From: Verrucomicrobiota bacterium
GTDB taxonomy: Bacteria > Verrucomicrobiota > Kiritimatiellia > CAIVKH01
DNA: 64,000 nucleotides
Direction: 5' to 3'
Assembly: GCA_024233345.1 (NCBI GenBank)
Contig: JACKPT010000011.1
Location: 71,516-135,515, forward strand
Shown: in pieces, positions 1 through 64,000 of the stretch
Numbering within the stretch: the first letter of the stretch is position 1
Layout of the letters: each line of letters begins with the position of its first letter
The notes under the pieces: model-generated
What the model was told of the DNA's origin: nothing
Seen by the model: only the letters and a program-made list of their open reading frames with translations
Databases searched by the model: none
Position numbers and translations under genes: made by a program

Positions 1-777
1 CGGTCTCTGATCCAGGGCGGCGAGATGAATTCCTGCCGGAGGCGGCACCAGATCTTCACCCTTCGGCGGTACGGCCAGATCCAGTGTCGATGCGAGGTCC
101 TTGCCGATCGCGGTATTGAGGGCGGCGAGGGAAAGGCGTTGGCGGTTTTTGGCGCGGATCAGATTTTCGCGGGCATCGGCAAGCTGTACTTCCAGGTTCA
201 ACACATCGGTTTGAATCGCAGAGCCAGCCTCGAACCGGGCTTTGGCGACCCGAAGGTTTTCTTCCACACTGCCAATGGTTTCTTCCTGTACGGCGACAAA
301 GGCACCGGCCTGAAGGGTCTGGTAGTAGGCCTCGGTCACCGCAAAGGTCAGTTCATTGCGTGCGGCGGCCAGGAGGGCGGTCCGTGCCTGCTGCTGCATG
401 CGGGACATCTTCTGGGCCAGTGCGCGTACGCCGCCATCCGCGAGTAGCATCTTCAGCCCCACGGTACCCCGGATGTTCTGGGTGTCGTCCGGTTGGTTGA
501 AATCCTCCTCGAGCGACGCCTGGCGCTGGTTCAAGTTCATGAAAAAGGCCTGGGGCGGATTATCGGTGCGGGTGTAGCCGGCGGAGAGGGATACTTGCGG
601 GTACCATCCGGACTGGGCTTGCTGGAGCATGGCATTGGCCTGTTCGACCCGGTGGAGGGCCGCCTGCACATCCGGATTGCTCTCATGCGCAGCGGTCAGG
701 GCTTCCTCCAAGGTCAAGGTGCCCATCGCGGGCAGGGCCCCGAATAAACCGAGAACAAGCCATACACGTTTCTTCAT
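1..777 (-). CDS. TolC-family outer-membrane efflux protein, N-terminal ~259 codons (gene continues past the left edge)
   Basis: Absent from the ORF track because it runs off the window. Reverse-strand translation from the ATG at 777-775 gives MKKRVWLVLGLFGALPAMGTLTLEEALTAAHESNPDVQAALHRVEQANAMLQQAQSGWYPQVSLSAGYTRTD...EAYYQTLQAGAFVAVQEETIGSVEENLRVAKARFEAGSAIQTDVLNLEVQLADARENLIRAKN. That is a signal peptide followed by the typical OEP/TolC repeat pattern. ATGA overlap with the upstream arsR-like gene. Confidence 0.8.
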   Translation of the reverse strand, partial: MKKRVWLVLGLFGALPAMGTLTLEEALTAAHESNPDVQAALHRVEQANAMLQQAQSGWYPQVSLSAGYTRTDNPPQAFFMNLNQRQASLEEDFNQPDDTQNIRGTVGLKMLLADGGVRALAQKMSRMQQQARTALLAAARNELTFAVTEAYYQTLQAGAFVAVQEETIGSVEENLRVAKARFEAGSAIQTDVLNLEVQLADARENLIRAKNRQRLSLAALNTAIGKDLASTLDLAVPPKGEDLVPPPAGIHLAALDQRP

Positions 778-1091
778 GAGGATTCTCCATAATTGTTGCG
801 AATACACCCGAGGATGGTCAGCGCGCTTCGATCGGCAATCTGATACCAGACTTCCTTTCCCCGGCGTTCGCACGAAACCAGCCCCACCCGGCGCATCTGG
901 GTCAAATGTTGAGAGACCGCAGCCTGGGGCAGCGAAACGGCCACCATCAACTCAAATACCGGGGCGGTGGTTTCCCGATCCAGGTATTCCACGATTTTCA
1001 GCCGATCCGGATGAGCCAATACCTTCAGCACATCCGCCATCCGGTTCAGGAGGGAGGCCGGCAAGGGTTTCGATTTTGTCGCGGTCTTCAT
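774..1091 (-). CDS. ArsR/SmtB-family metal-responsive transcriptional regulator
   Basis: 105 aa. Winged-HTH signature LKVLAHPDRLKIVEYL...LPQAAVSQHLTQMRRVGLVSCERRGKEVWY. Stop overlaps the TolC-like start (ATGA at 774-777). Confidence 0.88.
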   Translation of the reverse strand: MKTATKSKPLPASLLNRMADVLKVLAHPDRLKIVEYLDRETTAPVFELMVAVSLPQAAVSQHLTQMRRVGLVSCERRGKEVWYQIADRSALTILGCIRNNYGESS

Positions 1092-1194
1092 ATTGAGTTA
1101 TAGATATACAATGATAGTTGAATGTGTCAAGGAGAGAGAATTCTTTTTCCCCAGGGGGGTGGGGCACGACAACAACCGGGGGAGTGAACAGAAT

Positions 1195-1734
1195 CTATTC
1201 CGCGGGCTCAGGAGGTGCCATACTCTTGCTATAGAATCCGGAGCGATCAAAGCAACAGACGCGGCGTTTCCCCTTGGCAAGCATGTCGCAGGCAATATCG
1301 ATTCTTTTTTGACGGGTCTCCGCCTTCTTGGCGGACACAATCCAGTGGATCCAGTCCCGTCGAGCTATGGGGGTGAGCCTGGACCAGAGGTTGCTTGCTT
1401 CGGGGGCCCCCTTCAGGGCCGCACGGAAATCTGTGGGGATCCTGGGTTCTGGTTCACGGTCGACGGGCCTGATTTCCAGCGTTACCATTTCTCCGACGTT
1501 CGCGTTCGCGGATTCACGCAATTTCCGACTCACCTTAAGCCAATGACTCTTTTGGCCATCCGGCTCGAGCGTGGCTTGAAAGGGATGCCCATTGAGTGTT
1601 CCTTCAACCGTGGTCATGCTCCGGGTGGGAAGTTGTGCACTGGCATCCTTGGGCAGAATCAGAAATGACCAGGATTGTTTCCGGGGAGATTCCGCCGGTC
1701 GGTGAAGTGTTGCCCGGCACTGAATCATCATCAT
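1195..1734 (-). CDS. DUF1905 / YdeI-OmpD-associated family protein
   Basis: 179 aa. N-terminal WSFLILPKDASAQLPTRSMTTVEGTLNGHPFQATLEPDGQKSHWLKV (DUF1905-like). C-terminal LWSRLTPIARRDWIHWIVSAKKAETRQKRIDIACDML (YdeI-like). Family assignment is from memory of these motifs. Confidence 0.7.
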   Translation of the reverse strand: MMMIQCRATLHRPAESPRKQSWSFLILPKDASAQLPTRSMTTVEGTLNGHPFQATLEPDGQKSHWLKVSRKLRESANANVGEMVTLEIRPVDREPEPRIPTDFRAALKGAPEASNLWSRLTPIARRDWIHWIVSAKKAETRQKRIDIACDMLAKGKRRVCCFDRSGFYSKSMAPPEPAE

Positions 1735-1797
1735 CGTCCTTCCTCATATCCCTGGCCCTTCTTTTGTTCATGTCCGGACAGCGAGCGGGGATGCCGG

Positions 1798-2598
1798 CTA
1801 GAAGGAAAAGCCAGCGCGGGCACCGAGTCTCAGCCATTCGGATTCCGGTTGAAAGAAGAGTCCGCTGGCATCCAGGTCGGACTCGCCGAAATGCAGGTAG
1901 TCGAGGGTCAGGGCCAGGTCCCACCGGTCGTTTCGCCTTCCGATCACCAGGGACAACCCGGGTTCCTTTTCCGGTTCGAGGGAGATGGCGTTGGCGCCCA
2001 CCAATCCGAGATTATCCACATCTTCATCATTGGACAGCGGCAGGATCAGGAATGCCTGTCCGTACCAATCGGCATAGTCATTGAAAACGATGGCTTCGAG
2101 GCCGCCGCGCAGGTAGATCGTGGTCCAGGTTTCGTCATAGCCATAGTCTCCTCCCTGGTCCAGCTCCCGCACCCAACGGTGGAAGCCAATTCCCAGAGCC
2201 GGTTGTGCGGATGCCTTGGCTGACGCGGGGAGCACCGGAAAAATCAAGGTGGCATCGCCGGATACGCCAAGGTATCCGGTCTCCCCATCATAGGGTTCCG
2301 ATGTTCCATCGGCATCAAATACCGCACCATCGTAGTTGACCACACCACCAAATAGTTCGAGCTTGGCATCCAGAATCATGGCGGTGGAAAGGTCATGACG
2401 GAGCTGTATGCCCGCCCCCCACAGCGGGCCGTCCTCGCTAACCAGACGATCACCGTCGACGGTCTCCTCCCACGACAGGTAGGAGATTGTGGCAAAGGGT
2501 CGAAACTCGGCCGCCCTGACCGAATGAAGCGCCCCCATGAACATGAGGGTCAGCATCCATGAAAGCGGACGCGAAGGGATGAATCGCTGGTTGCGCAT
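1798..2598 (-). CDS. putative outer-membrane beta-barrel protein (uncharacterised)
   Basis: 266 aa. N-terminal signal-like segment WMLTLMFMGALHSVRAAE. Alternating hydrophobic pattern and Gly/aromatic-rich sequence. C-terminal ...GARAGFSF ends in Phe, as in many OMP barrels. Only 6 nt downstream of the M23 gene. Confidence 0.5.
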   Translation of the reverse strand: MRNQRFIPSRPLSWMLTLMFMGALHSVRAAEFRPFATISYLSWEETVDGDRLVSEDGPLWGAGIQLRHDLSTAMILDAKLELFGGVVNYDGAVFDADGTSEPYDGETGYLGVSGDATLIFPVLPASAKASAQPALGIGFHRWVRELDQGGDYGYDETWTTIYLRGGLEAIVFNDYADWYGQAFLILPLSNDEDVDNLGLVGANAISLEPEKEPGLSLVIGRRNDRWDLALTLDYLHFGESDLDASGLFFQPESEWLRLGARAGFSF

Positions 2599-2604
2599 GA
2601 TAGA

Positions 2605-3261
2605 TTACCTCCTGGAGAACGGGATGAAATGTACCAGTAAACGATAGGGATCATAGGGCCGTCCCTCTTCATTGAACACCTCAAAGTGCAGGTGCGGGGC
2701 TACCGCCATCCACCGGCGGGCGTCCGCACTGGCGCTGGTGGTTCCCATGGTTCCAATGGATTGACCGGCGCTTATCCACTGACCGGGCATGACGGTAATG
2801 GCATCCAGATGGGCATACAGGGTAAAGAAGACCCGTCCGGAAATCGGCCAGATATGTTCGATGATGACATGACGTCCAAGAATGCTTTGGTCGGGTAATG
2901 TCGTCACCTCGGATACCCGGCCCTCGGTAACGGCAGCCACTGAATCCACGGGAAACACCCCGGGGACAGAGATGGGAATGTCGGTGCCGTTACGGCAGTC
3001 GGTCATAACGACATCAATGATCTGGCCGGTCGGACGGGTTTCCCAGGCCGCGATATCGCATCCATGATGAAAGCGGCGCCCGCAATCACGGGTCCACCCG
3101 GGCAACCCATAGAGCGGATTCCACAGGGTGCGGGCGGTGTAGCGATCAGGCGCGGTATGGAGATCGGTGCGCAGGGTAGGCCAGTGCCATGGGCATCCCT
3201 CCTCGGACGGGGGCGATAGGAACGTGGTGTTGGCAATCGATCGTGTGGGAGGCGCGTTCAT
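2605..3261 (-). CDS. M23-family (LytM-like) metallopeptidase
   Basis: 218 aa with HHGCDIA (HxxxD) and LYAHLD...APHLHFEV (HxH) motifs. ATGA overlap with the upstream gene at 3258-3261. Confidence 0.75.
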   Translation of the reverse strand: MNAPPTRSIANTTFLSPPSEEGCPWHWPTLRTDLHTAPDRYTARTLWNPLYGLPGWTRDCGRRFHHGCDIAAWETRPTGQIIDVVMTDCRNGTDIPISVPGVFPVDSVAAVTEGRVSEVTTLPDQSILGRHVIIEHIWPISGRVFFTLYAHLDAITVMPGQWISAGQSIGTMGTTSASADARRWMAVAPHLHFEVFNEEGRPYDPYRLLVHFIPFSRR

Positions 3262-4751
3262 GGTTGAGGGGAGCGGGACTCGCGCAGCCGCAGGGCCGCC
3301 GACTGCCGTAGTTGCATCAGGGGGGGCAGCCCGGTGCGTTCTCGCAATTGTGGGTCATTCATGCGCGGATCCATGTAGGTGGACCAGAGCTGGACTGCGA
3401 GCTGCTCAAATCCCGCCGCCCGACGGGCATCCCCGGCCTGGGCCCACAGGAGACTCTGGAGCAGGGTTCCTTCCACCACCGAAGTTGCCTCCTCCTGGGT
3501 CATCTGTTCGACTCTCCCCGCGAATAGATGCAGAACCACCTGATCGAGCGACGAGGTTTGATCCACCGTGGGATCAAAGCGTCGCAGTTCATCCAGCATC
3601 GACTGCGCCTTGGTTTGCTCCTGGTAGGTATAGAGAATGAACACGGCGTCCCAGAGGAAATTGCGATATCCATCCCGAAGGCTGGGGTTCTCGCTCTCGG
3701 CCATGGCCTCCCGGTACCCCTGAAGGACATAGGGCAGCACATCGAGATTCGGTGAGAGCAGAAACAGGGAGTGATCGGGATTCTGGACCAGTCGCCCCCG
3801 CCGAAATGCCTCCTGCAGGGATTGGAAGATCATTCGCCGGGAGGAAACCTGCTCATAGGTATCGCGAGCAACCTGACGGGCGCGGTAGGCCCAGTAGAGC
3901 GAATGGGAAGTGGGCAACCGCCAGTCTTGGGGTCCATAGGTGTCCTCAATCTTCTCCATGGTTTCCGGGGAGAGCGCGAAGACCCGCTCGAACGTTTCCC
4001 GCTTCATAAACGCACTGTAGACCGGCCATGCGGGATCCAAACGCAGTTCTCTTGGGGCTGTGTCATGGACCTGGGACCAGCGCCATGGATCCATATCCGC
4101 AGCCCGGAGACGATCCAGCAGGGAGGCCATTCCCTTCACCTGTTGGAGAGCCTCCCGGTTGGGCGGCAATGCTTTCCAACGCTGGAAATCGGGTCTGGCT
4201 CCCGAAAGCAATGGTTCCAACGATTCGGCCAGGGCGCGTTTGTAGTAGAGGTGTGCGTCGTCGAGCGTGCCGGCAATTTTGTGTTGATAGAGCCAGCCGA
4301 GTTCCAGCAGGAGGCGGGCATCGCCGGGATTGTAGCGGATACCTTCATTGCGCAGGAGCTCGATGCCATGCTGAACCCACCGCCATCGATCCTCCGGAGC
4401 CGGGAACATGACGCTGATATTGTAGGCCAGATTCCACGCCTGGTAGGCCCACACTTCGGTAAACCGTGGCTCCAACTTGGTGATCCAGTCCGCAAGTTGG
4501 ACCAGTTCGAAGTACCGGCCCTCCTCCTGAAGCTTGGAGGACCGCAGCCACAGAAGATCGGCAATGATGCCACGAAATCCCCCGAGGGTTACGGTGGTGA
4601 AGGCGACCAGCGGCGGGGCATTTTCCACCGGGTCCGCCTGGGTGATGCCCTGCTCACGGCGGACATCCAGGAGGTGTAGGTTCAGCCTTCCGGCCCCGAA
4701 AAGACAGGACAAGCCGAGCCCATAGAGCAGGATGGTATAGAGCCGTTTCAT
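3258..4751 (-). CDS. uncharacterised membrane-anchored, helix-rich protein
   Basis: The ORF track gives 3258-4817. I prefer the ATG at 4751 (MKRLYTILLYGLGLSCLFGAG...) because it forms an ATGA overlap with the permease stop at 4748. One N-terminal hydrophobic anchor, then a Trp/Leu-rich helical sequence (LLWLRSSKLQEEGRYFELVQLADWITKLEPRFTEVWAYQAWNLAYNISV). No motif I can name. Confidence 0.6.
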   Translation of the reverse strand: MKRLYTILLYGLGLSCLFGAGRLNLHLLDVRREQGITQADPVENAPPLVAFTTVTLGGFRGIIADLLWLRSSKLQEEGRYFELVQLADWITKLEPRFTEVWAYQAWNLAYNISVMFPAPEDRWRWVQHGIELLRNEGIRYNPGDARLLLELGWLYQHKIAGTLDDAHLYYKRALAESLEPLLSGARPDFQRWKALPPNREALQQVKGMASLLDRLRAADMDPWRWSQVHDTAPRELRLDPAWPVYSAFMKRETFERVFALSPETMEKIEDTYGPQDWRLPTSHSLYWAYRARQVARDTYEQVSSRRMIFQSLQEAFRRGRLVQNPDHSLFLLSPNLDVLPYVLQGYREAMAESENPSLRDGYRNFLWDAVFILYTYQEQTKAQSMLDELRRFDPTVDQTSSLDQVVLHLFAGRVEQMTQEEATSVVEGTLLQSLLWAQAGDARRAAGFEQLAVQLWSTYMDPRMNDPQLRERTGLPPLMQLRQSAALRLRESRSPQP

Positions 4752-6118
4752 TGTCCGGGCAGGCCGATCTCTTTGCGGGATAGGGCGAAGCTCGTCACCA
4801 GGGCGAGCAGACCACACAGGCCCACGCCCTGGATCAGCACCGCATCGATCAGCCAGCGGGTGGAGATCAACCGACCCAGCGCGAGTGCTTGCAGGGGGTC
4901 ATGCCCGGTCATTGGTTGTACCAAGGCCGCGAGAATCCGGTAGATCCCGGTGAGCAGGTAGGTACCCCAGGATCCGGCCGCTTCCGGTTGGTCGCTCCAG
5001 GGGGTGGCCACCACCCGGTTGGCCATGCCCTGGATGTACCCGGCGGTGCGTATCATGATCATCAGGTAGAGGGAGAGGAAAGCGGCGACCGGGAAGGAAA
5101 ACAATGTGCCGGCGGTCAGACCTGCTGCTATGAAAAATCCGAGTTGTCCAAGCATGAGAACGAGGCTTCGGGCGAGATTCCAGGGAAAGTCAGCGGCGGG
5201 TATCTGGAGGATCAGTCCATCGGCCGGGTGGAAAATCACCGTCACCGGCCGATCACCGCTGTTGATGTACTCGAGGGTGATCTGATCCCGTCCGGCCAGT
5301 AGTTCCGGGGGTAGGTCGATCTGATTGACTGCGGTGGGAATGCCCTCCTGCTCGATGTCCATCAATGCGGTACCGTTTGTATCACGGAGGATCCATCGAC
5401 CGGGAATGGGCTCAGCCCCCACGTTGGAGGATGACATGCGGTAGACCAGGCGCGGAGAAAGATCGGTTCGGGAAGCTGGGGGCAGGGGCAGGTTCCATTG
5501 TCGGACTCCGGATCGGCTGACCGCATTTCGTTCCAACTGCAATTGCTGAATCAATTCCCGCAATCGCTGATCGGGGGAAACATCCCCAGGAACCTGCTGA
5601 GCTGCGATTTCCTCGCGAAGGCGGTTTCGTGCTTCAGGCAATACCGACGGTTCATCCGGTTGAACCTCCCGGTGAACATACAACAGATCGCGCACCGAGA
5701 CGGTCTGACCGGAGGCCTCGATTTCCCGGTCCAATCGATGCCACAGCAAGGCGGTGGAGATGCTGCTGCAGATCACCAGCAGGGACCCGTGGAGCAAAAA
5801 GATGCCCAACCACTTGCCCAGCCAGATCGAAAGGGAGCGGACCGGCTTGGTGACCACAAGGTGAAGGGTGCGTGATTCGATCTCCCCGGCCACTGCGGCG
5901 CATCCGCTCCATAACCCGGACAAACTGAGAATCCCGAACGACAAACCAAGGGCATAGCGAAGCATAATCTGAATGGTGCCCTGCATTGTTCCATCCGACC
6001 GGATCGTCATGGGTAGAAACACAATGATCGCTAGCAGCATCGCGAATAGAGACAGCACGACCCGGGAACGAAACGCGGAACGGATGGCAATACCGGCAAT
6101 GGCCAGGACAGACTTCAT
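4748..6118 (-). CDS. ABC-2-type transporter permease with a large extracytoplasmic insert
   Basis: 456 aa, multiple hydrophobic segments. The motif AGEIESRTLHLVVTKPVRSLSIWLGKWLG is typical of NosY/GldF-like ABC-2 permeases. About 170 aa of hydrophilic insert. ATGA overlap with the ATPase gene. Confidence 0.7.
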   Translation of the reverse strand: MKSVLAIAGIAIRSAFRSRVVLSLFAMLLAIIVFLPMTIRSDGTMQGTIQIMLRYALGLSFGILSLSGLWSGCAAVAGEIESRTLHLVVTKPVRSLSIWLGKWLGIFLLHGSLLVICSSISTALLWHRLDREIEASGQTVSVRDLLYVHREVQPDEPSVLPEARNRLREEIAAQQVPGDVSPDQRLRELIQQLQLERNAVSRSGVRQWNLPLPPASRTDLSPRLVYRMSSSNVGAEPIPGRWILRDTNGTALMDIEQEGIPTAVNQIDLPPELLAGRDQITLEYINSGDRPVTVIFHPADGLILQIPAADFPWNLARSLVLMLGQLGFFIAAGLTAGTLFSFPVAAFLSLYLMIMIRTAGYIQGMANRVVATPWSDQPEAAGSWGTYLLTGIYRILAALVQPMTGHDPLQALALGRLISTRWLIDAVLIQGVGLCGLLALVTSFALSRKEIGLPGQ

Positions 6119-7152
6119 GGCGTATCGGAACCGGAATCATCCGGCGCAGCTTGCTTATCCACCGGGGCGAGCAGCGCGGTCAGCCGGGCATCAACCTCGG
6201 AGCGGGAAACCGGCCCGGTCGGGGTGGGGGGCTCCTGGGGACGGGCGAGATATTCCGCGACACCATGATCGGCGCCAACCCCGCTGGCATCCGTTTCCGC
6301 GTTACGCGCCTTTTCCACGACATCGAGGAAAATCTGCTCGAGATCCCGGCGCGGATGATCGACCAGGGGCGGCGTACCGGATTCCTGCTCCACCCGGGTC
6401 TGGATGGCCTCGATGCTGGCGAGGTCATAACCCTCCGGGAAGGTCATACGGTAACGGCCGGTTTCCTCGAGCAATGCATCGAGCGTCCCCATGGCCCGGA
6501 TGCGTCCATTGTACAGAATCGCGACCCGATCACAGAGGTCTTCGACATCCGCGAGGAGATGGGAGGTCATGAGAATGGTTTTACCGCGCCGGGCCAGAGT
6601 CAGAAGCAGATCCTTCATCTGACGGCAACCCAGTGGATCAAGACCGGATGTTGGTTCATCCAGAATAATCAGGTCCGGATCGTTGATCAGAGCCTGCGCG
6701 ACCCCGATGCGCCGGGTCATTCCTTTGGAAAATTCGCCCACAATCCGATTGCGGGCCTGTTGGAGCCCGATCATATCGAGCAACTGGGCGATGCGCCGAC
6801 TGCGCTCAGCCCGGTTGAGATCAAACAGGCGACCATAAAAATCGAGGGTCTCCCATGAGGTGAGATAGGGGTAGATGTAGGAGTTTTCCGGCAGGTAGCC
6901 CAGGCGTTTCTTGACCTGCACATCGCTGGGGGATTTGCCCAACACCGCAATCCGTCCGCGGGAGGGATGCAACAGGCCCAGCAAGAGTTTGATGGTGGTG
7001 CTCTTGCCGGACCCGTTGGGACCGAGCAGTCCAAAGATTTCCCCTCGCCGGACCTCGAAGTCGACATCCCGGACCGCAGTCACTCGAGGCCGGTGCCAGA
7101 AATCGCGGAATACCTTGGTCAGTTGCTGAACCTGGATCAGGGGCTCGGTCAT
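6115..7152 (-). CDS. ABC transporter ATP-binding protein (with ~100-aa C-terminal extension)
   Basis: Walker A GPNGSGKST, signature-like FSKGMTRR, Walker B LIILDEPTSGLD, H-loop TSH. 345 aa. Confidence 0.9.
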   Translation of the reverse strand: MTEPLIQVQQLTKVFRDFWHRPRVTAVRDVDFEVRRGEIFGLLGPNGSGKSTTIKLLLGLLHPSRGRIAVLGKSPSDVQVKKRLGYLPENSYIYPYLTSWETLDFYGRLFDLNRAERSRRIAQLLDMIGLQQARNRIVGEFSKGMTRRIGVAQALINDPDLIILDEPTSGLDPLGCRQMKDLLLTLARRGKTILMTSHLLADVEDLCDRVAILYNGRIRAMGTLDALLEETGRYRMTFPEGYDLASIEAIQTRVEQESGTPPLVDHPRRDLEQIFLDVVEKARNAETDASGVGADHGVAEYLARPQEPPTPTGPVSRSEVDARLTALLAPVDKQAAPDDSGSDTP

Positions 7153-9059
7153 GGGGTCTTTTCCGTTTGTGCGTGTTCGATCCGGATAAGTCGTGCGCTG
7201 TTGAAAACGACGATCAGCGAACCCAGGTTGTGGGCAATGGCTGCAGGGACCGGGGGGAGCCAGCTAATTCCGGAGAGGATCAGCCCCCCGAGAATGAAGA
7301 GGCCGGCAACGGCAAGGTTCTGATAAACCGCAGCCCGGGCATCACGCGAGAGGCGGATCAAGTAGGGTATGCGCATCAGATCATTATTCATCAGGGCCAC
7401 GGTGGCGCTGTGGATCGCGATATCATTGCCGGCCGCCCCCATGGCAATGCCCAGATCCCCAGCGGCAAGGGCCGGGGCATCGTTGACACCGTCGCCGATA
7501 AACGCGGTGCGGTATCCTTGGGCGTGGATGTGGCGAACATAGTCCACCTTTTGGGCGGGGAGACATTCGGCTTGCACTTCCGGGCAGCCGATGCGGTCGG
7601 CAATCATTCGGGTCACCACTTCCCGGTCCCCTGAAATCATGGCAATCTTCCGGATATTCAAATCCACCAGGCCGCGCAATGCCGGAGCCGCTTCGGGCCG
7701 CACCTGGTCTTCCAGACCAATCCAGCCCACATACTGTCCATCCTTCGCCACAAACAATGTGCTGTAGACCGCGCTGTCTCCGGATTCAGCGGCATCAAGC
7801 CGGGGATCCTGGATGCCCAATTCACGGAGCCAACTGGCCCGACCGCATTGGACAAGGGATCCGGCGACCTGGGCGGTAACACCCCGGCCCGCCGTCTCTT
7901 CCATGGACTCCGGATCGCCCAGAAGAAGGCCGGTTTGCTCGGCAAGTTTGCGCAATGCGACGGCCACGGGATGTTTGCTGAATTTCTCCGCAGTGCCAGA
8001 CCATTCCAGAAGATCCGATGGGGAGATGTCCGCCACGGGGGCAAGCCGGGCCACACCGAGTTCACCCAGGGTCAGGGTACCGGTCTTATCAAAAATCACC
8101 GCATTGATCCGCGCGGCGCCTTCGAGGTCAGAGACATTCTTTACCAGGATTCCATTGCGGGCGGCCGCCGCGAGGGCTGCAACCATGGCCGTCGGGGTTG
8201 CGAGAATCAGGGCACAGGGACAGGAGACCACCAGCATTGCGATGACCCGGTTCCAATCGCCGGTAAAGAACCATACTGCGGCGGCGAGGGTCAGCACCAC
8301 GGGTATGTAATAGCGAAGATACTGGTCGATGATGCGGGTAATGGGGAGTTTGGTCTGTTCTGCGGCCAGGATCAGTTCGCGCACTTTACCGAGGGCGGTT
8401 TCTTCGCCGATGCGACTGACCCGGACCTCGACCGCTCCGGTCAGGTTCTGGGTTCCGGCAAAGACCTGATCCCCGGGGCCTTTGTCCCGCGGAATGGACT
8501 CCCCGGTGATGGTCGCTTCATTCAGGGTGGTCTGGCCGAGGATCAGTTCGCCATCGGCCGGGACCGAGTCACCGGGGAGGAGGCGGATTCGATCCCCCAC
8601 CACCAATGCCGAGGCGGGTATTTCCTCCGATTTCCCGGCGGGCAGAATTCTCCTGGCCATGGCCGGGGTCAGGCGAATCAGGGCCTCAATCGCTCCATGG
8701 GCGCCTTTTGCGGTCTGGGTTTCGATGACCAGGGCAAGCAGCATGAAAAACGCTACGATCCCCGCAGTGCGAAAGTCTCCAAGTGCGAGCGCGGAGAGGA
8801 CCGCAATGGCGACTGGCGCATCCATGTGGAGCTCTCCCCGGAACAGATCCCGCACCGCCGACCACACGATGGGTGCCGCCAGCAGCAGGGCCCCGATCAC
8901 CGCGCTGATCTCCGCAGCCATCGGGTTGTCGGGGTAAAGAAGATCGCCCGCGTACGCAGCGATGACGAAGGCGGAACCGGTGAACAGCCAGCTCAGCCGA
9001 CCGGAACGGTCGGCGTGATCGCAGCATCCAATGGCGTGACTGTGGGATTCCGCTTTCAT
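7149..9059 (-). CDS. heavy-metal-translocating P1B-type ATPase (Zn/Cd/Co-like)
   Basis: 636 aa. TGES, CPC (VSCPCALILATP), DKTGTLT and GDGVNDAP motifs. No ferredoxin-like HMA domain, but a His/Cys-rich N-terminus (HSHAIGCCDHAD). Confidence 0.9.
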   Translation of the reverse strand: MKAESHSHAIGCCDHADRSGRLSWLFTGSAFVIAAYAGDLLYPDNPMAAEISAVIGALLLAAPIVWSAVRDLFRGELHMDAPVAIAVLSALALGDFRTAGIVAFFMLLALVIETQTAKGAHGAIEALIRLTPAMARRILPAGKSEEIPASALVVGDRIRLLPGDSVPADGELILGQTTLNEATITGESIPRDKGPGDQVFAGTQNLTGAVEVRVSRIGEETALGKVRELILAAEQTKLPITRIIDQYLRYYIPVVLTLAAAVWFFTGDWNRVIAMLVVSCPCALILATPTAMVAALAAAARNGILVKNVSDLEGAARINAVIFDKTGTLTLGELGVARLAPVADISPSDLLEWSGTAEKFSKHPVAVALRKLAEQTGLLLGDPESMEETAGRGVTAQVAGSLVQCGRASWLRELGIQDPRLDAAESGDSAVYSTLFVAKDGQYVGWIGLEDQVRPEAAPALRGLVDLNIRKIAMISGDREVVTRMIADRIGCPEVQAECLPAQKVDYVRHIHAQGYRTAFIGDGVNDAPALAAGDLGIAMGAAGNDIAIHSATVALMNNDLMRIPYLIRLSRDARAAVYQNLAVAGLFILGGLILSGISWLPPVPAAIAHNLGSLIVVFNSARLIRIEHAQTEKTP

Positions 9060-9063
9060 GGCA

Positions 9064-10122
9064 TTAGTGACCTGAGTATCCGGAGGGGGAAGATGGGGTG
9101 GCCTTGGGTTTCCCGATCTGGATGCGCAACTCGCGTCGTCCGCCAGGGTCAGCAGGAATCAAGTACCGCTGTTCCGCCTGCTGCAAAGCTGCCTGGATGG
9201 CATCTTCGCGCAACATGCCAAGGATCGTGTCCGGGTCGCCGGAGATGCTTTCTCTGATCCGGGTAAAGGTGTTGGCATCCGCATTCAGTTCATTGAGCAT
9301 GCGTTCTTTCTCGGCTTGTCCTTCAGCGCGCAGGCGGTCGGCATCACCAGCCGCTTCATTACGGGCTCGCGTTGCATAGGCCCGGGCTTCGCTGATTTGC
9401 TGGGACTGATCCTGCTCGGCGTCGATCACGTCGTTGAAGGCCAGCAGCACCTGACGTGGTGGGATAGTCGCGGTGAGATCCACACCTTCCACCGTGATCC
9501 CAAGGTTGAGCTGGGGCAGTCGCGCGCGCAGTTCCGCCTCCACGGTGGCTCGGAACTCATCCATCTTCGTGCGTAAGGCATCGTCGATCCTGGTCGCTGC
9601 GGATGCGCGGACGATGGCCCGATCGAGTTCCCGGCGAAGCAGGGCATCGGGATCGATGTGGGACAGGGCATAGGCCTTGAGATCCTGCACCCGGTACCGC
9701 AGGGTCCAGGCGGAATGAAAAATATTTGCATCGGCGGAGACACTATAGCCATCCCGCCCCGGGACAAGGGGTTGCCGCTCGTCGATAGCCATGAGGTTGG
9801 TGTCGATCCCGGTGCGCTGGTACCAGAAGGTGTCGGTTCCGAGATCTCGAATGCGCTCGGCGGGGAACCGGAGAATTTCCGAGAACGGGGTCGGCCAGGT
9901 CCAGTGGAATCCCGGTTCGAGTATTTGGTTTCCAGCCATGCCCCGCGCCTTGCCCAAAACCAGGACCATGGCCTTCTCCTGTTGGCGCACAATGAAGAAT
10001 CCACTGCCAAGGTAGGCCACAACGAGCGCGAACAAGACCCATCGCAGGAGCCGGAAACTCTGCTCGAGCGCCTGCGCGAGGGCCTTCTGACCGATCGTCT
10101 GGGTGGAGTCGGTTTCGTTCAT
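9064..10122 (-). CDS. SPFH/band-7 protein, HflK-like
   Basis: 352 aa. N-terminal TM (WVLFALVVAYLGSGFFIV), then an SPFH core (EPGFHWTWPTPFSEILRFP...GITVEGVDLTATIPPRQVLLAFNDVIDAEQ) and a coiled-coil tail. Confidence 0.8.
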   Translation of the reverse strand: MNETDSTQTIGQKALAQALEQSFRLLRWVLFALVVAYLGSGFFIVRQQEKAMVLVLGKARGMAGNQILEPGFHWTWPTPFSEILRFPAERIRDLGTDTFWYQRTGIDTNLMAIDERQPLVPGRDGYSVSADANIFHSAWTLRYRVQDLKAYALSHIDPDALLRRELDRAIVRASAATRIDDALRTKMDEFRATVEAELRARLPQLNLGITVEGVDLTATIPPRQVLLAFNDVIDAEQDQSQQISEARAYATRARNEAAGDADRLRAEGQAEKERMLNELNADANTFTRIRESISGDPDTILGMLREDAIQAALQQAEQRYLIPADPGGRRELRIQIGKPKATPSSPSGYSGH

Positions 10123-11003
10123 GGTTGGGGAGGCGGGTTCAATAGATCAAACGGAGCCCGATCTGTGCCGAGAATCACCGTCGCCTGCTCGGACAGGGTA
10201 TCCCGGAGAACATCCAGTTTTTTGAGGAAGATTGCCAGTTCGGGATCCTCGGAAAAGACGGTATAATAGGCGACCGCAGCGGCATCGCCTTCGGCGCGGA
10301 TGCGCTTGGCATCGGCTTCGGCCGTGGACAGGATGCGATCGGCTTCACTGTCCGCCTCGGCGCGGATGCGAATGGCTTCTCCCTCGCCCTCCGATCGATA
10401 GCGTTCGGCGAGTTCCTGCCGCTCGGCCCTCATTCGATCAAACACCGAAAGGGTAATGGCCTGGGGAAGTCCGATCCGCCGTATGCCCACAAAGCCGACA
10501 TCAATCCCGTACCGGTCGGCAGCCTGGGGCTGAATCCCCTGCAACACATCGGCCTCAATACGGTCCAGTCGCAGGGCTGATGCCGAGGTGTTGACCAGGT
10601 TGGAAAAGGCTACCCGTCCAATCGCCGAATTCTTGTAGGTATCCAACAGGCCGGAAAGGTTCAGTTCGGCGAGCTCGGTGCTGCCCTGTCGTTCGAGGAA
10701 CTTGGTCGGTTCGGATATCCGCCATCCGCAATACATGGACACAATCACATTCTTGCCATCGGCGGTCAGGGTTTCCGAGAGCGCGCTCTCCATGACCCGG
10801 GTGCGCCCATCAAACCGGAAGACCGACTGAATCGGCCATGGCCACCGCGAATAGAGGCCGGGGGTTTGCAGGTCCCGCACCGGTTTGCCGAAGGTGGTGA
10901 CAACGGCGACCTCGCCTTCCCGTACCACAAATAAAAATTGGGTCATCAACAGGATTCCGAGGATCAGTAATCCGACCAGAATCATGGGAATCTGCTTGTT
11001 CAT
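10119..11003 (-). CDS. SPFH/band-7 protein, HflC-like
   Basis: 294 aa. TM (MILVGLLILGILLMTQFLF), then VVREGEVAVVTTFGKPVRDLQTPGLYSRWPWPIQSV...GIDVGFVGIRRIGLPQAI and an Ala/Glu/Arg-rich coiled coil. ATGA overlaps on both sides. Confidence 0.85.
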   Translation of the reverse strand: MNKQIPMILVGLLILGILLMTQFLFVVREGEVAVVTTFGKPVRDLQTPGLYSRWPWPIQSVFRFDGRTRVMESALSETLTADGKNVIVSMYCGWRISEPTKFLERQGSTELAELNLSGLLDTYKNSAIGRVAFSNLVNTSASALRLDRIEADVLQGIQPQAADRYGIDVGFVGIRRIGLPQAITLSVFDRMRAERQELAERYRSEGEGEAIRIRAEADSEADRILSTAEADAKRIRAEGDAAAVAYYTVFSEDPELAIFLKKLDVLRDTLSEQATVILGTDRAPFDLLNPPPQP

Positions 11004-12856
11004 GGATTTATTCCTTCCGGTTCAAGGGGAACCATCTCAAAAACGCTGGTAAAGGGATCATCCTCCAGGTTGAGCCAGAGAACTTCTGATGACGCCGACG
11101 GGGTGGCGAGCAACACCAGCCGGTTGCCGATCAATCCCGCGTGGAGAGCTTCCATGGCCAGCCGGGCCCGATATACATCCGGGGCGGTATCGGCGGCCCG
11201 CTTCCGGTTATGGAATTGCGCAACTTCGGCCTCTGATAACTTGGTGCGCCGATCGCGATAGGCCTCGGCGAGGCTGACCCGGGCGGTGGCATCGGCGGTG
11301 GCGAGGGGAAGGATCCGATTGGTATAGGCGCGGGCTTCCAGGATAGCCGCTTCCTTTTCCTCCAGTGCCCCTACCACGGACTGGAATGCATCGGCGACCT
11401 GGATCGGGGGATGCAGGCCCTGCAGCCCGATGAAATCGATCTTCACCCCCAGGGCAAGCCGGTTACACTCCGCCTGAAGTTCGCGGTGTATGATGTCCGC
11501 AATTTCCGTGCGGTGCGAACTGAGCCATTCGCCGATATCTCTTGAGGATAACTCGCGGGTCAGTATCCGGTAGGCGGTATCGCGGAGTACCTGGTTGGGA
11601 TTTGCATAGCGATAGGCGTAATCCAGTGCATTGGTGATGGAAAACTCGAGCGGAAGATGCAGGCTGATCAGGTTGATGGGCACCGCACTGCTTCCCTTGT
11701 GGCTCAAACTGGCCGTGACGAACAGGTCTTCGCCGGGGAAGTGCGGCACCGTCCACAGGATTTGTGGGGGGCGCAGCAAGGTGTCATCGACGTCAACCCC
11801 GAGATGGGTTAGCAGCGCCATCCGGGCCGGAACCCGGCGAACCGCCTCAAATGGCCAGGGCCATTTCCAGTGGAAGCCGGACATGAGCAGAGGGTCCGGT
11901 TGCACCGGCTTGCCGAACCGCTCTTTGATTCCCACATCATTGGGCCCGATGATGGCCATGCTGGAAAGGGCATAAATGACGAGTATTTGAAAACCCGCGA
12001 AGGGCAACAGCGCCCGTCGAAGAAACCGGGCAAACCAGGTGCGGGAAATTGAAAACCCGAACTGGTAGTCGACAGACTCGGAAAGGGGCTTGGTCCATTC
12101 CGATGGATGAATCAGCCAGGCCCCGAGTTTGGTTTCGTAGCTTGTGGCCTTCTGGGTGTCCCGGTGGGGACTGTAGATACTCAACAAGCTGTTCCAGACC
12201 AGTTCCACCGTATGCACAACCAGCAGCACCACCAGGGTCATGCCGATCCACGCATCTGCCTGGACCAGCCCCACATGATGGGCAAGGCAGGCGAGGGCGG
12301 CGGCTACCGACCCATAGGCGGTGACTCCGGTCATCACTCCGGGCCCCCGCAACCAGCGCAGCGACGGCTCCCCGGCAAGACCGAGCAAATAGCGATGGAG
12401 CAGAAACAACACAAAGCCCTGCCCGGCCAGCAAGGCCATCGCGGGCAGGTCGAATGAAGATTCACGGGCGGTCCAAACCAGGTCGCGGTACAAGGTCCAG
12501 GCCCAGGTTGCGGTGAGGATGGCAAGGACCGGAGCGATGAAGGGTACAATGCCTTCGACCTGATGACGGGTGCGGGAGAGGGTCAGAGGGAGATCTCCCC
12601 CGGATGTTTCATCAAACAAACGCGAGTCCGCAGTCGGCGCTTGCCCAGCGAGATCCCTCGCCTCCTCGAAGGCCATCCGTTCCAGACGGAGCCGCAGATA
12701 GACCACGCAAGACTGGATCAGGGCAAGCATCTGAAATGGCATGAGACCGGAGAACACCAGCAGGCCGGAGCGGGAGCCCATGGCGCTGGACGCCGCGATG
12801 GACAAGACCATCAGGCCTGCGGAGACCAGAGCCGCTCTTTCCCCGGTCCGGGTCAT
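11000..12856 (-). CDS. polytopic membrane domain (~330 aa) fused to an HflK-like SPFH domain
   Basis: The ORF track gives 11000-12925. The ATG at 12856 (MTRTGERAAL...) forms an ATGA overlap with the upstream stop at 12853. About seven hydrophobic segments by eye, then IKERFGKPVQPDPLLMSGFHWKWPWPFEAV...GVKIDFIGLQGLHPPIQVADAFQSVVGALEEKEA. Confidence 0.75.
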   Translation of the reverse strand: MTRTGERAALVSAGLMVLSIAASSAMGSRSGLLVFSGLMPFQMLALIQSCVVYLRLRLERMAFEEARDLAGQAPTADSRLFDETSGGDLPLTLSRTRHQVEGIVPFIAPVLAILTATWAWTLYRDLVWTARESSFDLPAMALLAGQGFVLFLLHRYLLGLAGEPSLRWLRGPGVMTGVTAYGSVAAALACLAHHVGLVQADAWIGMTLVVLLVVHTVELVWNSLLSIYSPHRDTQKATSYETKLGAWLIHPSEWTKPLSESVDYQFGFSISRTWFARFLRRALLPFAGFQILVIYALSSMAIIGPNDVGIKERFGKPVQPDPLLMSGFHWKWPWPFEAVRRVPARMALLTHLGVDVDDTLLRPPQILWTVPHFPGEDLFVTASLSHKGSSAVPINLISLHLPLEFSITNALDYAYRYANPNQVLRDTAYRILTRELSSRDIGEWLSSHRTEIADIIHRELQAECNRLALGVKIDFIGLQGLHPPIQVADAFQSVVGALEEKEAAILEARAYTNRILPLATADATARVSLAEAYRDRRTKLSEAEVAQFHNRKRAADTAPDVYRARLAMEALHAGLIGNRLVLLATPSASSEVLWLNLEDDPFTSVFEMVPLEPEGINP

Positions 12857-13818
12857 TGATGAACCTCCATCATCCGAAAGCTGGCGATTCCCCACAGCAG
12901 AATACCGATCATATAGAGCCCGCAATAGTGTGCGACCTGGAATACATACGGCCAGGGGATGTCCCCGTGATTGAGCGCATCAACCGCCCAGAAGTTCTGC
13001 CAGTTGGGGATGAGCAGATACAGAAGCCGCAGCGCTTCATTGGTTTGGGCATAGGGACCGAGGAGGTAGTCTGACATCAGGCCGACCATCAGAATCACCG
13101 CGCACATCATCATCGTTCCGGTCAGCCCCAACCGGGTGGAAAGTGCCACCGCAAACGAGCAAAACAGAATCACCGCCAACCCGATGAGAGCCGCAGCGGG
13201 CAGGACCGACCATGGCATGAACGACTCCGCCCCCCCCGACATCTGTCCCGCGCTGCGCCAGAAAACCACTGCAAATGCGAGGACCACGCTGATCAGAACG
13301 TCCCGAAACGCCCCCGAGGTAAAGGGGGAACGGAACAGAAAATTGCGGAGACCGGAAACCGTAAACGCTCCCAGAATACCCAGGTAGAGCGAACCCAGGG
13401 TCCACCAGTCGATTCGATAAAGTACCCGGACCGCATGGATGGCCAGCAGCGAGGCCAGGGTAGCGGCAAAGATGAAGGCCGTCATCACCACGACTATGCC
13501 GAAAAACTTGGCAAGGAAAAACAGGGAGCGGTTCATGGGCTTGGTCACCACCGACGCCAGCGTACCCAGCCGCAATTCCCGGGAAATAGTCGACGCTGCG
13601 CCATAGCAACCCAACAGCAAGCCCGCCATCCAGAAGAGGGCCAGTGAGCTATCGCGGATCATCCGGGTCGCTTCGCCAAGTACATGGGTGATCAACAATG
13701 GGAGTAATCCAATAAACAACAGGGTACTGGCGCTGAGCAACAGAAACGCGGGCTGGCGGGAAGCCTCCAGCGTGGTTTGCCGGGCGACCGTACTGAATTG
13801 CTTGAGGGCAAGACGCAT
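12853..13818 (-). CDS. ABC-2-type permease-like integral membrane protein
   Basis: 321 aa, hydrophobic throughout. The motif STISRELRLGTLASVVTKPMNRSLFFLAKFFG matches the same family as the 456-aa permease. First gene of the long minus-strand operon. Confidence 0.65.
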   Translation of the reverse strand: MRLALKQFSTVARQTTLEASRQPAFLLLSASTLLFIGLLPLLITHVLGEATRMIRDSSLALFWMAGLLLGCYGAASTISRELRLGTLASVVTKPMNRSLFFLAKFFGIVVVMTAFIFAATLASLLAIHAVRVLYRIDWWTLGSLYLGILGAFTVSGLRNFLFRSPFTSGAFRDVLISVVLAFAVVFWRSAGQMSGGAESFMPWSVLPAAALIGLAVILFCSFAVALSTRLGLTGTMMMCAVILMVGLMSDYLLGPYAQTNEALRLLYLLIPNWQNFWAVDALNHGDIPWPYVFQVAHYCGLYMIGILLWGIASFRMMEVHQ

Positions 13819-14019
13819 GAAGTCAAACTACCATATGGACCATCCGTTTTGCCAGTGTAACCCACAGGCAGGCCAGAGTTGGATGGCGATTGTGTGACGA
13901 TATGAAAAATGGAATGGTTCGGCTGAAAGACAGGGTCATGCGGGAAAAATTCATTTTGTGCGGGGGAGGGGACCCGATGTGTGATAGTCTTGCCCAAACG
14001 ATCAACGGAGGAGAGCCTC

Positions 14020-14163
14020 ATGGCCAAACCAAACTATTCCTATGAGAAACGACAACGAGACCTCGCGAAAAAGCGGAAGAAAGAGGAAAAACGCCTGAAA
14101 AAGGCCGGTCAGGCGCCGAATAGCGATTCGAGTACTGCGAATCCATCCGCACCCGGGCTTTGA
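14020..14163 (+). CDS. small Lys/Arg-rich protein (hypothetical)
   Basis: MAKPNYSYEKRQRDLAKKRKKEEKRLKKAG... The ATG at 14020 is preceded by GGAGGAG. The track's longer start at 13981 lacks an RBS. Confidence 0.4.
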   Translation: MAKPNYSYEKRQRDLAKKRKKEEKRLKKAGQAPNSDSSTANPSAPGL

Positions 14164-14268
14164 ACCCCGGCCCGCCCGCCGGGAGCGCCAAAATGTATTT
14201 CAACATAAACGCTTTCAAACCGCTGGTGTTTAGGATAGGGTGCGATTTAATTAAGGAGTGAGTATATT

Positions 14269-14472
14269 ATGAGTAAAGGTACAGTGAAGTGGTTCAATGT
14301 TGAAAAAGGGTTCGGTTTCATTGCTCCGGACAATGGTGGCAAAGATCTGTTTGTTCATCATTCGGAAGTGAAAACCCCCGGCCGGGCGGATCTCGCCGAA
14401 GGCCAGAAAGTCGATTTTGAAGAAGGTGAAGGCCAAAAGGGCCCGTGCGCGAAAAACGTCGTACCTTGCTGA
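14269..14472 (+). CDS. cspA: cold-shock protein (CspA family)
   Basis: [32 protein letters not shown] carries the RNP1/RNP2 motifs. AAGGAG lies upstream. Confidence 0.95.
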
Positions 14473-14485
14473 TGACTGACTTGAA

Positions 14486-14525
14486 CCGGGGGGCAGGCCG
14501 ATAAGCCTACCTCCCGGTTTTTTTT
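14486..14525 (+). terminator. rho-independent terminator after cspA
   Basis: CCGGGGGGCAGG / CCTACCTCCCGG imperfect stem with loop CCGATAAG, followed by a run of eight T. Confidence 0.75.
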
Positions 14526-14798
14526 ATCTGAAAAATTCCCGCCTTTTTACCTGCACGTAATTGCATCGGACAATCCCGATCAAGGGGCAGGTCATCATCC
14601 TGAATGGCTTGTGTTACAACACCCAATGCGGGTGTATTATTGCCACAATAACAACGTCGCATAATATGTATTATGTCTAGCATCGAGCGTTCCATTCCGC
14701 CATTCGTGGTAGCTTGCGGTTGATAGGATGCTCAGGCACCGCAAGGCGTATTGCCATTTACGGATGGCCCTCCGGTCATCACCAGCTGCACGTGCTGT

Positions 14799-16274
14799 TC
14801 ACGAGGATGACTGGTGCAGTTGCCGATAGATCTTCTCGTACTCGGCGGCACTTTGATCCCAAGTATAGTCGCCAGCCATGCCACGATTCTGTAGATCCCG
14901 CCAGGCTTCTGCTTTCCGGTCGAAGCATCGAATCGCGCGCTGAACGGCATCCTGGAATGCCTTTACCGTATAGTCGGAAAAAACGAATCCATTGCCATTG
15001 GTCTGGCTGTTATCCGCATCGGTGACTGTGTCGGCCAGTCCGCCGGTATGATGAACGACCGGAACAGTGCCGTACCGCATGGCGTAGAGCTGATTGAGAC
15101 CGCAGGGTTCATACCGGGATGGCATCAGGTATAGATCCGCCCCGGCAATGATCTGCCGGGCCAACACCCGATCAAATGCATTCATGACCCGGATCCTGCC
15201 TGGCCAATGAGATTGCCATCGCAAGCACATGCCCTCGTATTGGGCATCGCCATCACCCAGTAAAATCAATCCCAGATCCGAATGACTGCCCATCAGGTCG
15301 GGAATCATTTCATCAAGCAAATCAATTCCCTTGTGCTCGGACAAACGGGTCACCATCCCCAACAACGGTCCCCGGTCAGGTATGCTCAACTCCGCCAGCT
15401 TGAGTAAAGCCCTTTTACAGTGTTGCTTGCCGGAAGGGTCTTTGACCGAATAGTTCTTGGCCAGTGCGGAATCGGTCTGTGGATCCCAGGTCTGGGTATC
15501 GATGCCGTTGGTGATGCCGCGCAGGCGATGTCGGGCATCCGAGATCACGCCATGGAGTCCGTAACCAAAAGCCTCGGTTTGAATTTCCTCGGCATAGGTC
15601 TGGCTCACCGTGGTCAGGAAATCGGCGGTATTGATACCACCTTTCAGGCAATTGATGTTTCCATAAAACTCCAGGCATTCAACGGAAAAACAGCCGAAGG
15701 GAAGGTTGCTGTAGGAGTATTCATCACCGGAAAAGATTCCCTGGTAGGCAAGATTGTGGAGCGTCAGCAGGGTCTTTTCCCGCTTGCCCCTCCCCTGCCC
15801 TCGGACACCATGTTGGAGATATAAGGGCATCAATGCGGTTTGCCAGTCATTGCAATGGACCAAAGATACCGGGCGCTCCAGCGCATCGATCAAAGCGACC
15901 GCAGCTTTTTGAAAGAACACAAACCGCTCAAAATTGTCCTCATAATCACGGTAGGATAAATTGTAGAGGTGCGCCCGGTCGAAGAATTCATCCCGGCGAA
16001 TGAAGTACTTGGCGGGTTGGATTTCCGGGGCGGTGCGCCAGACCTCGGCCCGGAATTGATGGAACCCCACCGGGATGTTCAAGACCATCCCGGTTTCCAC
16101 CAGTGGAAAATTTCCCTCGATGACTTGACGATACATGGGCATGATCTGAATCATGGACCAACCACGCCGCGCCATGGCTTCCGGCAGGGAGGCGGAAACT
16201 TCAGCCAACCCCCCGGTCGAGGCAAACGGACTCATCTCGCTGGTAATAAACGCACAATGCCCTTGATCTGCCAT
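14799..16274 (-). CDS. glgA: glycogen synthase
   Basis: 491 aa. N-terminal FITSEMSPFASTGGLAEV, plus the C-terminal GT-B region ...PSRYEPCGLNQLYAMRYGTVPVVHHTGGLADTV. Confidence 0.9.
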   Translation of the reverse strand: MADQGHCAFITSEMSPFASTGGLAEVSASLPEAMARRGWSMIQIMPMYRQVIEGNFPLVETGMVLNIPVGFHQFRAEVWRTAPEIQPAKYFIRRDEFFDRAHLYNLSYRDYEDNFERFVFFQKAAVALIDALERPVSLVHCNDWQTALMPLYLQHGVRGQGRGKREKTLLTLHNLAYQGIFSGDEYSYSNLPFGCFSVECLEFYGNINCLKGGINTADFLTTVSQTYAEEIQTEAFGYGLHGVISDARHRLRGITNGIDTQTWDPQTDSALAKNYSVKDPSGKQHCKRALLKLAELSIPDRGPLLGMVTRLSEHKGIDLLDEMIPDLMGSHSDLGLILLGDGDAQYEGMCLRWQSHWPGRIRVMNAFDRVLARQIIAGADLYLMPSRYEPCGLNQLYAMRYGTVPVVHHTGGLADTVTDADNSQTNGNGFVFSDYTVKAFQDAVQRAIRCFDRKAEAWRDLQNRGMAGDYTWDQSAAEYEKIYRQLHQSSS

Positions 16275-16306
16275 AGTTCACTTCCTACCTCGAAAGACAT
16301 ACCACG

Positions 16307-18550
16307 ATGAATGATCCCTCGCCAAGCCTCGTCCACCGCCTCCACGATTTTCTCCGCCGGGCCGGGTCCCGCCCGATGAAGGCGCATGACCTGGCCGCCC
16401 ACCCGGAGATCGGGGCCTCGGCACGCGATGTGCGGCAAGCACTTCGCGAACTGGAGCGAACCGGGAAAGCCAAGAAAATCCGGGGGAATCGCTGGGTGGA
16501 GGCGCAGGCACCCGATCGGGTCGCCGGGCGGTTGTTGATCACCTTCTCCGGCTACGGCATCGTGATCACCGATCCTCCGGACAGTGCGGAATATTTTATC
16601 CCGCCCTCCGAGATCGGAAGCTGCATGGAGGGTGACCGGGTGGAGGTTTCCCCGGCGGCAGTTCGACCGCGCGCGGGTCAGAAGCAGGAAGCCCACTTGA
16701 TTCGCGTGGTGGAACGGAAGATCAAACAGGTCGCGGGCAAGCTGGTCCATGGCCGGTACTACGCTTACGTGATCCCGGGTGACCCCCGCATGCGGTCAAC
16801 CCTGCATGTGAGCGAAGCGGGTCTGCCTCCGGACTCCATCCCGGATGGCGACATCGTGGTGGTTGCATTGGATGAACCGGTGAGCCCGGATCGTTCCCAA
16901 ACCAGCCGGTTGATCCAGCATCTCGGGGCGCCTGGTGATCCTGGGGTCGATATGCAGATGCTGATGGCCAACCGGGGCATTGTTCAAGCCTTTGAACCGG
17001 GGGTGGTCGATGCCGCCCAAGCGATCTCCCCCACCCCGGATGCCAGCGCCATCGCCGGTCGGGAAGATCTCCGGGACTGGATTATCCTGACCATCGATCC
17101 GTCCGATGCCAAAGATTATGACGATGCCATTTCCCTGACCCGAACCGGCGATGGATGGGAATTGGGGGTTCATATTGCCGATGTCTCTCACTTTGTGACC
17201 CCGGGTTCCGCGATCGATACCGAAGCAAAAAACCGCGGAAACAGCGTGTACATGGTTGACCGGTTTGTACCGATGCTCCCGAAATACCTGACCTCGGAGG
17301 TCTGTAGTCTTCGCGCCAGCGTCGACCGATTGGCGTACTCGGTTCATATGACACTTGATGCGGATGGAGAATTGGAATCGGTGCGCACGGGCAGGTCGGT
17401 GATCCACTCCAAGGCCTGTCTGAACTATGATCAGGTCCAGCGGTTTCTGTCCGGGGAGGACGCTGCGGAGATCCCGGAATCGTTGCACCCGACCCTGCGG
17501 GCCATGGATAAACTTGCCACTCGGCTGCGCCGGAAACGAATGGCCAACGGCTCGATTGATCTATCCCTGCCCGAGGTGGTCTGCACGCTTGATGACCAGG
17601 GAACCCCGATTTCCTTGAAGCGGCGGGGAGCAGCCCAAGCCTATCATCTGATTGAAGAATTCATGCTGCTTGCCAACTGTGCGGTTGCGGAACGAATCCG
17701 GGCCGCCGGGGTGCCCGGTGTCTACCGTATTCATGAGGAACCGTCCGAAGACCAGTGGGCCCAGATGAATCTGGATGTGCGCAACCTTGGTATTGCCCAG
17801 GATGTCCTCAGCCGTCAGGGAATTGACCAGGTCTGCGCTCTGGTCCGGGACACTCCCCAGGAATACGCAGTCAACCTGGCCATACTCAAAAACTTCAAGC
17901 GGGCCATCTACTCCATCGAGTGTCTCGGACACTTCGGGCTCGCCTTCGACTGCTACACCCACTTTACGTCCCCGATCCGTCGTTATCCGGACCTGCTGGT
18001 GCATCGGATTCTCGACCGGCTGGATACCAGGCGGAAGCCTGCCTATTCCGCCAATGAACTGGAGGTCCTCTGCCTGCATGCGACCGAGACCGAGCGCAAT
18101 GCACAGGCAGCCGAGCAGGAAAGCCTGGAAATCAAGCGACTTCAATTCTACCAACTCGCCTTACAGCGGGGAGATATTGGGCCCTATCCAGCCCTCGTGG
18201 TGGGGGTCGCCGCCAAGGGGCTTCTTCTCGAATTGGTGGAATCCCTACAGCGCGGTTTCCTATCCTTTGACACCTTGCCCCGGAGCGGCCACTACCGGGT
18301 GGCCCGCGATCAGGGGCGGGTCTATGGCGGGCAGAGCAAGGTGTTGTTCACGGTTGGCGATGTGCTCGATGTCGCCATTGCCAAAGTGGATGAGGGGAAG
18401 CGGCAGGTCGAATTTGTGCCTTGGAAGCGGGAAGGTACCCGATCCGCGGAAGGTCGGGAAAAAGGGAAAAGACAGGACCGGGGCAAGTCGCGCGGCCAGG
18501 GGGCGGGCCGGAACGCCGCCCGGGGGAAACGCAGCCGTCGATCCCGGTAG
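16307..18550 (+). CDS. rnr: ribonuclease R
   Basis: 747 aa. RNB-domain motifs (TIDPSDAKDYDDAIS, HFGLAFDCYTHFTSPIRRYPDLLVHR), a C-terminal S1-like region and a basic tail. Confidence 0.9.
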   Translation: MNDPSPSLVHRLHDFLRRAGSRPMKAHDLAAHPEIGASARDVRQALRELERTGKAKKIRGNRWVEAQAPDRVAGRLLITFSGYGIVITDPPDSAEYFIPPSEIGSCMEGDRVEVSPAAVRPRAGQKQEAHLIRVVERKIKQVAGKLVHGRYYAYVIPGDPRMRSTLHVSEAGLPPDSIPDGDIVVVALDEPVSPDRSQTSRLIQHLGAPGDPGVDMQMLMANRGIVQAFEPGVVDAAQAISPTPDASAIAGREDLRDWIILTIDPSDAKDYDDAISLTRTGDGWELGVHIADVSHFVTPGSAIDTEAKNRGNSVYMVDRFVPMLPKYLTSEVCSLRASVDRLAYSVHMTLDADGELESVRTGRSVIHSKACLNYDQVQRFLSGEDAAEIPESLHPTLRAMDKLATRLRRKRMANGSIDLSLPEVVCTLDDQGTPISLKRRGAAQAYHLIEEFMLLANCAVAERIRAAGVPGVYRIHEEPSEDQWAQMNLDVRNLGIAQDVLSRQGIDQVCALVRDTPQEYAVNLAILKNFKRAIYSIECLGHFGLAFDCYTHFTSPIRRYPDLLVHRILDRLDTRRKPAYSANELEVLCLHATETERNAQAAEQESLEIKRLQFYQLALQRGDIGPYPALVVGVAAKGLLLELVESLQRGFLSFDTLPRSGHYRVARDQGRVYGGQSKVLFTVGDVLDVAIAKVDEGKRQVEFVPWKREGTRSAEGREKGKRQDRGKSRGQGAGRNAARGKRSRRSR

Positions 18551-18556
18551 GTGGAT

Positions 18557-19468
18557 CTACCGGATCAGATAGATCAACTTCTGCTCTTCACCCTCCCGCA
18601 CCACATCCAGGACAACAGCTCCCAGACGATCCTTCATAAATTCACTGAGGAAGTACTCCGCCCGGGGTTGACTGGTCATATTCATGGAGTTGACCTTGCG
18701 AATTTCGTCGCCCTCCCTCAGCCCGACTGCGGTGAAGAAGGCCTGCTCTCCGACCGGTTCCAACCGGAACCCCAGAACCTCATTTTCCTCCCCACCCCGC
18801 ACGGCGGTCATGGATTGATAGACCTGGACGATCCGCTCCGGGTCATCGAGCAGTTCCCGGTAGTAGGCCTCGAGCGCTGAGCGCTGCATGACCCAACGGT
18901 TCTCCCCGATACGCTTTCCGAACCGGGTGGTTTCCAAGGGTGCTGGCTCTTCCTCCCCGCTCGCGACCGGCGTGGTGGATTCAGCATCCATGGTATCGGA
19001 ATAGCTCAATCGGATTTCCAATTCATTGCCGCGGTCGCGCACAATGACCCGGTCCCGGTAGATGCGCAGCACCTCCATCTCATCCAGGGTGTCCCCCTCC
19101 TTGACCCAATGCTGGGTGGTGGTTTGCAGGTCATCCAGAATCGCGCTGCGAGCGGTGGGGGCCTGATCGCTTTCCTGATAGAAGAAAGTCCCGGCCAGCC
19201 GGAAGCGTATGGAACGGTCCTGCAGATCCAAGGCCCCGGCTGTCTCGGTAAACTGGAATCGTTCCGACCAGTCGGCCTTGTCGGGAGAGGGGCCGGTTTC
19301 CGGCTCGGTTGGTCTTGGGGCATCCGGTTCGGATTCCGCCGTCGGAGTCGCGGTTTGGGCGTTCAGTCCGATGGCCTTGACCAGGAGGATCGCCCCCGCG
19401 CCGACCACCGCGCTCCACAAAACGAGGGCGGTGACGCGTCCAAAACGTTGGATGGCAAGATCCTTCAT
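18557..19468 (-). CDS. GspC-like protein (TM + HR-type domain + PDZ-like C-terminus)
   Basis: The track ORF (to 19609) runs into the RNase P RNA. I start at ATG 19468 (MKDLAIQRFGRVTALVLWSAVVGAGAILLV). The central segment FRLAGTFFYQ...HWVKEGDTLDEMEVLRIYRDRVIVRDRGNELEIRL and the C-terminal GLREGDEIRKVNSMNM resemble T2SS GspC. No other gsp genes are nearby. Confidence 0.55.
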   Translation of the reverse strand: MKDLAIQRFGRVTALVLWSAVVGAGAILLVKAIGLNAQTATPTAESEPDAPRPTEPETGPSPDKADWSERFQFTETAGALDLQDRSIRFRLAGTFFYQESDQAPTARSAILDDLQTTTQHWVKEGDTLDEMEVLRIYRDRVIVRDRGNELEIRLSYSDTMDAESTTPVASGEEEPAPLETTRFGKRIGENRWVMQRSALEAYYRELLDDPERIVQVYQSMTAVRGGEENEVLGFRLEPVGEQAFFTAVGLREGDEIRKVNSMNMTSQPRAEYFLSEFMKDRLGAVVLDVVREGEEQKLIYLIR

Positions 19469-19519
19469 GGTCTCGCAGGGTAGCGAACCCCTGCTCGCTT
19501 GAAAAGCCCTGAGAAAAAA

Positions 19520-19912
19520 AGTGGCTCGGGAGGTTGTAAGCCGAATTCTGTTCCCCGCAACTGCGAGGCCATGATCATTTATCTCGCTGATGTCAGCATA
19601 TGCGATCAACCCGAAGCTTTCAGCCCGAAGGCAACGAGGCGGGCCGCCTCTCGCTTCCTATTTGATCTTGCTCCAGATAGGGTTTACCTGCGGCGACCCT
19701 TGCGGATCCACCCGGTGGTCTCTTACACCGCCGTTTCACCCTTACCCCGCAGATGCGAGGCGGTATTGTTTCTGTGGCACTAGCCATCAACAGGCTTTTC
19801 GCCTGCCGTTCCCCTCCCCGCTCAAAGGCGGCCCTGGGGATATCCTGCCCTGTGGAGTCCGGACTTTCCTCCCCGCGCGAACGCGAAGCGATCATGCCCC
19901 TCCCGAACCGCC
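19520..19912 (-). ncRNA. rnpB: RNase P RNA, bacterial type A
   Basis: The reverse complement contains GGGGAGGAAAGTCCGGACTCCAC (P4 strand), GGGTAAGGGTGAAACGGCGGTGTAAGAGACCACC and GAACAGAATTCGGCTTAC (second P4 strand). The 5' GGTTCGGGAGG pairs with the 3' CCTCCCGAGCC (P1). Ends are approximate to +/-5 nt. Confidence 0.88.
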
Positions 19913-19926
19913 GCCACTCTAGCGGA

Positions 19927-20631
19927 TCAATCCATCCAGTACAAGAGCCGTCCGCAGTAACTGCAGGAAACCATGGCGGTTGCCCGCTTCACATCCTGAA
20001 TACTCTGGGGGGGGAGCCGCATGTGACAACCGCCACAAGACGAGGCATTTTCAACCGGCACCAGGGCAAAATCACCTTTGTTACGGAAAATCCGGTCATA
20101 ACGGGAAAGCCATTCCTCATCGATATCCTTGGCCATTTCATCCCGCTCCGCCTGCAAGGCGCCGCGTTCGCTGCTGATCTGACTCAAGCGATCACCGAGG
20201 GCCTCCACGTCGGTGCCGACACCCTTTTCCTCCCGGCTCAGGGATTCTTTGAGCTCGTCCACCCGGGCTTTGAGGATTTCCCCCTCTTCCATCAACTTGA
20301 TTTCGCGTTCTTCGATTTCCCGAATCTGCTTGCGCAGGCTGCGAATTTCCTGATCCAGTGCGCGGTACTGATCGTTGTTCTTCACCTTGGTCTGCTCATC
20401 AAGGAACTTGCGAATCCGGGTCTGCCGCGCATCCACATCCAATTCCACCTGTTTGATGGCGGATAAGTTGTGGTTGAGCGCATCCTGCGCTTGCTTCACA
20501 GAGTCGCGATGCTGCTGCAGGCGGGTTTCAACCAGCTTTTGGCGGGCGGGGATATCTGTGAGTTCCTGAGAGAGTTGGCGGAGGCGGCGATCTCGTTCCT
20601 GTAAGTCTAAAATCTTCTCTATCGTCGTCAC
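19927..20631 (-). CDS. coiled-coil protein with C-terminal C4 zinc ribbon (COG1579/DUF164-like)
   Basis: 234 aa. Long heptad-like coiled coil, then CGGCHMRLPPQ...CSYCGRLLY. Confidence 0.8.
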   Translation of the reverse strand: MTTIEKILDLQERDRRLRQLSQELTDIPARQKLVETRLQQHRDSVKQAQDALNHNLSAIKQVELDVDARQTRIRKFLDEQTKVKNNDQYRALDQEIRSLRKQIREIEEREIKLMEEGEILKARVDELKESLSREEKGVGTDVEALGDRLSQISSERGALQAERDEMAKDIDEEWLSRYDRIFRNKGDFALVPVENASSCGGCHMRLPPQSIQDVKRATAMVSCSYCGRLLYWMD

Positions 20632-20724
20632 TCAGTTCTCCTGTCCATCTCCATGCGTCCGACATTCATACTCTCTTGGGGCGGCAGAAGTCAACCAGTC
20701 GAATATGGAAGATTCAAAAAGTCG

Positions 20725-20733
20725 TGGTATGAT
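20725..20733 (+). promoter_or_regulatory. possible extended -10 element (TGGTATGAT) upstream of the DUF1295 gene
   Basis: TGnTATGAT about 22 nt upstream of the ATG at 20756. The -35 region is weak. Similar to the element at 59572. Confidence 0.25.
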
Positions 20734-20755
20734 GAGGCATGAATTGGCTTAAACC

Positions 20756-21571
20756 ATGGAGTTGGAACCGGCTCTGCGGCCTTACCGGGGAGCTCCCATG
20801 ACCTGTTTTCTCCTCTGGGGACTGGTCGTTTGCTGCCTGGCCATGTCCCTTCTGTGGGTGGTTCAGTATCGGACCCTGAACGCCGGTTTGGTCGATGCAG
20901 GCTGGGCCTCGCTGATCGCCCTGCTGGCGATCAGTGCGGCAGTTTGGTTCGAGGGCGAGCCGGTGCGCAGGATCCTGCCTGCGACCATGGCAGCTCTCTG
21001 GGGAGGCCGACTGGCCTGGCTGGTGCACCAGCGGGGCCATGGCAAACCGGAGGAGGGACGCTACAAGGCCCTGAGGGACCATTGGGGCGCCCTCGCCCAG
21101 CCCAAGTTCTTTGCCTTCTTCCAAGTCCAGGCCCTCGCCGCCTTGCTGTTCAGTCTCCCCTTTGTCCTGACCATCCAGGCCGGAGATCAGCCGTTCGGGT
21201 ACCTTGAGTGGATCGCGATCGCCCTGTGGACCGGTGCATTTTTCGGTGAGGCCACCGCCGACCGCCAATTGTCCCGGTTCAAACAGAATCCAGACCACCG
21301 GGGCAAGGTTTGTGATCAGGGATTGTGGCGGTATTCCCGTCATCCCAATTACTTTTTTGAATGGCTTATCTGGGTCTCCGCCGCCTTGATGGCGTTCCCT
21401 GTCCCTTTGGGATGGGTGGCTATTGCCTGCCCTCTGGCCATCCTGTTTTTCCTGCTGCGTATCACCGGGATACCCGCCACCGAAGCGCAGGCACTGCGCA
21501 GCAAAGGCGAGGCTTACCGGCGATATCAGGAAACGACGAGTCGCTTCATTCCCTTACCCCCAAAATCATAA
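20756..21571 (+). CDS. DUF1295 / steroid-5-alpha-reductase-like membrane protein
   Basis: 271 aa, polytopic. The C-terminal motif GLWRYSRHPNYFFEWLIWVS is typical of the family that accompanies cfa-like genes. Confidence 0.8.
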   Translation: MELEPALRPYRGAPMTCFLLWGLVVCCLAMSLLWVVQYRTLNAGLVDAGWASLIALLAISAAVWFEGEPVRRILPATMAALWGGRLAWLVHQRGHGKPEEGRYKALRDHWGALAQPKFFAFFQVQALAALLFSLPFVLTIQAGDQPFGYLEWIAIALWTGAFFGEATADRQLSRFKQNPDHRGKVCDQGLWRYSRHPNYFFEWLIWVSAALMAFPVPLGWVAIACPLAILFFLLRITGIPATEAQALRSKGEAYRRYQETTSRFIPLPPKS

Positions 21572-21584
21572 AGGACCTCCTGCC

Positions 21585-22619
21585 ATGTGGTATCTACCTC
21601 TTTTGAAATCCGGTCTCCTCCCCGACGCCCTGGTGCGCCGTTGGATCCGGCGACTTCTCGCACAACGGCTCAAACATGAAGAACAGGCTTGCAGTGGAAG
21701 CCCCGCCCTGGCGGAGGAACGCTTGGTCAAGATTTTGTCGCAGGAACCGATTGCCGCCCTCCCGGAGAAAGCCAATGAACAGCATTATGAGGTACCCAGC
21801 GCATTCTACCGCGAAGTCCTTGGTCCTAATTTGAAATACAGTTCCTGTTATTGGCCGGATGGGGTCGAAGATATTGAGACTGCCGAGGAACAGATGCTGG
21901 TGATGACCTGCGAACGCGCCCAATTGCAGGATGGGATGGATATCCTCGAGCTGGGGTGCGGCTGGGGTTCGCTTACCCTGTTTATGGCCAGGATCTATCC
22001 CCAGGCCAGAATTGTCGCAGTGTCCAATTCTCACTCGCAGCGGGAGTGGATCGAGCAGGAAGCCCGCCGTCTCGGTCGGTCGAATATTACGGTGATCACC
22101 GCGGATATGAACGAATTCAACATCGGGCGGGTGTTCGACCGGGTGGTCTCGGTGGAAATGTTTGAGCACATGCGGAACTACCGGATACTGCTCAACCGGG
22201 TCGCCGGATGGCTTAAAGAGGACGGCAAGCTGTTTATCCATATTTTCTGCCATGCCAGGTATCCCTATCTGTTTGAAACCGGGGTCAAGGACGACTGGAT
22301 GGCCCGGTATTTCTTTTCCGGGGGGGTGATGCCTTCGGAAACCCTGCTGGACCGGTTCAATCAGGATCTGGTGGTGGAAAAGCGGTGGCAGGTCAATGGC
22401 CGGCACTATGAACGAACCCTCAATGATTGGCTCAAACGGATGGATGAGCGAAAAGACCGGGTGATGCCGATCCTGCGTGATACCTATGGAGCGGAGGCCG
22501 CCACCTGGTGGATCTATTGGCGGGTATTTTTCATGGCCAGTGCCGAGCTTTTCGGCTACCGCGATGGCCGGGAGTGGTTTGTCAGTCACGCCCGTTTCAC
22601 CAAAAGCCCACCGGCTTGA
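21585..22619 (+). CDS. cfa: cyclopropane-fatty-acyl-phospholipid synthase-family SAM methyltransferase
   Basis: Start moved to ATG 21585 (MWYLPLL..., AAGGA upstream), because the track start overlaps the previous gene. HYEVPSAFYREVLGPNLKYSSCYW and the SAM motif ILELGCGWGSL. Confidence 0.85.
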   Translation: MWYLPLLKSGLLPDALVRRWIRRLLAQRLKHEEQACSGSPALAEERLVKILSQEPIAALPEKANEQHYEVPSAFYREVLGPNLKYSSCYWPDGVEDIETAEEQMLVMTCERAQLQDGMDILELGCGWGSLTLFMARIYPQARIVAVSNSHSQREWIEQEARRLGRSNITVITADMNEFNIGRVFDRVVSVEMFEHMRNYRILLNRVAGWLKEDGKLFIHIFCHARYPYLFETGVKDDWMARYFFSGGVMPSETLLDRFNQDLVVEKRWQVNGRHYERTLNDWLKRMDERKDRVMPILRDTYGAEAATWWIYWRVFFMASAELFGYRDGREWFVSHARFTKSPPA

Positions 22620-22665
22620 GCGGGGCTCCGGCCTCCGAATTTTTTGAGGTGCCCTGTCTTTTCCG

Positions 22666-23445
22666 GTGGATTCCGGCAACGGACCTGATAGGGTTCAGGC
22701 AGTACGGCTTGCTGTACCAGACGTGAAAACCAAACTTAAGCTCGATATCCTGCCCCAACCTGATGACACGACCTGCGGCCCCACCTGCCTGCATGCGGTC
22801 TATGCTTATTACGGTGATCATATCCCCCTCCCCCGTGTGATCGCCGAGGTCACCACACTGGAAGCCGGGGGTACCCTCGGAGTCCTGCTCGCCAATCATG
22901 CCCTGCGGCGGGGATACCGCGCAACGATCTACACCTTCAATCTGCGCCTGTTCGATCCAACCTGGTTCCTTTCTTCCGACATCGATATCACCAGCAAATT
23001 GCAGGCCCAGGCCGCGTTGAAGAGCGATCCGAAACTTCAGTTGGCCTCGCATGCCTATATCGATTTTCTCGCCCTGGGGGGACGGCTGAAACTGGAAGAC
23101 CTGACGCCGGCCCTGTTGCGCGGCTACCTGAACCGTCAACGGCCCATCCTGACCGGACTCAGCTCCACCTATCTCTATCAAACCATGCGGGAATATGGCC
23201 GGGCCATGGTGGATGATGATCTCCGTGGCGATCCCGCAGGCCACTTTGTCATCCTGCGCGGATACGACAAGGACAAGCGCACCATCGATGTGTCCGATCC
23301 GCTTGAATCCAATCCTTATGCCGCCGATCAGCACTATGAGCTGCCGATCAATCGCGTGCTCTGTTCCATTTTACTCGGCATCGTGACCGACGACGCCAAC
23401 CTGTTGATCATCGAACCCCACCCCAAGACCAACCTCAACCGGTGA
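22666..23445 (+). CDS. papain-like (C39-like) cysteine peptidase, cytoplasmic
   Basis: 259 aa. LPQPDDTTCGPTCLHAVYAYYG (catalytic-Cys context) and AGHFVILRGYDKD (His context). No signal peptide. Exact start uncertain. Confidence 0.6.
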   Translation: MDSGNGPDRVQAVRLAVPDVKTKLKLDILPQPDDTTCGPTCLHAVYAYYGDHIPLPRVIAEVTTLEAGGTLGVLLANHALRRGYRATIYTFNLRLFDPTWFLSSDIDITSKLQAQAALKSDPKLQLASHAYIDFLALGGRLKLEDLTPALLRGYLNRQRPILTGLSSTYLYQTMREYGRAMVDDDLRGDPAGHFVILRGYDKDKRTIDVSDPLESNPYAADQHYELPINRVLCSILLGIVTDDANLLIIEPHPKTNLNR

Positions 23446-23452
23446 ATGCATC

Positions 23453-24916
23453 ATGATTCGTCTGATTGTCGTCGATAATCCCAAGAAATGGCCCCTGCAT
23501 ATTCCGGGCGCCGAAGTCGTCCAGGCCCGTAAATACATCACCGAGGATACCTTTACCCGGATGACCGACGTGCGGGTGTTTAATTTATGCCGGTCCTATC
23601 GCTATCAAAGCACCGGTTACTATGTCTCCCTGCTTGCCGCCGCCCGCGGCCACAAGCCGATCCCTGACGTGTCCACCATCCGTGATCTTCAAACCCCGAC
23701 CGTCATTCGCCTGGCCACAGAGGACCTGGACTCCCTGATCGAAAAGAGCCTCGATGATCACAAGGCCGATTCCTTCACCCTCAGTATTTATTTTGGTCAG
23801 AATCTTGCCAAACGGCACGAGCGGCTCAGCCTTCAACTCTTTAATCTATTCCGGGCCCCTCTGCTCCGCGCCGAGTTGCGCCGGGTCGATGAGCGCTGGC
23901 GGATCCAGAACATATCCCCGATCGCCATCAGTGATGTGCCCGAATCGCACCGGCCCTTCCTGGTCACTGCGGTCACCGAATATCTCGCCGGACGGCATGG
24001 GCGCGTGCGACCCCGCAAAAAGCTCACCTATGATCTGGCCATCCTGGCCAGCCCATCGGACGAAACCGCCCCCTCCAACCCCAAGGCACTGGAATGCTTC
24101 ATGGATGCCGCGGAAAAGATCGGGCTGGATGCCGAACTGATCGACCGGGACGATTACGCGCGCCTGCCCGAATATGATGCATTGTTTATTCGCGAGACCA
24201 CCTCGGTGACCAACCATACCTTCCGATTCGCCCGGCGGGCCGAGGCCGAGGGTCTGGCGGTGATGGACGACCCCCAGTCAATTCTCCGCTGTACCAACAA
24301 GGTCTATCTGGAGGAGTTGATGAAACGACACCGGATCCCGACCCCGAAAACCGTGATTGTCCACCGGGACAATCTGGAGCTGCTGCCATACCAGATCGGT
24401 TTCCCCCTGATCCTGAAACAGCCGGACTCTTCCTACTCCATTGGGGTGATTAAAATCGAGAACCGGGAGCAACTGGAAGTCGAGGGCAGACGAATGCTTT
24501 CCGATTCAGAGCTCCTGATTGCCCAGGAGTTTCTGCCCACCGAATATGACTGGCGCATCGGGATGCTCGATGGCAAGCCTCTCTATGCCTGCCGCTACTT
24601 TATGGCCAAGAAGCACTGGCAGATTGTGCAGCGCAAGGAATCTCGTGTGGAGGAGGGCCGGGTGGAGGCGGTGCCGGTCCTTCGGGTGCCCGAGCCTGTG
24701 GTCAAGATGGCGGTCAAGGCCTCGCGGTTGATCGGGACCGGTCTCTATGGGATTGACCTCAAGGAAACGGGCAAGCGGACGGTGGTCATTGAGATCAATG
24801 ACAACCCGAGCCTGGATGCGGGTTTCGAGGATCAGGTGTTGAAATCCCGGTTGTATGATCGAATTATGCGGAGCTTTTTGCGACGCATCCGGGAAAATAA
24901 AAGGTTTTCCTCATGA
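23453..24916 (+). CDS. RimK-type ATP-grasp ligase with N-terminal RLAN-like domain
   Basis: 487 aa. The C-terminal half has RimK-like ATP-grasp blocks (FPLILKQPDSSYSIGV, LIAQEFLPTEYDWRIGMLDG, GLYGIDLKETGKRTVVIEINDNPS). The N-terminal ~190 aa (VFNLCRSYRYQSTGYYVSLLAAARGH) resembles the RimK-like ATP-grasp N-terminal domain as I remember it. Confidence 0.85.
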   Translation: MIRLIVVDNPKKWPLHIPGAEVVQARKYITEDTFTRMTDVRVFNLCRSYRYQSTGYYVSLLAAARGHKPIPDVSTIRDLQTPTVIRLATEDLDSLIEKSLDDHKADSFTLSIYFGQNLAKRHERLSLQLFNLFRAPLLRAELRRVDERWRIQNISPIAISDVPESHRPFLVTAVTEYLAGRHGRVRPRKKLTYDLAILASPSDETAPSNPKALECFMDAAEKIGLDAELIDRDDYARLPEYDALFIRETTSVTNHTFRFARRAEAEGLAVMDDPQSILRCTNKVYLEELMKRHRIPTPKTVIVHRDNLELLPYQIGFPLILKQPDSSYSIGVIKIENREQLEVEGRRMLSDSELLIAQEFLPTEYDWRIGMLDGKPLYACRYFMAKKHWQIVQRKESRVEEGRVEAVPVLRVPEPVVKMAVKASRLIGTGLYGIDLKETGKRTVVIEINDNPSLDAGFEDQVLKSRLYDRIMRSFLRRIRENKRFSS

Positions 24917-26181
24917 CCTACGCGCTGTTCGAGTGTGTCGGTATCGAATTGGAATACATGGTGGTGGATCCCATCCACGGCGGGGTTCTGCCCATGGCTG
25001 ATGCGTTGCTACAGGCACTCGCACTACCGGACGGGGGCGATACAAACCCCTCCGATGTCACCCGCGGACAGGTAAGCTGGTCCAACGAGTTGGTGAATCA
25101 TGTCGTGGAGCTGAAGGTTACCGATCCGGTTCCCTCACTCAAGGGATGCGGCGACCTCTTTCACCAGGCGCTCCGGGAATGCCAACCGCAGCTGAATAGC
25201 CTGCCCGTGAAACTGATGCCCACGGCGATGCATCCATTGATGAATCCGGCGGTTGAAACCGTACTCTGGCCGCACGAGTACCGGGAGATTTATCAGACCT
25301 ATCACCGGATCTACGATTGCTATCGACACGGCTGGGCCAACGTCCAGTCGGTTCACATAAACCTGCCCTTTCGGGGGGACCGGGAATTCGCGGTCTTGCA
25401 TGCGGCGATCCGGGCCCTGCTCCCGCTGTTACCCGGTCTTGCTGCGGCCTCGCCAATTCAGGAGGGACGCCTCACCGGCATTCGGGACAACCGGCTGATT
25501 GCCTATGCCGGCAACTCCTTACGGATTCCCCAGGCTACCGGCCAGGTGATCCCCGAACCAATCACCTCCGAGGCCGAGTACGATGCAATCATCATGCAAC
25601 CGCTGTATCGCGCGGTTCTTCCCCATGATCCCGGGAAAGTCTTGCAGCATGAATTTCTCAATTCCCGCGGAGCGATCGCCCGGTTTGATCGCGGCGCCAT
25701 CGAAATCCGCCTGCTGGATGTGCAGGAATGCCCCTCGATGGACATCGCGATCGCCGAGGCGGTGATTCATGCCCTGCGTCAGTTGGTCAGCCTGCATTGG
25801 GCAAGCCGCGGAGCCGCATTGAATGCCATTCCCACGGACCTTCTTCGCCTCCACCTGGACCGGGCGATCATCGATGCAGAAGAAACCCGAATTGACGACG
25901 CGGACTACCTGCGACTGCTCGGGCTGCCCGGTTTGCATTGCCCTACCCTGAGTGATGTTTGGAAATGTTTCACCGAAAAGCTCTCGCCCGAGGACCGTGC
26001 CACCAGTGCCGGTCTTGACCTCCTCAGCCGGGAAGGCACGCTCGCCACCAGAATCGCCAGGACCCTGCCGCCATGCCCCGACGAAGACCAGATTCGCACC
26101 CGATATTCCGGTCTTTGCGAGCACTTGATGCGCAATCAACCTTTTTCAGGGCTGGGGACGGATGCCAGCGAAGCGATGTGA
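24913..26181 (+). CDS. GCS2/YbdK-like carboxylate-amine ligase
   Basis: 422 aa. The N-terminal GIELEYMVVD and overall pattern match the glutamate-cysteine-ligase family 2. ATGA overlap with the ATP-grasp gene. Confidence 0.7.
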   Translation: MTYALFECVGIELEYMVVDPIHGGVLPMADALLQALALPDGGDTNPSDVTRGQVSWSNELVNHVVELKVTDPVPSLKGCGDLFHQALRECQPQLNSLPVKLMPTAMHPLMNPAVETVLWPHEYREIYQTYHRIYDCYRHGWANVQSVHINLPFRGDREFAVLHAAIRALLPLLPGLAAASPIQEGRLTGIRDNRLIAYAGNSLRIPQATGQVIPEPITSEAEYDAIIMQPLYRAVLPHDPGKVLQHEFLNSRGAIARFDRGAIEIRLLDVQECPSMDIAIAEAVIHALRQLVSLHWASRGAALNAIPTDLLRLHLDRAIIDAEETRIDDADYLRLLGLPGLHCPTLSDVWKCFTEKLSPEDRATSAGLDLLSREGTLATRIARTLPPCPDEDQIRTRYSGLCEHLMRNQPFSGLGTDASEAM

Positions 26182-26774
26182 TGGTTGGTGGACTCCAGTT
26201 CAGACATCGTGCCGATCCAGCACCAACTCACACCGTCCGCAGTCGCTTGAAATAGCGCCTGGATATCCTGGTTCCCCAAGCGAATACATCCGTGGGAAGC
26301 GGGTGATCCCAACCGTGGCTCATGGTTGGTTCCATGCAGATAAATCATCCGGCACCACGTATCCACATTCCCGCCGAGATTCTTCCCCGGTTCCAGTCCC
26401 CGCAAACGCATGATCCGGGTAAGAATCTTATCGCCGTCGCCTGCTTCGGCTTGCCACGCGGATTTGGGAAGCACAACTCCGTTGAATTGGCGGGCGGTAA
26501 AGAGGGCTCCCAGCGGCAGGCCGTCCCCCACCCGCTCATCAACCCGGTGCCAACCCCGCGGGGTCTGCCAGGAGTTCACCACCTCACCCAATCCCCGCGC
26601 AGCCGTGGAGGTCGCATACCGCCCGACAATCCTGCCCCCAGAATAGTGAATGAGTTCCTGCCGGTCCGCCAGGACGATCAGAAAATGGTCGGTTCGGGCC
26701 GCCGCCGGCAAGCAGGATTCAGCAACGTTGGTGAGCCAGGTTTGTATGACATCGGTCCGCAACGGATCATACAT
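26136..26774 (-). CDS. YkuD-fold L,D-transpeptidase-family protein (no signal peptide seen)
   Basis: 212 aa. Active-site block IYLHGTNHEPRLGSPASHGCIRLGNQD. 8-nt overlap with pcnB. Confidence 0.8.
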   Translation of the reverse strand: MYDPLRTDVIQTWLTNVAESCLPAAARTDHFLIVLADRQELIHYSGGRIVGRYATSTAARGLGEVVNSWQTPRGWHRVDERVGDGLPLGALFTARQFNGVVLPKSAWQAEAGDGDKILTRIMRLRGLEPGKNLGGNVDTWCRMIYLHGTNHEPRLGSPASHGCIRLGNQDIQALFQATADGVSWCWIGTMSELESTNHHIASLASVPSPEKG

Positions 26775-28026
26775 GCTTTTCCCACCAGGTCACCGCATCA
26801 TCTCGCGCCTGATCAAAGCGCGCGCTGATCTTGAAGTAAATATAGGCGTCATGGAAGCAAGCGCGGTGTACCAGCTTCTTGACTGCGGACTCCTTGGGGG
26901 TGGCAAGCCGGTGTTGCATGGCCATGATCTGGGCGACATGTCGGGTGATGGCATTGGGCACTGAAACATGCTCATTCATCCGGGCCATGTGGCGGGCCAC
27001 ACAGGTTTCCGCTGCGGGATACGGCGGCATGCCATCGGCCATCGCCTGGGCAATCAGCGCCTCATGGTACTTGCCAAAGAGAAGTGCAATCATTAGCTCA
27101 CCGGATACCGGAACCTGGTGCGCATGCCAGCGATCAAACTGACGCATGATCCGCTCAAGCCATTGGTGTTGTGGAGAGTCCTTGACCGCCACATTGCCCA
27201 GCTCCGGAAACATATATCCGAACACCCCGGTTTCCAGAAGAAGCTCGAGAACCCGGTGGGCCCGACCGCATAAAAACAGTTTCTTGATTTCCTCAAACAT
27301 TCGCGCTGCGGATGCCTGCTGGATGCGGGAAGCATTGACCAGAATGGCCTCATACAAGTCCGGCTCGAGAGAAAAGTCCAGGAGGGCGGCAAACCGGATG
27401 GCCCGGATCATTCGTACCGGGTCTTCGGCAATTCGCTGGCCGGGCTCCCCAATACTGCGAACCACCTTGGACTCAATATCCTTCAAACCATGTACATAGT
27501 CGACTAGGGAAAAATCTCCGCTGTCGAGAAACAGGGCGTTGATGGTAAAATCACGGCGGATGGCATCCTGTTCCGGGGTGCCGTATTTATTATCCCGCAA
27601 CAACATTCCCTCATCGCTCTGCTTGATGAATTTTGACTGTCTTTCATCCTCCGCCTCGTTGGAACGAAACGTGGAGACCTCGAGCAACTGACCGTGCTCA
27701 TAGACATGGACCAGGCGGAAGCGCCTCCCGATCATCCGGCTATTCCGAAATATTCGCCGGACCTGTTCCGGGCGGGCATTGGTGGCAATGTCCACATCCT
27801 TGGGGTTCCGCCCGACCAGCAAGTCTCGTAGAGCGCCACCGGCGATGTAGGCTTTAAAGCCGGCGTCCCGAAGCTTTTCCATGGCGGTATGTACATGACG
27901 GGGAAGCTGCGAGCGCTGAATCGGGTGATCCCCCTCACGTAAAATTACCACAGCGCGATGCCCACTCCCTGGCGGTTGGCCCGCGGGAGGATCGGCCGAC
28001 TCGTGATTCGTTGACGGATTATCCAT
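26767..28026 (-). CDS. pcnB: poly(A) polymerase I
   Basis: 419 aa. AGGALRDLLVGRNPKDVDIATNARPEQVRRIFRNSRMIGRRFRLVHV closely parallels the E. coli PcnB head domain. Confidence 0.88.
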   Translation of the reverse strand: MDNPSTNHESADPPAGQPPGSGHRAVVILREGDHPIQRSQLPRHVHTAMEKLRDAGFKAYIAGGALRDLLVGRNPKDVDIATNARPEQVRRIFRNSRMIGRRFRLVHVYEHGQLLEVSTFRSNEAEDERQSKFIKQSDEGMLLRDNKYGTPEQDAIRRDFTINALFLDSGDFSLVDYVHGLKDIESKVVRSIGEPGQRIAEDPVRMIRAIRFAALLDFSLEPDLYEAILVNASRIQQASAARMFEEIKKLFLCGRAHRVLELLLETGVFGYMFPELGNVAVKDSPQHQWLERIMRQFDRWHAHQVPVSGELMIALLFGKYHEALIAQAMADGMPPYPAAETCVARHMARMNEHVSVPNAITRHVAQIMAMQHRLATPKESAVKKLVHRACFHDAYIYFKISARFDQARDDAVTWWEKHV

Positions 28027-28146
28027 AAATAGCTACAAAATGATCAAAAGGTTCGTCGGGCTCCGGCTTTCTGAGTTGCCAGTAACCATGCCCTGCCGAA
28101 TAATGACGAGAACTGAGGCATGAATCAACGGAATCCTTCATAACTG

Positions 28147-28914
28147 ATGCTGAATCTCTCCTATATGATCATCGGTGCCCCCAAATGCGGGACCGGGAGC
28201 CTCTATAAGTATGTCGTTCAACATCCTTTGGTGGAGGCCGCCAGCAGGCCTGATCTGCATTTTTTCGATGACCATTTCGACAAGGGATTGGCTTGGTATC
28301 GACAATTTTTCCCCTTGTTGAACCGCCCTCCGGAATCTCCTGCCCCCGTCGGCACAATCACTGGGGAGGTGACTTCTTTTTACCTGTTTCACCCCCTGGT
28401 CCCTGAACGGGTCAAGCAGGTCGCTCCCGGAGCCAGGTTCATTTTTCTGGTACGAAATCCCACTGATCGGGCCTATGTCCATTTCCGGGATGCCGTGGAT
28501 CGCGGGTTGGAGACCCTGTCCTTTTTTCAGGCGATCAAGATGGAGGCCAAGCGATTGGAGCGGGGCCGGTTCAATCTGCAGGACAACCCCTATGCGACCT
28601 GGGAGCGGGCCAAAGAACATTCCTATATTTCCCAGGGATTGTATGCCGAACAATTCCGCAGGTGGCTGGACTTTTTCCCCCGGGAGCAGTTTCTGATCCT
28701 TGACGCCCAGGCATTTTTCGATGCCCCAGTGGAGACGGTATCCGAGGTCTACCGGTTCCTCGAACTGCCCGAATTCACCCCCGCCTTCGTCGAACCGCCT
28801 CACGAAAATCCGTATGCCAAACTTACCGGCGAAACCCGGCTTCACATCGACAACTTCTTCTCCCGGTATAATGAGGACTTTTATCGCCTGGCGAAGAAAA
28901 ACTTTGGATGGTAG
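28147..28914 (+). CDS. PAPS-dependent sulfotransferase (Sulfotransfer_1-like)
   Basis: 255 aa. 5'-PSB loop IIGAPKCGTGSL and 3'-PB-like FLVRNPTDRAYVHF. Confidence 0.8.
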   Translation: MLNLSYMIIGAPKCGTGSLYKYVVQHPLVEAASRPDLHFFDDHFDKGLAWYRQFFPLLNRPPESPAPVGTITGEVTSFYLFHPLVPERVKQVAPGARFIFLVRNPTDRAYVHFRDAVDRGLETLSFFQAIKMEAKRLERGRFNLQDNPYATWERAKEHSYISQGLYAEQFRRWLDFFPREQFLILDAQAFFDAPVETVSEVYRFLELPEFTPAFVEPPHENPYAKLTGETRLHIDNFFSRYNEDFYRLAKKNFGW

Positions 28915-28926
28915 CCCCGGCCGGTC

Positions 28927-30234
28927 TCAGTGGCCCTGACCTTTTGCCAACCTTCCTGCGCGTTGTATCGCGTCCCGCCCATAGTGGGTCCGGACCGAAT
29001 CCACCGCCCGATCCAGCAAGGCTTCCTTTGGTGCTGGATCCCCGCCGGAAAACAGATCGAGCTGCTGGAGATCCTGTTGTGAGTCCACCAATCCGGAAAC
29101 CCCAAAGCCAATCAGGCGAATGGCCCGCTGATCGGAGGGCAGTCCCTGAAACAACTTCATGCCTTCCTGTATCAGAATACGATCGGTGCAAGTCGGATGG
29201 TCCAATCCAACCTGACGGGTGACGGTCTGAAAATCCCCATAGCGCAGTTTGATGTGAATGGTGCGACAAAAGAGCCCCGCCTTTCTCAACCGAAACCCGA
29301 CCTGCTCCATCAATCCCAGCAAGCAGCTTCTCAGTAAATCCGGATCGTGAAGATCTTCATCGAAGGTATTCTCGGCGGAAATGCTTTTGGTCTCCCGTTC
29401 CGTGGTCACCGGGCGGTCGTCCCGACCCGCGGCCAGTTCCCGCAGGTGTTCGGCCAGTACCGGCCCCAACCAGGCATTCAAATGGCGTTGATCACACCGT
29501 TGGAGATCCCCGATCGTCTCCAACCCATAGCCCCGCAACTTCTTCTCCATGGTCGATCCCACGCCCCACAATTTCCGGATCGGCAGGGGGGCTAAAAATG
29601 CCTGCACGGCATCGTCCGTGTGCGGACATTCCGTGAGCTTGTTCGGTTTCTGCAAATCACTGGCCAGCTTGGCCAGAAACTTGTTTCGCGCCACTCCCAC
29701 CGATGCGGTCAACCCGAGGTCACGATGGATGCGTTCCTGAATGGCCTCCCCGAGCCGTCGGGCAGTACCCCAGGCCTTGAGGGCTCCCGAAGCATCAAGG
29801 AAGGCCTCATCAATCGAGATCTGCTCGACCACCGGTGAGAAGGAGTCCAGCAGGCGCATGAATTGATGGGACACCTGCACATAACGGCTCATGCGGACCG
29901 GCAGGAAAATGGCCTGCGGACAAAGTTTGCCCGCAGTGCGGGATGGCATGGCGCTATGAATGCCAAATTTCCGCGCTTCATAGTTGGCGGTGGACACCAC
30001 GCCCCGCCGATCCGGCGGAGAGCCAATAACCACCGGTTTCCCTTTCAAGGATGGCTGATCCCGCTCCTCGATCGCAGCAAAAAAGGCATCCATATCAATA
30101 TGGAGGATTCGATTCACCCGGGCAAGATAGGCGATATTTTCCCGGTTGACCAGCCAGGGCGGAGGACAGCGCTCGATCAGCCTCGCACCGAATCCATTGA
30201 CTCCCCATCGGAAGCGATTCACTCTGTACGCCAT
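28927..30234 (-). CDS. dinB: DNA polymerase IV (Y-family)
   Basis: ILHIDMDAFFAAIEERDQPSLKGKPVVIG and the following Y-family blocks. The real start may be the GTG at 30117 (VNRILHIDMD), because the ATG at 30234 abuts the rlmM start. Confidence 0.88.
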   Translation of the reverse strand: MAYRVNRFRWGVNGFGARLIERCPPPWLVNRENIAYLARVNRILHIDMDAFFAAIEERDQPSLKGKPVVIGSPPDRRGVVSTANYEARKFGIHSAMPSRTAGKLCPQAIFLPVRMSRYVQVSHQFMRLLDSFSPVVEQISIDEAFLDASGALKAWGTARRLGEAIQERIHRDLGLTASVGVARNKFLAKLASDLQKPNKLTECPHTDDAVQAFLAPLPIRKLWGVGSTMEKKLRGYGLETIGDLQRCDQRHLNAWLGPVLAEHLRELAAGRDDRPVTTERETKSISAENTFDEDLHDPDLLRSCLLGLMEQVGFRLRKAGLFCRTIHIKLRYGDFQTVTRQVGLDHPTCTDRILIQEGMKLFQGLPSDQRAIRLIGFGVSGLVDSQQDLQQLDLFSGGDPAPKEALLDRAVDSVRTHYGRDAIQRAGRLAKGQGH

Positions 30235-31345
30235 GGCACATTCGGCATCGACAACCCGGTATCCCCGATGGGCTCCACCGTCGCAGTCCGATCAGGGGAA
30301 TCCCGCCCGAGCGGTGTTTCTGTGTCGCACAGAATTGGAAGGGGCCCTTGCGGAAGAAATCAGCCACACCCTGAACCCCGGTAAACCTCCGTCGATCACC
30401 GGGCAGGGGCTGGTGATCGCCCGGGACCTCCCCCCCTCCCCCTGGCCGGATTTGATTTTTGAACAGCAGCGAATACCCCATGCCGGTTGGATTCCGCATG
30501 AACAGCTTAAACCGATTTCCGATGATACCTTCTCCACCCTCTTTCCCCCCCACCGACCGAGCAACCCCTGGACCTTACATGTCCTATGCCCTTCGGGCAT
30601 TCAGGACCAACAGTGGTCGCGATCCGCGAAGGGGATCGGATCGGCGCTCTTGCGGCTGGCCAAGTCGATGGTTCCCGAAGCTGGCCCGGGCAGTTATCAT
30701 CAACCGGAGGGCGATCTACCACCAGGGACTCGAATTCTGCAAGTGCTACGGGTTCCCGAGGGAGCCTGGTTTGGCTGGGGAGACCCCTCCGTGGGTGTCC
30801 GCCCCTATCCAGGCGGAATCATTCGGTTGAAATTCGACTCCCGGGCGCCTTCCCGATCCTATTTGAAACTGGAAGAAGCGTTCCAGCGAATGGGCCGAGA
30901 ACCCACCACCGGGCAGTGGGTTGTCGATCTCGGTGCCGCCCCGGGAGGCTGGACCCATGCCTGTCTCAAACGCGGCGCGAGGGTTCAGGCCGTCGATCAT
31001 GGCCCCATGAAGATTGTTTCCGAGTTGCGACAGAACCTTCGCATTGTGAAAAGTAATGGAATTACCTACACCCCGGAAGCGCACCAGCTCCCGGTGGACT
31101 GGCTGGTTGCGGATATGTTGATTCCTCCGGGTACCGCCCTGGGTCTGATAAAACATTGGCTGGGAAACCACCGCTGCCGGCATGCGGTCATCAACATCAA
31201 ACTTCCTCAACAGAACCCCTATCAGGCCGTGCGTCCGATTGCATCCTGGCTGCAGGGGCAGGCCCGAGGGTATCAATGGTCGATGAAAAACCTCCACCAT
31301 GACCGGCGGGAAATCACCCTGATGGCTATCGAGACGTCAGGCTGA
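30233..31345 (+). CDS. rlmM: 23S rRNA (cytidine2498-2'-O)-methyltransferase
   Basis: The C-terminal VVDLGAAPGGWTHACLKRGARVQAVDHGPM...INIKLPQQNPY...LHHDRREITL parallels E. coli RlmM. Start is ATG 30233 or GTG 30314. The track start at 30146 is rejected. Confidence 0.8.
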   Translation: MAHSASTTRYPRWAPPSQSDQGNPARAVFLCRTELEGALAEEISHTLNPGKPPSITGQGLVIARDLPPSPWPDLIFEQQRIPHAGWIPHEQLKPISDDTFSTLFPPHRPSNPWTLHVLCPSGIQDQQWSRSAKGIGSALLRLAKSMVPEAGPGSYHQPEGDLPPGTRILQVLRVPEGAWFGWGDPSVGVRPYPGGIIRLKFDSRAPSRSYLKLEEAFQRMGREPTTGQWVVDLGAAPGGWTHACLKRGARVQAVDHGPMKIVSELRQNLRIVKSNGITYTPEAHQLPVDWLVADMLIPPGTALGLIKHWLGNHRCRHAVINIKLPQQNPYQAVRPIASWLQGQARGYQWSMKNLHHDRREITLMAIETSG

Positions 31346-31414
31346 CCAGGGGCTACCACCGGCGACAAACATCTTCATTGAGGTTGTCGCTGATTTCCGT
31401 ATGATCCCCGAGTC

Positions 31415-32386
31415 ATGAGCGACTCAGTGAATTCATCTGAAACCGGTACCCCATCGCCATCCATGACGGCCCGGATCGCCGAAACCGCACGTCTCCTCAA
31501 GGGAAAATTCAGTCCCGAGGGAATGGATCGCGCGGACAGCCTGCTGCAGGGATACCCCAACCCCTGCCGGGTGGTGCATGTTCTTCAACTGCTTCATAAC
31601 GTGATGTTTCCAGGTAAATGGGACCCCGAGACGGTTCCCTACAACCAGTTGGAGTCCTTTCTGGCGGAAAAACTCGAGCAGGTGAGGGATGCCTTGTTGC
31701 CCGAACTTCGCCGTGCCCTGCCATTCCGCTGGATGGGTCAGGCCTGGAAAACCGAGGGCTACGAAACACTCGACGCCGATGGCATCGCCGAAGAATCGGT
31801 CCGGGTACTCGATGCATTCCTGGCCCGGTTGCCGGTGGTACGTGATCTACTGATTGAGGATGTCAAAGCCGCCTATGATGGGGATCCTGCCGCCCTGAGC
31901 TATGCCGAGGTCAAATTGGCCTATCCCGGACTGGCCGCCATCACCTCCCATCGAATTGCCCATGAATTTTACACGCTGAATGTCCCCATCATTCCCCGGA
32001 TCATGAGTGAACGAACCCATGCCGAGACTGGGGTTGACATCAATCCGGGAGCCAGAATCGGTCACGGATTCTTTATCGACCATGCAACCGGTGTGGTGAT
32101 TGGCGAAACCACGGAGATCGGCAACCGAGTGAAAATCTATCAGGGCGTGACCCTGGGCGCTCGAAGCTTCCCGCTCGATGAAAATGGGAACCCGATCAAA
32201 CATATCAAGCGCCATCCAACGGTGGAGGATGAGGTGGTGATCTATGCCAATGCGACCATTCTTGGGGGCGATACGGTCATTGGACGGGGTTCCACGGTGG
32301 GAGGAAATGTGTTTCTGATGGAAAGTGTGCCGCCCAACAGCTTTGTCGCCGCCAAACACCCCGAACTGCGCATCCTCAAGCGCTGA
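31415..32386 (+). CDS. cysE: serine O-acetyltransferase (long form)
   Basis: 323 aa. SATase N-domain followed by hexapeptide repeats (GARIGHGFFIDHATGVVIGETTEIGNRVKIYQGVTLGA). Confidence 0.85.
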   Translation: MSDSVNSSETGTPSPSMTARIAETARLLKGKFSPEGMDRADSLLQGYPNPCRVVHVLQLLHNVMFPGKWDPETVPYNQLESFLAEKLEQVRDALLPELRRALPFRWMGQAWKTEGYETLDADGIAEESVRVLDAFLARLPVVRDLLIEDVKAAYDGDPAALSYAEVKLAYPGLAAITSHRIAHEFYTLNVPIIPRIMSERTHAETGVDINPGARIGHGFFIDHATGVVIGETTEIGNRVKIYQGVTLGARSFPLDENGNPIKHIKRHPTVEDEVVIYANATILGGDTVIGRGSTVGGNVFLMESVPPNSFVAAKHPELRILKR

Positions 32387-32455
32387 GTCCAATCGTCATC
32401 CCGGCACGCGCGAGACTTGTCGAACGCCGGTCACGGGGTTAGGGTATCCGCGTTT

Positions 32456-33544
32456 ATGAAGCTGATCGACAAATACATCCTCCGGTCTTTCCTGGCCCCC
32501 TTTGTGTATTGTTTGGCCGCCTTTCTGCTGGTGTTCATTGTGTTTGACCTCTTCGACAACCTGTCGGATTTCGTCAATGGGAATACCCCGATGCTTCGCG
32601 TTCTCCGCTACTATGTGACCCTGGTCCCCACCGTCCTGGTTTTTGTGACCCCGATCTCCCTGTTGCTGGGCATTCTCTACAGTCTTTCCTCCATGACCAA
32701 AAACAACGAGTTAACCGCGATGCGGGCCAGCGGTATCAGCCTCTACCGGTTGATGACACCCTTTCTGGTGGTCGGGTTTTTATCCAGCATCGTGGTCGCA
32801 GTGGTTCATGAAACGATCAGTCCCCAGGCCGCCTACTGGTGCGACCAATTTGTCAAGGAACAGCGAAACGACAATCCGGAATCCGTCCATATCGCCGACC
32901 CTTTTCTCATGGTCCGGGAACAGGATCACCGGACCTGGTTTGTCAGTCGTTTCAATACCCGTACCTACGAGATGGGGGGAGTCGAAGTCACAACCCTGCG
33001 GGAAGACAATACCACCGCCCGCAAATTGACGGCTCAAAAAGCATCATGGCTGGATCATCAGTGGATCTTTGAAGATGTCGTGGAACAGAAATTCGATACC
33101 TGGGGTAACCCGATGGGGCCCCCGCGATTTTCCCGGTATGTCGACCTGCCCGAACTGACGGAAGTACCTGCGGACTTCATGGTGTATGTGAAGAAACCCG
33201 AATTCATGTCCAGCCGGGAACTGTTGCTCTACCTGAATGCCAATCAGAATTTCCAGAAGGAAACCCTGGCCCGGTTCAAGGTCGACTTGCACTACCGGCT
33301 CGCACAACCCTGGACCTGCCTGGTGATTACCCTGCTCGGTATCCCGTTTGGCAACCACACCGGGCGGAAGGGGGCCTTGGCCGGGATCATGCTGTGTTTC
33401 GGTCTCTTTTTCGGGTATTATGCAGTGATGAACCTGATCCTGTATATTGGGAAAGAGGCCCTCATCCCCGCCTGGCTGGCCGCCTGGCTGCCCAACGCCC
33501 TGTTTCTCATCACCGGCTCGGTGATGCTCTCGCGCATGCGATAA
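32456..33544 (+). CDS. LptF/LptG-family LPS export permease
   Basis: Start at ATG 32456 (MKLIDKYILRSFLAPFVYCLAAFLLVFIVFDLF). YjgP/YjgQ architecture with a periplasmic insert. Confidence 0.8.
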   Translation: MKLIDKYILRSFLAPFVYCLAAFLLVFIVFDLFDNLSDFVNGNTPMLRVLRYYVTLVPTVLVFVTPISLLLGILYSLSSMTKNNELTAMRASGISLYRLMTPFLVVGFLSSIVVAVVHETISPQAAYWCDQFVKEQRNDNPESVHIADPFLMVREQDHRTWFVSRFNTRTYEMGGVEVTTLREDNTTARKLTAQKASWLDHQWIFEDVVEQKFDTWGNPMGPPRFSRYVDLPELTEVPADFMVYVKKPEFMSSRELLLYLNANQNFQKETLARFKVDLHYRLAQPWTCLVITLLGIPFGNHTGRKGALAGIMLCFGLFFGYYAVMNLILYIGKEALIPAWLAAWLPNALFLITGSVMLSRMR

Positions 33545-33586
33545 CCCGCCGGTTTGACTGGTTCCCAGGCCATGGTACAGTGACGT

Positions 33587-33958
33587 ATGACCGAGGAGCA
33601 AAATCAGGCTTCCCGCCCGATCCTTCTTAGCGTCGGTGGGAACGATTGCATTCCCCAACCGGCAACCTTTCGACTTTGCCCACTGGGTGCCCAGTTTTAC
33701 ACGGATCGGCCCCTGCGCGAATTTGATCTGATGACCATGACCATCCAGACTCCGGGGTCAGCCGAACCCGTCGAACACACCGGAGCCATCATACGGTGTG
33801 AGGACTCCGGCACTCGCGAAGGGCGATATCGTATCTGGATCAAGTTTCTTGATAACCCCCTGCAAACCTGTGACCAGATCGCGTGCGATGCCCATGACGA
33901 TCATACCCGCTGCTGTTTTTGTGAGCAGGAACCATCCCCGGAATTGCCCCCCGGCTGA
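33587..33958 (+). CDS. hypothetical protein with Cys/His-rich C-terminus
   Basis: 123-aa ORF in an otherwise empty gap. C-terminal CDQIACDAHDDHTRCCFCEQ. No family recognised. Confidence 0.4.
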   Translation: MTEEQNQASRPILLSVGGNDCIPQPATFRLCPLGAQFYTDRPLREFDLMTMTIQTPGSAEPVEHTGAIIRCEDSGTREGRYRIWIKFLDNPLQTCDQIACDAHDDHTRCCFCEQEPSPELPPG

Positions 33959-34003
33959 AATGCGGGATTCCCACGAACCTCGATTTCATGTTAGGAGTAC
34001 CCT

Positions 34004-34423
34004 ATGACTGATCTACCGGTTAACGATCTGTTGCAACACGCCATGGCGGCCCGTGAACGGGCCTACGCCCCCTACTCCCACTTTCTTGTCGGAGCGGCCA
34101 TCCATTGTGTCGGAGATGGCAAAATCTTCGCCGGGTGCAATGTGGAGAATGCGAGCTATGGCGGCACCATCTGCGCCGAGCGCTCCGCCATCGTCAGTAT
34201 GGTTTCCCAACGGGGATTCTGCCGGATCGATGGTGTGGTTGTGGTCACCAATGCGGAACCCGCCAGTTGTCCCTGCGGCTTGTGCCTTCAGGTACTGGCC
34301 GAATTCTGTTCACCATCCACACCGGTCTATCTGGCCAACCTCAACGGCATCCAGAAGCAACTCACCATGCAAGAACTGCTCCCCCACTCCTTCACCGAGG
34401 TGCCCGGACCCGCGGCATCATGA
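34004..34423 (+). CDS. cdd: cytidine deaminase
   Basis: 139 aa. CAERSAI and PCGLCLQVLAEF zinc-binding motifs. Confidence 0.9.
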   Translation: MTDLPVNDLLQHAMAARERAYAPYSHFLVGAAIHCVGDGKIFAGCNVENASYGGTICAERSAIVSMVSQRGFCRIDGVVVVTNAEPASCPCGLCLQVLAEFCSPSTPVYLANLNGIQKQLTMQELLPHSFTEVPGPAAS

Positions 34424-36352
34424 CCGCTCAGAGGAGCGCGCGGCCATCAGCGAACTCACCAATCGGCTGAACCGTGCCGGATCCTTGAGCGGGGATCCCT
34501 CCATGAGCAACGCTTGCCCCAGCAGCAAATCCGCATAGTCTTTCAGTTCGGGATTTTCCGCGTTCTCGCTGTGCAGGGACTGCATCACTGCCACTACCGG
34601 ATGATTCGGGTTGACCTCAAGGATCCGCTTGGATTCCGGAACCTCCTGCCCCATGGCCTTCATGACCCGCTCCATGGTTGCATTCATGCCGTGCTCATCG
34701 GCAACCAGGCAGCAGGGCGAATCCACCAGCCGGTGGCTGAACCGAACATCTTTAACTTCTCCGGAAAGCATGGTTTTCATCCAGTCCAGGAGCGGACTGG
34801 CCGGTTCCTTGTCTTCCTGCTTCTTCTCTTCGCTTTTCTCTTCCGCGGGGTCTTTATCCAGATCCAACTCACCGCGATCGATGTGCCGGATGGTCTTTTC
34901 GCCATAGGTCGTCACCGCCGAGCCAACCCACTCATCGATGGGATCGACCCAGAACAAAACCTCATAGTCATGTGTCTTGAAGACCTCCAGCAACGGGGAG
35001 GCTTTCGCGGCTTGGACCGAGTCAGCGGTCAGAACATAAATCTCCTTTTGTGCTGCCGGCATGCGGTCCACATAGTCCCGGAACGAGACCCAGTCATCGC
35101 CTTCGGTTCTGGTGCTCGGATAGAGCATGAGATCCAGCAATTTGTCCTTGTTTTCAATGTCCGCATGCAAGCCCTCTTTGAGCACCGGGCCAAAGGCCTT
35201 GAAGAATGCCCGATAGTCCTCCACATGCTTTTCCTTCATTTCGGAAAGGGTTTTCAGCACTTTGGCCACCAGGTTCTTGCGGATTTTCCGAATGATTGCG
35301 TCATCCTGAAGCATTTCCCGGGAAACGTTCAGGGGCAGATCACTGGAGTCCACCACCCCCTTGATAAACCGAAGGTACTCCGGCAGGAGGGCTTTGCAGT
35401 CGTCGGTGATGAAAACGTTCCGCACATACAAATGAATGCCATGATGCCCCTCCCGCATATAGAGGTCCATCGGCGCCTGCTTGGGAATGAACAGCAACGC
35501 CTTGAATTCAGTGACGCCTTCTCCCGCATAGTGAATGGTCTTGCCAGGCTCACCGAAGTCATGACTCACATGATGGTAAAATTCCTTGTACGCCTCTTCG
35601 GATACTTCGGAGGGTGATTTTTTCCAGATCGCCTTCCGGGAATTAATGATCTCCTCCTTGGGCGCCTCCCCTTCATCGGCGGAAGAATCGTCTTCTGTAT
35701 CCACGTCCGGCTTTGGCGTCTCGAGAACCACCGGATAGGCGATATAGTCAGAGTACTGTTTGACGATGGATCGAATGCGCCACCCGTCGAGATATTCATC
35801 CAGACCCTCGCGCAAGTGTAGAATGACATCGGTTCCCGCCTCGGCCCGGTCCGTTTCCTCCAGGGTGTAAGCATCCTCGCCATGGGAGGACCATTTCAGT
35901 GCGGGATCCAGACTGCCCAGTCGCCTGGTGATGACCTCCACTTTGTCTGCCACCATGAATGAAGCATAAAAGCCAACCCCGAACTGGCCGATCAGCTCCG
36001 GTTTGGACGCATTCTCCGGGTGGGCGGAAAGACTATCGAGAAATCGCTTGGTCCCCGAATTCGCGATCGTACCAATGTTGTCTTCAATTTCCTGACGGTT
36101 CATGCCCACCCCATTATCCGACACCACCAGGGTGCGCGCTTCCTTGTCGATGCGGATGCGAACTTTCCAGTCTTCCTCGGCTTTCTGGTGCTCCTTGTCG
36201 GTGAGGGATTCGAATCGGGCCCGGTCCAGGGCATCGGATGCGTTGGAGATTAACTCCCGCAAAAAGATTTCCTTCTTGGAGTACAGGGAGTGGATGACAA
36301 GATCAAGCAGCCGCCGTACTTCGGTTTTGAAGGCATGGGTTTCTGTCGTCAT
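34418..36352 (-). CDS. htpG: molecular chaperone HtpG (Hsp90)
   Basis: Start at ATG 36352 (MTTETHAFKTEVRRLLDLVIHSLYSKKEIFLRELISNASDALDRARF). Full-length Hsp90 pattern. Confidence 0.95.
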   Translation of the reverse strand: MTTETHAFKTEVRRLLDLVIHSLYSKKEIFLRELISNASDALDRARFESLTDKEHQKAEEDWKVRIRIDKEARTLVVSDNGVGMNRQEIEDNIGTIANSGTKRFLDSLSAHPENASKPELIGQFGVGFYASFMVADKVEVITRRLGSLDPALKWSSHGEDAYTLEETDRAEAGTDVILHLREGLDEYLDGWRIRSIVKQYSDYIAYPVVLETPKPDVDTEDDSSADEGEAPKEEIINSRKAIWKKSPSEVSEEAYKEFYHHVSHDFGEPGKTIHYAGEGVTEFKALLFIPKQAPMDLYMREGHHGIHLYVRNVFITDDCKALLPEYLRFIKGVVDSSDLPLNVSREMLQDDAIIRKIRKNLVAKVLKTLSEMKEKHVEDYRAFFKAFGPVLKEGLHADIENKDKLLDLMLYPSTRTEGDDWVSFRDYVDRMPAAQKEIYVLTADSVQAAKASPLLEVFKTHDYEVLFWVDPIDEWVGSAVTTYGEKTIRHIDRGELDLDKDPAEEKSEEKKQEDKEPASPLLDWMKTMLSGEVKDVRFSHRLVDSPCCLVADEHGMNATMERVMKAMGQEVPESKRILEVNPNHPVVAVMQSLHSENAENPELKDYADLLLGQALLMEGSPLKDPARFSRLVSSLMAARSSERS

Positions 36353-36429
36353 AGCATTGAATTCCTTTCTACATGATCGCATTTACACAGGGGTAGCCCC
36401 TTCCGGTCAGGCCAGGGCAATCGTTCCGT

Positions 36430-37662
36430 CTAGCGTTTGAATGGGACGCTCTGATCCAGCCGGGGGTGGCCGTCTTGCAGGTCCGCCTTCTGAATTCCTT
36501 TACCCTTGTTGGCTTTGGCAAGGTCCTCAATCAAACCGGCGAGCAGATGAATGCTGGCCATCACATCGCCGGTGTGACCGCTCTCGGAAATGGTATGCAT
36601 ATTGCGCAGGGGGATGCCCAGCGAGGCGGAAGCTGCATCGACACTGGCCAGAGCCGCCGCCATTGCGTCGGTACCGGTGTCCCGCCCGGAAGGGCTGGTC
36701 TGCAGGGGAATATCACGCTTCCTTGCCGCCTGCACAATCAGGCTATTGAGATACTCACTGGTCGTGGCACCGGTGGTGAGGGTCGGGCCCTCCCCAATCG
36801 CAACCTTGGTAAATCGCTGATCGCCGACCCCGGGGGCGGCATCGTAGTCATGGTCCACATCGACACCAATCAGAATATCCGGCTTCAGAACCCCGGCAAA
36901 CACCCGGCTGCCGAACCGGCCGATTTCTTCATGGGTGGCGATGGCAAACTGAACCCGGAGGGTCTCCGGTGTCTTTTTTGCAATCAGTCGCGCGGTCTCC
37001 AGGGTCACAAAACTACCCAAACCATTATCGAGATAAGCCCCGTAAAAGGTGTTGTCGGCAAAACCAGGGCGGATTGGCCGATTCATGAGTAGGGTGTCGC
37101 CGGGCTTGATCCCCGCCTTTTGCACCTGCTTCTTTTTATCTTTGCCGTGCAGTTGAAGTTCCAGATAGAGCATTTCGGGCTTGATGCCCTTTTCCCCGTT
37201 ACGCAGTCCAGCCGGTGCGAAGTGAATCGCCCCGATGGCTTCAATGGTGCCGCCCTCAATTCGCCGGTACTGCCCGGGCTTCTCCGGATGCTCGCTGAAC
37301 ACGATGACCTCATGACCGATCAGGGTGGTGGGTAAAAAGGAATCCGAGTTGATCCAGACCTTCCCGTCATCGCCGATGGATCGAACCTGCATCCGGATCT
37401 TGTCGGCATGACCGATGATCATGACACTGCACAGGTCGTCCCGGCCGGGATGGGTATCACAGACAATGCCCGCATTTCCTTTGAATTGATGAATCGACCA
37501 GCTCGCCGGCATGAACGATTCCATCTCCGGCTTGATCACCCCGTAGGTCATGGCGGCTTCCAGTCCGATTGGGCTGGGGGCGGCCAGCACACGCCGCATC
37601 AAAGAGAATTTATTCTCCGGCATCGCCTGGGTCCAGGGTTTGGATTTCTTCTCCGCTTTCAT
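36430..37662 (-). CDS. M42-family (clan MH) aminopeptidase/endoglucanase-like protein
   Basis: Start at ATG 37662 (MKAEKK...) with AGGAG 5 nt upstream. Metal-ligand-like blocks IGHADKI, ATHEEIGRFG, GVDVDHD, NMHT. Confidence 0.7.
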   Translation of the reverse strand: MKAEKKSKPWTQAMPENKFSLMRRVLAAPSPIGLEAAMTYGVIKPEMESFMPASWSIHQFKGNAGIVCDTHPGRDDLCSVMIIGHADKIRMQVRSIGDDGKVWINSDSFLPTTLIGHEVIVFSEHPEKPGQYRRIEGGTIEAIGAIHFAPAGLRNGEKGIKPEMLYLELQLHGKDKKKQVQKAGIKPGDTLLMNRPIRPGFADNTFYGAYLDNGLGSFVTLETARLIAKKTPETLRVQFAIATHEEIGRFGSRVFAGVLKPDILIGVDVDHDYDAAPGVGDQRFTKVAIGEGPTLTTGATTSEYLNSLIVQAARKRDIPLQTSPSGRDTGTDAMAAALASVDAASASLGIPLRNMHTISESGHTGDVMASIHLLAGLIEDLAKANKGKGIQKADLQDGHPRLDQSVPFKR

Positions 37663-37751
37663 CGTACTCCTGCTTTCCATGGGGCGATTGGTCTGCCCCC
37701 TTGCATTTACCTGTCATTCGTCTTAAAAACCGTATTAGTGGATACGCTATC

Positions 37752-39107
37752 ATGACCGACATCGCAACCCTGCTTTCACAGGATTTTCATGCCATTTGGC
37801 ATCCCTATACCCGGTTTTCCACCCTCCGGGAGCACCAACTGCCTGTCCTTTGCCGCGGCGAAGGCATGCATCTATACACCCCGGATGGGCGTGCGTTTGT
37901 GGATGCCATCTCATCCTGGTGGTGTTGCGCCCTCGGCCACAGTCACCCGGCCATCGTCCGGGCAATCCAGAGCCAGGCCGGACAGCTCCAACACAGCATT
38001 CTTGGCAATCTGACCCATCCCCAGGCGATCCGGCTTGCCCATCGCCTCGCCCACCTGCTGCCAACCCGGGACCGACATACCCTGTTCGCATCCGACGGGT
38101 CGAGCGCCATTGAGCAAGCAGTCAAAATAGCCGTTCAGTATCGTCATAACACCGGCGAAACCCAGCGCCGAAAGATTGCCTGCCTGACCTCGGCCTATCA
38201 TGGTGACACGCTCGGTTCGATGTCGCTCGGTTATGTCGAAGCATTTCACCGACCGTTTCGCGAGCTTTTGTTCAGTGCGGTGCGACTGCCGTTTCCCCAG
38301 TGCCCCTGCCGGATGACACGGGACATCGCCCCCGGGCATTCTGAACCCGATCCGGCCTGCACCGCATCCTGTTTTGCCGAGGCCGAAGCCATTCTTGAGG
38401 AAGTTGCAGAGGAGCTCACTGCGGTGGTGGTCGAACCCATGGTCCAGGGGGCTGCCGGCATGCGAATGCACGGCGCGGGCTGGCTCTCCTCCCTTGCCAC
38501 CTGGTGCCGGAACCATGATGTTCTATTGATTCTTGATGAAATTGCCACCGGATTCGGGCGTACCGGGGAACTGTTTGCCTTTCATCATGCCGCCGGGGTG
38601 GATCCGGACATCCTGTGTCTCGGCAAAGCTCTGACCGCCGGATCGCTCCCGTTGAGCGCCACGGTGGTCAAGGACTTCATCTACCGGACCTTTGCCGATC
38701 TCGACGAAGACCATACACTTCAGCATGGCCATACCTTTTGCGGAAACCCCATCGCCGCCGCCGCTGCCAACGCAGCACTCGATGTCTATCTAGCGCCGGA
38801 ATTCCTCACCGGGGTCAGGGAGTTGGCCGGGCTGCTGCGAACCGGACTCGAGCCCTGCCGGGAAATTCCCGGGGTGCGGGATGTCCGCTGCCTCGGTTTG
38901 GTCGGTGCCGTGGAACTGGAGCCTCATCACGGACGGCCCGCAGACTCCCGGGCTCATCAAATCCGGCGGCACCTCCAGGATCAGGGCATCCTGCTCCGCC
39001 CCATCGGGGATGTCCTCTACCTGATGCCTCCCCTGATCATCGACCAGACCACCCTGGATTGGTTGATCCGTGAATTTATCCAGGCGATCTCCACCGTCGC
39101 CAGATGA
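37752..39107 (+). CDS. bioA: adenosylmethionine-8-amino-7-oxononanoate aminotransferase
   Basis: Start at ATG 37752 (MTDIATLLSQDFHAIWHPYT). Class-III aminotransferase blocks, LILDEIATGFGRTG and LCLGKALTAG (PLP Lys). Confidence 0.85.
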   Translation: MTDIATLLSQDFHAIWHPYTRFSTLREHQLPVLCRGEGMHLYTPDGRAFVDAISSWWCCALGHSHPAIVRAIQSQAGQLQHSILGNLTHPQAIRLAHRLAHLLPTRDRHTLFASDGSSAIEQAVKIAVQYRHNTGETQRRKIACLTSAYHGDTLGSMSLGYVEAFHRPFRELLFSAVRLPFPQCPCRMTRDIAPGHSEPDPACTASCFAEAEAILEEVAEELTAVVVEPMVQGAAGMRMHGAGWLSSLATWCRNHDVLLILDEIATGFGRTGELFAFHHAAGVDPDILCLGKALTAGSLPLSATVVKDFIYRTFADLDEDHTLQHGHTFCGNPIAAAAANAALDVYLAPEFLTGVRELAGLLRTGLEPCREIPGVRDVRCLGLVGAVELEPHHGRPADSRAHQIRRHLQDQGILLRPIGDVLYLMPPLIIDQTTLDWLIREFIQAISTVAR

Positions 39108-39260
39108 CTCATTCCCACGACTCTGGTTACCGGATCACCGTACCCGGCAACCTGTCAGCGGCTAGAGCCATTCAAGTAATGCCGAAGCCGTACAGCGATT
39201 CGCCAGGCAGGCTGGGCGGCCCGTGACAAACCGACCGGCCAAAGATGAACTTAGACGGCT

Positions 39261-40253
39261 CTAGAATGCGCCCAGAAACAGGGAGCCGAAGGTGGTGAAC
39301 GGCGAGGTTTCCCGAATGTCATCCACCATCGCCCGCACCTCGTTGAGGGCGCTCATCAATTCATTGTAGAGGGCATCATCCGTCAGCATCTTGCCCAGCG
39401 AACCCTCTCCAGCTCCCACTTTTCCGGTAACCTCTTCCAGCGAGGAGACCGCCGATGCGAGATCCTGATAGAGGGTGTCGTCCGAGGATAGCAACCTGCC
39501 CATGGTTCCCTCTCCCGCCGCCAGTCGGGCGGTAATTTCCGCCAGATCCCCGGATACCGCACGAAAGTTCTCATACACAGTCTCATCCTGCATCAGTTTC
39601 CCGATGGTTCCCTCACCCCGCTCGAGGGTCCCGGTCAGGTTCTTTAAACTTTTGGTGATGGCTTCAAAATCATTGTAAAGGGTGTCCTCATACAACAGCT
39701 TGCCAAAGGTTCCCCTCCCCTCAGCCAATCCCTCGGTGAGCTGTCGAACATTGGCCATCGATATTTCCAGGTTCTTGAGAATCCCCCCCTCTTCCAGCGC
39801 TTTGCGAATGGCGAGAATGGCGTCCGATGCCTCCGTGATAAAGTCGATGGGAGCGGTTCCCTTCAGTAAACTGTCGCCGGAAACCTTGGGTTGGGTCTCC
39901 GAACCCTGTTTGATCGCAACATACTTCCCCCCCAACACCGAGGATGATTCCACCGAAATCTCGTAGTCCTCCCGCAAATCCAGGCGATACTTTAACGTGA
40001 GCTCCACCACCACCCCATCACGCTCGATCGTCATCACGCTGACCCGCCCCACGTCAACCCCCTGCACATAGACCTTGTCCCCGGTAATCAAACCGGTCAC
40101 ATCGGCAAACTTGACCCGGATCTGATAGGTCTTTGTGAAGATGTTGTCGAAACTCAGGATGATGGTGAAATAGGCCAGCGCGGAAAGGATCAGGAACATG
40201 AACAGTCCCACCATCAATTCGAGCTTGGCTTGCTTGGCACGATCTTTTTTCAT
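39261..40253 (-). CDS. mlaD: MlaD/MCE-domain protein with four ~34-aa C-terminal repeats
   Basis: Start at ATG 40253 (MKKDRAKQAKLELMVGLFMFLIL), ATGA overlap with mlaF. MCE core VKFADVTGLITGDKVYVQGVDVGRV. Repeats G(E/R)GT.GKL....D.LY. Confidence 0.85.
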   Translation of the reverse strand: MKKDRAKQAKLELMVGLFMFLILSALAYFTIILSFDNIFTKTYQIRVKFADVTGLITGDKVYVQGVDVGRVSVMTIERDGVVVELTLKYRLDLREDYEISVESSSVLGGKYVAIKQGSETQPKVSGDSLLKGTAPIDFITEASDAILAIRKALEEGGILKNLEISMANVRQLTEGLAEGRGTFGKLLYEDTLYNDFEAITKSLKNLTGTLERGEGTIGKLMQDETVYENFRAVSGDLAEITARLAAGEGTMGRLLSSDDTLYQDLASAVSSLEEVTGKVGAGEGSLGKMLTDDALYNELMSALNEVRAMVDDIRETSPFTTFGSLFLGAF

Positions 40254-41014
40254 GACGAAACCGACTCCTCCCATACACCCTTTCGGGTTATGTACTGCGA
40301 TGCAAGAAATTGTTGAACCACCGGGTGGCTGGAATGAATAAAGTCCGCTGGGGTCGCCAATTCCACCACCTTGCCCTGATGCAACATGGCGATCCGGGTC
40401 CCAATCGACAGGGCACTGTGCAAGTCGTGGGTCACGACAATGCTGGTAATTCCCAGCTCCCGGTTGGTATTGGCAATCAGCTCGTCGATGGTTCTGGATG
40501 TCAGGGGGTCCAATCCCGACGTCGGTTCATCGTACAAGACCACTTCCGGTTGACGAACAATGGCCCGGGCCAGTGAAACCCGCTTCTTCATCCCCCCGGA
40601 CAAATCCGAAGGCGAACGGTCATAGGCATCCTCAAGCTCGACCAAACGAAGCTTTTCCCGCACCAGGCCATCGATTTCATCATCGGTCATCTTTGTGTGC
40701 TCCCGCAAAGGCAAGGCGACATTCTCACCCGCGGAGATCCACTGAAGCAACGCGCCGCTTTGGAACAGGTAGCCGAATTTGGCCCGAATGCGCTCCAGAT
40801 CCCGCCCGGTGGCTTCCGAGACACAATCATCGCCGACCCACACTTGGCCCTCATCCGGGGTCAACAACCGGACCATGTGCTTGAGGGTGACACTTTTCCC
40901 CGCGCCGGACAATCCCACGATGATGAAGACCTCACCCTGGGCAATGGTGAACGTGGCTTCATCCAGCACGGTCTTTTTGCCAAAGCGCTTGGTCACTTGT
41001 TCGAAACGAATCAT
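40250..41014 (-). CDS. mlaF: Mla-type ABC transporter ATP-binding protein
   Basis: Walker A GLSGAGKS, signature LSGGMKKR, Walker B VVLYDEPTSGLD. Confidence 0.9.
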   Translation of the reverse strand: MIRFEQVTKRFGKKTVLDEATFTIAQGEVFIIVGLSGAGKSVTLKHMVRLLTPDEGQVWVGDDCVSEATGRDLERIRAKFGYLFQSGALLQWISAGENVALPLREHTKMTDDEIDGLVREKLRLVELEDAYDRSPSDLSGGMKKRVSLARAIVRQPEVVLYDEPTSGLDPLTSRTIDELIANTNRELGITSIVVTHDLHSALSIGTRIAMLHQGKVVELATPADFIHSSHPVVQQFLASQYITRKGVWEESVSS

Positions 41015-41826
41015 AGCCGATAAAACATCCGGGTGATGATATAGCCTAGGATCAGAATCGTCAGAAAGGAAATGATCACCGTCCGCCGGGTCGCCTGGCC
41101 CACCCCAACCGCGCCATTGGAGGCGGTCAGGCCCTGATGGCAGGAAACCGTGGCGATCACAATCCCGAATACCAGGGCCTTGAAGAGTCCCACATAAAGA
41201 TCCTTGTTCTGGGCAAACAACTGGGCGTTGTCAAAATAGGCGGTCATCGTAACCTCCAACTGGGTGGTCCCCACCACCGCCCCGCCAAAGATCCCGACAA
41301 TATTGGTGAAGACGGTCAGCAGAGGCAGCATGATCATCAGGGCCACCAGTCGCGGCATGACCAGGAACCGGACCGGGTTGATCGACATGATCTCCAGTGC
41401 GGATATTTCCTCCGACACGGTCATGGTGCCAATTTGTGCGGCGATCGCCGACCCGACACTGGCGGCAATGATCAGGGCTGTCATAAAAGGTCCCATCTCG
41501 CGCAGCATCACCACCGTGACTGCGGTGCCAATGTTCGACTGCAAACCGAACCGGCGCAATTCCAGTCCGGTCTGCAGGGCGAGAATCATCCCCGTGAACA
41601 TGCCGACCACGGTAATGACCCCCAGACTCTTAATCCCGCCCACGTACATTTGCTGAAAGATCTGCTGTCGGGCCCGGAACCTGAACATGCTCCGGATATG
41701 CAGAAAAGCCTCCCCCAGCATCAGCAGTGCGAGACCGGCCCCGCGAAGGGTCTGGACCACATGTCGGCCCGTCTGCTCGATGATGGTCTCCGCCGGGGGC
41801 AGATATTCTGGTTCACGGGTTTTCAA
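41011..41826 (-). CDS. mlaE: Mla-type ABC transporter permease
   Basis: 271 aa. The typical MlaE/Ttg2B pattern (LREMGPFMTALIIAASVGSAIAAQIGTMTVSEEISALEIMSINP). Confidence 0.9.
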   Translation of the reverse strand: MKTREPEYLPPAETIIEQTGRHVVQTLRGAGLALLMLGEAFLHIRSMFRFRARQQIFQQMYVGGIKSLGVITVVGMFTGMILALQTGLELRRFGLQSNIGTAVTVVMLREMGPFMTALIIAASVGSAIAAQIGTMTVSEEISALEIMSINPVRFLVMPRLVALMIMLPLLTVFTNIVGIFGGAVVGTTQLEVTMTAYFDNAQLFAQNKDLYVGLFKALVFGIVIATVSCHQGLTASNGAVGVGQATRRTVIISFLTILILGYIITRMFYRL

Positions 41827-43286
41827 AAAACAGGTCGCTCCATCTCATCGCCTATGGAAAAAAAGTACAGCATCCGCCACCGTTTGTCTTCCCCCCGTCG
41901 TTCCCGCCCCAACAACCCCTTGAGCAGGGACCAGGCATGATAGGGCGGCTCCACCCGTTCGTCGCGCCAGGTTTCCATGAGGGGAAACAGGGAGCGATAG
42001 CGAGCCTGCTCCCCCCGCTGGAAATCACGGTAGAGGCCCCAGAGAATTTCCCAATCCACATTGTCCTGATGGGCGGTGCGCTGGACCAGTGACCACAGGG
42101 GAGCCCAATTGCGCTCCACCCCCTGAATTTCTCCGAAAGGCAGAAGGGCAATCATGCGGAACCGACTGGTCTCCCCCTGCCGGTGATAGGAAAACAGGGG
42201 CCACACCTTGACATAGCGTGCCAGGGTTTGCTTCCCGCCCTCCGTTTCGGCATACCGGTGCTTGTGGATGAAGAACGGAACCGCCATCCATCGGGTCTGC
42301 ACCGACTCAGGATAGGTTACCCGGCTGTGCCACAGAAATGGCCAGGCAAGAAAATGGCGGTCCAGATTGCCAACCTGCTTGTGGCCATACAGCGGAAACA
42401 GGTACAGAAAATCCTTGTCACCGGAGCCCCATTGTACAAATGGCCAGGGGCAATAGACCAGATTCTGATCCTCGCCCCGGGTAAACCGAAACAGCGGCGG
42501 CACGACCCAGGTCGTTTTCTGATCGGTCAGGTTCAACTGCCCGTACAGGGGAAACAGGACAAAGCCGCTTCCACTGGATTTCGGATAGTGATACTGCACA
42601 TCATTCCAGATCGGCCACAGCACAAATCGCTTGTCATGCTTTCCTTCGAGATGGCTTTCCCCATAGAAAGGAAAGACCCTCATGCGATCAATGCCGGGGC
42701 CCTTGGTCCGGGAATAGATCGGCCACAATACCGACTTGGACTCAATCTCGTTGATCCGGGTCTGGATATACAGGGGAAAAAGCACGAAGGACACGGAGTC
42801 GCGACCCAGAATCTCGTCGATGGTTCCCCCAATGGGAAACAGGGCCCGGTAGGTCTCTCCCTCCGCATTGCGGCCCTGAAAGTAGAAGGGTATGAACCAC
42901 TCGCGGTGTCGGCGCGGATCATCGTCCCCGTGGCCATACCCAAAAAAGATTCCGGCCCGCCAGCTTGTCTCATGGCCCAGATCCCGGTCATTGTATAGTG
43001 GCCACAGGAGATCCCGCAGGTTGCGGTCGCCCACAGGGTCCTCGATCCGGCTCCCCAAGGGGCGTAGACCGGTGTAGGTGACGTCGCCGGGAGCAACCAC
43101 TTTTTCCCAAATCGGCCCCAGGGCCTTGGTCCGGGTATGACCCAAAACATCGGTGTGGCGACTGGCGATAAATCCCAGGTCAAAAGCATCGGGAGAGAAC
43201 TTGGCGATCACAGGCCCCCCCACAAGCAGGAACCCGAGGGCCACCGTCCATCCCACCCGCCATCGTGACGTTACACCGCCCCCCAT
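41823..43286 (-). CDS. repeat protein (~20 x [WF]P[LIF][YFW] hairpin-like units), putative outer-membrane protein
   Basis: 487 aa. N-terminal hydrophobic signal-like segment (WTVALGFLLVGGPVIA). Recurrent LWPLY, FIPFY, LFPLY, LWPIY, VFPFY, LWPIW, LFPLY, PPLF, WPFV, LFPLY, WPFLW, VPFF, VWPLF... C-terminal residue is Phe. ATGA overlap with mlaE. Confidence 0.6.
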   Translation of the reverse strand: MGGGVTSRWRVGWTVALGFLLVGGPVIAKFSPDAFDLGFIASRHTDVLGHTRTKALGPIWEKVVAPGDVTYTGLRPLGSRIEDPVGDRNLRDLLWPLYNDRDLGHETSWRAGIFFGYGHGDDDPRRHREWFIPFYFQGRNAEGETYRALFPIGGTIDEILGRDSVSFVLFPLYIQTRINEIESKSVLWPIYSRTKGPGIDRMRVFPFYGESHLEGKHDKRFVLWPIWNDVQYHYPKSSGSGFVLFPLYGQLNLTDQKTTWVVPPLFRFTRGEDQNLVYCPWPFVQWGSGDKDFLYLFPLYGHKQVGNLDRHFLAWPFLWHSRVTYPESVQTRWMAVPFFIHKHRYAETEGGKQTLARYVKVWPLFSYHRQGETSRFRMIALLPFGEIQGVERNWAPLWSLVQRTAHQDNVDWEILWGLYRDFQRGEQARYRSLFPLMETWRDERVEPPYHAWSLLKGLLGRERRGEDKRWRMLYFFSIGDEMERPVF

Positions 43287-43287
43287 A

Positions 43288-44640
43288 TTAACCGATCGCT
43301 TTCCTCACCACATCAGCAAGGGTTTGGGTGAGTCGATCGGTCATCTCTTTGGTCGGCCCCTCCACCATGACCCGGCACATCGACTGGGTACCGGAGTACC
43401 GGATCAATACCCGGCCCTGGTCGCCAAGCTCCGCCTCGGCAGCGGTGATCGCGTCCGCGACCTCGGGGATGGTGGAGAGATCCGGCTTGGATTGGACATC
43501 GATGTTGATCATTTTCTGCGGGGTCATCTGCATGATGGTAGCCAGCTCAGACAACCGCCGCCCGCTGGTGCGCATGACCGCCATCAATTGCAGCGCGGAG
43601 AGTATTCCGTCACCGGTGGTATGATGGTGACCGAAAATTAAATGACCGGATGCCTCCCCTCCGAGTACGGCATTGCGATCCCGCATCTGCTCAATCACAT
43701 AACGGTCACCGACCTGGGTGGTGACACAGTCGATCCCCAGTTGCTTCATCGCGGTGAAGAATCCAAAATTGGCCATGACCGTGGCCACCACCAGGTTGTT
43801 GTCGAGGGCCCCCTGCTCTTTCATGTGTCGAGCGCAAATTGCGATGATGTGATCCCCGGTCAACTCCTGACCGGTTTCGTCCACCGCGATCATCCGATCC
43901 CCATCCCCATCAAACGCAAGACCGATATGCGCACCGGATCGTTTGACCTCCGCAACCAGGTCCTCGGTATGCTGGGAGCCGCACCGGTCATTGATGTTCA
44001 GCCCATTCGGACGGCAATGCAGGGCCGTCACCTCCGCCCCCAATTCGGAAAAGATAATCGGGGCAATTTTGTAGGTCGCCCCATTGGCGCAATCCAGAAC
44101 CACTTTCATTCCCGCGAGATCCAGGCTGTCCGGAAAGGTGTTTTTGCAAAAAACGATGTAACGCCCCAGGGCATCATCGATACGAAAGGCCTTGCCCACA
44201 TCCTCGGCGGTCGGACGGATGTCGCGGATGCGCCCCGAACTGATCAATTCGGCGATGGTGTCCTCCTCGTGGTCCGGCAGTTTGTACCCATCCCGGGAAA
44301 AGATTTTGATCCCGTTGTCCTGATAGGGATTGTGGGAGGCGGAAATAACCAGGCCCGCATCGGCTCGCATGTTCCGGGTGATGAATGAAATGCCCGGGGT
44401 CGGCATCGGTCCCACTAGGAGAACATCCACCCCCATGGAGCAGATACCTGCAGTCAGGGCATTTTCCAGCATATAACCGCTGATCCGGGTGTCTTTTCCA
44501 ATGACAATGCGATGCCGCTCAGCCTGATGCTGTTTGCACACATACGCGGTAGCGCGGCCGATCTCCAGGACCATCTCCGCGGTCATGGGCGGCATGTTGG
44601 CCACTCCCCGCACACCATCGGTTCCAAACAATCGGCTCAT
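43288..44640 (-). CDS. glmM: phosphoglucosamine mutase
   Basis: [15 protein letters not shown]..., active-site block [14 protein letters not shown], 450 aa. Confidence 0.95.
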
Positions 44641-45908
44641 GCTTTACCTCCTCCGTCCTGTATCAAACCTGATTCCGAAGACACCAGTTCGTCCAGCCAT
44701 TGTGTGCCCGCGGATCGTACTTGTTCATCCAGGGTCTGTATGGTCTGAATGTAGGACCCATCGGTCCGGGATTCCAATGCTTCGGCCAGGCGGGCAAGCG
44801 ACGCGTGGTCTTCCTGATCACCCCGGTCGGATGTGCAACGTTCGGCCACGCCCGCCCACTGCGTTATCCATTGCTTTTGTCGCCCTACTTCTTCTCGGCG
44901 ATCGCCCATCCGCCCCGATTCCAACACGGCAATGGACGACGGCAACTGTTCGATCACGGCCCCCAGCCGTTTGATCCGTTCCTTCAGCATCGCGGCAATC
45001 TGATCCAACGCTCCCTCATAGCAGGCCTGACCATAGGAATCCCCGGTGAGAAATGGCTTCCGAATCTGCCGGTACCAGGCTCGATAAGCCTTGAGGTTTC
45101 CGATATAGAGCAAATTCGCCTCCACCAAGCGCTGTATATCCTTGTACACGCCGGTCGTATAAGGGCGCACATCGCCCTGCGGCAGTGATGGCGCATAGTG
45201 AATGTGACCGGCCTGCCCGGCATCGCCCCGATAGACTGTGCCCGCCGGTATGATCGCACCAAAAGCAACCCGGCACGGCCCCACCAATCCACCTTGCCCG
45301 CCGAGAAATATCGGGGGCTGATTCAACATGACCCCCCGTGGAACATCCCCCACCAGAGACCCGGTGGCTTTATCCTGATGCGGGGTAAAATTGAAGTGAA
45401 TATAGGAGGAACCGACCTCGCTGTGGTTCTTCCGACTGGTTCCCCCGGCCATCAGGATGTCACAAAAATTGACCAGACTGCCCACGGTGACAAAGGGCAG
45501 CAGAACCGTCTGCTTCAAGCCCACCGTATGAGCCACGCTTGCTTCTTCTTCCAAAATTGTACCGGGACGAATATGCGCGCCGGACCCGGCCGAGGCTCCC
45601 CGCAAAAAGACCGCACCTTCGGCATACCCCCCGCTGAGTTTGACATCCCGCTCCAGTTGGCAGTTGTTGACGGTCATCGGGGTTTCCCCGCCCAACACGC
45701 AACCAGGGCCAATCGACAGGTGCTCGCCATAGAGCCGACAACCCGCGTGAAGTATCACCCCGGGAGCAATCCTCCCCGGATCGACTTCGTTCCCCACCAC
45801 CACCATCGAGGGCTGCTCCATCACCACGCCACGGTCTAATAAGGCTGGGATCGGTTGATTCATGTGTCCATTGCTCATGCTGACCTGCGCGTTACTCCTG
45901 CGGGTCAT
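44637..45908 (-). CDS. left-handed beta-helix (hexapeptide-repeat) protein, GlmU-C-terminal-like, with helical C-terminal domain
   Basis: The track ORF (to 46133) would overlap the divergent SDR gene. In-frame ATGs lie at 45908, 45878 and 45863, so the start is uncertain. LbH-like region [26 protein letters not shown]...[34 protein letters not shown] overlap with glmM. Confidence 0.5.
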
Positions 45909-46055
45909 CACCCGCGGCTGATGTCGATCTGGTATCCGGTCACTTATACCGACTTCACCCTGGACCGGCAAGCGTGGCTTTCTCTTGCCCGACAGGCAGT
46001 TATCGGATTTTTTCGGGCCCGATTGAAATGCGGATACGACACCGTATAGTGAAGG

Positions 46056-46811
46056 GTGAACCATTCGACCATGACCGATCATTCCGTACTGATCTTTGGC
46101 GCCTATGGCGGCATTGGCTCTGCCTTGACCCATCGGATGTGCCGCAGGGGCGGCCAGGCGGTCTTTGCCGCCGGCCGGGATCCCGAAAAGCTACGTGGCC
46201 TGTCCGAGGCTACCGGCGCTCGTCCTATTGCCGCCGATGTCACCTCCGCCACCGAGGTCGAAAAAGCCGTTCGGTTTGCGGATGAAGAATCCGCTGGCTT
46301 GCAGGGTATTGCCCTCTGTGTCGGTTCGATTCTGCTCAAACCCGCACACCTGACCACGGAGGAAGAGTGGGCTCAGACCATGGCGATCAACCTCACATCG
46401 GCCTTTCATGTCGTCAAATATGGCGCCAAAGTGCTCAGCCGATCTGGTGGTTCCATCGTTTTGATCTCCACCGTGGCGGCACGGATCGGGCTTGCCAACC
46501 ATGAGGCGATTGCCGCTGCCAAGGCCGGTGTCCAGGGGTTGGCGCTGAGCGCGGCGGCGACCTATGCCAGTCGTGGGGTCCGGGTAAATTGTATTGCCCC
46601 CGGGCTTGTCAATACGCCGCTTTCCGCTAAGATTGTCGGTAATGAGACCGCTTTGAACGCCTCACGGTCCATGCATCCCCTCGGACGCATTGGAAATCCG
46701 GAAGACGTTGCGTCGGCGATCGATTGGCTGCTGTCACCCGAGCAATCCTGGGTGACCGGGCAAATCATCGGGGTTGACGGGGGATTATCCCGGATCCGGT
46801 CTCGATCATGA
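46056..46811 (+). CDS. short-chain dehydrogenase/reductase
   Basis: VLIFGAYGGIGSAL (TGxxxGxG-like), NHEAIAAAK (YxxxK variant), 251 aa. Confidence 0.85.
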   Translation: MNHSTMTDHSVLIFGAYGGIGSALTHRMCRRGGQAVFAAGRDPEKLRGLSEATGARPIAADVTSATEVEKAVRFADEESAGLQGIALCVGSILLKPAHLTTEEEWAQTMAINLTSAFHVVKYGAKVLSRSGGSIVLISTVAARIGLANHEAIAAAKAGVQGLALSAAATYASRGVRVNCIAPGLVNTPLSAKIVGNETALNASRSMHPLGRIGNPEDVASAIDWLLSPEQSWVTGQIIGVDGGLSRIRSRS

Positions 46812-47309
46812 ATGAGTATTGTCACGTTCAGTAAAAAGTCGCACCTGCCCTTCTCGGCGGAGCGTGTCTACGACTGGCACATGCGGGAAGATGTGTTTCG
46901 CCGACTGATCCCCCCGTGGGAGCATGTCGCCGTTCTGCAACGCGACCGGCCGATTCAAAATGGCGCGGTTGCGGAACTTCTGATCGGGCGATGGTCCCTC
47001 TCCTTCCGCTGGAAATTGATCCATGACGAGGTCATCCCCGAACGGCAGTTTGTGGACTATCAAGTCAAAGGGCCATTCAAATCCTGGCGCCACACCCACC
47101 GGTTTATTCCCGATGGCGATACCGGTTCCTACCTGGAAGATGTGATTCAGTACGAAGTTCCGTTTGGCGACCTGGGCCGCCGCCTGACCCACTGGCTGAT
47201 CGAACGCAAGCTGGTTCGTCTGTTTGATTACCGCCATTCCGTCACCCTGCATACCATGCTGGCTGAAGCCACCCGGGCCGGTACCACCCCTGCCACACTC
47301 ACGGAATGA
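46812..47309 (+). CDS. SRPBCC (START/cyclase-dehydrase-like) protein
   Basis: 165 aa. The pattern SAERVYDWHMREDVFRRLIPPWEHV...GPFKSWRHTHRFIP is typical of COG4276-like SRPBCC proteins. Starts immediately after the SDR stop. Confidence 0.65.
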   Translation: MSIVTFSKKSHLPFSAERVYDWHMREDVFRRLIPPWEHVAVLQRDRPIQNGAVAELLIGRWSLSFRWKLIHDEVIPERQFVDYQVKGPFKSWRHTHRFIPDGDTGSYLEDVIQYEVPFGDLGRRLTHWLIERKLVRLFDYRHSVTLHTMLAEATRAGTTPATLTE

Positions 47310-47740
47310 ATCAGTATCTATTGCTCCTGCATCTGTTTGCCACCTTCGCGATGACCGGTATCATCTGGTTCGTCCAGCTCATTGAGTACCCCCTGATGCA
47401 TCGAAGCCAGGGCGAAGCCTTTCGCTCCTATCATGCCGCCTACACCAAACGCATGGGCTTTCTGGTCGGCCCCCTGATGCTGCTCGAACTTGCCACCGGG
47501 GTTGCGTTGTCCCTGCTCCCGGTTCCCGGACTCCCTGTTCTCACCCTCTGGATTGGCCTGATGCTGATCCTTCTCATCTGGGCGGCCACGGCGTTGCTCT
47601 CCATCCCCTGCCACCATCGGCTGCGCCATGGTTATGATTCCGTCACCCACCGGCAACTGGTCGCCACCAACTGGATCCGCACTGCGGCCTGGACCCTCCG
47701 CAGCTTACTGCTGATAACCATCATCAACCTGGCCCCATGA
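47306..47740 (+). CDS. small four-TM membrane protein (hypothetical)
   Basis: 144 aa, four hydrophobic segments. ATGA overlap with the SRPBCC gene. Confidence 0.5.
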   Translation: MNQYLLLLHLFATFAMTGIIWFVQLIEYPLMHRSQGEAFRSYHAAYTKRMGFLVGPLMLLELATGVALSLLPVPGLPVLTLWIGLMLILLIWAATALLSIPCHHRLRHGYDSVTHRQLVATNWIRTAAWTLRSLLLITIINLAP

Positions 47741-47759
47741 GTCCCCCCCATCTCCCTGC

Positions 47760-47788
47760 TTGACCCTGCCCCGGCACCGGTTTATCAC
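47760..47788 (+). promoter_or_regulatory. sigma-70-like promoter candidate for the NSS transporter gene
   Basis: TTGACC (47760-47765), 17-nt spacer, TATCAC (47783-47788). GGAGGAG at 47802-47808 precedes the ATG at 47818. Confidence 0.3.
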
Positions 47789-47817
47789 ACTACCTTTCGA
47801 TGGAGGAGTTTTGCCGA

Positions 47818-49401
47818 ATGACCAACCAAGCCAATCGCGAAACATGGGGAACAAGAATCGGAGTCATCCTTGCCGTCACCGGGAGCGCGGTCGGCCTCGG
47901 TAACTTCCTGCGCTTTCCCGGCCAGGCGGCCCAATATGGAGGCGGGGCCTTTCTGATTCCCTACCTCGTTGCCTTCCTGGTAATCGGATTACCGCTGGCC
48001 TGGCTGGAATGGGGACTCGGACGCTACGGCGGCGCGCGCGGTCACAACTCCGCTCCCGGAATTTTCCGGGTCCTCACCGGCTCCCGGTACGGAAGCTATC
48101 TCGGAATGCTCGGCACCGTCATGCCGGTCATGATCTACATGTATTACGTATTCGTCGAAGCCTGGTGCCTCGCCTATGCCTGGGACTACCTTACCGGAGC
48201 ATTCGCCCAATACGGTGGTGACTCGGCTGCCATTACCCAACACTTCCTCACCAGCGCCGGAGCCACCGGCGACGGTGCGGTATTCAGCCGGGGGGCCGGA
48301 CGCATGTTTGTCTTCCTTGCCCTGTGTTTTGGCATCAACTTCTTCCTGATCTATCGGGGTATCCACCGGGGCATTGAAAAATTCTGTAACGTCGCCCTCC
48401 CCCTGCTCTTCCTCTGTGCGGTCATCATTCTGGTCCGGGTGCTCACCCTCCCCGCCAACCCGCTTCACCCCGAACAAACCGTGATCAATGGACTCGGCTA
48501 CATGTGGAATCCGGTCAAGGAGGGCACCACCCTGCTCGCCACCCTGAGCAATGCCGAGGTCTGGCTCGCCGCGACCGGACAAATCTTCTTCAGCCTCTCC
48601 CTGGGATTCGGACTGATCCTTACCTACTCCAGCTACCTGAAACCCGACGATGATGTCGCCCTTTCCTCCCTCACCTCGGTGGCCGGAAACGGATTTGCCG
48701 AAGTGGTGCTGGGCGGCATGATCGCCATCCCCGCCGCCTTTGTCTTCCTCGGACCTTCGGTGGTACAGAATCCCCCGGGAACCTTCGGCATGGGGTTCAT
48801 TACCCTGCCCAATGTTTTCAACCAGATGCCGGCTGGCTCCTTCTTCGGGTTCCTATTCTTCTTCCTCCTGTTTCTCGCTGCGGTCACCAGCTCCCTGTCC
48901 ATGCTGCAGCCGGCAATTGCGTTGCTGGAAGAAGGCCTTGGACTGACCCGGAAACCCTCCGTCGCCCTCCTCGGTTTCATCACCCTGACCGGGTGCCTGT
49001 TTATTGTTTACTTCTCCAAGGACTTTGCCGCCCTCGACACAGTGGACTTCTGGATGGCCAACTTCTTCATTTTCATCTTCGCCACCGCCCAGACCATTGT
49101 CTTCGGCTGGGTGCTCGGCATCGATCAGGGCTTTGCCGAACTCCAGCGCGGAGCGGAAATCACCCTTCCCGCCTGCCTCAAGTTCGTCATCAAGTATATC
49201 TCCCCCACCTTCCTCCTGGTGATTTTCCTCATCTGGTGCTTTCAGCAATTACCCGGGCGACTCGAAGCGATCTTCACCCTCCCCGAGGAAGGTCCTCCGG
49301 TCGTCCTGATGTCCATCGGGCTCATCCTGCTGGTCCTGACATTCTTTGCCTTTGTGGTTTCCCGCGCCAACCTTGCCTGGGATAAGGAGGATGCATCATG
49401 A
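47818..49401 (+). CDS. neurotransmitter:sodium symporter (NSS/SNF) family transporter
   Basis: RETWGTRIGVILAVTGSAVGLGNFLRFPGQAAQYGGGAFLIPYLVAFLVIGLPLAWLEWGLGRYG is the NSS signature. Start chosen at ATG 47818 behind the RBS. Confidence 0.9.
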   Translation: MTNQANRETWGTRIGVILAVTGSAVGLGNFLRFPGQAAQYGGGAFLIPYLVAFLVIGLPLAWLEWGLGRYGGARGHNSAPGIFRVLTGSRYGSYLGMLGTVMPVMIYMYYVFVEAWCLAYAWDYLTGAFAQYGGDSAAITQHFLTSAGATGDGAVFSRGAGRMFVFLALCFGINFFLIYRGIHRGIEKFCNVALPLLFLCAVIILVRVLTLPANPLHPEQTVINGLGYMWNPVKEGTTLLATLSNAEVWLAATGQIFFSLSLGFGLILTYSSYLKPDDDVALSSLTSVAGNGFAEVVLGGMIAIPAAFVFLGPSVVQNPPGTFGMGFITLPNVFNQMPAGSFFGFLFFFLLFLAAVTSSLSMLQPAIALLEEGLGLTRKPSVALLGFITLTGCLFIVYFSKDFAALDTVDFWMANFFIFIFATAQTIVFGWVLGIDQGFAELQRGAEITLPACLKFVIKYISPTFLLVIFLIWCFQQLPGRLEAIFTLPEEGPPVVLMSIGLILLVLTFFAFVVSRANLAWDKEDAS

Positions 49402-49550
49402 CCACCGCCGGCTGGATCATCATGATTGGCGCCATCTCCGGGATGACCGGCTTGCTTTCCTGGTGCATCTATAAGGTCTTCTCCACCCCCGGTTCCGCCG
49501 AGCATGTGCACAGCCCCGTGGATATCGATACCGGCGAAACCGACGACTGA
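49398..49550 (+). CDS. NSS-transporter small subunit (MetS-like), 50 aa, not in ORF track
   Basis: ATGA overlap with the transporter stop. MTTAGWIIMIGAISGMTGLLSWCIYKVFSTPGSAEHVHSPVDIDTGETDD is a single TM plus an acidic tail, like the small partners of MetP-type NSS transporters. Confidence 0.5.
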   Translation: MTTAGWIIMIGAISGMTGLLSWCIYKVFSTPGSAEHVHSPVDIDTGETDD

Positions 49551-49765
49551 CGGATTGGTCCCCCACCGCAGTAGCACCGTCCCGCCACCACCGATGCCCG
49601 TAGCGACCATCTCCGACTGGGCGTCGGTGGTTGCAGCGAACCGGGTAAACCGCCAATATGGATATCGGCGCCATGCTCCGGGAACCGATTCGATCATCTC
49701 AGGGCGGGCTTGGAAAATATGGAGAGCCCAGTACAGTGTGCCTTGATGTAAGGAGGAGAATCAGG

Positions 49766-51334
49766 ATGAGCGAAACGACACATCAATCTCTGCCAGAGCT
49801 GTTGGCACAAAGTACAGCTCGATACGGGGAGCAACCGGCTATCCATATCGGTGATCGCACCATCACCCATCGGGAATTTGGCGTGGCCACGGATCGGATT
49901 GCCGCCGGGCTTCGGGCCGGCGGGCTTGCCAAAGGCGACCGGGTCGGACTGATCTGTGCCAATTCGGATGTGTTCGCACTCGCCTATTTCGGGATCCTCA
50001 AGGCCGGGGGCACTGTGGTTCCGGTCAATCTGCTCCTGAACCCCAAAGAAATGGCCTTCATCCTGGGAAATGCCGACGTTTCCATGGTGCTGTATCTCGA
50101 TCTGTTTACCGGGCTTATCGATGCGATCCGTCCGCAACTCCCCGACTCGGTTGAATGGGTCGAAATGCCCATGGGCCCGGTTTCGGACGACACCCATTCC
50201 GCCTGGCACCGACTGGTCAACAGCGAGGCCCCTTACACGCCGGTTGATTTTGATCCCCCCAACGATATTGCGGTCATTCTCTATACTTCTGGAACCACCG
50301 GCTATCCCAAGGGAGCCATGCTAACCCACCGCAACCTCGCCAGCAACGCCACCGCGATCAGCGAGGCGCTGCGTCTGGTGGCCGGCAAGGATGTGCTGAT
50401 TACCGTCCTGCCCATGTTCCATGCATTCGCGGCAACCGTTTGTATGATTTACCCGCTGCTCAATGGGTGCGCCCTGGTGCCGGTACCGAAATTTGATCCT
50501 GCACTGGTTGCGGACATGATTGAGCGGCATCAGGTCACCTTGCTGGCCGCCGTGCCCGGTATGTACGGGGTCTTGAACAAACTCCCCGATTCCGCAGTGC
50601 CGAAGTTCGCCAGCCTGAAATACTGCATCTCCGGAGGTGCCGCCATGCCGGTGGCCTGGATGCAGGCATTTGAGGAGAAGTTCGGGAAATTGATTTATGA
50701 GGGCGATGGCCCCACCGAATGCTCCCCCTGCACCTGTGTCAATCCTATTGGCGGGGTGCGCAAGCCCGGATCGGTGGGAACCGTTATTCCATCGGTCTCC
50801 ATGAAGATTCTGGATGAGCAGGGGGTTGAATGCACGACCGGTACCATTGGAGAAATCTGTGTCCGGGGGCCAAATATCATGAAAGGATATTGGAAGTTGC
50901 CCGACGATACTGCCGAGGTTTTCTTCGGGGACTGGCTCCGGACCGGGGACCTGGGATATGTGGATGAGGATGGATATTTCTTCATCGTGGACCGGAAAAA
51001 GGACATGGTGATTGTCAATGGTATGAATGTATATCCCCGTATCATTGAAGAAGCTCTTCACCGTTACCCGGCGGTCCGGGAAGTGGCAGTCATCGGGGAG
51101 CCGGATGAAACCCACGGGGAAAAAGTCGTGGCTTTTGTGGTGCTCCATGATGGTCACAAGGAAGATATCCCGGCCCTTCGAAAATATTGTTTGAGTCATC
51201 TGGGCCGCCATGAAGTGCCGAGGGTATTCCGGTTTGTGCCGGATCTGCCAAAAAATGCCGCGGGGAAAATCATGAAACGAGAACTGCGGATGCAGGGTGA
51301 ACTTGAACGAGGTGTGGACCGGCGGGGTCTGTAG
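49766..51334 (+). CDS. long-chain-fatty-acid--CoA ligase (AMP-dependent synthetase)
   Basis: Start at ATG 49766 behind AGGAGGAG. AMP-binding motif ILYTSGTTGYPKGAMLTH, plus GDLGYVDEDGYFFIVDRKKDMV and the C-terminal PKNAAGKI. Confidence 0.9.
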   Translation: MSETTHQSLPELLAQSTARYGEQPAIHIGDRTITHREFGVATDRIAAGLRAGGLAKGDRVGLICANSDVFALAYFGILKAGGTVVPVNLLLNPKEMAFILGNADVSMVLYLDLFTGLIDAIRPQLPDSVEWVEMPMGPVSDDTHSAWHRLVNSEAPYTPVDFDPPNDIAVILYTSGTTGYPKGAMLTHRNLASNATAISEALRLVAGKDVLITVLPMFHAFAATVCMIYPLLNGCALVPVPKFDPALVADMIERHQVTLLAAVPGMYGVLNKLPDSAVPKFASLKYCISGGAAMPVAWMQAFEEKFGKLIYEGDGPTECSPCTCVNPIGGVRKPGSVGTVIPSVSMKILDEQGVECTTGTIGEICVRGPNIMKGYWKLPDDTAEVFFGDWLRTGDLGYVDEDGYFFIVDRKKDMVIVNGMNVYPRIIEEALHRYPAVREVAVIGEPDETHGEKVVAFVVLHDGHKEDIPALRKYCLSHLGRHEVPRVFRFVPDLPKNAAGKIMKRELRMQGELERGVDRRGL

Positions 51335-51372
51335 CAGAATACTTGGCAAAGCGAGCGGTGATTGGAAATGCG

Positions 51373-53490
51373 ATGAATAACAATGTGATGAAATGGGTGC
51401 TTTCCGTGATCCTCCTGGCCGGAGGCTTTTCGCTGTATGCTGCGCCGGTTCGCGATAAGCAGGTCGAAGCCGAACTGATCAGTAAGGTTAGCCATATTCA
51501 GCCAGGTGTTCCCTTCGAGCTCGGTCTCCGACTGACCCACGACCCGCACTGGCATACCTATTGGCTCAATGACGGCGACTCCGGCCTGCCCACGAGGATG
51601 AAGTGGGAATTGCCGGAAGGTTTCTCGGTCAGTGAAATCCAATGGCCCTATCCCGAACGCCTGTCTCTGCCTCCCTTGATGAGTTACGGCTATGAAGGGG
51701 TCGTGCTGTTGTTGTTCACGGTGACGCCACCCGCGGACCTGCAACCCGGCACCGAGGTCACGCTGGGCGGCAAGGCGTCCTGGTTGATGTGTAAGGAAAT
51801 TTGCATTCCCGGGAAAGCGGCTCTGTCCCTGAACCTGCCGGTGCGGGCTGAGGCACCCGAACCATCGGCTCAGGCGGACCAATTCACCGAGGCTGAACGG
51901 CGCTTGCCGCTCGTTTCGGACAACTGGTCCATCCTCGCCGAGGCAGACGATCAGACCGTACAACTGACGGTGACTGCCAAAACCACTCCCTTGCCCAAAC
52001 TTGAGGAGCTGGTGTTTTTCCCGTTTGAGAAGGGGGTCATCGAGAACGCCCCGGAGCAGGTGCTGGAAACCAAGGGTGAATCCTATCAGCTCACCATTCC
52101 CCGCGCGGAAACCGTCCCCCCCCTGCCCGACCGTTTACGGGGCGTTCTGGTTTCGGAGAACCATGAATGGGAACCGGGGCGCCATGCGCTTTTGGTGGAT
52201 ATTCCCTGGGGCAAGCCAGCCCCGGCATTGCCTGCTGCCACCCGGCCCGCCACTGCTACGATCAGCCTGCCCGCCGCCATCCTGTTTGCCTTTATCGGCG
52301 GTTTGATCCTCAACCTCATGCCCTGTGTTTTTCCGGTGATCAGCCTCAAAATCCTGGGGTTTGTCCAACAGGCGGGAGAGCATCCCAAGCAAGTCCGGTA
52401 TCATGGCCTGATGTTTGCAGCGGGGGTGATGATTTCCTTCTGGATTCTCGCCGGCGTACTGCTTGCCCTTCGTGCTGGGGGGGCGGTTTTCGGGTGGGGA
52501 TTCCAGTTGTCCAACCCCACATTTCTGGTGGGATTGATCGCTTTATTTTATGTGATGGCTCTGAACCTGTTCGGGGTTTTTGAGATCGGGGTCTCCCTGA
52601 CCAGCGCCGGGCAAACCGTGACCAGCAAGGGAAGTTGGAGCGGATCATTTTTCAGCGGGGTACTCGCCACCGTGATTGCCACCCCCTGCTCCGCCCCGCT
52701 GATGGGTGCCGCTGTGGGCTTTGCCTTGACCCAACCCGCCTCGGTCTCCTTGATGATCTTCTCCAGTCTCGGCTTCGGCATGGCTTTCCCGTACCTCTTG
52801 CTCACCCGGTTCCCCGCCTTGCTGATGCGACTTCCCAAGCCGGGGGCCTGGATGGAAACCATGAAACAGTCGATGGGATTTATTCTCGCCGCCACCGTGG
52901 TCTGGCTGTTTTGGGTACTCTCAGCGCGCTCTGCATCGTCCTCTCTTCCCTGGGTTATGGTCATGTTTCTGCTCCTCGCGCTTGCCAGTTGGATCTACGG
53001 ACGATGGGGAGCCCTACACCGCCCCCGGTCCACCCGCCTCGCGGCAATCCTGATGGCTTTGCTCCTGGGCGCGGCGGGCCTGGCCGCCGGGATGGGCAAT
53101 CTCGCGCCCGTCGAGACGGCCACCACCTCCTCCTCGGATGCCTCTGGATGGGAACCCTACTCCCCGGAACAACTCGCAGCCTACCGAGCCGAGGGAACCC
53201 CGGTCTTTATTGACTTCACCGCAAAGTGGTGTCTGACCTGCCAGGTCAATAAGCGGACAGTTCTTCGTCGGGCGGAAATCCTCCAAGCATTCCGGGATCG
53301 GGGCGTCAAGTTGATGGAGGCGGACTGGACCGATCAGAATGAAACCATCGCAAAGGCCCTCGCCGGTTACGGACGCCAAAGCGTCCCGGTCTATGTGCTG
53401 TATGGAGCCGACCCCGAGGCGTCGCCCACCCTGCTGCCAGAACTGTTGACGCGAAAAATCGTTCTCGATGCATTGCAGAATGATCTTTGA
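51373..53490 (+). CDS. DsbD/ScsB-family membrane thiol:disulfide electron transporter
   Basis: N-terminal periplasmic domain with CKEIC, a CcdA-like core (LMPCVFPV, ATPCSAPL) and a C-terminal thioredoxin WCLTC. The track start (TTG 51343) is replaced by ATG 51373; start uncertain. Confidence 0.85.
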   Translation: MNNNVMKWVLSVILLAGGFSLYAAPVRDKQVEAELISKVSHIQPGVPFELGLRLTHDPHWHTYWLNDGDSGLPTRMKWELPEGFSVSEIQWPYPERLSLPPLMSYGYEGVVLLLFTVTPPADLQPGTEVTLGGKASWLMCKEICIPGKAALSLNLPVRAEAPEPSAQADQFTEAERRLPLVSDNWSILAEADDQTVQLTVTAKTTPLPKLEELVFFPFEKGVIENAPEQVLETKGESYQLTIPRAETVPPLPDRLRGVLVSENHEWEPGRHALLVDIPWGKPAPALPAATRPATATISLPAAILFAFIGGLILNLMPCVFPVISLKILGFVQQAGEHPKQVRYHGLMFAAGVMISFWILAGVLLALRAGGAVFGWGFQLSNPTFLVGLIALFYVMALNLFGVFEIGVSLTSAGQTVTSKGSWSGSFFSGVLATVIATPCSAPLMGAAVGFALTQPASVSLMIFSSLGFGMAFPYLLLTRFPALLMRLPKPGAWMETMKQSMGFILAATVVWLFWVLSARSASSSLPWVMVMFLLLALASWIYGRWGALHRPRSTRLAAILMALLLGAAGLAAGMGNLAPVETATTSSSDASGWEPYSPEQLAAYRAEGTPVFIDFTAKWCLTCQVNKRTVLRRAEILQAFRDRGVKLMEADWTDQNETIAKALAGYGRQSVPVYVLYGADPEASPTLLPELLTRKIVLDALQNDL

Positions 53491-53568
53491 ACGGTATCTT
53501 CTCCCAACGGTCATAGGACCGAAAAGCAATAAACCATCGCTCGTACGAGCCACAACAAGGAGACGATC

Positions 53569-54168
53569 ATGAGAATGCTACTGTCAACACTGGCCGCCAT
53601 GACTCTGTTGACCGCCCCGGTCCGGGCGGCGGTTGAAACAGGATCGGCCGCCCCTGAGTTCACCCTGACCGATACCCAGGGCACCAGCCACAACCTGTCC
53701 GACTTCAAGGGCAAATTTGTCGTGCTGGAATGGGTCAACCACGGGTGCCCATTTGTAAAGAAATTCTACCGGGTGGGTGAGATGCAGAAACTACAGGCCG
53801 ACTACACCGGCAAGGGCGTGGTCTGGCTGTCCATCTGCTCCTCAGCGCCCGGCAAGCAGGGTAACATGAGTGCCGAGGAGTGGAATGCATACAATACCGA
53901 GCATGAAGTCGCGGCCAGTGCGGTCCTCATCGACGAAGACGGAACTGTCGGCAAGCAATATGGTGCCCGCACCACGCCCCACATGTATGTCATCAATCCC
54001 GAGGGAACCCTGATTTACCAGGGAGCGATCGATAGCGTACGTTCCACCGAATCCGATGATATCCCGGATGCCGAAAACTACGTCCGATCCGCCCTCGATG
54101 CCGCGATGGCGGGCGAGGCGGTGGCCACCCCCCAGACCGAACCCTATGGTTGCTCGGTGAAATATTGA
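53569..54168 (+). CDS. secreted thioredoxin-fold (AhpC/TSA-redoxin-like) protein
   Basis: Signal peptide MRMLLSTLAAMTLLTAPVRA. FKGKFVVLEWVNHGCPFVKKFY is a redoxin-type block with a single Cys. Confidence 0.75.
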   Translation: MRMLLSTLAAMTLLTAPVRAAVETGSAAPEFTLTDTQGTSHNLSDFKGKFVVLEWVNHGCPFVKKFYRVGEMQKLQADYTGKGVVWLSICSSAPGKQGNMSAEEWNAYNTEHEVAASAVLIDEDGTVGKQYGARTTPHMYVINPEGTLIYQGAIDSVRSTESDDIPDAENYVRSALDAAMAGEAVATPQTEPYGCSVKY

Positions 54169-54189
54169 TCAAGGGATCCATGCCACAAG

Positions 54190-54222
54190 AAAACCCGCGC
54201 CCGCATGGCGCGGGTTTTTTTA
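54190..54222 (+). terminator. rho-independent terminator
   Basis: AAACCCGCGCC / GGCGCGGGTTT perfect stem with loop CGCAT, followed by a T-run (54191-54221). Confidence 0.85.
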
Positions 54223-54330
54223 TTGTGCTGTACCTTACCTCCACCGCCAGCGATCTTTACATCAACCCTTGGATACCCTAGGATGCCCCGGAAGTCGGAA
54301 TCCAGACGGGCAACCAAGGATGAAGCACAG

Positions 54331-55086
54331 ATGGCTAAGAAAAGCGCGGCAGTTAAACCCAAATATCGGCGAATCCTACTGAAACTCAGTGGCGAGGTCC
54401 TGCTCAACCGGGATTCCGGAAACAGCCTCGATCCCGGTATTCTTCTCTCCGTTGCCAAACAGATCAAAGAGGTCAAAAAGCTCGGGGTTGAAGTGGCGAT
54501 CGTCATCGGGGGCGGAAATATCTTTCGCGGCCTTCCCGGGCAGAGTTGTGGCATCGACCGCACCACCGGAGACCACATGGGCATGCTGGCCACCGTCATC
54601 AACAGTCTGGCCCTTCAGTCGGCCCTGGAAAGTCAGGGCGTCGACACCCGGGTGATGAGCGCGATCAATATTCCCGCAGTAGCGGAACCCTTTATCCGGC
54701 GCCGGGCCATGCGCCACCTGGAAAAAGGCCGGGTCATCATCATCGGGGCAGGCACCGGCAACCCGTACTTCACCACCGATAGCGCCGCCGCCCTGCGAGC
54801 CAGCGAAATCAATGCCGATGTTCTGCTCAAAGCCACCAAGGTCGATGGCATCTATACCGCAGACCCGATGAAGGACAAGACGGCGAAACGGTATGACACG
54901 CTTACCTATCACCAGGCACTCAAAGACGAGCTCAAGGTAATGGATGCTGCTGCGTTCTCCCTGTGCATGGAAAATAAAATCCCCATTCTCGTCTTCAACT
55001 TCTTCAAGCAAAATGAAATCCTGCGGGCTGTGCTGGGCAAGCGCACCGGCACCTTGGTGACCCGCTCAACGAATGGAGGATCATGA
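54331..55086 (+). CDS. pyrH: UMP kinase
   Basis: Start at ATG 54331 ([24 protein letters not shown]), downstream of the terminator and behind [13 protein letters not shown] motif. Confidence 0.9.
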
Positions 55087-55649
55087 TGGACTCAACCGAT
55101 GATATTCTGCTGGAAACCGATGACAAAATGGGCAAATGCGTCGAGCATCTGCACCACGAGCTTTCCGGGCTGCGGACCGGGAAAGCCTCCCCCAGTCTGG
55201 TCGATGGCATTCAGGTCGAGTACTACGGGGCCATGACCCGGCTGCGGGACATTGCCGGCATCTCCACCCCCGAACCGCGATTGATTGTCATCAATCCCTT
55301 TGATCCATCGGCCATGCCCGCGATCACCAAGGCGATTCTGGGTGCCAATGTGGGGATCACGCCGGTCAGCGATGGCCGGGTGATTCGCATTCCCATTCCC
55401 GAACTGAGCGAAGAGCGCCGTAACGAACTCATCAAGATTGGCCGCCGGATGTCCGAAGAAGCCCGGGTGGCCATCCGCAATGTACGGCGCGACGCCAACG
55501 AAGCGGTCAAGGCCCTGCAGAAAAACAGCACCATCACCGAGGATGAACGGGATGGTGCCATCGAGGAAATCCAGAAATTCACCAACACCCATATCGCGAA
55601 CATTGATAAAGTCATCGCGGAAAAGGAAAAGGACATCCTCGAGGTTTAG
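55083..55649 (+). CDS. frr: ribosome recycling factor
   Basis: 188 aa. Typical RRF sequence (…[20 protein letters not shown]…[10 protein letters not shown]…). ATGA overlap with pyrH. Confidence 0.95.
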
Positions 55650-55735
55650 TCTCCGTGTAACGTGCAGAAGGAAACTGCGCGAGTCCCTGCTTGCCGCGAC
55701 GAGCCGCCGGGCACCTGTCCTGGCCGGAGATCGGG

Positions 55736-56761
55736 TTACCGTTGGAGATCCACATAGACCGGATAATGGTCCGAAACATGGTCTCCCTTGCCGGCGATTG
55801 CACCAGGATCCGTGGTGTTGATGCCCTGGGTGACCACGTTCGGCGGACCCGCAGTCCAGGGTTCTCTTGAGAGCTCCGGCGAAACCAGTATCCGATCAAA
55901 CACTGCCGATTCATACCGGAAGGGACTGCTTTTACGATAGGGCACAGTGACCCAGCCCTCTTCCCGCGTAGTGAGAAAAAGGTCGGTCCAATCCCGGAAG
56001 GGGGCAAGGCTACGGTCCCGCTGGAACTTGGCGAGACTGGGATCGACATTCATATCCCCCAGCACAACAACCTCCCACCGGGTGTCGGACTCCGAGTCCA
56101 TCATCTGGTCGGCATTCTCTCTCACCAATTGCAGGGCATTGAATCGCTTGCTCTCATTGCGCAGGGATTTGCCGTAATTGGATTTCAGATGCACGGTATA
56201 AACGAGCAGCTTCGATTGATCCTCCAGTTGAAAGACCGTGCGCAAGACGCCACGGGGCGGCCGGCCCGGCCCCATCATGGCACCAAAATCAATCTCCACG
56301 CAGGAAACCGGCTGGATCCGGGACAACACCCCCAGGTTCAACTTCTCCCGCTGACCATCAAATGAAAACGAAGTCACCCGCGCTTCCGGGTATGGCCGAT
56401 CGAGTGACTCATTCAACATCCGGAGCGATTGCTCATTCTCGATTTCCGAAAGGAAAAGGACATCCGGGTCCATTTCGCTGATGATTGCCGCAGCCAAGCG
56501 GGCCTGGCTGGACGCCAGTTCCGGGGTCCGTTGATCGCCATCATCCTGGCCATCAGAAAAATTTTCGATGTTGTAAAACCCGATGCGAATCCGGTTCCCG
56601 ATGGCCACCGGCTCCCGGGATTCGGCGACGATAACCGGCGCTTCCAGCAGCGGGGTTCCGGCAAAGTCATACAGATCGCGGGCCTCCCCCCGATGTGGCA
56701 GGAGGGCAGAAATCAGGGCACAAAAACACAGGACAGGGATCGGTTTCAATTGCATAGACAT
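55736..56761 (-). CDS. secreted endonuclease/exonuclease/phosphatase (EEP) family protein
   Basis: Signal peptide. IGFYNIENF..., LFLSEIEN, VLGDMNVD and C-terminal SDHYPVYVDL blocks. Confidence 0.75.
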   Translation of the reverse strand: MSMQLKPIPVLCFCALISALLPHRGEARDLYDFAGTPLLEAPVIVAESREPVAIGNRIRIGFYNIENFSDGQDDGDQRTPELASSQARLAAAIISEMDPDVLFLSEIENEQSLRMLNESLDRPYPEARVTSFSFDGQREKLNLGVLSRIQPVSCVEIDFGAMMGPGRPPRGVLRTVFQLEDQSKLLVYTVHLKSNYGKSLRNESKRFNALQLVRENADQMMDSESDTRWEVVVLGDMNVDPSLAKFQRDRSLAPFRDWTDLFLTTREEGWVTVPYRKSSPFRYESAVFDRILVSPELSREPWTAGPPNVVTQGINTTDPGAIAGKGDHVSDHYPVYVDLQR

Positions 56762-56855
56762 AGTCTACACCGTACCACACACTCGGGGTTGATGCGATGG
56801 TTTAATTCGGCTAGACTGACCCGATTAGAAAACCCAACGGAAAGTTGATCATGGT

Positions 56856-57806
56856 ATGAGTTCCATTTTAGTTACCGGCGCGGCGGGCTTTATCGGGTCC
56901 CACCTGTGTGAGGCATTGCTCGCGGAAGGACATTCGGTCACCGGATTGGATGCCTACATCCCCTACTATCCCCGCACCATCAAGGAGCGCAACCTCACCA
57001 ACCTGACCACGCACCCCAACTTTCGGCTTCTGGAACTGGACTTGCGCCGGGATGATCTCGCCCCCGCAGTGGAAGGTCAGGAGGTTCTGTTTCATCTCGC
57101 GGCCATGCCCGGGTTGATGAAGAGCTGGAGTGATTTTGCCCTGTACTCCACCTGTAATATCGAAGCGACGCAACGCCTGCTCGAAGCCGTGCGCTCGACC
57201 GGACTTGCCCAGTTTATTCACGTCTCCACCTCCAGTGTGTATGGCCGGGAAGCCACCGGCCCCGAGACCACCGAGCTTTCCCCATTCTCTCCCTACGGCT
57301 TGACCAAACTGGCTGCGGAAAACCTCTGCCGGGCCTATGAGGCCAATTTCGGCCTGCCCATCACCATTCTTCGCTATTTTTCTGTCTATGGCCCCCGGCA
57401 GCGTCCCGATATGGCCTACACCATCCTGATTCGCAACCTGCTGCGCGGTGAAGCCTTTACCTTGTTCGGCGATGGCGAGCAAACCCGAAGCAACACCTAT
57501 GTCAGTGACTGCGTAAGAGCCACCATGCTCGCCATGAAACATCGCGATCAGGCGCTCGGTGAAGTTTTCAATATCGGCGGCGGCGAAATTATTTCCCTGA
57601 ATGCAGTGATTGCCCTGCTCGAGGAACTGACCGGCAACCAGGCGGTGATTGAGCGGAAGGAAGCCCGGCCCGGAGATCAGAAGCACACGGCCGCTGACAT
57701 CACGAAGGCCCGCGAACGGCTCGGTTACGCCCCTAGGATGCCGGTTCGTCAGGGGCTGGAGAATCAGGTTTCGTGGGTTCGTTCGGTTCTGGACTCGATG
57801 AACTGA
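56856..57806 (+). CDS. NAD-dependent sugar-nucleotide epimerase/dehydratase
   Basis: ILVTGAAGFIGSHLCEALL Rossmann motif, SPYGLTKLAAE (YxxxK), 316 aa. Confidence 0.85.
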   Translation: MSSILVTGAAGFIGSHLCEALLAEGHSVTGLDAYIPYYPRTIKERNLTNLTTHPNFRLLELDLRRDDLAPAVEGQEVLFHLAAMPGLMKSWSDFALYSTCNIEATQRLLEAVRSTGLAQFIHVSTSSVYGREATGPETTELSPFSPYGLTKLAAENLCRAYEANFGLPITILRYFSVYGPRQRPDMAYTILIRNLLRGEAFTLFGDGEQTRSNTYVSDCVRATMLAMKHRDQALGEVFNIGGGEIISLNAVIALLEELTGNQAVIERKEARPGDQKHTAADITKARERLGYAPRMPVRQGLENQVSWVRSVLDSMN

Positions 57807-59457
57807 TTGCCTCGGCATCCGTAGGAGCATCCCCTTGGCCGACCTTGCGCGGCGCGACCTCCGGCGCTGGCGGCTCATCAACAGGTTCCGGGGCGGCCAG
57901 CGGTTCGTCGGTGGCGGGCTCCGCGATGGCCGCCGTTGGCGTAGCCACCGTTGCTTCATCCGGAGGAAGACTCCCTTTGACTGGCTCGCCGGTTTTCATG
58001 GATTGCACATCGATCCGGTGACTACCGGGCAGGGCTAGCGCGCCATTGTGAAACTCAATCACATGGCCCTTATCGATCAGCCAGGTCAAGGGCTTCAGGA
58101 ATGCCACCACTTTTTCCGAGTCCAACGGCTCATCCGGCATGATTTTCTGCGCCAGTTGCTTCCGGCTCCACCCCGGGTGCTCGACCAGCAGTTCATGCAT
58201 CTGCCGAATCGAATCGATCGCGTGATCAGCATCCAGTGGTTTCGGGGGAATCGCGGTGACATAGGTCTCGCCCTTTCCCGCCTTGAACAGATGTAGCTTC
58301 ATCCGCTTGAAGGCCGGACGCAGTGCCAGCATCATGGTCAATGGGAACCGGCGCTCACGCGCGGTGGCGGCATAGATCGTGTTTCGCAGCCGTTCATCGG
58401 TTACCGCCGGCGCCGCAACCGCAGGCAGGATCGCCCGGTTGCCTTCGCGAATTGCCCCCGCCAGATGCTGCTGCACAATGACCTCGCAAGCTTCGTCCCG
58501 CGTGTAGGTCTTTTCCGCCTCCCCTTCACCCGCGTCCTTGCGCTTGTACACCTTCTGGTGACGGAAGGATTCCCGCCACTGCTCGATCACCTCCGGCTCC
58601 CGAACCATCTCAATGAAACCGCGGACGGCATCGATGGACAAATTCGGGAAGTGGGATTGCTGTAGTTGCAACAAACCCTCTTGGAATGCATGGTAATTGG
58701 GAGGCCCGATCAGGGTACCGGTTCGCCGGCACCGCCCCACACAGACAAAATTACCCGCAGGGGGCTCGGTCACCACATCCTCGACTGTAAATACCTTGTC
58801 CAGCAAGTCTCCCATGACATGCTGTACAGCTTCTTCCCGCTGCAGAAAGAGGTGACGATCGCCCGTGGTTTGATAAAAAATAACCGGGTTCTCGGGGGTG
58901 CCCGGTCCATCGCCGCCACCCTTCGCTTTGGCACTCCGGGGTTCGATTTTCAACAAATAGAGTTCCGGCTTGGCGAGAAATAGATTGGCCAGATCGTGCA
59001 AGGGGGCCGCCCGCTTCCACGCGATCATTTGACGAACCACTGCCCCCAACTGGTCGCGCTCCGGAATGAAGGAGATATCGACTGGCAACATGGGGCGGGG
59101 TGCTGGCCGACCGCGATCCTCGCGATACGAATGACCACCCTGCGACTGACCGTGACGCTGGTCGGGGCGTTTGCCGCCGGACCCGGGCCGGCCATCCCTG
59201 GGGGGACCACGCCGCCCCTCCCCTTTCCGCTTGGATGCATCATGTCGCCCCGGCGAAGTACGACCACTTCGCTCCTGTCCTGGACGCCGTTTCGAGTCGC
59301 GGCGATCATCAAATGATACACCTCCAGACTCCTGTTTGGCCCAGGTGGGTACCATATTGAACCCCTGCAACAAATCCCCGATCGGTGCGTCCGAGGCGGG
59401 TTGGGACGGGGTGGCTTCGGGCACGGGCGTGTCGTTCTGGTTGGACTCGTCTGTCAT
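57733..59457 (-). CDS. hypothetical protein with Arg/Gly-rich disordered N-terminus and Pro/Glu/Ala-rich tail
   Basis: 574-aa ORF with a structured-looking central ~380 aa. No motif recognised. The last 24 codons overlap the 3' end of the convergent epimerase gene. Confidence 0.55.
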   Translation of the reverse strand: MTDESNQNDTPVPEATPSQPASDAPIGDLLQGFNMVPTWAKQESGGVSFDDRRDSKRRPGQERSGRTSPGRHDASKRKGEGRRGPPRDGRPGSGGKRPDQRHGQSQGGHSYREDRGRPAPRPMLPVDISFIPERDQLGAVVRQMIAWKRAAPLHDLANLFLAKPELYLLKIEPRSAKAKGGGDGPGTPENPVIFYQTTGDRHLFLQREEAVQHVMGDLLDKVFTVEDVVTEPPAGNFVCVGRCRRTGTLIGPPNYHAFQEGLLQLQQSHFPNLSIDAVRGFIEMVREPEVIEQWRESFRHQKVYKRKDAGEGEAEKTYTRDEACEVIVQQHLAGAIREGNRAILPAVAAPAVTDERLRNTIYAATARERRFPLTMMLALRPAFKRMKLHLFKAGKGETYVTAIPPKPLDADHAIDSIRQMHELLVEHPGWSRKQLAQKIMPDEPLDSEKVVAFLKPLTWLIDKGHVIEFHNGALALPGSHRIDVQSMKTGEPVKGSLPPDEATVATPTAAIAEPATDEPLAAPEPVDEPPAPEVAPRKVGQGDAPTDAEAISSSSPEPNEPTKPDSPAPDEPAS

Positions 59458-59571
59458 ATCAGGTCAAGAATCATGAGCCGATGATTAAAACAACCACCTT
59501 GCTGGCCCAGAAAATAGTGCATTCGCCTGCGGATAGGAAGCATTTAATCCAAGTGTAAGCTTTTACAAGTG

Positions 59572-59588
59572 TGGTATACTAACCGGTA
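59572..59588 (+). promoter_or_regulatory. extended -10 element (TGgTATACT) 7 nt upstream of the ATG, a possible leaderless transcript
   Basis: TG at 59572-59573, TATACT at 59575-59580, ATG at 59588. No Shine-Dalgarno can fit in between. Confidence 0.3.
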
Positions 59589-61342
59589 TGACCATGATCC
59601 AAGCAGACAACCGCCGATACGCCGCCCGGGTGCCGGAATCCGAACTCGAACGGTATTCCTCCGCCGCCACACTCTCCGACATGGAAATCTTTGTCTTCCC
59701 GGATCTCCTGTTCAGCCTGATCCTCGCCAATCTGACCTCGCCCCGGTTATGGGCCTGGCGGGACGATGACTGGTTTCGATCCATTGCCAAACTGTCGCCC
59801 TACCGTCGGGTTCAACGGCTCAAGCAATACATCATCGACCATTACGAATTCAATCTCGACCTCGATACCTGGGGCATTACCGAGCAGGCCACGGAGCTGA
59901 AACGCTTTGCCCGGTGGATTGACGAAGAAACGGTTAGCCGTAGTAATGCCCTGTTTGGATACGAAGGGGATCAGTACTACTTTGACTTGGATATTCGTAA
60001 GCACTTTGGCCTCGATCAATATGGAGCAGAGGTCATTCCCTACTGGAAAACTGAAACCCTCGAGGCTATGGATGCCTTCACCCATCGCGAAGGTTATGCC
60101 CTGGGAGCTGGCGAATGTGTGTCGCTTTCCACCTTGTATGCGGCGGCAATGTTCGTGGTCTGCGGCATCTCCCTTGATCATGTCTACTCGGTGGCCACCC
60201 CGCTCCACTCCCAGAACTTCATCGCCATCCAGGATGGGATTCTTACCAATAACCGCCGGATCGTGACGAAAAACATGTGGTTCAACGGGACCGAGCAAAC
60301 CTACAAGGCCCAACGCGCATTGCGGCATGAACAAGTGACCATCGTCGCCCACCACTCCGGGTACATTCATACCGTCTACCCGGAAGCCACCATCGATCCC
60401 ACCGCCTACGAAGCGTTCAAGAAAAGTCTGGCCGCCTACCTGACCACCGATGTGAATATGGAAATCCTCGCCAATTTCCTCCGGCAACACAGCGACCTCC
60501 AAAAATGTTTCCAGTTCTGCTATGACTGCCATGGCAAGGGGAAGTGGATCGAAGCGGAAAAAGTCTATGCCTATGAACACACCGGCCCCTACAAAGCCAG
60601 CGACAAGTCCCGCGACAAACTGCTCGCAGAAATTGACGAATACTACTTCTACACCGAGAAAATCCCCGGGCGGATTTGCATCAACCTGCTGGAGGCAATC
60701 TTTTCATCCCGGCCCTTCGATCTGAGCAATCCCGAACATGTGAAGGAATTGGAGGACACCCTCGATTGTGAATGCAACGCTGTGCATGAGGTCATGGCGC
60801 GGCTCATCGAGTTTACCCGGTTGCAACCCCGGTTCCCCGATGCCACCGCGAACAAGACCTTTGTCGCCACCGATGAACCCCTGGGCCTGAATCCGGAGAT
60901 GAGTCGGGAGGAGATTCTAGCCCGATTGGAAAGTATACGCGAACGATCCAGGATCGCCGACCTTAGCTTTTACGCTGCCCGTGATCTGGCCCGAACCGAT
61001 TGGACCCCATTTGCCATCGGGGCCATCCAGCGGAACCCGGTCAGCATTCTGGCTGCCGAAAAACTGTCCGATGAAGAGGTTGTCGCCCGCCTGCGGGAAT
61101 GGCCGGATGAATCCATCTATGGGGAGTCCCGCTGCGCCCACCCCGATGAGGTCTGGAACTATGCCCGTGGTGACGGCTTTGAAAAAGCCCTCTGCCTCGC
61201 CAACATTCTCCATGCCAGACACCCGGAGGCAAAACTGCACCTGGAAGTCGAATCGGATACCGTAATCCTGACCCGAGGCGAGGAGCGATGGACCTTTGCC
61301 AGTAGCAAAGGTTTATCTGGGAGCATTCAGGTCGGGCCGTAG
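59588..61342 (+). CDS. hypothetical protein with transglutaminase/papain-like Cys-His core
   Basis: 584 aa. LGAGECVSLSTLYAAAMFVVCGISLDHVYSVATPLHSQNFIAIQDGILTNN matches the G-x-C-x(3)-[SA]-x-L ... H ... D/N arrangement of transglutaminase-like thiol enzymes (Cys codon at 60116-60118). The rest is unrecognised. Confidence 0.55.
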   Translation: MTMIQADNRRYAARVPESELERYSSAATLSDMEIFVFPDLLFSLILANLTSPRLWAWRDDDWFRSIAKLSPYRRVQRLKQYIIDHYEFNLDLDTWGITEQATELKRFARWIDEETVSRSNALFGYEGDQYYFDLDIRKHFGLDQYGAEVIPYWKTETLEAMDAFTHREGYALGAGECVSLSTLYAAAMFVVCGISLDHVYSVATPLHSQNFIAIQDGILTNNRRIVTKNMWFNGTEQTYKAQRALRHEQVTIVAHHSGYIHTVYPEATIDPTAYEAFKKSLAAYLTTDVNMEILANFLRQHSDLQKCFQFCYDCHGKGKWIEAEKVYAYEHTGPYKASDKSRDKLLAEIDEYYFYTEKIPGRICINLLEAIFSSRPFDLSNPEHVKELEDTLDCECNAVHEVMARLIEFTRLQPRFPDATANKTFVATDEPLGLNPEMSREEILARLESIRERSRIADLSFYAARDLARTDWTPFAIGAIQRNPVSILAAEKLSDEEVVARLREWPDESIYGESRCAHPDEVWNYARGDGFEKALCLANILHARHPEAKLHLEVESDTVILTRGEERWTFASSKGLSGSIQVGP

Positions 61343-61362
61343 GACGATTTCAGGTTGGGAGG

Positions 61363-61390
61363 GCCACGGGCAGGCTGCCCGTGCCACTTT
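61363..61390. terminator. hairpin between convergent genes (possible bidirectional terminator)
   Basis: CACGGGCAG / CTGCCCGTG 9-bp inverted repeat at 61365-61383, flanked by a modest T-rich stretch. Confidence 0.45.
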
Positions 61391-61402
61391 GTTGATCACG
61401 GA

Positions 61403-62440
61403 TCAGGCGGCCGGGAACTTGTCCAGCATGCCCCGCTTGTAGAGCAGTCGCATCGCATAACAGTCCAGAAAGTGTCCGGCTTTGTAGGATTCAATATGCC
61501 CGCAGAATCGACCTTCCTCAAGCAAAGCAATCGCGGCCAACAAATCCAGAGTCGATCGATGCCAGACCGCTTCCAGTGATTTGCTCTCATGCATCAGCTT
61601 GGGTTCATTCAGATAGCCCCATTTACCCGCGATCAGAATATTCTCTGCGGAATAACCAAGATTCCGGACATCTGCGAACAGTTTTCCGACCGTTCGGCAG
61701 TATAGCATTTTCAGGAACGACGTATTGGTTCTTGCCTCGGTTCCCTGTCGAAATATTTCCTCCGTCAAAGGGTAGCGTAACCGCTGCTTTCCGATTGCCG
61801 TGGTAAAATCAATCGCACAATCCAGGGTGAGGACCGGCTCAGGCCCCGTGCACGGGTGGAAAATCAGAAAGGCTCCTGAGGGAAGCGCAACCGTGACCTT
61901 CTCCTTAACCGTGAACCAATTCACCGGCTTTCCGGTTTCCCGGGTGCCTGCCGACTCCAGGGCTTCCATGAGATCCAAGCTCCCCCGATTAAACAAGGGA
62001 GGATCACCCGAGCCCACCCGGATCATGACATTATCGATGGGCAAGCCACATTTCAGGGCGACAATATGCTCGACCATCCGTACATAATTTTGAGGTGGTC
62101 CACTTCGCAAAACGATATTGCTTACCACATCCCCGGTCGTCCAGACATTGCGGATAGAGACCCGGATCGGCAATGAATCCTCCAGATCCTCGCGGCAAAA
62201 CCACCACCCTTCCAGGTCGGTCGGCTCAAACCGCAGCGTCCGGGTTTCCTTACCAAAAAAGGTCCCGGGGCCGGATACTTGCACAGGGTTTGCCAAAGTC
62301 GCTTGTCGGCGAGGAACAAACGCCTTGGCGGACTGCCCCAATAGATCCAAATCCACCGCCTGGGCAAGAAATGCCTCATAAGCCGGACGGAGCGTATCCA
62401 TATTGCCCGCCAATACTGTTCCAAATCGTTCCTGAGTCAT
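61403..62440 (-). CDS. divergent LpxC-family (UDP-3-O-acyl-GlcNAc deacetylase-like) protein
   Basis: Colinear with E. coli LpxC: MVEHIVALKCGLPIDNVMIRV (cf. [21 protein letters not shown]), DPPLFNRGSLDLMEAL, ARTNTSF, WHRSTLDLL, SYKAGHFLD (cf. AYKSGHALN). Start set at ATG 62440; the track start at 62656 is unlikely. Confidence 0.65.
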   Translation of the reverse strand: MTQERFGTVLAGNMDTLRPAYEAFLAQAVDLDLLGQSAKAFVPRRQATLANPVQVSGPGTFFGKETRTLRFEPTDLEGWWFCREDLEDSLPIRVSIRNVWTTGDVVSNIVLRSGPPQNYVRMVEHIVALKCGLPIDNVMIRVGSGDPPLFNRGSLDLMEALESAGTRETGKPVNWFTVKEKVTVALPSGAFLIFHPCTGPEPVLTLDCAIDFTTAIGKQRLRYPLTEEIFRQGTEARTNTSFLKMLYCRTVGKLFADVRNLGYSAENILIAGKWGYLNEPKLMHESKSLEAVWHRSTLDLLAAIALLEEGRFCGHIESYKAGHFLDCYAMRLLYKRGMLDKFPAA

Positions 62441-62535
62441 TCGATTACATAGCCTCTTAAAACGCGAAGCATACAGACAGAAACTCAACTTGCCAACTGG
62501 AGAACCCAGTATCTTCCATCGGTAATTCATACTTG

Positions 62536-62557
62536 CCAACCAGCCTCCAACCAGCCT
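62536..62557. repeat. tandem 11-mer CCAACCAGCCT x2
   Basis: Read directly at 62536-62546 and 62547-62557. The related decamer ACTTGCCAAC occurs at 62488-62497 and 62531-62540. Confidence 0.9.
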
Positions 62558-62578
62558 ACTGTCCAACTTTCCCGATGG

Positions 62579-62640
62579 CGGGGCGTGGCTCCCTGTCTGC
62601 CCGAGCGCCGCAATAGCGGGGCAAAGGCGGAAGCCTGGTA
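62579..62640 (+). repeat. degenerate partial copy of the tRNA-Pro 5' region
   Basis: CGGGGCGTGGCTC (62579-62591) is identical to tRNA positions 62673-62685. AGCCTGGTA (62632-62640) is identical to 62686-62694. The two blocks are colinear but separated by 40 nt. Confidence 0.6.
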
Positions 62641-62672
62641 AAACAGGCAACGTCACAATGCGATGGTCAATA

Positions 62673-62749
62673 CGGGGCGTGGCTCAGCCTGGTAGAGCGC
62701 TACGTTCGGGACGTAGAAGTCGCTGGTTCAAATCCAGTCGCCCCGACCA
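62673..62749 (+). tRNA. tRNA-Pro (anticodon CGG), CCA encoded
   Basis: Cloverleaf by hand: acceptor CGGGGCG/CGCCCCG, D-arm GCTC-AGCCTGGTA-GAGC, anticodon arm CTACG-TTCGGGA-CGTAG, T-arm GCTGG-TTCAAAT-CCAGT, discriminator A, then CCA. Confidence 0.9.
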
Positions 62750-64000
62750 TTTTAGATTTCCGGCGATTTCGCCGCCCTCCGCGTCAGCGGAGGCGGCGTG
62801 CGCGATGATTGACCACGGCTCGGGAAACTCGACTGCGAGAACCGGGACCGGCCTGTCAGCCCACCTTGACGACGACCCCTTGACGGACGTTTTCGCCGTC
62901 GCCGAATCGTGCGATTCGGCGACGGGTGACAGCGACTTGCCGGACGCCGCCGACGTGTCGGCGGCGGTGGAAGTGACTGCGGGAGAAGCGACTTGCGACT
63001 TGTCCGCCGAATCCTCGGCGGATGATGGCCCGGCCTTTCTCATCGGGGGAGAGGGAGAATCGGAATCGGGTTCGATGGAGTCGCGTGCGGCGAAGCCGCC
63101 GCGACGAGATGCACTCTTTGCCGCACGTTCTTTGGAGGCTCGCGCGCGCCGCCCGGCGGCGCTCCCCGGTCGTTTCGGCTCGATCATGGATAGGTTCGAG
63201 CCGATTCGACGATGAAAATCCCGCAATTCCTGCTCGGTTCCAGAAAGTGCCGTAGTTTCCGCGAGAATTGCGTCATTCAGGAAAGATTCGAGAGGTTCGA
63301 GCCAAGCGCTCCCCTCTCGCTCGATTCGGCGGATTCGTTCCCTGATGCCCGTCTTCTCGTGAAGGAGTTCGTCTTTCTTGCAGGCGTAGTCGGCTTGCTC
63401 AAGAGAGCCGTCAAGATACACGTCGAGAAGCCGGGAGAGGCGAGTCTCGGCCTTGGCGAGTCTCGCCTTCTCCCCGGCAAGCTCGTCCGTGCGGCAGTCG
63501 GATTCCGTCTGCCGCCATTCCTTGACCTGGGCGAGCATGTCGGCTCCGGGCTCTGCCGGAATCGACGCGCTCGCGGTAACGGACCGAAGTTCATCGGTGA
63601 GGGCTTCCTCACGGATGAACCGTTTCTGTGAGCACGGCCCCAGCTTGCGGGTGCATCGGTAGTAGTGGTGTCCCTTCTGCCGCTCGCCCGTGATGGCCGC
63701 GCCACACTCGCCACACTGGATGAAGCCGAGATATGGCAGCGGTTGCCTTCGCGCCTTGTGGGGCCGTCCGCGTCGCGTCATGACGTTTTGAACCTCGTCG
63801 AAGAGCGCCTTGCTCACAAGGGGCTCGTGCGTCCCGTCGTGGGTTTCGCCCGCAAATTGAAAAAGGCCGATATAGAACGGACTGGCAAGAAGCCGGGGGA
63901 GCATGCTGCGGGCAATGGGCTTCTCCCGGTGACTGGTCAGTCCCCAGCCCGTGACGAGTTCATGCAGGTCGTCGAACGTGTAGCGGCCGGTTGCGTAGGC
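62684..64000 (-). CDS. large serine recombinase, C-terminal ~438 codons (N-terminus beyond the right edge)
   Basis: The reading frame is open from 64000 (AYATGRYTFDDLHELVTGWGL...). Recombinase-domain block LLASPFYIGLFQFAGETHDGTHEPLVSKALFDEV, zinc ribbon CGECGAAITGERQKGHHYYRCTRKLGPC and a coiled coil, then a ~190-aa Ser/Ala/Asp-rich tail whose last codons are antisense to the tRNA. Confidence 0.8.
   Translation of the reverse strand, partial: AYATGRYTFDDLHELVTGWGLTSHREKPIARSMLPRLLASPFYIGLFQFAGETHDGTHEPLVSKALFDEVQNVMTRRGRPHKARRQPLPYLGFIQCGECGAAITGERQKGHHYYRCTRKLGPCSQKRFIREEALTDELRSVTASASIPAEPGADMLAQVKEWRQTESDCRTDELAGEKARLAKAETRLSRLLDVYLDGSLEQADYACKKDELLHEKTGIRERIRRIEREGSAWLEPLESFLNDAILAETTALSGTEQELRDFHRRIGSNLSMIEPKRPGSAAGRRARASKERAAKSASRRGGFAARDSIEPDSDSPSPPMRKAGPSSAEDSADKSQVASPAVTSTAADTSAASGKSLSPVAESHDSATAKTSVKGSSSRWADRPVPVLAVEFPEPWSIIAHAASADAEGGEIAGNLKWSGRLDLNQRLLRPERSALPG
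62750..64000. mobile_element. left end of a putative integrative element inserted at the tRNA-Pro 3' end
   Basis: The serine recombinase gene directly abuts the tRNA 3' end, and this stretch looks GC-richer by eye than the rest of the window. The other end lies outside the window. Confidence 0.5.

Follow-up and report, generated by a model that had tools for sequence, protein, structure and literature searches.

A conserved gene set combining three divergent HflK/HflC-like proteins, a metal-type P1B ATPase and an ABC-2 exporter in Verrucomicrobia, Planctomycetes and their relatives

Introduction

Among described systems, the E. coli HflK/HflC-FtsH complex (PDB 7vhq, 7wi3, 9cz2) offers the closest parallel to the SPFH proteins discussed below: it is built around two hetero-oligomeric paralogues that are encoded side by side, each combining a TM anchor and an SPFH domain with a long coiled coil. 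A precedent for SPFH rings with channels or transporters as clients, and not a protease, comes from human stomatin, whose cages enclose aquaporin-1 and urea transporter B (UT-B) (PDB 9zd2; bioRxiv 10.1101/2025.08.29.673128). For the transporters themselves, the points of comparison are NosDFY (PDB 7o0y), which functions in the assembly of the copper centre of N2O reductase, the heavy-metal ATPases of types P1B-2 and P1B-4 (ZntA, 4umv; CadA; sCoaT, 7qbz) and the cation diffusion facilitators (CDFs; YiiP, 8f6h; ZnT1, 8xma).

The locus compared with these systems lies in a stretch of 64,000 nucleotides (the window) from a Kiritimatiellia MAG obtained from activated sludge. An earlier note on the window had drawn attention to ten tightly packed genes whose combination it did not recognise as a described system. 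In agreement with this, no description of a combined SPFH trio, P1B ATPase and ABC-2 transporter was found in the literature. The eight-gene set within the locus, which joins an SPFH trio to a metal-type pump as well as an ABC exporter and is conserved across Verrucomicrobia, Planctomycetes and relatives, is undescribed.

Results and discussion

Organization of the locus

Ten minus-strand ORFs (g1-g10) were confirmed at positions 1798-13818. Together with the region upstream of g1, they comprise the following features:

12853..13818, minus strand: g1, NosY/PmtD-like permease of the ABC-2 type, 321 aa, which opens the operon and belongs to the core exporter
11000..12856, minus strand: g2, fusion protein, 618 aa, with a CDF-like 6TM domain and an HflK-like SPFH domain
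10119..11003, minus strand: g3, HflC-like SPFH protein, 294 aa, with a single N-terminal TM helix
9064..10122, minus strand: g4, HflK-like SPFH protein, 352 aa, with a single N-terminal TM helix
7149..9059, minus strand: g5, P1B-type ATPase, 636 aa, without an HMA domain, carrying CPC (TM4) and a TM6 His
6115..7152, minus strand: g6, ABC ATPase, 345 aa, DrrA/GldA/NodI-like, the sole nucleotide-binding subunit serving the two permeases g1 and g7
4748..6118, minus strand: g7, 456-aa ABC-2 permease in which the third TM helix is followed by a ~190-aa soluble insert
3258..4751, minus strand: g8, member of an unnamed family, 497 aa, anchored by an N-terminal TM segment, with a second helix (47-77) that is conserved and a TPR-like, all-alpha solenoid
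2605..3261, minus strand: g9, M23 metallopeptidase, 218 aa, with intact HxxxD and HxH motifs, a local addition
1798..2598, minus strand: g10, 266 aa, putative beta-barrel of the outer membrane, which has a signal peptide, ends in ...GFSF and pairs with g9 as a local addition
13819..14288, no strand assigned: intergenic stretch (about 450 nt) separating g1 from a divergent cspA, likely to hold the operon promoter and leader

Seven of the junctions are ATGA overlaps (12853-56, 11000-03, 10119-22, 7149-52, 6115-18, 4748-51 and 3258-61) and the remaining two are gaps of 4 nt (9060-63) and 6 nt (2599-2604), exactly as the earlier note had read them; profile searches likewise confirmed its family calls, leaving g8 and g10 without a family. 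Alternative upstream starts are possible for g2 (TTG at 12925) and g8 (GTG at 4817), and the overlap-forming ATG starts are preferred because the homologue alignments begin there. In a crude ORF set for the rest of the window, about 9 of 29 junctions between same-strand genes likewise measure 6 nt or less; tight junctions being this common in the genome, a single ATGA overlap is unremarkable. Nine consecutive tight junctions would be expected by chance at roughly 0.31^9 (~3e-5), and promoter-like and terminator-like sites within the ten-gene block show no excess over the shuffled expectation. The genes accordingly behave as one operon, as had been proposed, and this operon is built from three evolutionary modules. 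The accompanying claim of fixed stoichiometry is unsupported, since ATGA overlaps are common throughout the genome and stoichiometry cannot be read from them.

A core ABC-2 exporter module

The genes g1, g6, g7 and g8 define a core ABC-2 exporter comprising two different NosY-type permeases, one ATPase and an anchored TPR-like solenoid. Searches with g1 recovered a weak match to the Pfam ABC2_membrane_4 model (E 0.0018) and profile matches to NosY (7o0y_D, E 0.018) and PmtD (0.031), while g7 gave weak matches to ABC2_membrane_2/3 and a profile match to NosY (7o0y_D, E 9.3e-07) that covers only the N-terminal 122 profile positions. The g6 protein is recovered by ABC_tran (E 4e-32) and scores 217.5 bits against drrA and 184.8 bits against GldA, both under the respective cutoffs. 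Sequence searches of Pfam, NCBIfam and the PDB with g8 gave zero matches; its relatives fall into more than 3057 database clusters, the named ones of which are all labelled 'hypothetical', and its AF2 model (pLDDT 88.8) recovered only generic TPR superhelices in Foldseek (E about 1e-3, TM 0.13-0.25).

Of 41 related genomes, about 90% carry this core module (g1 as a single copy in 37, g8 in 38), which is nearly universal in Kiritimatiellia. The order g6-g7-g8 is kept across related loci, and the gene directly 3' of g1 is always g2 or, if the intervening g2-g5 cassette is missing, g6. In such cassette-less genomes (G009, G010, G020, G029 and G014) g1-g6-g7-g8 are contiguous with gaps of a few nucleotides, and g6 lies directly between g1 and g7. 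This arrangement bears out the earlier supposition that the two permeases, although separated by four genes in the window, share the single ATPase. The module is reminiscent of NosDFY in its NosY-like permeases (g7, and more weakly g1), its single DrrA-type ATPase, the pairing of a permease with a large, putatively extracytoplasmic partner and the metal-related context. It differs in that NosL, NosZ and the beta-helix protein NosD are missing from the cluster, the partner is a TPR-like solenoid and the permeases would form a heterodimer of two gene products.

Three divergent SPFH paralogues

The products of g2-g4 are three deeply divergent HflK/HflC paralogues additional to the canonical hflKC pair. 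Of the three, g3 passes the cutoff of the hflC equivalog model (TIGR01932, 150.7 bits versus 134.4), whereas g4 (125 bits versus 159.4) and g2 (111 bits; Band_7 E 2.8e-15) fall under that of hflK (TIGR01933). The same genome encodes elsewhere a canonical hflKC pair (277.8 bits for hflK, 268.9 bits for hflC), and since g3 is 30% identical to this HflC and g4 only 20% identical to this HflK, the trio is to be seen as an extra set.

The g2 protein begins with a 6-TM CDF-like domain (~1-230), which is followed by an amphipathic DYQFG helix, a seventh TM helix (274-297) and the SPFH domain (300-482); a long coiled coil occupies residues 485-575. Foldseek searches with its AF2 model (pLDDT 83.5) recovered as best matches the HflK/C structures 7vhq, 9cz2 and 7wi3 (E 1e-13 to 1e-10); outside the SPFH proteins, the highest-ranking matches were the CDF transporters YiiP, ZnT1, ZnT4 and SLC30A10 (E 0.01-0.05, TMt up to 0.59). 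The bundle superposes on YiiP and ZnT1 with TMt of 0.4-0.59 over about 225-250 columns. It gave zero significant matches in Pfam and PDB sequence searches and, unlike the CDFs, is devoid of the DxxxD/HxxxD metal site and leads into the seventh TM helix and SPFH domain, with no cytoplasmic C-terminal domain of the CDF kind. This fusion is the norm for the family, because nearly all of 1380 representative relatives are 600-770 aa long.

Each member of the trio shares with the E. coli proteins a TM anchor and an SPFH domain joined to a long coiled coil, and the adjacent genes recall the side-by-side encoding of that pair. The differences lie in the presence of three paralogues in place of two, one of them fused to a CDF-like domain, in the transporter neighbours and in the coexistence with canonical hflKC. 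These similarities raise the alternative that the trio is a specialised HflK/C complex which still recruits FtsH and governs the turnover of the pump and the ABC transporter, with no protease-free compartment being formed. The nearest relatives by both sequence and fold are indeed HflK and HflC, solved in complex with FtsH, the HflC cutoff is passed by g3, and FtsH is generally considered universal in bacteria. This alternative is nevertheless unlikely: the canonical pair scores far higher than the trio and shares little identity with it, the HflK cutoff is failed by both g4 and g2, and conserved-neighbour searches of the window and related loci found no linked ftsH.

A P1B ATPase and the g2-g5 cassette

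Of the TIGRFAM-type models, g5 scores 509 bits with TIGR01525 and passes the Cd/Zn/Co-type model TIGR01512 (427.7 versus a cutoff of 313.5), yet fails the Cu-type TIGR01511 (376.3 versus 397). It possesses the full P-type catalytic core along with CPC in TM4 and SxHP, as in the P1B-2 and P1B-4 ATPases, whose structures it matches at 250-290 bits; the missing HMA domain is shared with P1B-4, and the N-terminus is rich in His and Cys (HSHAIGCCDH). In distinction to ZntA it lacks the TM5 Lys and the TM6 Asp, having His-Asn in TM6, and in distinction to CopA it lacks the YN and MxxSS motifs; it is roughly equidistant from the CopA, sCoaT and ZntA structures. Across its orthologues DKTGT, TGES and GDGxNDxP are invariant. 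The CPC is retained in 39 of 48, the other nine having CPG, CPS, CPI, IPS, CPV, VPA or SPV, and the TM6 His is retained in 37 of 42 and lost in five. A further departure from the known P1B-2 and P1B-4 pumps is that g5 is hard-wired to the SPFH trio.

Together g2-g3-g4-g5 constitute an accessory cassette that is gained and lost as a unit: it is all-or-none and is inserted exactly between g1 and g6. The pump, noted earlier as sitting in the middle of the cluster, is no accident, as full-length g2 and a g5 orthologue occur in exactly the same 21 of the 41 genomes (naive Fisher p ~4e-12). Cassette-plus and cassette-minus states are both found within each of two genera.

Conservation of the eight-gene set

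A scan of species genomes recovered 245 g2 relatives, the best 80 of which carry PVC-type titles except for one Omnitrophota MAG and a few with generic 'bacterium' titles. In 63 of 64 evaluable loci g2 is followed by g3 and g4, 15 of 16 fetched loci keep g1 to g5 in colinear order, and all of g1-g8 are present in 18 of 38 long-flank loci. The eight-gene set, sometimes rearranged, occurs in Verrucomicrobiia, Lentisphaeria, Brocadiaceae and Phycisphaerae; in the last of these g5 and g1 are followed divergently by g2-g3-g4-g6-g7-g8. In split clusters g1 remains with g2-g5, while g6-g8 are relocated without a second g1. Where g5 itself is unlinked in Phycisphaerae, five of the seven genomes tested (G041, G042, G043, G045 and G048) encode elsewhere a P1B protein matching it at 46-51% identity, above the 32-38% of their other P1B paralogues; in the other two the best match is 41% identical, which is borderline for orthology.

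Thus, the linkage that the earlier note put forward for gene-neighbourhood analysis holds for g1-g8, which are linked in many PVC lineages even when rearranged, and does not extend to g9 and g10. A chance juxtaposition of unrelated sub-operons that happen to be co-transcribed might be argued from the modularity of the cluster, which is split in many genomes, and from the frequency of tight junctions in this genome. It is most improbable, given that the eight-gene linkage survives rearrangement across several classes and two phyla, that g2 and g5 co-occur perfectly and that g1 stays with the cassette though its ATPase moves away.

A possible transporter-enclosing SPFH cage

These observations lead us to propose that g2, g3 and g4 might assemble jointly and form, on the periplasmic side of the inner membrane, a ring or cage of the HflK/C kind. 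The TM anchors of the three proteins, along with the CDF-like bundle of g2, would fence a membrane patch containing the P1B pump and the g1/g7/g6 transporter, and not FtsH, and the cage could regulate, stabilise or couple the enclosed transporters, with g8 as a candidate periplasmic adaptor. Most likely, a divalent transition metal (Zn/Co/Cd type) would be the cargo, or its delivery to the periplasm the function. We give about an even chance to this reading as a whole, namely a three-module operon specifying a cage around transporters that probably handle a divalent metal. The cage is suggested by the structural matches of g2 to the HflK/HflC chains of FtsH-HflKC cryo-EM structures and by the HflC-type score of g3; the stomatin cages, in which enclosure is experimental, differ in being eukaryotic and homo-oligomeric, with clients that are not genetically linked. 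Because half of the genomes have a core ABC-2 module that functions with no cassette present, core and cassette need not be one machine.

The metal reading of the cluster is weak. In its favour are the Cd/Zn/Co-type and not Cu-type assignment of g5, the CDF fold of the g2 N-terminal domain and the NosY-like nature of g1 and g7, NosY being the permease of a copper-centre assembly machine; against it are the missing CDF site of g2, the degenerate CPC and lost TM6 His in some g5 orthologues, and the lack of a metal regulator conserved upstream of or next to the cluster in related loci. The latter observations would fit a non-metal envelope function, with the ABC-2 transporter exporting or flipping a lipid, glycolipid or other envelope component and the SPFH trio organising a lipid microdomain. 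Re-purposing of the P1B-like ATPase and the CDF-like domain would then explain why their metal sites are degenerate while the catalytic motifs of g5 are invariant. The near-universality of the core module in the class resembles that of a housekeeping envelope function, and lipids and glycans are commonly moved by ABC-2 exporters. We regard this alternative as doubtful, though with an appreciable chance, in view of the heavy-metal P1B cutoffs that g5 passes, the retention of CPC and the TM6 His in most of its orthologues, and related loci in which no glycosyltransferase or lipid-synthesis gene was found linked to the cluster.

A lineage-specific M23 peptidase and barrel pair

The earlier note had viewed all ten genes as a trans-envelope machine, linking energisers in the inner membrane, by way of a periplasmic M23 hydrolase (g9), with an outer-membrane barrel (g10). 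The ATGA overlap of g8 with g9, with g10 a further 6 nt away, is consistent with such a machine, and partnerships of ABC transporters with M23 (LytM) factors do exist, as in FtsEX-EnvC, where, as here, transporter genes are associated with an M23-domain protein. However, FtsX is a type VII (MacB-like) permease and not an ABC-2 permease, and the N-terminus of g9 (Peptidase_M23, E 4.6e-18), as read, like its metallopeptidase motifs, from sequence, has no signal or TM segment for export. In the class, 20 other genomes, with two exceptions from the same family, have a g9 orthologue (43-52% identity). None of these orthologues is in an operon with the cluster, and 19 of them lie on other contigs. 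The orthologue comes within ~5 kb of a cluster gene in G004 and in G014; in G014 it is on the cluster contig, about 3.3 kb off, behind an opposite-strand 873-aa gene. For g10, whose signal peptide and C-terminal motif were likewise recognised in the sequence itself, family searches gave zero matches, and homologues in 21 other genomes never adjoin g8. None of 51 related loci has a g9 or g10 homologue 3' of g8, and G001 has g9-g10 as a separate pair. Hence synteny largely refutes the ten-gene machine, which is improbable and rests on a lineage-specific operon fusion: the g9-g10 pair has been joined to the 3' end of the operon only in this lineage.

At the opposite end, the intergenic region between g1 and cspA contains no long ORF. 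A sigma-70-like site lies on its minus strand at 14288-14261, such sites being no more frequent than expected by chance, and Rfam gives the region a single match, to the cspA thermoregulator, which is on the plus strand and scores below threshold.

Gene content and junctions of the ten-gene block

An ORF check of the window recovered all ten minus-strand genes that an earlier note had placed at 1798-13818, with junctions exactly as it had described them, i.e. seven ATGA start/stop overlaps, one gap of 4 nt and one of 6 nt. Alternative upstream starts are possible for g2 (TTG at 12925) and g8 (GTG at 4817), but the starts of the note are to be preferred because homologues begin at the overlap-making ATG. 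Its family calls were likewise confirmed by Pfam and NCBIfam, in which neither g8 nor g10 has any family match. In operon order the genes are:

Genes of the block, all on the minus strand (1798-13818)
g1: ABC-2 permease, weak family match
g2: CDF-like::SPFH fusion, a polytopic domain followed by a Band_7 domain
g3: HflC-like protein
g4: HflK-like protein
g5 (7149-9059): P1B ATPase without an HMA domain
g6: ABC ATPase of the DrrA/GldA type
g7: ABC-2 permease, weak family match
g8: anchored TPR-like protein
g9: M23 peptidase
g10: putative outer-membrane (OM) barrel

Elsewhere in the window, some 9 of 29 junctions between same-strand genes likewise measure 6 nt or less; tight junctions are hence frequent in this genome and a single overlap means little, but nine in a row lie far above the base rate. 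Sequence scans found promoter-like and terminator-like sites inside the block at levels not above shuffled expectation. Upstream, an intergenic region of approximately 450 nt separates g1 from a divergent cspA gene (14269-14472; window region 13819-14518), and a search of Rfam over positions 1-16500 of the window gave as its sole match the cspA thermoregulator, at a far sub-threshold score (24.6 bits against 78). Downstream of g10, three further genes lie on the same strand, into which transcription of the operon might continue:

Genes downstream of g10, minus strand
1195-1734: DUF1905/OmdA (YdeI-like) gene, 63 nt from g10
774-1091: ArsR-family regulator
1-873: TolC-like OEP gene, running off the window and overlapping the 3' end of the regulator gene

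The window is part of contig 11 of a 3.1-Mb assembly that is 81% complete, and near-identical DNA is present in DNA runs from activated-sludge and wastewater metagenomes, which places the organism in these habitats; among RNA runs, none contained the stretch.

A core ABC-2 module and a separable cassette

Searches with the individual proteins against 41 genomes of the same family and class, followed by retrieval of the surrounding DNA, resolved the block into parts with distinct distributions. Genes g1 (single-copy in 37 of the 41 genomes) and g8 (present in 38) belong to a core comprising g1 and g6-g8, and full-length g2, the first gene of a cassette formed by g2-g5, was found in 21. An orthologue of the P1B ATPase g5 occurs in exactly the same 21 genomes, at 54-69% identity as against 36-42% for other P1B paralogues. 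Fifteen of the 16 loci retrieved have g1-g2-g3-g4-g5 in this order; in four of these (L014, L015, L023 and L024) g6-g7-g8 follow directly after g5, in L013 they follow a 5-kb insert, and the remaining loci have them at another genomic site that lacks a second g1. As several of these loci run 8-10 kb past g5, contig breaks do not explain the split between g1-g5 and g6-g8, which is real. Genomes devoid of g2-g5 (G009, G010, G014, G020 and G029) carry g1-g6-g7-g8 in that order, the gaps ranging from a few nt to a few tens of nt as measured from the ends of tblastn matches. This cassette-less arrangement bears out the presumption in the note that the two separated permeases share the single ATPase; they are parts of one ABC-2 transporter, and the four genes between them are a cassette that was inserted, or deleted, precisely at the g1/g6 junction. 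As two genera each include both states, gain or loss of the cassette has happened more than once. Thus, the architecture is modular, the SPFH trio (g2, g3 and g4) is phyletically coupled to the P1B pump, and both are linked to the ABC-2 module via g1; the evolutionary and architectural statements on the cluster can be made with high confidence.

Conservation across PVC lineages

A scan of one genome per prokaryotic species with a g2 profile recovered 245 confirmed relatives. The best 80 of these come from Kiritimatiellia, Verrucomicrobiia (Chthoniobacterales and Limisphaerales), Lentisphaeria, Brocadiaceae, Phycisphaerae and other Planctomycetota, the exceptions being one MAG titled Omnitrophota and a few with generic 'bacterium' titles. 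Genes g3 and g4 follow g2 in 63 of 64 evaluable loci, and g1 was detected upstream of g2 in 55 of 66. In the 38 loci whose flanking sequence is long, g5 is present in 31, g6-g8 in 26 and all eight genes in 18. In Phycisphaerae and other Planctomycetota the cluster is rearranged, with g5 and g1 upstream (g1 being divergent), followed by g2-g3-g4-g6-g7-g8. Seven Phycisphaerae genomes whose loci lack g5 were tested, and in five the best P1B match is encoded elsewhere, at 46-51% identity (other P1B paralogues in these genomes show 32-38%); the best matches in the other two, G044 and G046, are only 41% identical and hence borderline. That the linkage persists across phyla in spite of rearrangement strongly indicates that g1-g8 are functionally related. 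All-against-all clustering of flanking ORFs (66 upstream and 51 downstream loci) recovered no recurring gene family and no regulator beyond g1 or g8.

The local addition of g9 and g10

The peptidase g9 matches Peptidase_M23 (65.6 bits against a Pfam gathering threshold of 28.7), and its zinc ligands can be read in the sequence as HHGCD (HxxxD) and HLH (HxH). The same reading gave neither a signal peptide nor a TM segment; the enzyme may be cytoplasmic, or exported by an unconventional route. The g10 protein displays a signal peptide and an aromatic C-terminus, as in OM barrels. No homologue of either gene follows g8 in any of 51 loci, even at E <= 1. Twenty other genomes of the class, 18 from the same family, have a g9 orthologue (~220 aa, 43-52% identity), and in 19 of the 20 it lies on a different contig from the cluster; in the twentieth, G014, g9 is on the contig of the cluster with an opposite-strand gene between them. 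Besides the window's own genome, g9 lies near a cluster gene in two genomes, G004 and G014, and in neither are the two in one operon; this proximity, while slightly above chance expectation, is probably fortuitous. An adjacent g9-g10 pair occurs in one other genus (G001). The ten-gene trans-envelope machine envisaged in the note therefore reduces, on the synteny of g9 and g10, to an eight-gene conserved system and a lineage-specific operon fusion. An FtsEX-EnvC identity for the cluster was rejected by reasoning and by this missing linkage of g9.

The SPFH trio and the CDF-like domain of g2

Of the three SPFH proteins, g3 passes the HflC equivalog model TIGR01932 (150.7 bits, cutoff 134.4), and g4 (125.0 bits) and g2 (111.3 bits) fall short of the HflK equivalog model TIGR01933 (cutoff 159.4); both g3 and g4 match the Pfam domain Band_7 over the full length of that domain. 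The same genome encodes five HflK/C-type proteins, the other two forming a canonical hflK-hflC pair with scores of 277.8 and 268.9 bits, both far above the equivalog cutoffs:

L125:2930-5058 (contig 2 of the window's genome, ~113.4-115.6 kb): canonical hflK-hflC pair, adjoining a Kdo transferase gene

The g3 protein is 30% identical to the canonical HflC, and g4 20% to the canonical HflK; the trio is therefore an ancient extra set and not the default FtsH modulator. The trio may nonetheless partner with FtsH. The best Foldseek matches of g2 are the HflK and HflC chains of FtsH-HflKC complexes, at E 1e-13 to 1e-10, with prohibitin, stomatin, erlin and flotillin next. No ftsH gene was found in the window or among the conserved neighbors of 80 loci.

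In its AF2 model (pLDDT 83.5) g2 is composed of six long TM helices, an amphipathic helix bearing a near-invariant DYQFG motif, a seventh TM helix (274-297), an SPFH domain (alpha/beta region 300-482) and a coiled coil of ~90 residues (helices 485-557 and 559-575). The modeled protein thus combines the features of SPFH cage-formers, namely a TM anchor, an SPFH1/2 domain and a long C-terminal coiled coil. Its first non-SPFH fold matches are the CDF transporters YiiP, ZnT1, ZnT4 and SLC30A10 (E 0.01-0.05, probability 1.0, TMt up to 0.59), and the model accordingly predicts both an HflK/C-type and a CDF-type fold. Sequence-profile searches of PDB and Pfam with the N-terminal domain recovered nothing significant. 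Its identification as a genuine cation diffusion facilitator was rejected: only 3 of 23 N-terminal domains match PF01545 (best E 0.041), conserved D/H residues of site A (DxxxD, HxxxD) are missing inside TM2 and TM5, and there is no cytoplasmic C-terminal domain, leaving only the 6-TM fold in common. The conserved acidic residues of the domain, E65 and E218, are situated at helix ends. Of the 1380 representative members of the domain family, almost all belong to proteins of 600-770 aa, indicating that the fusion is the rule.

The P1B ATPase

The pump g5 passes the P1B model TIGR01525 (509.2 bits, cutoff 346.25), and the DKTGT, TGES, SxHP and GDGxNDxP motifs are invariant in 23 orthologues. It falls short of the P1B-1 (CopA-type) copper model TIGR01511, scoring 376.3 bits against a cutoff of 397. 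The signature motifs of P1B-1 pumps are YN in TM5 and MxxSS in TM6; g5 has neither, its TM5 reading QNLAVAGLFILGG and its TM6 AAIAHNLGS. It does match the Cd/Zn/Co-type model TIGR01512 (427.7 bits, cutoff 313.5) and the window protein has CPC in TM4. It lacks the ZntA-type Lys of TM5 and Asp of TM6, the latter being replaced by His, scores far below the cutoffs of the ZntA equivalog models and is about equally distant from the CopA, sCoaT and ZntA structures. It thus combines CPC in TM4 with His-Asn in TM6, without a CopA or ZntA signature in TM5. Across the g5 orthologues compared (the window gene and loci L045-L124), CPC gives way to CPG, CPS, CPI, IPS, CPV, VPA or SPV in 9 of 48, and 5 of 42 lack the His of TM6, with the catalytic motifs remaining invariant. 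An N-terminal HxxxCCDH motif is seen in only some orthologues.

The ABC-2 module

In profile searches the permeases g7 and g1 resemble NosY (E 9.3e-07 and 0.018, respectively). NosFY is part of a copper-centre assembly machine. An identity with NosDFY was rejected, as the NosY match covers only part of g7 (positions 1-122) and no NosD-like or NosZ gene is found among the ten genes or the conserved neighbors. A GldAFG identity fails on scores, with g6 at 184.8 bits against GldA (cutoff 402.6) and g1 at 16.8 bits against GldF (cutoff 288.5); a Ccm-like identity of the cluster was rejected by reasoning.

The model of g8 (pLDDT 88.8) is all-alpha, with a TM anchor, a conserved second helix and a TPR-like solenoid. 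Foldseek recovered only generic TPR proteins (E ~1e-3, TM 0.13-0.25); the window protein has no Pfam TPR match, and sequence-profile searches of PDB and Pfam gave nothing significant. The family comprises >3000 database clusters, of which every named one is 'hypothetical', and the sole Pfam domain among 120 relatives listed was PF13428, in one of them. The charge distribution around TM1 weakly suggests that g8 is oriented N-in, which would make the solenoid periplasmic; TM scanning on the Hessa scale was crude and proved too insensitive to decide the topology, missing known TM helices. In-frame TGA flags in some g8 matches were discounted as the natural stop codon read through.

Functional implications

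The above architectural and contextual observations suggest a mechanism in which the trio would form a putative HflK/C-like cage, whose TM anchors and CDF-like bundles would bound an area of membrane in which the P1B pump and the ABC-2 transporter sit. Human stomatin cages, which enclose aquaporin-1 and UT-B (PDB 9zd2; bioRxiv 10.1101/2025.08.29.673128), are a structural precedent for clients of this kind. However, in half of the genomes the core module does without the cassette, and the putative cage with transporter clients is offered as a tentative proposal, its chances somewhat short of even. Its cargo would probably be a divalent transition metal, given the match of g5 to the P1B-2-type model, the predicted CDF fold and the relationship to NosY; against this, the metal sites are degenerate in part of the family and no metal regulator is conserved beside the cluster, and the metal reading is accordingly held with less assurance than the cage. 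We regard the overall best explanation of the cluster as evenly balanced between right and wrong. In its most specific form, it would be a plug-in, genetically hard-wired SPFH nanocompartment of PVC bacteria: a three-paralogue HflK/C-type cage with one CDF-fold-fused subunit, gained or lost together with its own P1B pump, docking via g1 onto a housekeeping ABC-2 exporter and having transporters rather than FtsH as clients. This we advance with considerable doubt.

Full-text literature searches found no description of the cluster, nor is there one in a survey of SPFH operons of prokaryotes from 2009 or in a 2026 preprint that examined conserved synteny across 898 genomes of Kiritimatiellia. We regard it as a scaffold system of SPFH type in which both the fusion and the genetically fixed partners are new. 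Added here are its split and cassette-less (g1-g6-g7-g8) forms, the complete coincidence of g2 with g5 across genomes, the presence of canonical hflKC in the same genome and the finding that g9-g10 are a local addition. A dedicated P1B pump and an ABC-2 transporter are linked to an extra HflK/C-like trio across a superphylum, with the canonical hflKC kept elsewhere, and the genome itself thereby names candidate clients for bacterial SPFH rings beyond FtsH modulation. The all-or-none cassette, being variable within single genera, offers natural with/without comparisons, and the system is sufficiently small and defined to be co-expressed and studied by pull-down and cryo-EM. Two large protein families that lack annotation, the g8 solenoid and the CDF-like::SPFH fusion, also come to light with the cluster.

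Variants at individual loci

A g2 homologue from a Phycisphaerae MAG (L094:9842-11893) contains one in-frame stop codon, which could reflect a pseudogene, a sequencing error or recoding. In G004, a genome of the comparison set, g1-g4 are not accompanied by the g5 orthologue, which is found instead ~5 kb from that of g9 (M23) (L127, contig 119, 1571-9320). In three Verrucomicrobiota loci (L054:6347-6715, L062:2810-3376 and L086:7915-8409) the start of g1 is overlapped by 4 nt by the end of a small ORF that encodes one hydrophobic segment and a CxxC...CxxC motif; this ORF may be an extra member of the cluster in that subgroup.

Follow-up and report, generated by a model that had tools for sequence, protein, structure and literature searches.

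In E. coli, HflK and HflC are encoded by adjacent genes and are held in the membrane by N-in single-pass anchors, each followed by a periplasmic SPFH body, a coiled coil and a C-terminal tail. Their partner in the complexes 7vhq, 7wi3 and 9cz2 is the AAA+ protease FtsH. In SPFH-NfeD operons, such as QmcA-YbbJ (8z5g) and stomatin PH1511-PH1510, an SPFH gene is accompanied by a dedicated membrane partner. Regulation by the eukaryotic stomatin family (stomatin-aquaporin 1, 9zd2) is a conceptual precedent for a transport protein as the client of an SPFH oligomer; stomatin systems are homo-oligomeric, face the cytoplasm and are devoid of operon or fusion logic. The locus considered here contains SPFH genes of the HflK/HflC type in one operon with genes of transporters.

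This operon comprises eight genes on the minus strand of the window, i.e., of the whole 64-kb stretch of DNA that was analysed. An ABC-2-type permease (12853..13818, 321 aa) is followed by SPFH-A (11000-12856, 618 aa), SPFH-B (10119..11003, 294 aa), SPFH-C (9064..10122, 352 aa), a P1B-type heavy-metal ATPase (7149..9059, 636 aa), an ABC transporter ATPase (6115..7152, 345 aa), a second ABC-2-type permease (4748..6118, 456 aa) and a conserved protein without assigned function (3258..4751, 497 aa from the ATG at 4751). The genes are tied by ATGA start/stop overlaps, which are found at the permease/SPFH-A, SPFH-A/SPFH-B and SPFH-B/SPFH-C junctions, at the ABC ATPase gene, and at the start of the 497-aa protein, where the stop of the second permease is overlapped. 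The preliminary description had reported three consecutive, translationally coupled SPFH/band-7 genes with an ABC-2 permease upstream, a P1B ATPase downstream and no ftsH or nfeD partner, and these statements hold. All three SPFH products exceed the gathering score of the Pfam profile Band_7 (PF01145; E = 3e-15 for SPFH-A, 2e-24 for SPFH-B and 8e-18 for SPFH-C). The FtsH signatures HExGHA and GPPGTGKT occur nowhere in the window, none of the operon genes matches NfeD, and the window contains no further SPFH paralogue.

The trio had been described as two HflK-like proteins and one HflC-like protein, and the NCBIfam profiles bear this out. The best profile of SPFH-B is hflC (TIGR01932; 150.7 bits, above the equivalog cut-off of 134.4), while the best profile of both SPFH-A and SPFH-C is hflK (TIGR01933; 111 and 125 bits, respectively, below the equivalog cut-off of 159.4). 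SPFH-B and SPFH-C have the type II topology of HflK and HflC, with one N-terminal TM helix, a periplasmic SPFH domain, a coiled coil and a C-terminal tail. SPFH-A possesses the same HflK-type body, 26% identical to SPFH-C, preceded by an extra domain with six TM helices. The part of SPFH-A comprising the anchor helix (residues about 274-304), the HflK-like SPFH domain, the coiled coil and the C-terminal tail is encoded by positions 11000..12040 (minus strand). When SPFH-A is compared with the PDB by Foldseek, the HflK chains in structures of HflK/C with FtsH (7vhq, 9cz2, 7wi3) come out on top; stomatin structures are also among its fold matches.

The N-domain of SPFH-A (residues 1-272; 12041..12856, minus strand) consists of the six TM helices and a cytoplasmic linker. 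The Kyte-Doolittle profile of SPFH-A contains seven hydrophobic segments (8-26, 34-52, 102-120, 135-158, 174-192, 202-220 and 286-304), of which AlphaFold models six as TM helices of the N-domain and one as the anchor helix of the SPFH part; the N-domain model has a pLDDT of 85 and a pTM of 0.80. The preliminary description was thus right about seven segments that match no known domain, but the size of about 330 aa given there was too large, the region being about 270-300 aa long. Searches of Pfam, NCBIfam, PHROGs and PDB sequences returned no match to the N-domain. Predicted inside loops of the domain carry 18 Lys and Arg residues versus 3 in outside loops, and because of this N-in topology the SPFH body would be located in the periplasm, as in HflK. 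Alignments A1 and A2 reveal an invariant E218 and, in the linker, the motifs YESRL and P251...DYQFGF. The domain is represented by 1,269 clusters at 50% identity, and in nearly all cases it forms the N-terminal part of a protein about 620-790 aa long. None of the best 150 of these clusters contains the N-domain without an SPFH body, and it looks obligately SPFH-fused.

The fold predicted for the N-domain weakly resembles the membrane domains of CDF zinc transporters. Its top 23 Foldseek matches in the PDB are all CDF zinc or manganese transporters (ZnT1/3/4/7, SLC30A10, YiiP), with a probability of about 1, TM-scores of 0.38-0.58 and weak E values of 0.014-0.2; the family also appears in the search with full-length SPFH-A. 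The N-domain could accordingly be proposed as a small transporter or ion path, namely a divergent CDF-like six-helix cation/proton module that uses Glu218 and is gated by the SPFH body, instead of a passive tether. The metal-transport context is in line with this proposal, and so is E218 in TM6, which, judged from the alignments, is the only invariant intramembrane acid of the domain. However, a profile comparison with E. coli YiiP (hhalign) gives a probability of 1.4%, and of 23 members tested against Pfam Cation_efflux (PF01545), a single one is hit, at E = 2.1. In alignment A1, TM2 and TM5 have no conserved polar residues at the places expected for the metal site of CDF proteins (TM2 D/H-x3-D, TM5 H/D-x3-D), as judged from the alignment and not from structural superposition. 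Moreover, the Gemmataceae proteins discussed below manage entirely without the domain. A transport function of the N-domain is considered very unlikely.

The P1B ATPase matches the E1-E2_ATPase and Hydrolase profiles and scores 509 bits with TIGR01525 (cut-off 346 bits). The Cd-family profile TIGR01512 (428 bits) is passed as well, and the Cu profile TIGR01511 is not. The protein has no HMA domain, and its N-terminal tail is rich in His and Cys. FDKTGTLT and CPCA+ILA+P, with CPC in TM4, and H-x-x-G-S in TM6 are conserved across 62 orthologues; TM5 contains QN, i.e., neither K nor YN. The ATPase is equidistant from CopA, sCoaT and ZntA (E = 1e-73 to 1e-85 to all three subgroups). Assignment to P1B-1 (YN/MxxSS), P1B-2 (K/D) or P1B-4 (SPC/HEGxT) was considered, and the protein fits none of these defined metal subgroups. 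In public databases, the names given to such ATPases clash, being either Cd2+/Zn2+ or Cu+.

The remaining genes include those of an ABC-2 type exporter. The first permease matches ABC2_membrane_4 weakly in the window protein, while its orthologues match ABC2_membrane_4/2/5, one of them above the gathering score; precomputed PF12679 matches exist for the permease at three loci (L082, L083 and L088). The same operon encodes an ATPase matching ABC_tran (E = 4e-32), so that an ABC-2 permease profile, detected in the orthologues, and an ABC ATPase are found together. The second permease matches ABC2_membrane_2/3 weakly and has a large extracytoplasmic loop according to hydropathy. The 497-aa protein has no match in Pfam, NCBIfam or the PDB; its alignment (A3) has a mean column identity of 46% and many invariant W, R, P and G residues.

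Conservation of the gene order was assessed in 80 species-level genome loci from Kiritimatiellia, Verrucomicrobiota, Lentisphaerae and Omnitrophota; Planctomycetota loci were examined separately. These 80 were the top-ranking ones among at least 585 loci, so that the sample leans to closer relatives; this bias is mitigated by the distant Planctomycetota/Brocadiia loci. The order permease, SPFH-A, SPFH-B, SPFH-C, P1B ATPase is kept across several PVC phyla. The permease lies directly upstream of SPFH-A in 72 of the 74 informative loci, SPFH-B (HflC) is present in 80/80, SPFH-C (HflK) in 73/74 informative loci and the P1B ATPase in 67/68. No ATPase was found downstream at L023, and neither SPFH-C nor the ATPase is detectable at L038. 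An ABC ATPase follows the P1B gene in 37 of 60 informative loci; where it is present, the second permease is found as well (35 of 36 loci), and all 33 loci with the second permease also have the 497-aa protein. All eight genes are kept in the most distant relatives (Planctomycetota/Brocadiia, 23-28% identity). The reverse look-up, starting from homologues of the ATPase, places the gene directly after a permease and three Band_7 genes in all three cases.

In Gemmataceae, the ATPase and the SPFH protein are joined covalently. Single polypeptides with PF00122, PF00702 and PF01145 form at least 120 Gemmataceae protein clusters at 90% identity, and some of these fusion genes are located on contigs of 8.7-9.3 Mb. 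The ATPase is fused straight to the SPFH-A body and replaces the N-domain, whose HMM matches none of the 120 fusions. The SPFH part is closest to the body of SPFH-A (96 vs 52 bits and 93 vs 75 bits), and the ATPase part carries the cassette-specific motifs CPC and H-x-x-GSL. In both loci examined, the fusion gene is followed by an HflC-like and then an HflK-like gene; a neighbouring gene for an ABC-2-like permease is read in the divergent direction, and the fusion gene has no ABC ATPase gene beside it.

These data bear on the identity of the client. The primary partner of the SPFH proteins could be the ABC-2 transporter, formed by the two permeases, the ABC ATPase and the 497-aa protein, with the P1B ATPase as an accessory that supplies or removes metal. 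The SPFH genes have the first ABC-2 permease gene on one side and the remaining ABC genes on the other, the upstream permease is conserved as much as the P1B ATPase, and an ABC-2-like permease adjoins the Gemmataceae fusions too. On the other hand, the ABC ATPase, the second permease and the 497-aa protein follow in only 37 of 60 informative loci, the Gemmataceae permease is transcribed divergently without an adjacent ABC ATPase, and it is the P1B ATPase that became fused to SPFH, not a permease. This assignment of the client appears quite improbable.

Another alternative is that SPFH-B and SPFH-C represent the housekeeping HflC and HflK caging an FtsH encoded elsewhere, their operon position reflecting co-regulation or quality control of the pump by FtsH. 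In none of the 80 loci was ftsH detected up to a distance of 10 kb, and none of the eight gene tables inspected lists an NfeD gene next to the SPFH genes. At L085, the opposite strand carries, at a distance of 8 kb, a gene with weak similarity to NfeD1b_N/Peptidase_S49. The preliminary description had named in advance an N-domain of a known family and an ftsH or nfeD neighbour in relatives as evidence against a transporter-linked trio; the domain belongs to no known family, and the relatives examined have neither ftsH within this distance nor, in the eight gene tables, an adjacent NfeD. The absence of ftsH from the window, although correctly noted there, is a weak argument for a protease-free role. 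The hflKC and ftsH genes of E. coli are not linked; missing ftsH in the vicinity therefore says little, and a role of FtsH could be envisaged. The hflC score of SPFH-B above the equivalog cut-off, the canonical single-TM architecture of SPFH-B and SPFH-C, and the fold matches to HflK in FtsH complexes agree with such a housekeeping function. However, SPFH-C and SPFH-A fall under the hflK cut-off, a third, polytopic paralogue is foreign to canonical HflKC, and a general modulator of a protease would not be expected to keep strict synteny with the ATPase in several phyla or to be fused to it covalently. Housekeeping HflKC is an unlikely explanation.

The SPFH proteins could also be generic flotillin-like organisers of membrane stress or microdomains, co-induced with metal efflux and making no specific contact with the pump. 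Broad, pleiotropic roles of SPFH proteins in other bacteria, as described in the literature, would allow this. Such an organiser would leave unexplained the gene order fixed across phyla, the ATGA coupling and the fusion that replaces the N-domain, and it is regarded as extremely improbable.

That the trio serves the neighbouring transporters and is not an ordinary hflKC locus, as proposed originally, is strongly supported by the PVC-wide gene order and the Gemmataceae fusion. The three proteins are probably scaffold subunits of a PVC cassette, whose working partner would be the P1B-type metal ATPase together with the ABC-2 transporter. The observed gene content, homology, operon coupling, synteny and fusion with domain replacement are best read as an HflK/C-type hetero-oligomeric assembly that would be coupled physically to a metal ATPase of its own. 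That the proteins are functionally coupled is proved by the linkage and fusion of their genes, but this proof does not extend to a cage enclosing the pump. The fusion of pump and scaffold in one family points to a cage of scaffold proteins that would be reserved for a transporter, and cage formation by the trio we infer from homology to HflK/C.

By analogy with HflK/HflC, the C-like SPFH-B could pair with two K-like subunits, SPFH-A and SPFH-C. The trio would form a structure resembling a ring or cage at the periplasmic side of the inner membrane, and the six-TM module of SPFH-A would occupy the enclosed membrane patch. This module would most likely tether or dock the ATPase, since in Gemmataceae the very same place is taken by the covalently fused ATPase. 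The assembly could confine or regulate the pump via the local lipid environment, turnover or hand-over of the exported metal. Contact with the unfused ATPase and an influence on transport should be regarded as putative, and so should any assignment of the metal. A more specific version is rather doubtful: a closed periplasmic cage over the P1B pump and the ABC-2 exporter, in which exported metal first enters a confined nanocompartment and is handed on instead of spreading freely through the periplasm, with the N-domain as a degenerate CDF dock that is replaced by the pump in Gemmataceae. Such a closed structure would be the first SPFH cage with a transporter as hard-wired client instead of a protease or NfeD protein. 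No published description of a cassette combining an SPFH trio with a metal pump was found in the literature.

Compared with known systems, the N-domain shares six TM helices with N-in and C-in ends with the CDF membrane domain (YiiP, ZnT1), but it has no detectable sequence relationship with it, lacks the CDF C-terminal domain and is fused to SPFH. The cassette ATPase has DKTGT, CPC in TM4 and the A, P and N domains in common with CopA (3rfu, 7r0g), ZntA (4umv) and sCoaT (7qbz). Unlike these pumps, it carries the His/Cys-rich tail and no HMA domain, and in all cases its gene either comes after SPFH genes or forms a fusion with one. Its TM5 and TM6 are devoid of the signatures of CopA (YN, MxxSS) and ZntA (K, D), and its H-x-x-G-S is near HEGxT of P1B-4, yet combined with CPC.

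The cassette resembles the SPFH-NfeD operons in its dedicated membrane partner and related fold, but has no NfeD in the operon, and its sequences are of the HflK/C type, not the stomatin type. Whereas stomatin systems only offer a conceptual parallel, the cassette is bacterial, its predicted hetero-oligomer would face the periplasm, and the client is genetically hard-wired. With E. coli HflK/HflC, which provide the best profile and fold matches, the cassette shares an adjacent pair of K-like and C-like genes, the N-in anchors and the domains that follow them. The cassette differs from them in having three paralogues instead of two, one of which bears a six-TM N-domain and two of which score below the hflK cut-off, and in that its partner is a P1B ATPase, along with ABC-2 genes, and not an AAA+ protease.

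Three consecutive minus-strand genes of the window encode SPFH proteins, namely SPFH-A (11000–12856; 618 aa from the ATG at 12856), SPFH-B (10119–11003; 294 aa) and SPFH-C (9064–10122; 352 aa). All three match Pfam Band_7/SPFH above the gathering score, in agreement with the preliminary description, which had placed three consecutive SPFH genes at 9064–12856 and regarded two of them as HflK-like and one as HflC-like. The latter assignment also holds: the best NCBIfam model for both SPFH-A and SPFH-C is hflK (111 and 125 bits, respectively; the cut-off of 159.4 is not reached), and SPFH-B exceeds the hflC equivalog cut-off (150.7 vs. 134.4 bits). No further SPFH paralogue was found in the window.

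The trio belongs to a cassette comprising an ABC-2 permease, SPFH-A/B/C, a P1B ATPase, an ABC ATPase, a second permease and a 497-aa eighth protein. ATGA start/stop overlaps occur at seven operon junctions: permease/SPFH-A, SPFH-A/SPFH-B, SPFH-B/SPFH-C, P1B ATPase/ABC ATPase, ABC ATPase/second permease, second permease/497-aa protein (true start: ATG at 4751) and 497-aa protein/M23 peptidase. The translational coupling claimed for the trio is borne out by the overlaps at the A/B and B/C junctions; the gap between SPFH-C and the P1B ATPase is 4 nt. The neighbours are indeed transporters, with an ABC-2-type permease upstream and the P1B ATPase downstream of the trio. Both the 321-aa upstream protein and the one of 456 aa belong to the ABC-2-type permeases, with weak matches for the window proteins themselves and orthologues that meet the Pfam thresholds. 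The product of the eighth cassette gene (3258–4751, minus strand) is hydrophobic at its N-terminus and mostly helical in its body; it is highly conserved (46% mean column identity, many invariant W, R, P and G) and gave no Pfam, NCBIfam or PDB sequence match, including a profile run against PDB and NCBIfam. The M23 peptidase (218 aa) and, 6 nt later, a 266-aa ORF without a family match occupy window positions 1798–3261 (minus strand). Since neither had a tblastn match in 80 related loci, these two look like lineage-specific additions to the operon. A PHROGs scan gave no match for the SPFH-A N-terminal 6-TM module (N-domain), the upstream permease, the eighth gene or the 266-aa ORF. Upstream of the operon, Rfam scans revealed neither a metal riboswitch nor any other leader, and consensus scans for its promoter and terminator performed no better than shuffles.

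Divergent from the operon, in the stretch 13981–14518, lie a 60-aa lysine/arginine-rich small ORF (13981–14163, plus strand) and a cspA-type cold-shock gene (14269–14472, plus strand). The Rfam cspA thermoregulator match across the cspA leader and coding region is weak and below threshold (24.6 bits, the gathering score being 78). A class A bacterial RNase P RNA (218 bits) lies on the minus strand at 19521–19907; a mechanically called 350-aa ORF (18557–19609) overlapping it is probably not a gene. A tRNA gene lies at 62673–62746 (plus strand). Cumulative GC skew, positive on the left and negative on the right, peaks at about 12000–16000, where minus-strand genes (glycogen synthase and the operon) give way to genes on the plus strand (RNase R at 16307). 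The peak could be a replication-related switch or a mere effect of the strand of transcription.

In the AlphaFold model of SPFH-A (27-sequence alignment, mean pLDDT 80), six TM helices are followed by a cytoplasmic linker and a seventh, anchor helix, and then by the SPFH domain, a long coiled coil and a disordered tail. The closest PDB folds detected by Foldseek are HflK chains of E. coli HflK/C–FtsH complexes. K and R residues are distributed 18 to 3 between the predicted inside and outside loops, which points to an N-in topology with a periplasmic SPFH body; by this prediction, the periplasmic location of the SPFH body is common to HflK and SPFH-A. The extra domain of SPFH-A was described previously as about 330 aa long, with about seven hydrophobic segments and no recognizable family. 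The seven segments and the lack of a family match stand, and the length is corrected to about 270–300 aa. The N-domain had no sequence match in Pfam, NCBIfam, PHROGs or PDB; its profile produced only noise against PDB sequences (E ≥ 0.033), and member-by-member Pfam scanning (E ≤ 10) gave no recurring family.

When 1.84 billion representative proteins were searched with the N-domain profile, 1,269 clusters matched, of which 694 had E ≤ 1e-30. The best 150 consist almost entirely of 600–790-aa proteins that carry the domain at residues 1–300; therefore, the N-domain appears to be obligately fused to SPFH, and the shorter proteins look like fragments. Conserved residues include E65, R170 and the invariant intramembrane Glu E218 in TM6, together with the cytoplasmic motifs YESRL and P...DYQFGF just N-terminal of the anchor helix.

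The AlphaFold model of the N-domain alone is confident (pLDDT 85, pTM 0.80), and its top 23 Foldseek matches in PDB are all cation diffusion facilitator (CDF) transporters (E 0.014–0.2, TM-score 0.38–0.58). Such matches could suggest a CDF-like ion path that the N-domain forms autonomously, an explanation which fits the fusion and synteny data considered below less well. A CDF signature regex detected no CDF gene in 86 records, made up of the window and the loci retrieved; E. coli YiiP, whose sequence is 100% identical to 2qfi_A, served as the CDF reference. Membership of the N-domain in the CDF family was rejected on the negative profile–profile comparison with this protein (hhalign probability 1.4%). 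The N-domain alignment contains no conserved polar residues at TM2/TM5, the expected CDF metal site. The modelled likeness to CDF transporters would thus be a weak fold resemblance, not membership.

SPFH-A relatives, about 620 aa long, occur in Kiritimatiellia, Verrucomicrobiota and Planctomycetota and mostly carry the annotation 'protease modulator HflK'; one protein from a Kiritimatiellia MAG is about 99.7% identical to SPFH-A of the window (two substitutions). The invariant motif DYQFGF was sought in a single genome of each GTDB species, and at least 585 loci encode it. The closest 80 of these were taken with 10-kb flanks and searched by tblastn with the window proteins; loci were counted as informative where the contig reaches far enough. 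The cassette gene order on the same strand is common to the sampled loci, with two exceptions. The upstream ABC-2 permease is present in 72/74 informative loci, SPFH-B in 80/80, SPFH-C in 73/74, the P1B ATPase in 67/68, the ABC ATPase in 37/60, the second permease in 35/36 and the 497-aa protein, always after the second ABC-2 permease, in 33/33. All eight genes were found in the most distant relatives (Planctomycetota/Brocadiia, 23–28% identity) by independent gene calls. According to ORF listings, one exceptional locus (L023, 14000–21857) contains the permease and three SPFH genes with no ATPase downstream, and in the other (L038, 4900–13517, from a Brocadiia MAG) long ORFs are very scarce beyond SPFH-B, perhaps because the sequence is poor or masked. 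Conversely, the top 120 homologue clusters of the window ATPase are 59–66% identical to it, and all three homologues picked without reference to SPFH directly follow a permease and three Band_7 genes.

As previously stated, the trio has no ftsH or nfeD partner in the window: FtsH signature motifs are absent from the 64-kb window, and no operon gene matches NfeD. The same is true of FtsH motifs in the 80 related loci with their 10-kb flanks. According to the main rival explanation, SPFH-B and SPFH-C are the ordinary FtsH modulators of this lineage. The missing nearby ftsH is compatible with it, since E. coli, too, encodes ftsH away from hflKC.

Its TIGR01525 score (509 bits) identifies the 636-aa ATPase as a P1B heavy-metal pump. 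It lacks the HMA domain and has a His/Cys-rich N-terminal tail, with CxxCGHDHEH in many orthologues; TM4 contains CPC, and TM6 a conserved H-x-x-G-S. Unlike CopA and ZntA, it does not carry their signatures, and it is equidistant from the CopA, sCoaT and ZntA structures. CPC, H-x-x-G-S and the His/Cys-rich tail define an uncharacterised P1B ATPase subgroup, whose public names conflict (Cd2+/Zn2+ for the ATPase homologues vs. Cu+ for the fusions described below). One of the three loci reached from the ATPase homologues (L086) encodes another P1B ATPase at 1–1848, which is canonical, CopA-like and equipped with the metal-binding domains YHS and HMBD. It lies on the same strand upstream of the cassette, separated from it by about 1.2 kb and one gene. 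The cassette pump thus coexists with a conventional copper pump, which shows that it is not the housekeeping copper ATPase.

The first search gave one weak match to a 1,106-aa protein in which P-type ATPase and Band_7 domains occur together. With this protein as a query, the clusters obtained (90% identity; 1,080–1,150 aa) numbered at least 120, all with PF00122, PF00702 and PF01145, and all those bearing an organism name are from Gemmataceae. Their public annotation goes no further than 'Cu+-exporting ATPase' or 'cation-translocating P-type ATPase'. The possibility that the single fusion was an assembly chimera was ruled out by this number of clusters, which include members on contigs of 8.7 and 9.3 Mb. 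In both Gemmataceae loci examined (L084, 10001–15297; L085, 10001–15265), two Band_7 genes, HflC-like and then HflK-like, come after the gene for a P1B-ATPase::SPFH protein of about 1,100 aa, and a divergent ABC-2-like permease gene precedes it. The SPFH part is closer to the SPFH-A body than to SPFH-C (96 vs. 52 and 93 vs. 75 bits), the next gene matches SPFH-B (140 bits), and the ATPase part shares 35% identity and the motifs with the window pump. A conserved His-rich linker (LQRLDLWMEHHLDLHE..HWLEHRWR) connects the pump to the anchor helix; this layout of pump, conserved cytoplasmic linker of about 45 aa and anchor helix is topologically consistent. The N-domain HMM matched 0 of 120 fusions vs. 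98 SPFH-A relatives. The Gemmataceae pump thus occupies exactly the site held elsewhere by the 6-TM N-domain.

Gene order fixed across several phyla, translational coupling and a pump that takes the place of a dedicated N-terminal membrane module all argue for one physical unit, in which the P1B ATPase would work together with the SPFH trio. Its likeliest form, by homology to HflK/C, would be a hetero-oligomeric ring or cage, in which C-like SPFH-B could alternate with K-like SPFH-A and SPFH-C. The SPFH-A N-domain could dock the pump inside the enclosed membrane patch, and the assembly could affect the pump by confinement, lipid environment, turnover or metal hand-over to the ABC-2 system. The ABC-2 transporter, whose permeases accompany the trio, could instead be the primary client, or the SPFH proteins could provide generic membrane-stress protection; both explanations fit the fusion and synteny data less well than a unit of trio and pump.

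The purpose of bacterial SPFH cages is still debated, and to our knowledge few SPFH assemblies besides HflK/C–FtsH and QmcA–YbbJ have a defined, dedicated client. The cassette supplies a genetically specified one, indicated by synteny, about 1,270 N-domain clusters and a natural covalent fusion in Gemmataceae, and makes directly testable whether and how an SPFH cage regulates a transporter. It also corrects the widespread public label 'protease modulator HflK' on SPFH-A and draws attention to two conserved families that lack annotation: the N-domain and the product of the eighth gene (497 aa).

No description of an SPFH–P1B ATPase cassette was found in the open-access full-text literature. The 2009 survey of prokaryotic SPFH operons reported NfeD and FtsH links only (Hinderhofer et al., PMC2636767). 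An SPFH assembly with a dedicated client is an already known type of system; what is new here is a three-paralogue HflK/C-type assembly, as predicted from the genes, hard-wired to a P1B metal pump, together with the SPFH-linked 6-TM domain and the natural pump–scaffold fusions.

Follow-up and report, generated by a model that had tools for sequence, protein, structure and literature searches.

Gene organization and the upstream leader

The 64-kb window (the whole stretch of DNA analysed here, 64,000 nucleotides) contains a cassette of three co-directional genes, denoted g1, g2 and g3. The genes, the two modules of g2 and the candidate catalytic residues of g1 (numbered from position 22666) are located as follows.

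22620-22722, + strand: intergenic leader (CFA-synthase stop to probable g1 start)
22666-23445, + strand: gene 1 (g1), 259 aa, GTG start, longest ORF
22756-22758, + strand: g1 Q31, predicted catalytic (oxyanion Gln)
22774-22776, + strand: g1 C37, predicted catalytic
23242-23244, + strand: g1 H193, predicted catalytic
23296-23298, + strand: g1 D211, predicted catalytic
23453-24916, + strand: gene 2 (g2), 487 aa, ATG start
23453-24034, + strand: RLAN module of g2 (Pfam match to residues 25-171, 23525-23965)
24035-24916, + strand: RimK/LysX-type ligase module of g2 (pre-ATP-grasp and ATP-grasp; Pfam RimK)
24913-26181, + strand: gene 3 (g3), 422 aa

The TGA stop of g1 is followed by a 7-nt gap, ATGCATC (23446-23452), and then by the ATG of g2, and the sequence ATGA (24913-24916) is shared by g2 and g3, an overlap that couples g3 translationally to g2. 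The last 46 nt of g3 overlap the 3' end of a convergent YkuD/ElsL-like gene. The initial annotation had described this layout of three co-directional genes with the same gap and overlap, and had g1 without a signal peptide; neither a signal peptide nor a transmembrane segment was found in g1, g2 or g3, and all three proteins look cytoplasmic. None of the three matched a PADLOC defence-system model.

Most g1 homologs are 234-250 aa long and start at the equivalent of 'MKTKLKL'; therefore, the g1 start is more likely GTG 22723, which would give a protein of 240 aa. The gap to the upstream CFA gene would then be 103 nt, not the 46 nt between the CFA stop (22619) and the longest g1 ORF, a spacing that the initial annotation gave correctly for that ORF. 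A consensus scan of the leader detected a weak terminator-like hairpin (22621-22637) followed by a T-run (22621-22645 as a whole) and no match to a sigma-70-like promoter. Its fold is not more stable than those of shuffled sequences (z = -0.63), and it has no Rfam match at E<=1.

Domain composition of the three proteins

The g1 protein matches Pfam Peptidase_C39_2 (8.7e-8, 33.3 bits, cut-off 24). For Peptidase_C39 (PF03412; 1.4e-4), it scores 22.2 bits, the cut-off being 22, and no single stretch passes alone. Both motifs previously noted as papain/C39-like catalytic contexts, DDTTCGPTCL and GHFVILRGYD, are present, and Q31, C37, H193 and D211 are invariant in an alignment of 33 homologs, including the Cys and His on which the peptidase assignment hinged. 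The best Foldseek matches of the g1 AF2 model (pLDDT 84) are C39 double-glycine peptidase domains, namely, 6mpz (E 4e-6, TMt 0.74), PCAT1 and ComA; the model also matches the phytochelatin synthase Alr0975 with its glutathione acyl-enzyme (E about 5e-4). The Gln/Cys/His/Asp set of the C39 leader peptidases (PCAT1, ComA, LahT150), the best structural match, is retained, but g1 stands alone, is cytoplasmic, comprises 240-259 aa, and has no linked ABC transporter or GG-leader precursor. Compared with the ~140-aa C39 domains, the modelled g1 carries roughly 60-100 additional aa as a helical insertion (about residues 98-160). Sequence and model together thus point to a stand-alone cytoplasmic C39-like cysteine peptidase of the papain fold.

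Residues 25-171 of g2 match Pfam RLAN (9.4e-51, 171.9 bits, cut-off 25), a narrower region than the ~190-aa RLAN-like N-terminal domain originally described, the size of which holds when the linker is included. This module, which to our knowledge is lacking in RIMKLA and RIMKLB, contains the ultra-conserved motif FNLCRSYRYQSxGYYVSLLAAARGHKPxP and is ~55% identical across phyla; the identity of g2 to cross-phylum members is 55-60%. The top Foldseek matches of the RLAN model (AF2, pLDDT 85) are all ATP-grasp enzymes, namely, LysX 1uc9 (E 5.5e-5, TMq 0.57), ArgX, PPIP5K2/Asp1, Ddl and RimK. At the sequence level, this kinship obtained no support from either hhalign (probability 1.2%) or a profile search against PDB (no match). 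The predicted RLAN fold resembles a truncated ATP-grasp from which the catalytic residues are absent.

The C-terminal module of g2 matches Pfam RimK (residues 282-455, 3.5e-10, 40.2 bits, cut-off 21) and the NCBIfam models of RimK, LysX, MptN and CofF. Its predicted catalytic residues, K322, D435 and E447-x-N449, are invariant in 12 cross-phylum homologs, and residues 53-269 of Escherichia coli RimK align with g2 such that the catalytic Lys, Asp and ExN are all matched, in keeping with membership in the same RimK/LysX clade. Nevertheless, g2 differs from RimK in its length of 487 aa, in the extra RLAN module and in scoring 34.7 bits against a cut-off of 331 for the RimK equivalog (NF007764); it is also below the cut-off of the broader rimK_fam model (TIGR00768; 74.8 versus 143.4 bits). 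The predicted pI of g2 is 9.1, and a basic protein fits acidic substrates.

Residues 9-290 of g3 match Pfam GCS2 (2.1e-24, 86.9 bits, cut-off 21). Among 64 homologs, 51 positions are at least 97% conserved, including E12, E14, E59, H63, E66, H107, R252, E264 and R266, in line with conservation of the metal and ATP ligands of the glutamine synthetase (GS) fold. The protein scores below the NCBIfam cut-offs for the YbdK family (TIGR02050; 39.8 versus 176.4 bits) and for glutamate-cysteine ligase (GshA; 41.3 versus 332), and phmmer detected no relatives in PDB. We class g3 as a divergent GCS2-family, GS-fold carboxylate-amine ligase. The C39-like, RLAN, RimK and GCS2 assignments of the initial annotation were all borne out by the HMM searches, and the two ligases, which that annotation had considered might prove to be an ordinary RimK and YbdK, both fall short of the curated NCBIfam cut-offs.

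Conservation and genomic neighbourhood

The C39-like, RLAN-RimK and GCS2 genes occur in the same order and on the same strand in ~70 of the 80 sampled independent loci, from more than 15 phyla, so that the arrangement is far beyond chance and the triad, whose conservation had been singled out for checking, indeed co-occurs across phyla. Homologs of g2 were detected in more than 600 genomes, and the cassette in hundreds of bacterial species. The junctions are tight, with medians of -4 nt between g1 and g2 and +8 nt between g2 and g3 (+7 and -4 nt, respectively, in the window), and the three proteins have correlated distance matrices (Mantel r 0.49-0.69, p<=0.001). An FGase-type amidohydrolase is a common fourth gene, located directly downstream in 45 of the 65 loci with room for it (~70%), and the cassette thus consists of two ligases and one or two hydrolases. 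A tblastn search of the 64-kb window found no FGase (lowest E = 0.26); cassettes of three genes are common, the close relative L084 being one example.

These data bear on whether the window contains three unrelated housekeeping enzymes lying side by side, or a module tied to the DUF1295/CFA lipid-modification genes, with which co-expression had initially been thought possible. The shared strand, the short gap and the lack of a convincing terminator between CFA and g1 are compatible with this explanation. However, CFA adjoins the cassette in 0 of the 80 loci and DUF1295 in one, on the opposite strand; in the 74%-identical relative L084, the downstream synteny of the window is kept, with a DEAD helicase upstream instead of CFA/DUF1295; the order of the triad is maintained across phyla; and the curated RimK and YbdK cut-offs are not reached. 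The synteny data contradict this barely credible explanation and do not support the suggested co-expression: the DUF1295/CFA adjacency in the window is incidental.

On either flank, no further Pfam family is shared by more than two of the 80 loci, and no precursor, small ORF, target protein, exporter or transporter, or regulator is conserved beside the cassette, which implies that the substrates should be common cell constituents. The same neighbourhoods make it highly improbable that the C39 peptidase cleaves the double-glycine leader of a ribosomal precursor (RiPP or bacteriocin) modified by the ATP-grasp enzyme, as in graspetides. In its fold and its Q/C/H/D tetrad, g1 does agree with the double-glycine leader peptidases, but an ABC-transporter fusion, an exporter and a conserved small ORF or precursor are all absent beside the cassette in the 80 loci. 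Moreover, the space in front of g1 in the window amounts to just 46-103 nt, the g2 ATP-grasp is of the RimK/LysX rather than the graspetide type, and all cassette proteins appear to be cytoplasmic.

A widespread sister subfamily, 43% identical over 480 aa, is a GNAT-RLAN-ATP-grasp fusion in which the invariant RLAN residues of the g2 family are also found. No C39, GCS2 or FGase gene was detected within 7 kb of the fusion in Maribellus, an Acholeplasmataceae MAG or a Clostridia MAG; being encoded alone, the fusion suggests that N-capping, by GNAT or GCS2, would precede ligation. The GNAT domain scores best, below the cut-off (58.5 versus 86.4 bits), against RimI, a protein N-terminal acetyltransferase. 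The matches of g2 and of its GNAT-fused relative P0338 did not include an NCBIfam model, such as TIGR03103, of the Ngg-type GNAT/ligase of N-acetylglutaminylglutamine amide (NAGGN) synthesis. In addition, RLAN-RimK genes stand alone without partners in Azospirillum, in three of the sampled loci (L028, L060 and L079) and in Pseudomonas aeruginosa (a PA1345-like gene), so that the ligase is not strictly dependent on g1 or g3.

The cassette in the window is an unexceptional example of a widespread system that had been predicted before and is uncharacterised. Such gene associations were reportedly predicted in the comparative genomics of amidoligases by Iyer, Aravind and colleagues (2009), and in line with the initial annotation, we found neither a defined substrate or product nor experimental characterisation in the open literature.

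Predicted product and competing interpretations

We propose, with a probability of about 0.45, that the cassette is a self-contained cytoplasmic system for the ribosome-independent synthesis and turnover of a small gamma-glutamyl or Glu peptide. The proposed chemistry follows family precedent at each step. The GCS2 ligase g3 would form an acyl-phosphate on a gamma-carboxylate, glutamate being the most likely substrate, and then join the activated group to the amino group of an amino acid X, yielding an N-capped gamma-Glu-X. To the free carboxylate, g2 would add at least one alpha-linked L-glutamate (a reaction common to the characterised RimK-clade ligases RimK, CofF, MptN and RIMKLA/B), giving a glutathione-like gamma-Glu-X-Glu(n); RLAN, as a non-catalytic ATP-grasp-like part of this ligase, would probably serve acceptor recognition or assembly. 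The thiol peptidase g1 may then cleave or transfer the gamma-glutamyl unit, as an amidase or a phytochelatin synthase-like transpeptidase, and where present, the FGase-type N-acyl-glutamate amidohydrolase would take off the C-terminal Glu.

The proposed small peptide is supported by the domains and intact catalytic residues of all three proteins, the coupled operon, the correlated distance matrices and the association with FGase, as well as by the lack of a linked substrate, export or regulator gene, the cytoplasmic location, the basic g2 and the match of g1 to Alr0975. In the stand-alone sister subfamily, a GNAT domain, suited to N-acyl capping, replaces the partner genes. Precedents exist for both forms. 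The RimK-like NAAG synthetases RIMKLA and RIMKLB make N-acetyl-Asp-Glu by ligating Glu to a small acidic acceptor that is N-capped (PMC3872778). The GNAT enzyme Ngg of NAGGN synthesis, encoded alongside AsnO and the PA3461 peptidase, acetylates as well as ligates to produce N-acetyl-Gln-Gln (PMC8070244); in combining GNAT and peptide-bond formation, it mirrors the GNAT-RLAN-ATP-grasp subfamily, an analogy set by function and not by the ligase fold. The cassette of the window differs from the NAAG and NAGGN systems in having a GCS2 ligase in place of GNAT.

The three enzyme folds of the cassette recur, with logically equivalent functions, in glutathione and phytochelatin synthesis: one enzyme forms the gamma-glutamyl bond, an ATP-grasp enzyme extends the product at its C-terminus, and a peptidase or transpeptidase works through a thiol acyl-enzyme. 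The likeness is one of folds and roles and not of thiol chemistry. The score of g3 is far under the cut-offs of both GshA and YbdK, g2 is of the RimK and not the GshB type, and g1 is nearer to C39 than to phytochelatin synthase. In glutathionylspermidine synthetase/amidase and in the butirosin pair BtrJ/BtrH, a gamma-glutamyl-type small molecule is likewise shared as substrate by an ATP-grasp amide ligase and an amidase or acyltransferase of the papain superfamily. These papain-superfamily enzymes belong to the CHAP and BtrH_N families, neither of which was matched by the cassette proteins in Pfam at E<=0.01, as opposed to C39_2 in g1.

The main rival to the small peptide, itself somewhat unlikely, is reversible glutamylation or tagging of a conserved protein encoded elsewhere. 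Here, GCS2, like PafA, would attach a gamma-linked tag or branch, and RLAN-RimK would elongate it with alpha-Glu, as do RimK on S6 and TTLLs on tubulin; the C39-like peptidase and FGase would be erasers (isopeptidase and deglutamylase), and RLAN would dock the target. The cassette pairs a ligase with a peptidase, as does the Pseudomonas rimK-rimB operon, in which the protease RimB is the partner (PMC10092738), but differs in the papain-fold C39-like type of the peptidase and in the second, GS-fold ligase. Several observations favour protein glutamylation over a small peptide: g1 is structurally nearest to C39 domains that cleave peptides and proteins, and not to small-molecule amidases; RimK and LysX, the best studied enzymes of their kind and the nearest relatives of the g2 ligase module with solved structures, modify the C-termini of proteins (S6 and LysW); the very strong conservation of RLAN across phyla is also compatible with a domain that recognises a conserved macromolecule; RimI is what the GNAT of the fused subfamily resembles most, though under the cut-off; and the gene content is that of a writer and an eraser. 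Also counting against the small peptide are the partnerless RLAN-RimK genes and the ability of GS-fold ligases to ligate proteins (PafA). Conversely, none of the 80 loci has a linked gene for a candidate target, g2 is far under the RimK equivalog cut-off (34.7 versus 331), known RimK-like enzymes also use small acceptors, and FGase-family enzymes are small-molecule amidohydrolases.

A more specific version, which we regard as unlikely, casts the cassette as the bacterial counterpart of eukaryotic TTLL/CCP glutamylation, acting reversibly on a conserved housekeeping protein encoded elsewhere. If so, GCS2 would be the gamma-branch initiator, RLAN-RimK the alpha-elongase, and the C39-like isopeptidase and FGase deglutamylase the erasers, and RLAN, a degenerate ATP-grasp module, would be the target-recognition domain.

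Quite unlikely, finally, is a longer Glu-rich oligomer or polymer, such as poly-alpha-Glu grown from a primer, or a reserve or osmolyte resembling cyanophycin, for which GCS2 would make the primer, RLAN-RimK would polymerise and the hydrolases would mobilise the product. RimK is reported to make poly-alpha-glutamate in vitro (PMC10375531); pairing of a ligase with a hydrolase is typical of reserve polymers, and the basic g2 (pI 9.1) is compatible with such a role. Granule, export and regulatory genes are, however, not linked to the cassette, and the stand-alone GNAT-fused form better suits a capped short peptide.

Gene layout and active sites of the cassette

The cassette consists of three co-directional genes that encode, respectively, a C39-like papain-fold peptidase (g1), an RLAN domain joined to a RimK-type ATP-grasp (g2) and a GCS2 ligase (g3):

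22666-23445, plus strand: g1, 259 aa, GTG start (longest ORF)
23453-24916, plus strand: g2, 487 aa
24913-26181, plus strand: g3, 422 aa

When the DNA was read directly, the g1 stop and the g2 ATG were found to be separated by 7 nt (ATGCATC), and g2 and g3 to share an ATGA at 24913-24916, so that the ORF positions, the gap and the overlap in the initial annotation are all exact. Because g1 homologs are usually 234-250 aa long, with the equivalent of 'MKTKLKL' at the N-terminus, GTG 22723 is predicted to be the more likely g1 start; residues of g1 are nevertheless numbered here from 22666. The stop of the upstream CFA-synthase gene (22619) lies 46 nt from the longest g1 ORF and 103 nt from GTG 22723. 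Signal peptides and transmembrane segments are absent from all three proteins, and their sole hydrophobic peak, in g1, maps to a helix and a strand that are buried in a confident model. The 3' ends of g3 and of a convergent gene for a YkuD/ElsL-like L,D-carboxypeptidase overlap by 46 nt (26136-26181); in L084, a related locus from another member of Kiritimatiellia, g3 is 15 aa shorter and free of this overlap.

Pfam HMMs matched every domain named in the initial annotation: Peptidase_C39_2 (8.7e-8) and Peptidase_C39 (1.4e-4) in g1; RLAN (9.4e-51, residues 25-171) followed by RimK-type ATP-grasp (3.5e-10, residues 282-455) in g2; and GCS2 (2.1e-24) in g3. The catalytic Cys and His proposed for g1 are present on alignment: the oxyanion Gln31, Cys37, His193 and Asp211 are invariant among 33 homologs and line up with the catalytic residues of the C39 domains of ComA, PCAT1 and LahT. 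The best PDB matches of the AlphaFold2 model of g1 (pLDDT 84) are double-glycine peptidase domains (6mpz, E 4e-6, TM 0.74 over the target), with remoter matches to PeiR, a Bacillus C39-like protein, xylellain, phytochelatin synthase Alr0975 and AvrRpt2. Compared with the ~140-aa C39 domains of 6mpz, PCAT1 and ComA, g1 is enlarged by a helical insertion of some 60-100 aa at about residues 98-160. The ATP-grasp part of g2 aligns with residues 53-269 of E. coli RimK, and Lys322, Asp435 and Glu447-x-Asn449, which coincide with the catalytic Lys, Asp and ExN of RimK, are invariant across phyla. Of the g3 positions, 51 show at least 97% conservation in 64 homologs, including E12, E14, E59, H63, E66, H107, R252, E264 and R266, acidic, His and Arg residues of the kind usual in ligases with the glutamine-synthetase fold; a phmmer search found no PDB relative of this protein. 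Given the conservation of these active-site residues, g1, g2 and g3 are all very probably active enzymes.

The two ligases are not ordinary RimK and YbdK. The g2 protein reaches 34.7 of the required 331 bits for the NCBIfam S6-glutamate-ligase equivalog and 74.8 of 143.4 bits for rimK_fam, with CofF and MptN among its best NCBIfam matches. For g3, the values are 39.8 of 176.4 bits for the YbdK family and 41.3 of 332 bits for a subfamily of glutamate-cysteine ligases. No NCBIfam model matched g1.

Conservation of the cassette and its genomic neighborhood

Homologs of g2 number in the thousands at 55-60% identity, the closest being those of Kiritimatiellia (73%), and are also found in Verrucomicrobiota, Planctomycetota, Gammaproteobacteria, Desulfobacterota and others. 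When one genome per species was scanned, a g2 homolog was detected in at least 600 genomes, and the loci of the best 80 of these, from more than 15 phyla, were compared; they include representatives of Kiritimatiellia, Verrucomicrobiota, Planctomycetota, Bacteroidota, Acidobacteriota, Nitrospirota, Desulfobacterota, Myxococcota, Fibrobacterota, Gemmatimonadota, Spirochaetota and Proteobacteria. The three genes co-occur well beyond the window: g1 is located directly upstream of g2 in 75 of these 80 loci, and g3 directly downstream on the same strand in about 72, with median junctions of -4 nt (g1/g2) and +8 nt (g2/g3). The matrices of pairwise distances for g1, g2 and g3 correlate with one another (Mantel r 0.49-0.69, p <= 0.001), as expected for co-inherited genes, shared species phylogeny adding to the signal. 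An apparent g1-g2 fusion in a high-GC genome (locus L070, 775-aa ORF) was rejected, as the 775 codons arise from read-through upstream and g1 is encoded in a different frame. In P0342, a 318-aa protein from the representative library, the C-terminal part of a C39_2 domain is joined directly to RLAN; it could be a genuine fusion of genes 1 and 2, or a frameshift or assembly artefact. The phage collection yielded weak partial ATP-grasp matches and nothing else.

An N-formylglutamate amidohydrolase (FGase, PF05013) is encoded directly after g3 in 45 of the 65 loci with room for it (about 70%). The 64 kb of the window contain no FGase; among the Kiritimatiellia relatives, locus L081 carries the gene and L084 lacks it. 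The nearest flanking ORFs of all loci were compared with Pfam, and the flanks were clustered all against all. Apart from FGase, no Pfam family was detected at more than two loci in either flank, in agreement with the clustering, and the cassette is therefore considered self-contained. No precursor peptide, target protein, exporter or regulator recurs in the flanks of the 80 loci. With neither a precursor nor an exporter, and with an ATP-grasp of the wrong clade, a RiPP or bacteriocin system is very improbable. A role in anti-phage defence was rejected, as no PADLOC model matched, and the chromosomal surroundings are of a housekeeping kind (glycogen synthase, RNase R, RNase P RNA, PcnB, DinB, LptF/G, HtpG).

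The triad is real and the core interpretation in the initial annotation is sound, but the co-expression that it suggested with the upstream DUF1295/CFA lipid-modification genes is not supported, and a link to these genes is rejected on the basis of synteny. CFA synthase adjoins the cassette in none of the 80 loci and DUF1295 in one, on the opposite strand; in L084 (g2 74% identical), YkuD, PcnB, sulfotransferase and DinB follow downstream as in the window, but the upstream gene encodes a DEAD-box helicase. From these counts and the synteny in L084, we conclude that the CFA adjacency in the window is incidental; a lipid-linked function, or a chance neighborhood of unrelated genes, is scarcely credible.

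The cfa stop is followed by a terminator-like hairpin and T-run with a folding z of -0.63, no better than shuffled sequence, and as a terminator it is unconvincing either way. The g1 leader contains no match to a sigma-70-like promoter, and no riboswitch or other Rfam RNA was detected there. Taken at its greatest length, from TTG 21423, the CFA-synthase ORF shares about 150 nt with the DUF1295 gene (21423-21581), and its family matches start only around residue 70-116; translation probably begins at the ATG near 21582, right after the DUF1295 stop.

The RLAN module and stand-alone relatives

The best PDB matches of the RLAN model (residues 1-198, pLDDT 85) are all ATP-grasp enzymes, with LysX at the top (E 5.5e-5, TM 0.57 over the query), followed by ArgX, PPIP5K2/Asp1, D-Ala-D-Ala ligase, RimK, synapsin and biotin carboxylase. 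On this model, RLAN looks like a truncated ATP-grasp-like module that would comprise a pre-ATP-grasp domain and one alpha+beta subdomain. It is not a sequence-detectable ATP-grasp duplicate: hhalign against the ATP-grasp part of g2 itself gave a probability of 1.2%, and the RLAN profile matched nothing among PDB sequences. The invariant residues of RLAN (N44, Y51, Q52, G55-Y-Y-V, R65, P71, F114 and W149) differ from the ATP-grasp catalytic set, which suggests a non-catalytic role, and because the signature is retained in forms without g1 and g3, RLAN appears to be an integral part of the ligase, not a site at which partners dock. The family is compact, an exhaustive phmmer search with RLAN only having returned just 806 clusters at 50% identity.

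The ligase occurs as RLAN-ATP-grasp of about 490 aa and as GNAT-RLAN-ATP-grasp of about 645-650 aa. The latter is 43% identical to g2 over 480 residues and has a wide distribution in Acholeplasmataceae, Izemoplasmataceae, Clostridia, Bacilli and Bacteroidales; Maribellus is among the genera that carry it. In three divergent genomes, the GNAT fusion is encoded alone, with no C39, GCS2 or FGase gene within 7 kb. Its proteins carry the sole annotation 'GNAT family N-acetyltransferase', and the fusion appears to be uncharacterised so far. Stand-alone RLAN-RimK genes (42-44% identical to g2) are present in Azospirillum chromids, Tistrella, Legionella and a P. aeruginosa record. The relative loci are:

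L085, 7001-8956: GNAT-RLAN-ATP-grasp gene
L086, 7001-8938: GNAT-RLAN-ATP-grasp gene
L087, 7001-8950: GNAT-RLAN-ATP-grasp gene
L088, 4902-6491, and L089, 5001-6449: stand-alone RLAN-RimK genes without partner genes (P. aeruginosa record, Azospirillum chromids)

The P. aeruginosa gene is flanked by aatJQMP, pagP and an SDR, which we take to be the PA1339-PA1344 region of PAO1; the gene would then be PA1345. In two publications, PA1345 figures solely as a hypothetical protein, and one of these reports a candidate CpxR box (PMC12802237). Going by its RLAN-type size, the 490-aa 'rimK' product FTT0178 of Francisella tularensis, deletion of which caused no attenuation in mice (PMC2675058), probably belongs to the RLAN type as well.

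Proposed chemistry and other features of the window

Ligases of the GCS2/GS fold couple an amine to a carboxylate that they activate, which classically is the gamma-carboxylate of glutamate. FGase hydrolyses the N-acyl-glutamate bond, the reverse of RimK-type ligation, and papain-fold enzymes, such as phytochelatin synthase, are able to act on gamma-glutamyl peptides by hydrolysis or transfer. Members of the RimK clade of ATP-grasp ligases attach L-glutamate or another amino acid to a terminal carboxylate, the acceptor being a protein (S6, LysW) or a small molecule. For example, RIMKLA/B make N-acetyl-Asp-Glu (PMC3872778). As the N-capping GNAT is fused in place of the partner genes, the RLAN-RimK ligase may take an N-capped acceptor, with an acetyl cap in the GNAT fusion and a gamma-glutamyl cap provided by GCS2 in the cassette. 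An analogy may be offered by Ngg, a GNAT enzyme that acetylates and ligates (PMC8070244). The idea that the fusion itself is Ngg was rejected, as no NAGGN-type NCBIfam model matched, so that Ngg remains an analogy only.

From the family precedents and the clue of the N-capped acceptor follows our preferred, still tentative model (probability about 0.45), under which g3 would make gamma-Glu-X in the cytoplasm, g2 would then add Glu to yield a glutathione- or NAAG-like small peptide, and g1 and FGase would mediate its turnover or trimming. The main rival, in which a conserved protein encoded outside the cassette would be reversibly glutamylated or tagged, draws on protein-directed precedents (RimK, LysX, C39), on the extreme conservation of RLAN and on the RimI-like flavour of the fused GNAT, but no target gene is linked to the cassette, and we consider it somewhat unlikely. 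Synthesis of a primed poly-Glu-type polymer is improbable.

No paper characterising the cassette, the RLAN domain or PF14401 turned up in full-text searches; within the literature searched, the system is uncharacterised, and it belongs among the more widespread enzyme systems that lack an assigned product. The 2009 amidoligase paper of Iyer et al. is said to be the source of the RLAN definition and of gene-neighborhood predictions of this kind. The window cassette is an ordinary three-gene member of this very widespread, self-contained and already predicted system and adds no further new biology of its own. New here are the FGase fourth gene in about 70% of cassettes and the finding of no other conserved partner, the rejection of the lipid-gene link, the revised g1 start, the predicted ATP-grasp-like fold of RLAN and the stand-alone GNAT-fused subfamily, with the clue that it gives to an N-capped acceptor. 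Comparative-genomics specialists are unlikely to be surprised, but the cassette is still an attractive and easily testable orphan. Its gene content is limited to two ATP-dependent amide ligases of distinct chemistry and one or two hydrolases, and with so simple a make-up, heterologous expression and LC-MS should reveal either a new glutathione- or NAAG-like metabolite or a new protein modification. Tractable organisms with relatives include P. aeruginosa (the PA1345-like gene), Azospirillum and, probably, Francisella (FTT0178).

Two RNA genes were identified in the window:

19521-19907, minus strand: RNase P RNA class A (Rfam RF00010, 218.5 bits, full length)
62673-62749, plus strand: tRNA-Pro (CGG), the sole tRNA in the window

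The long ORFs over the RNase P RNA stretch are spurious. The G+C content dips at 13819-16000 (0.523 for 14001-16000, compared with about 0.58-0.60 elsewhere), and about 1 kb of this region (13819-14798), upstream of the glycogen/starch synthase gene, contains no ORF of at least 120 aa. Nine packed, co-directional ORFs on the minus strand (3258-13818), several of them 450-640 aa long, look like a large membrane or ABC-type transport operon.
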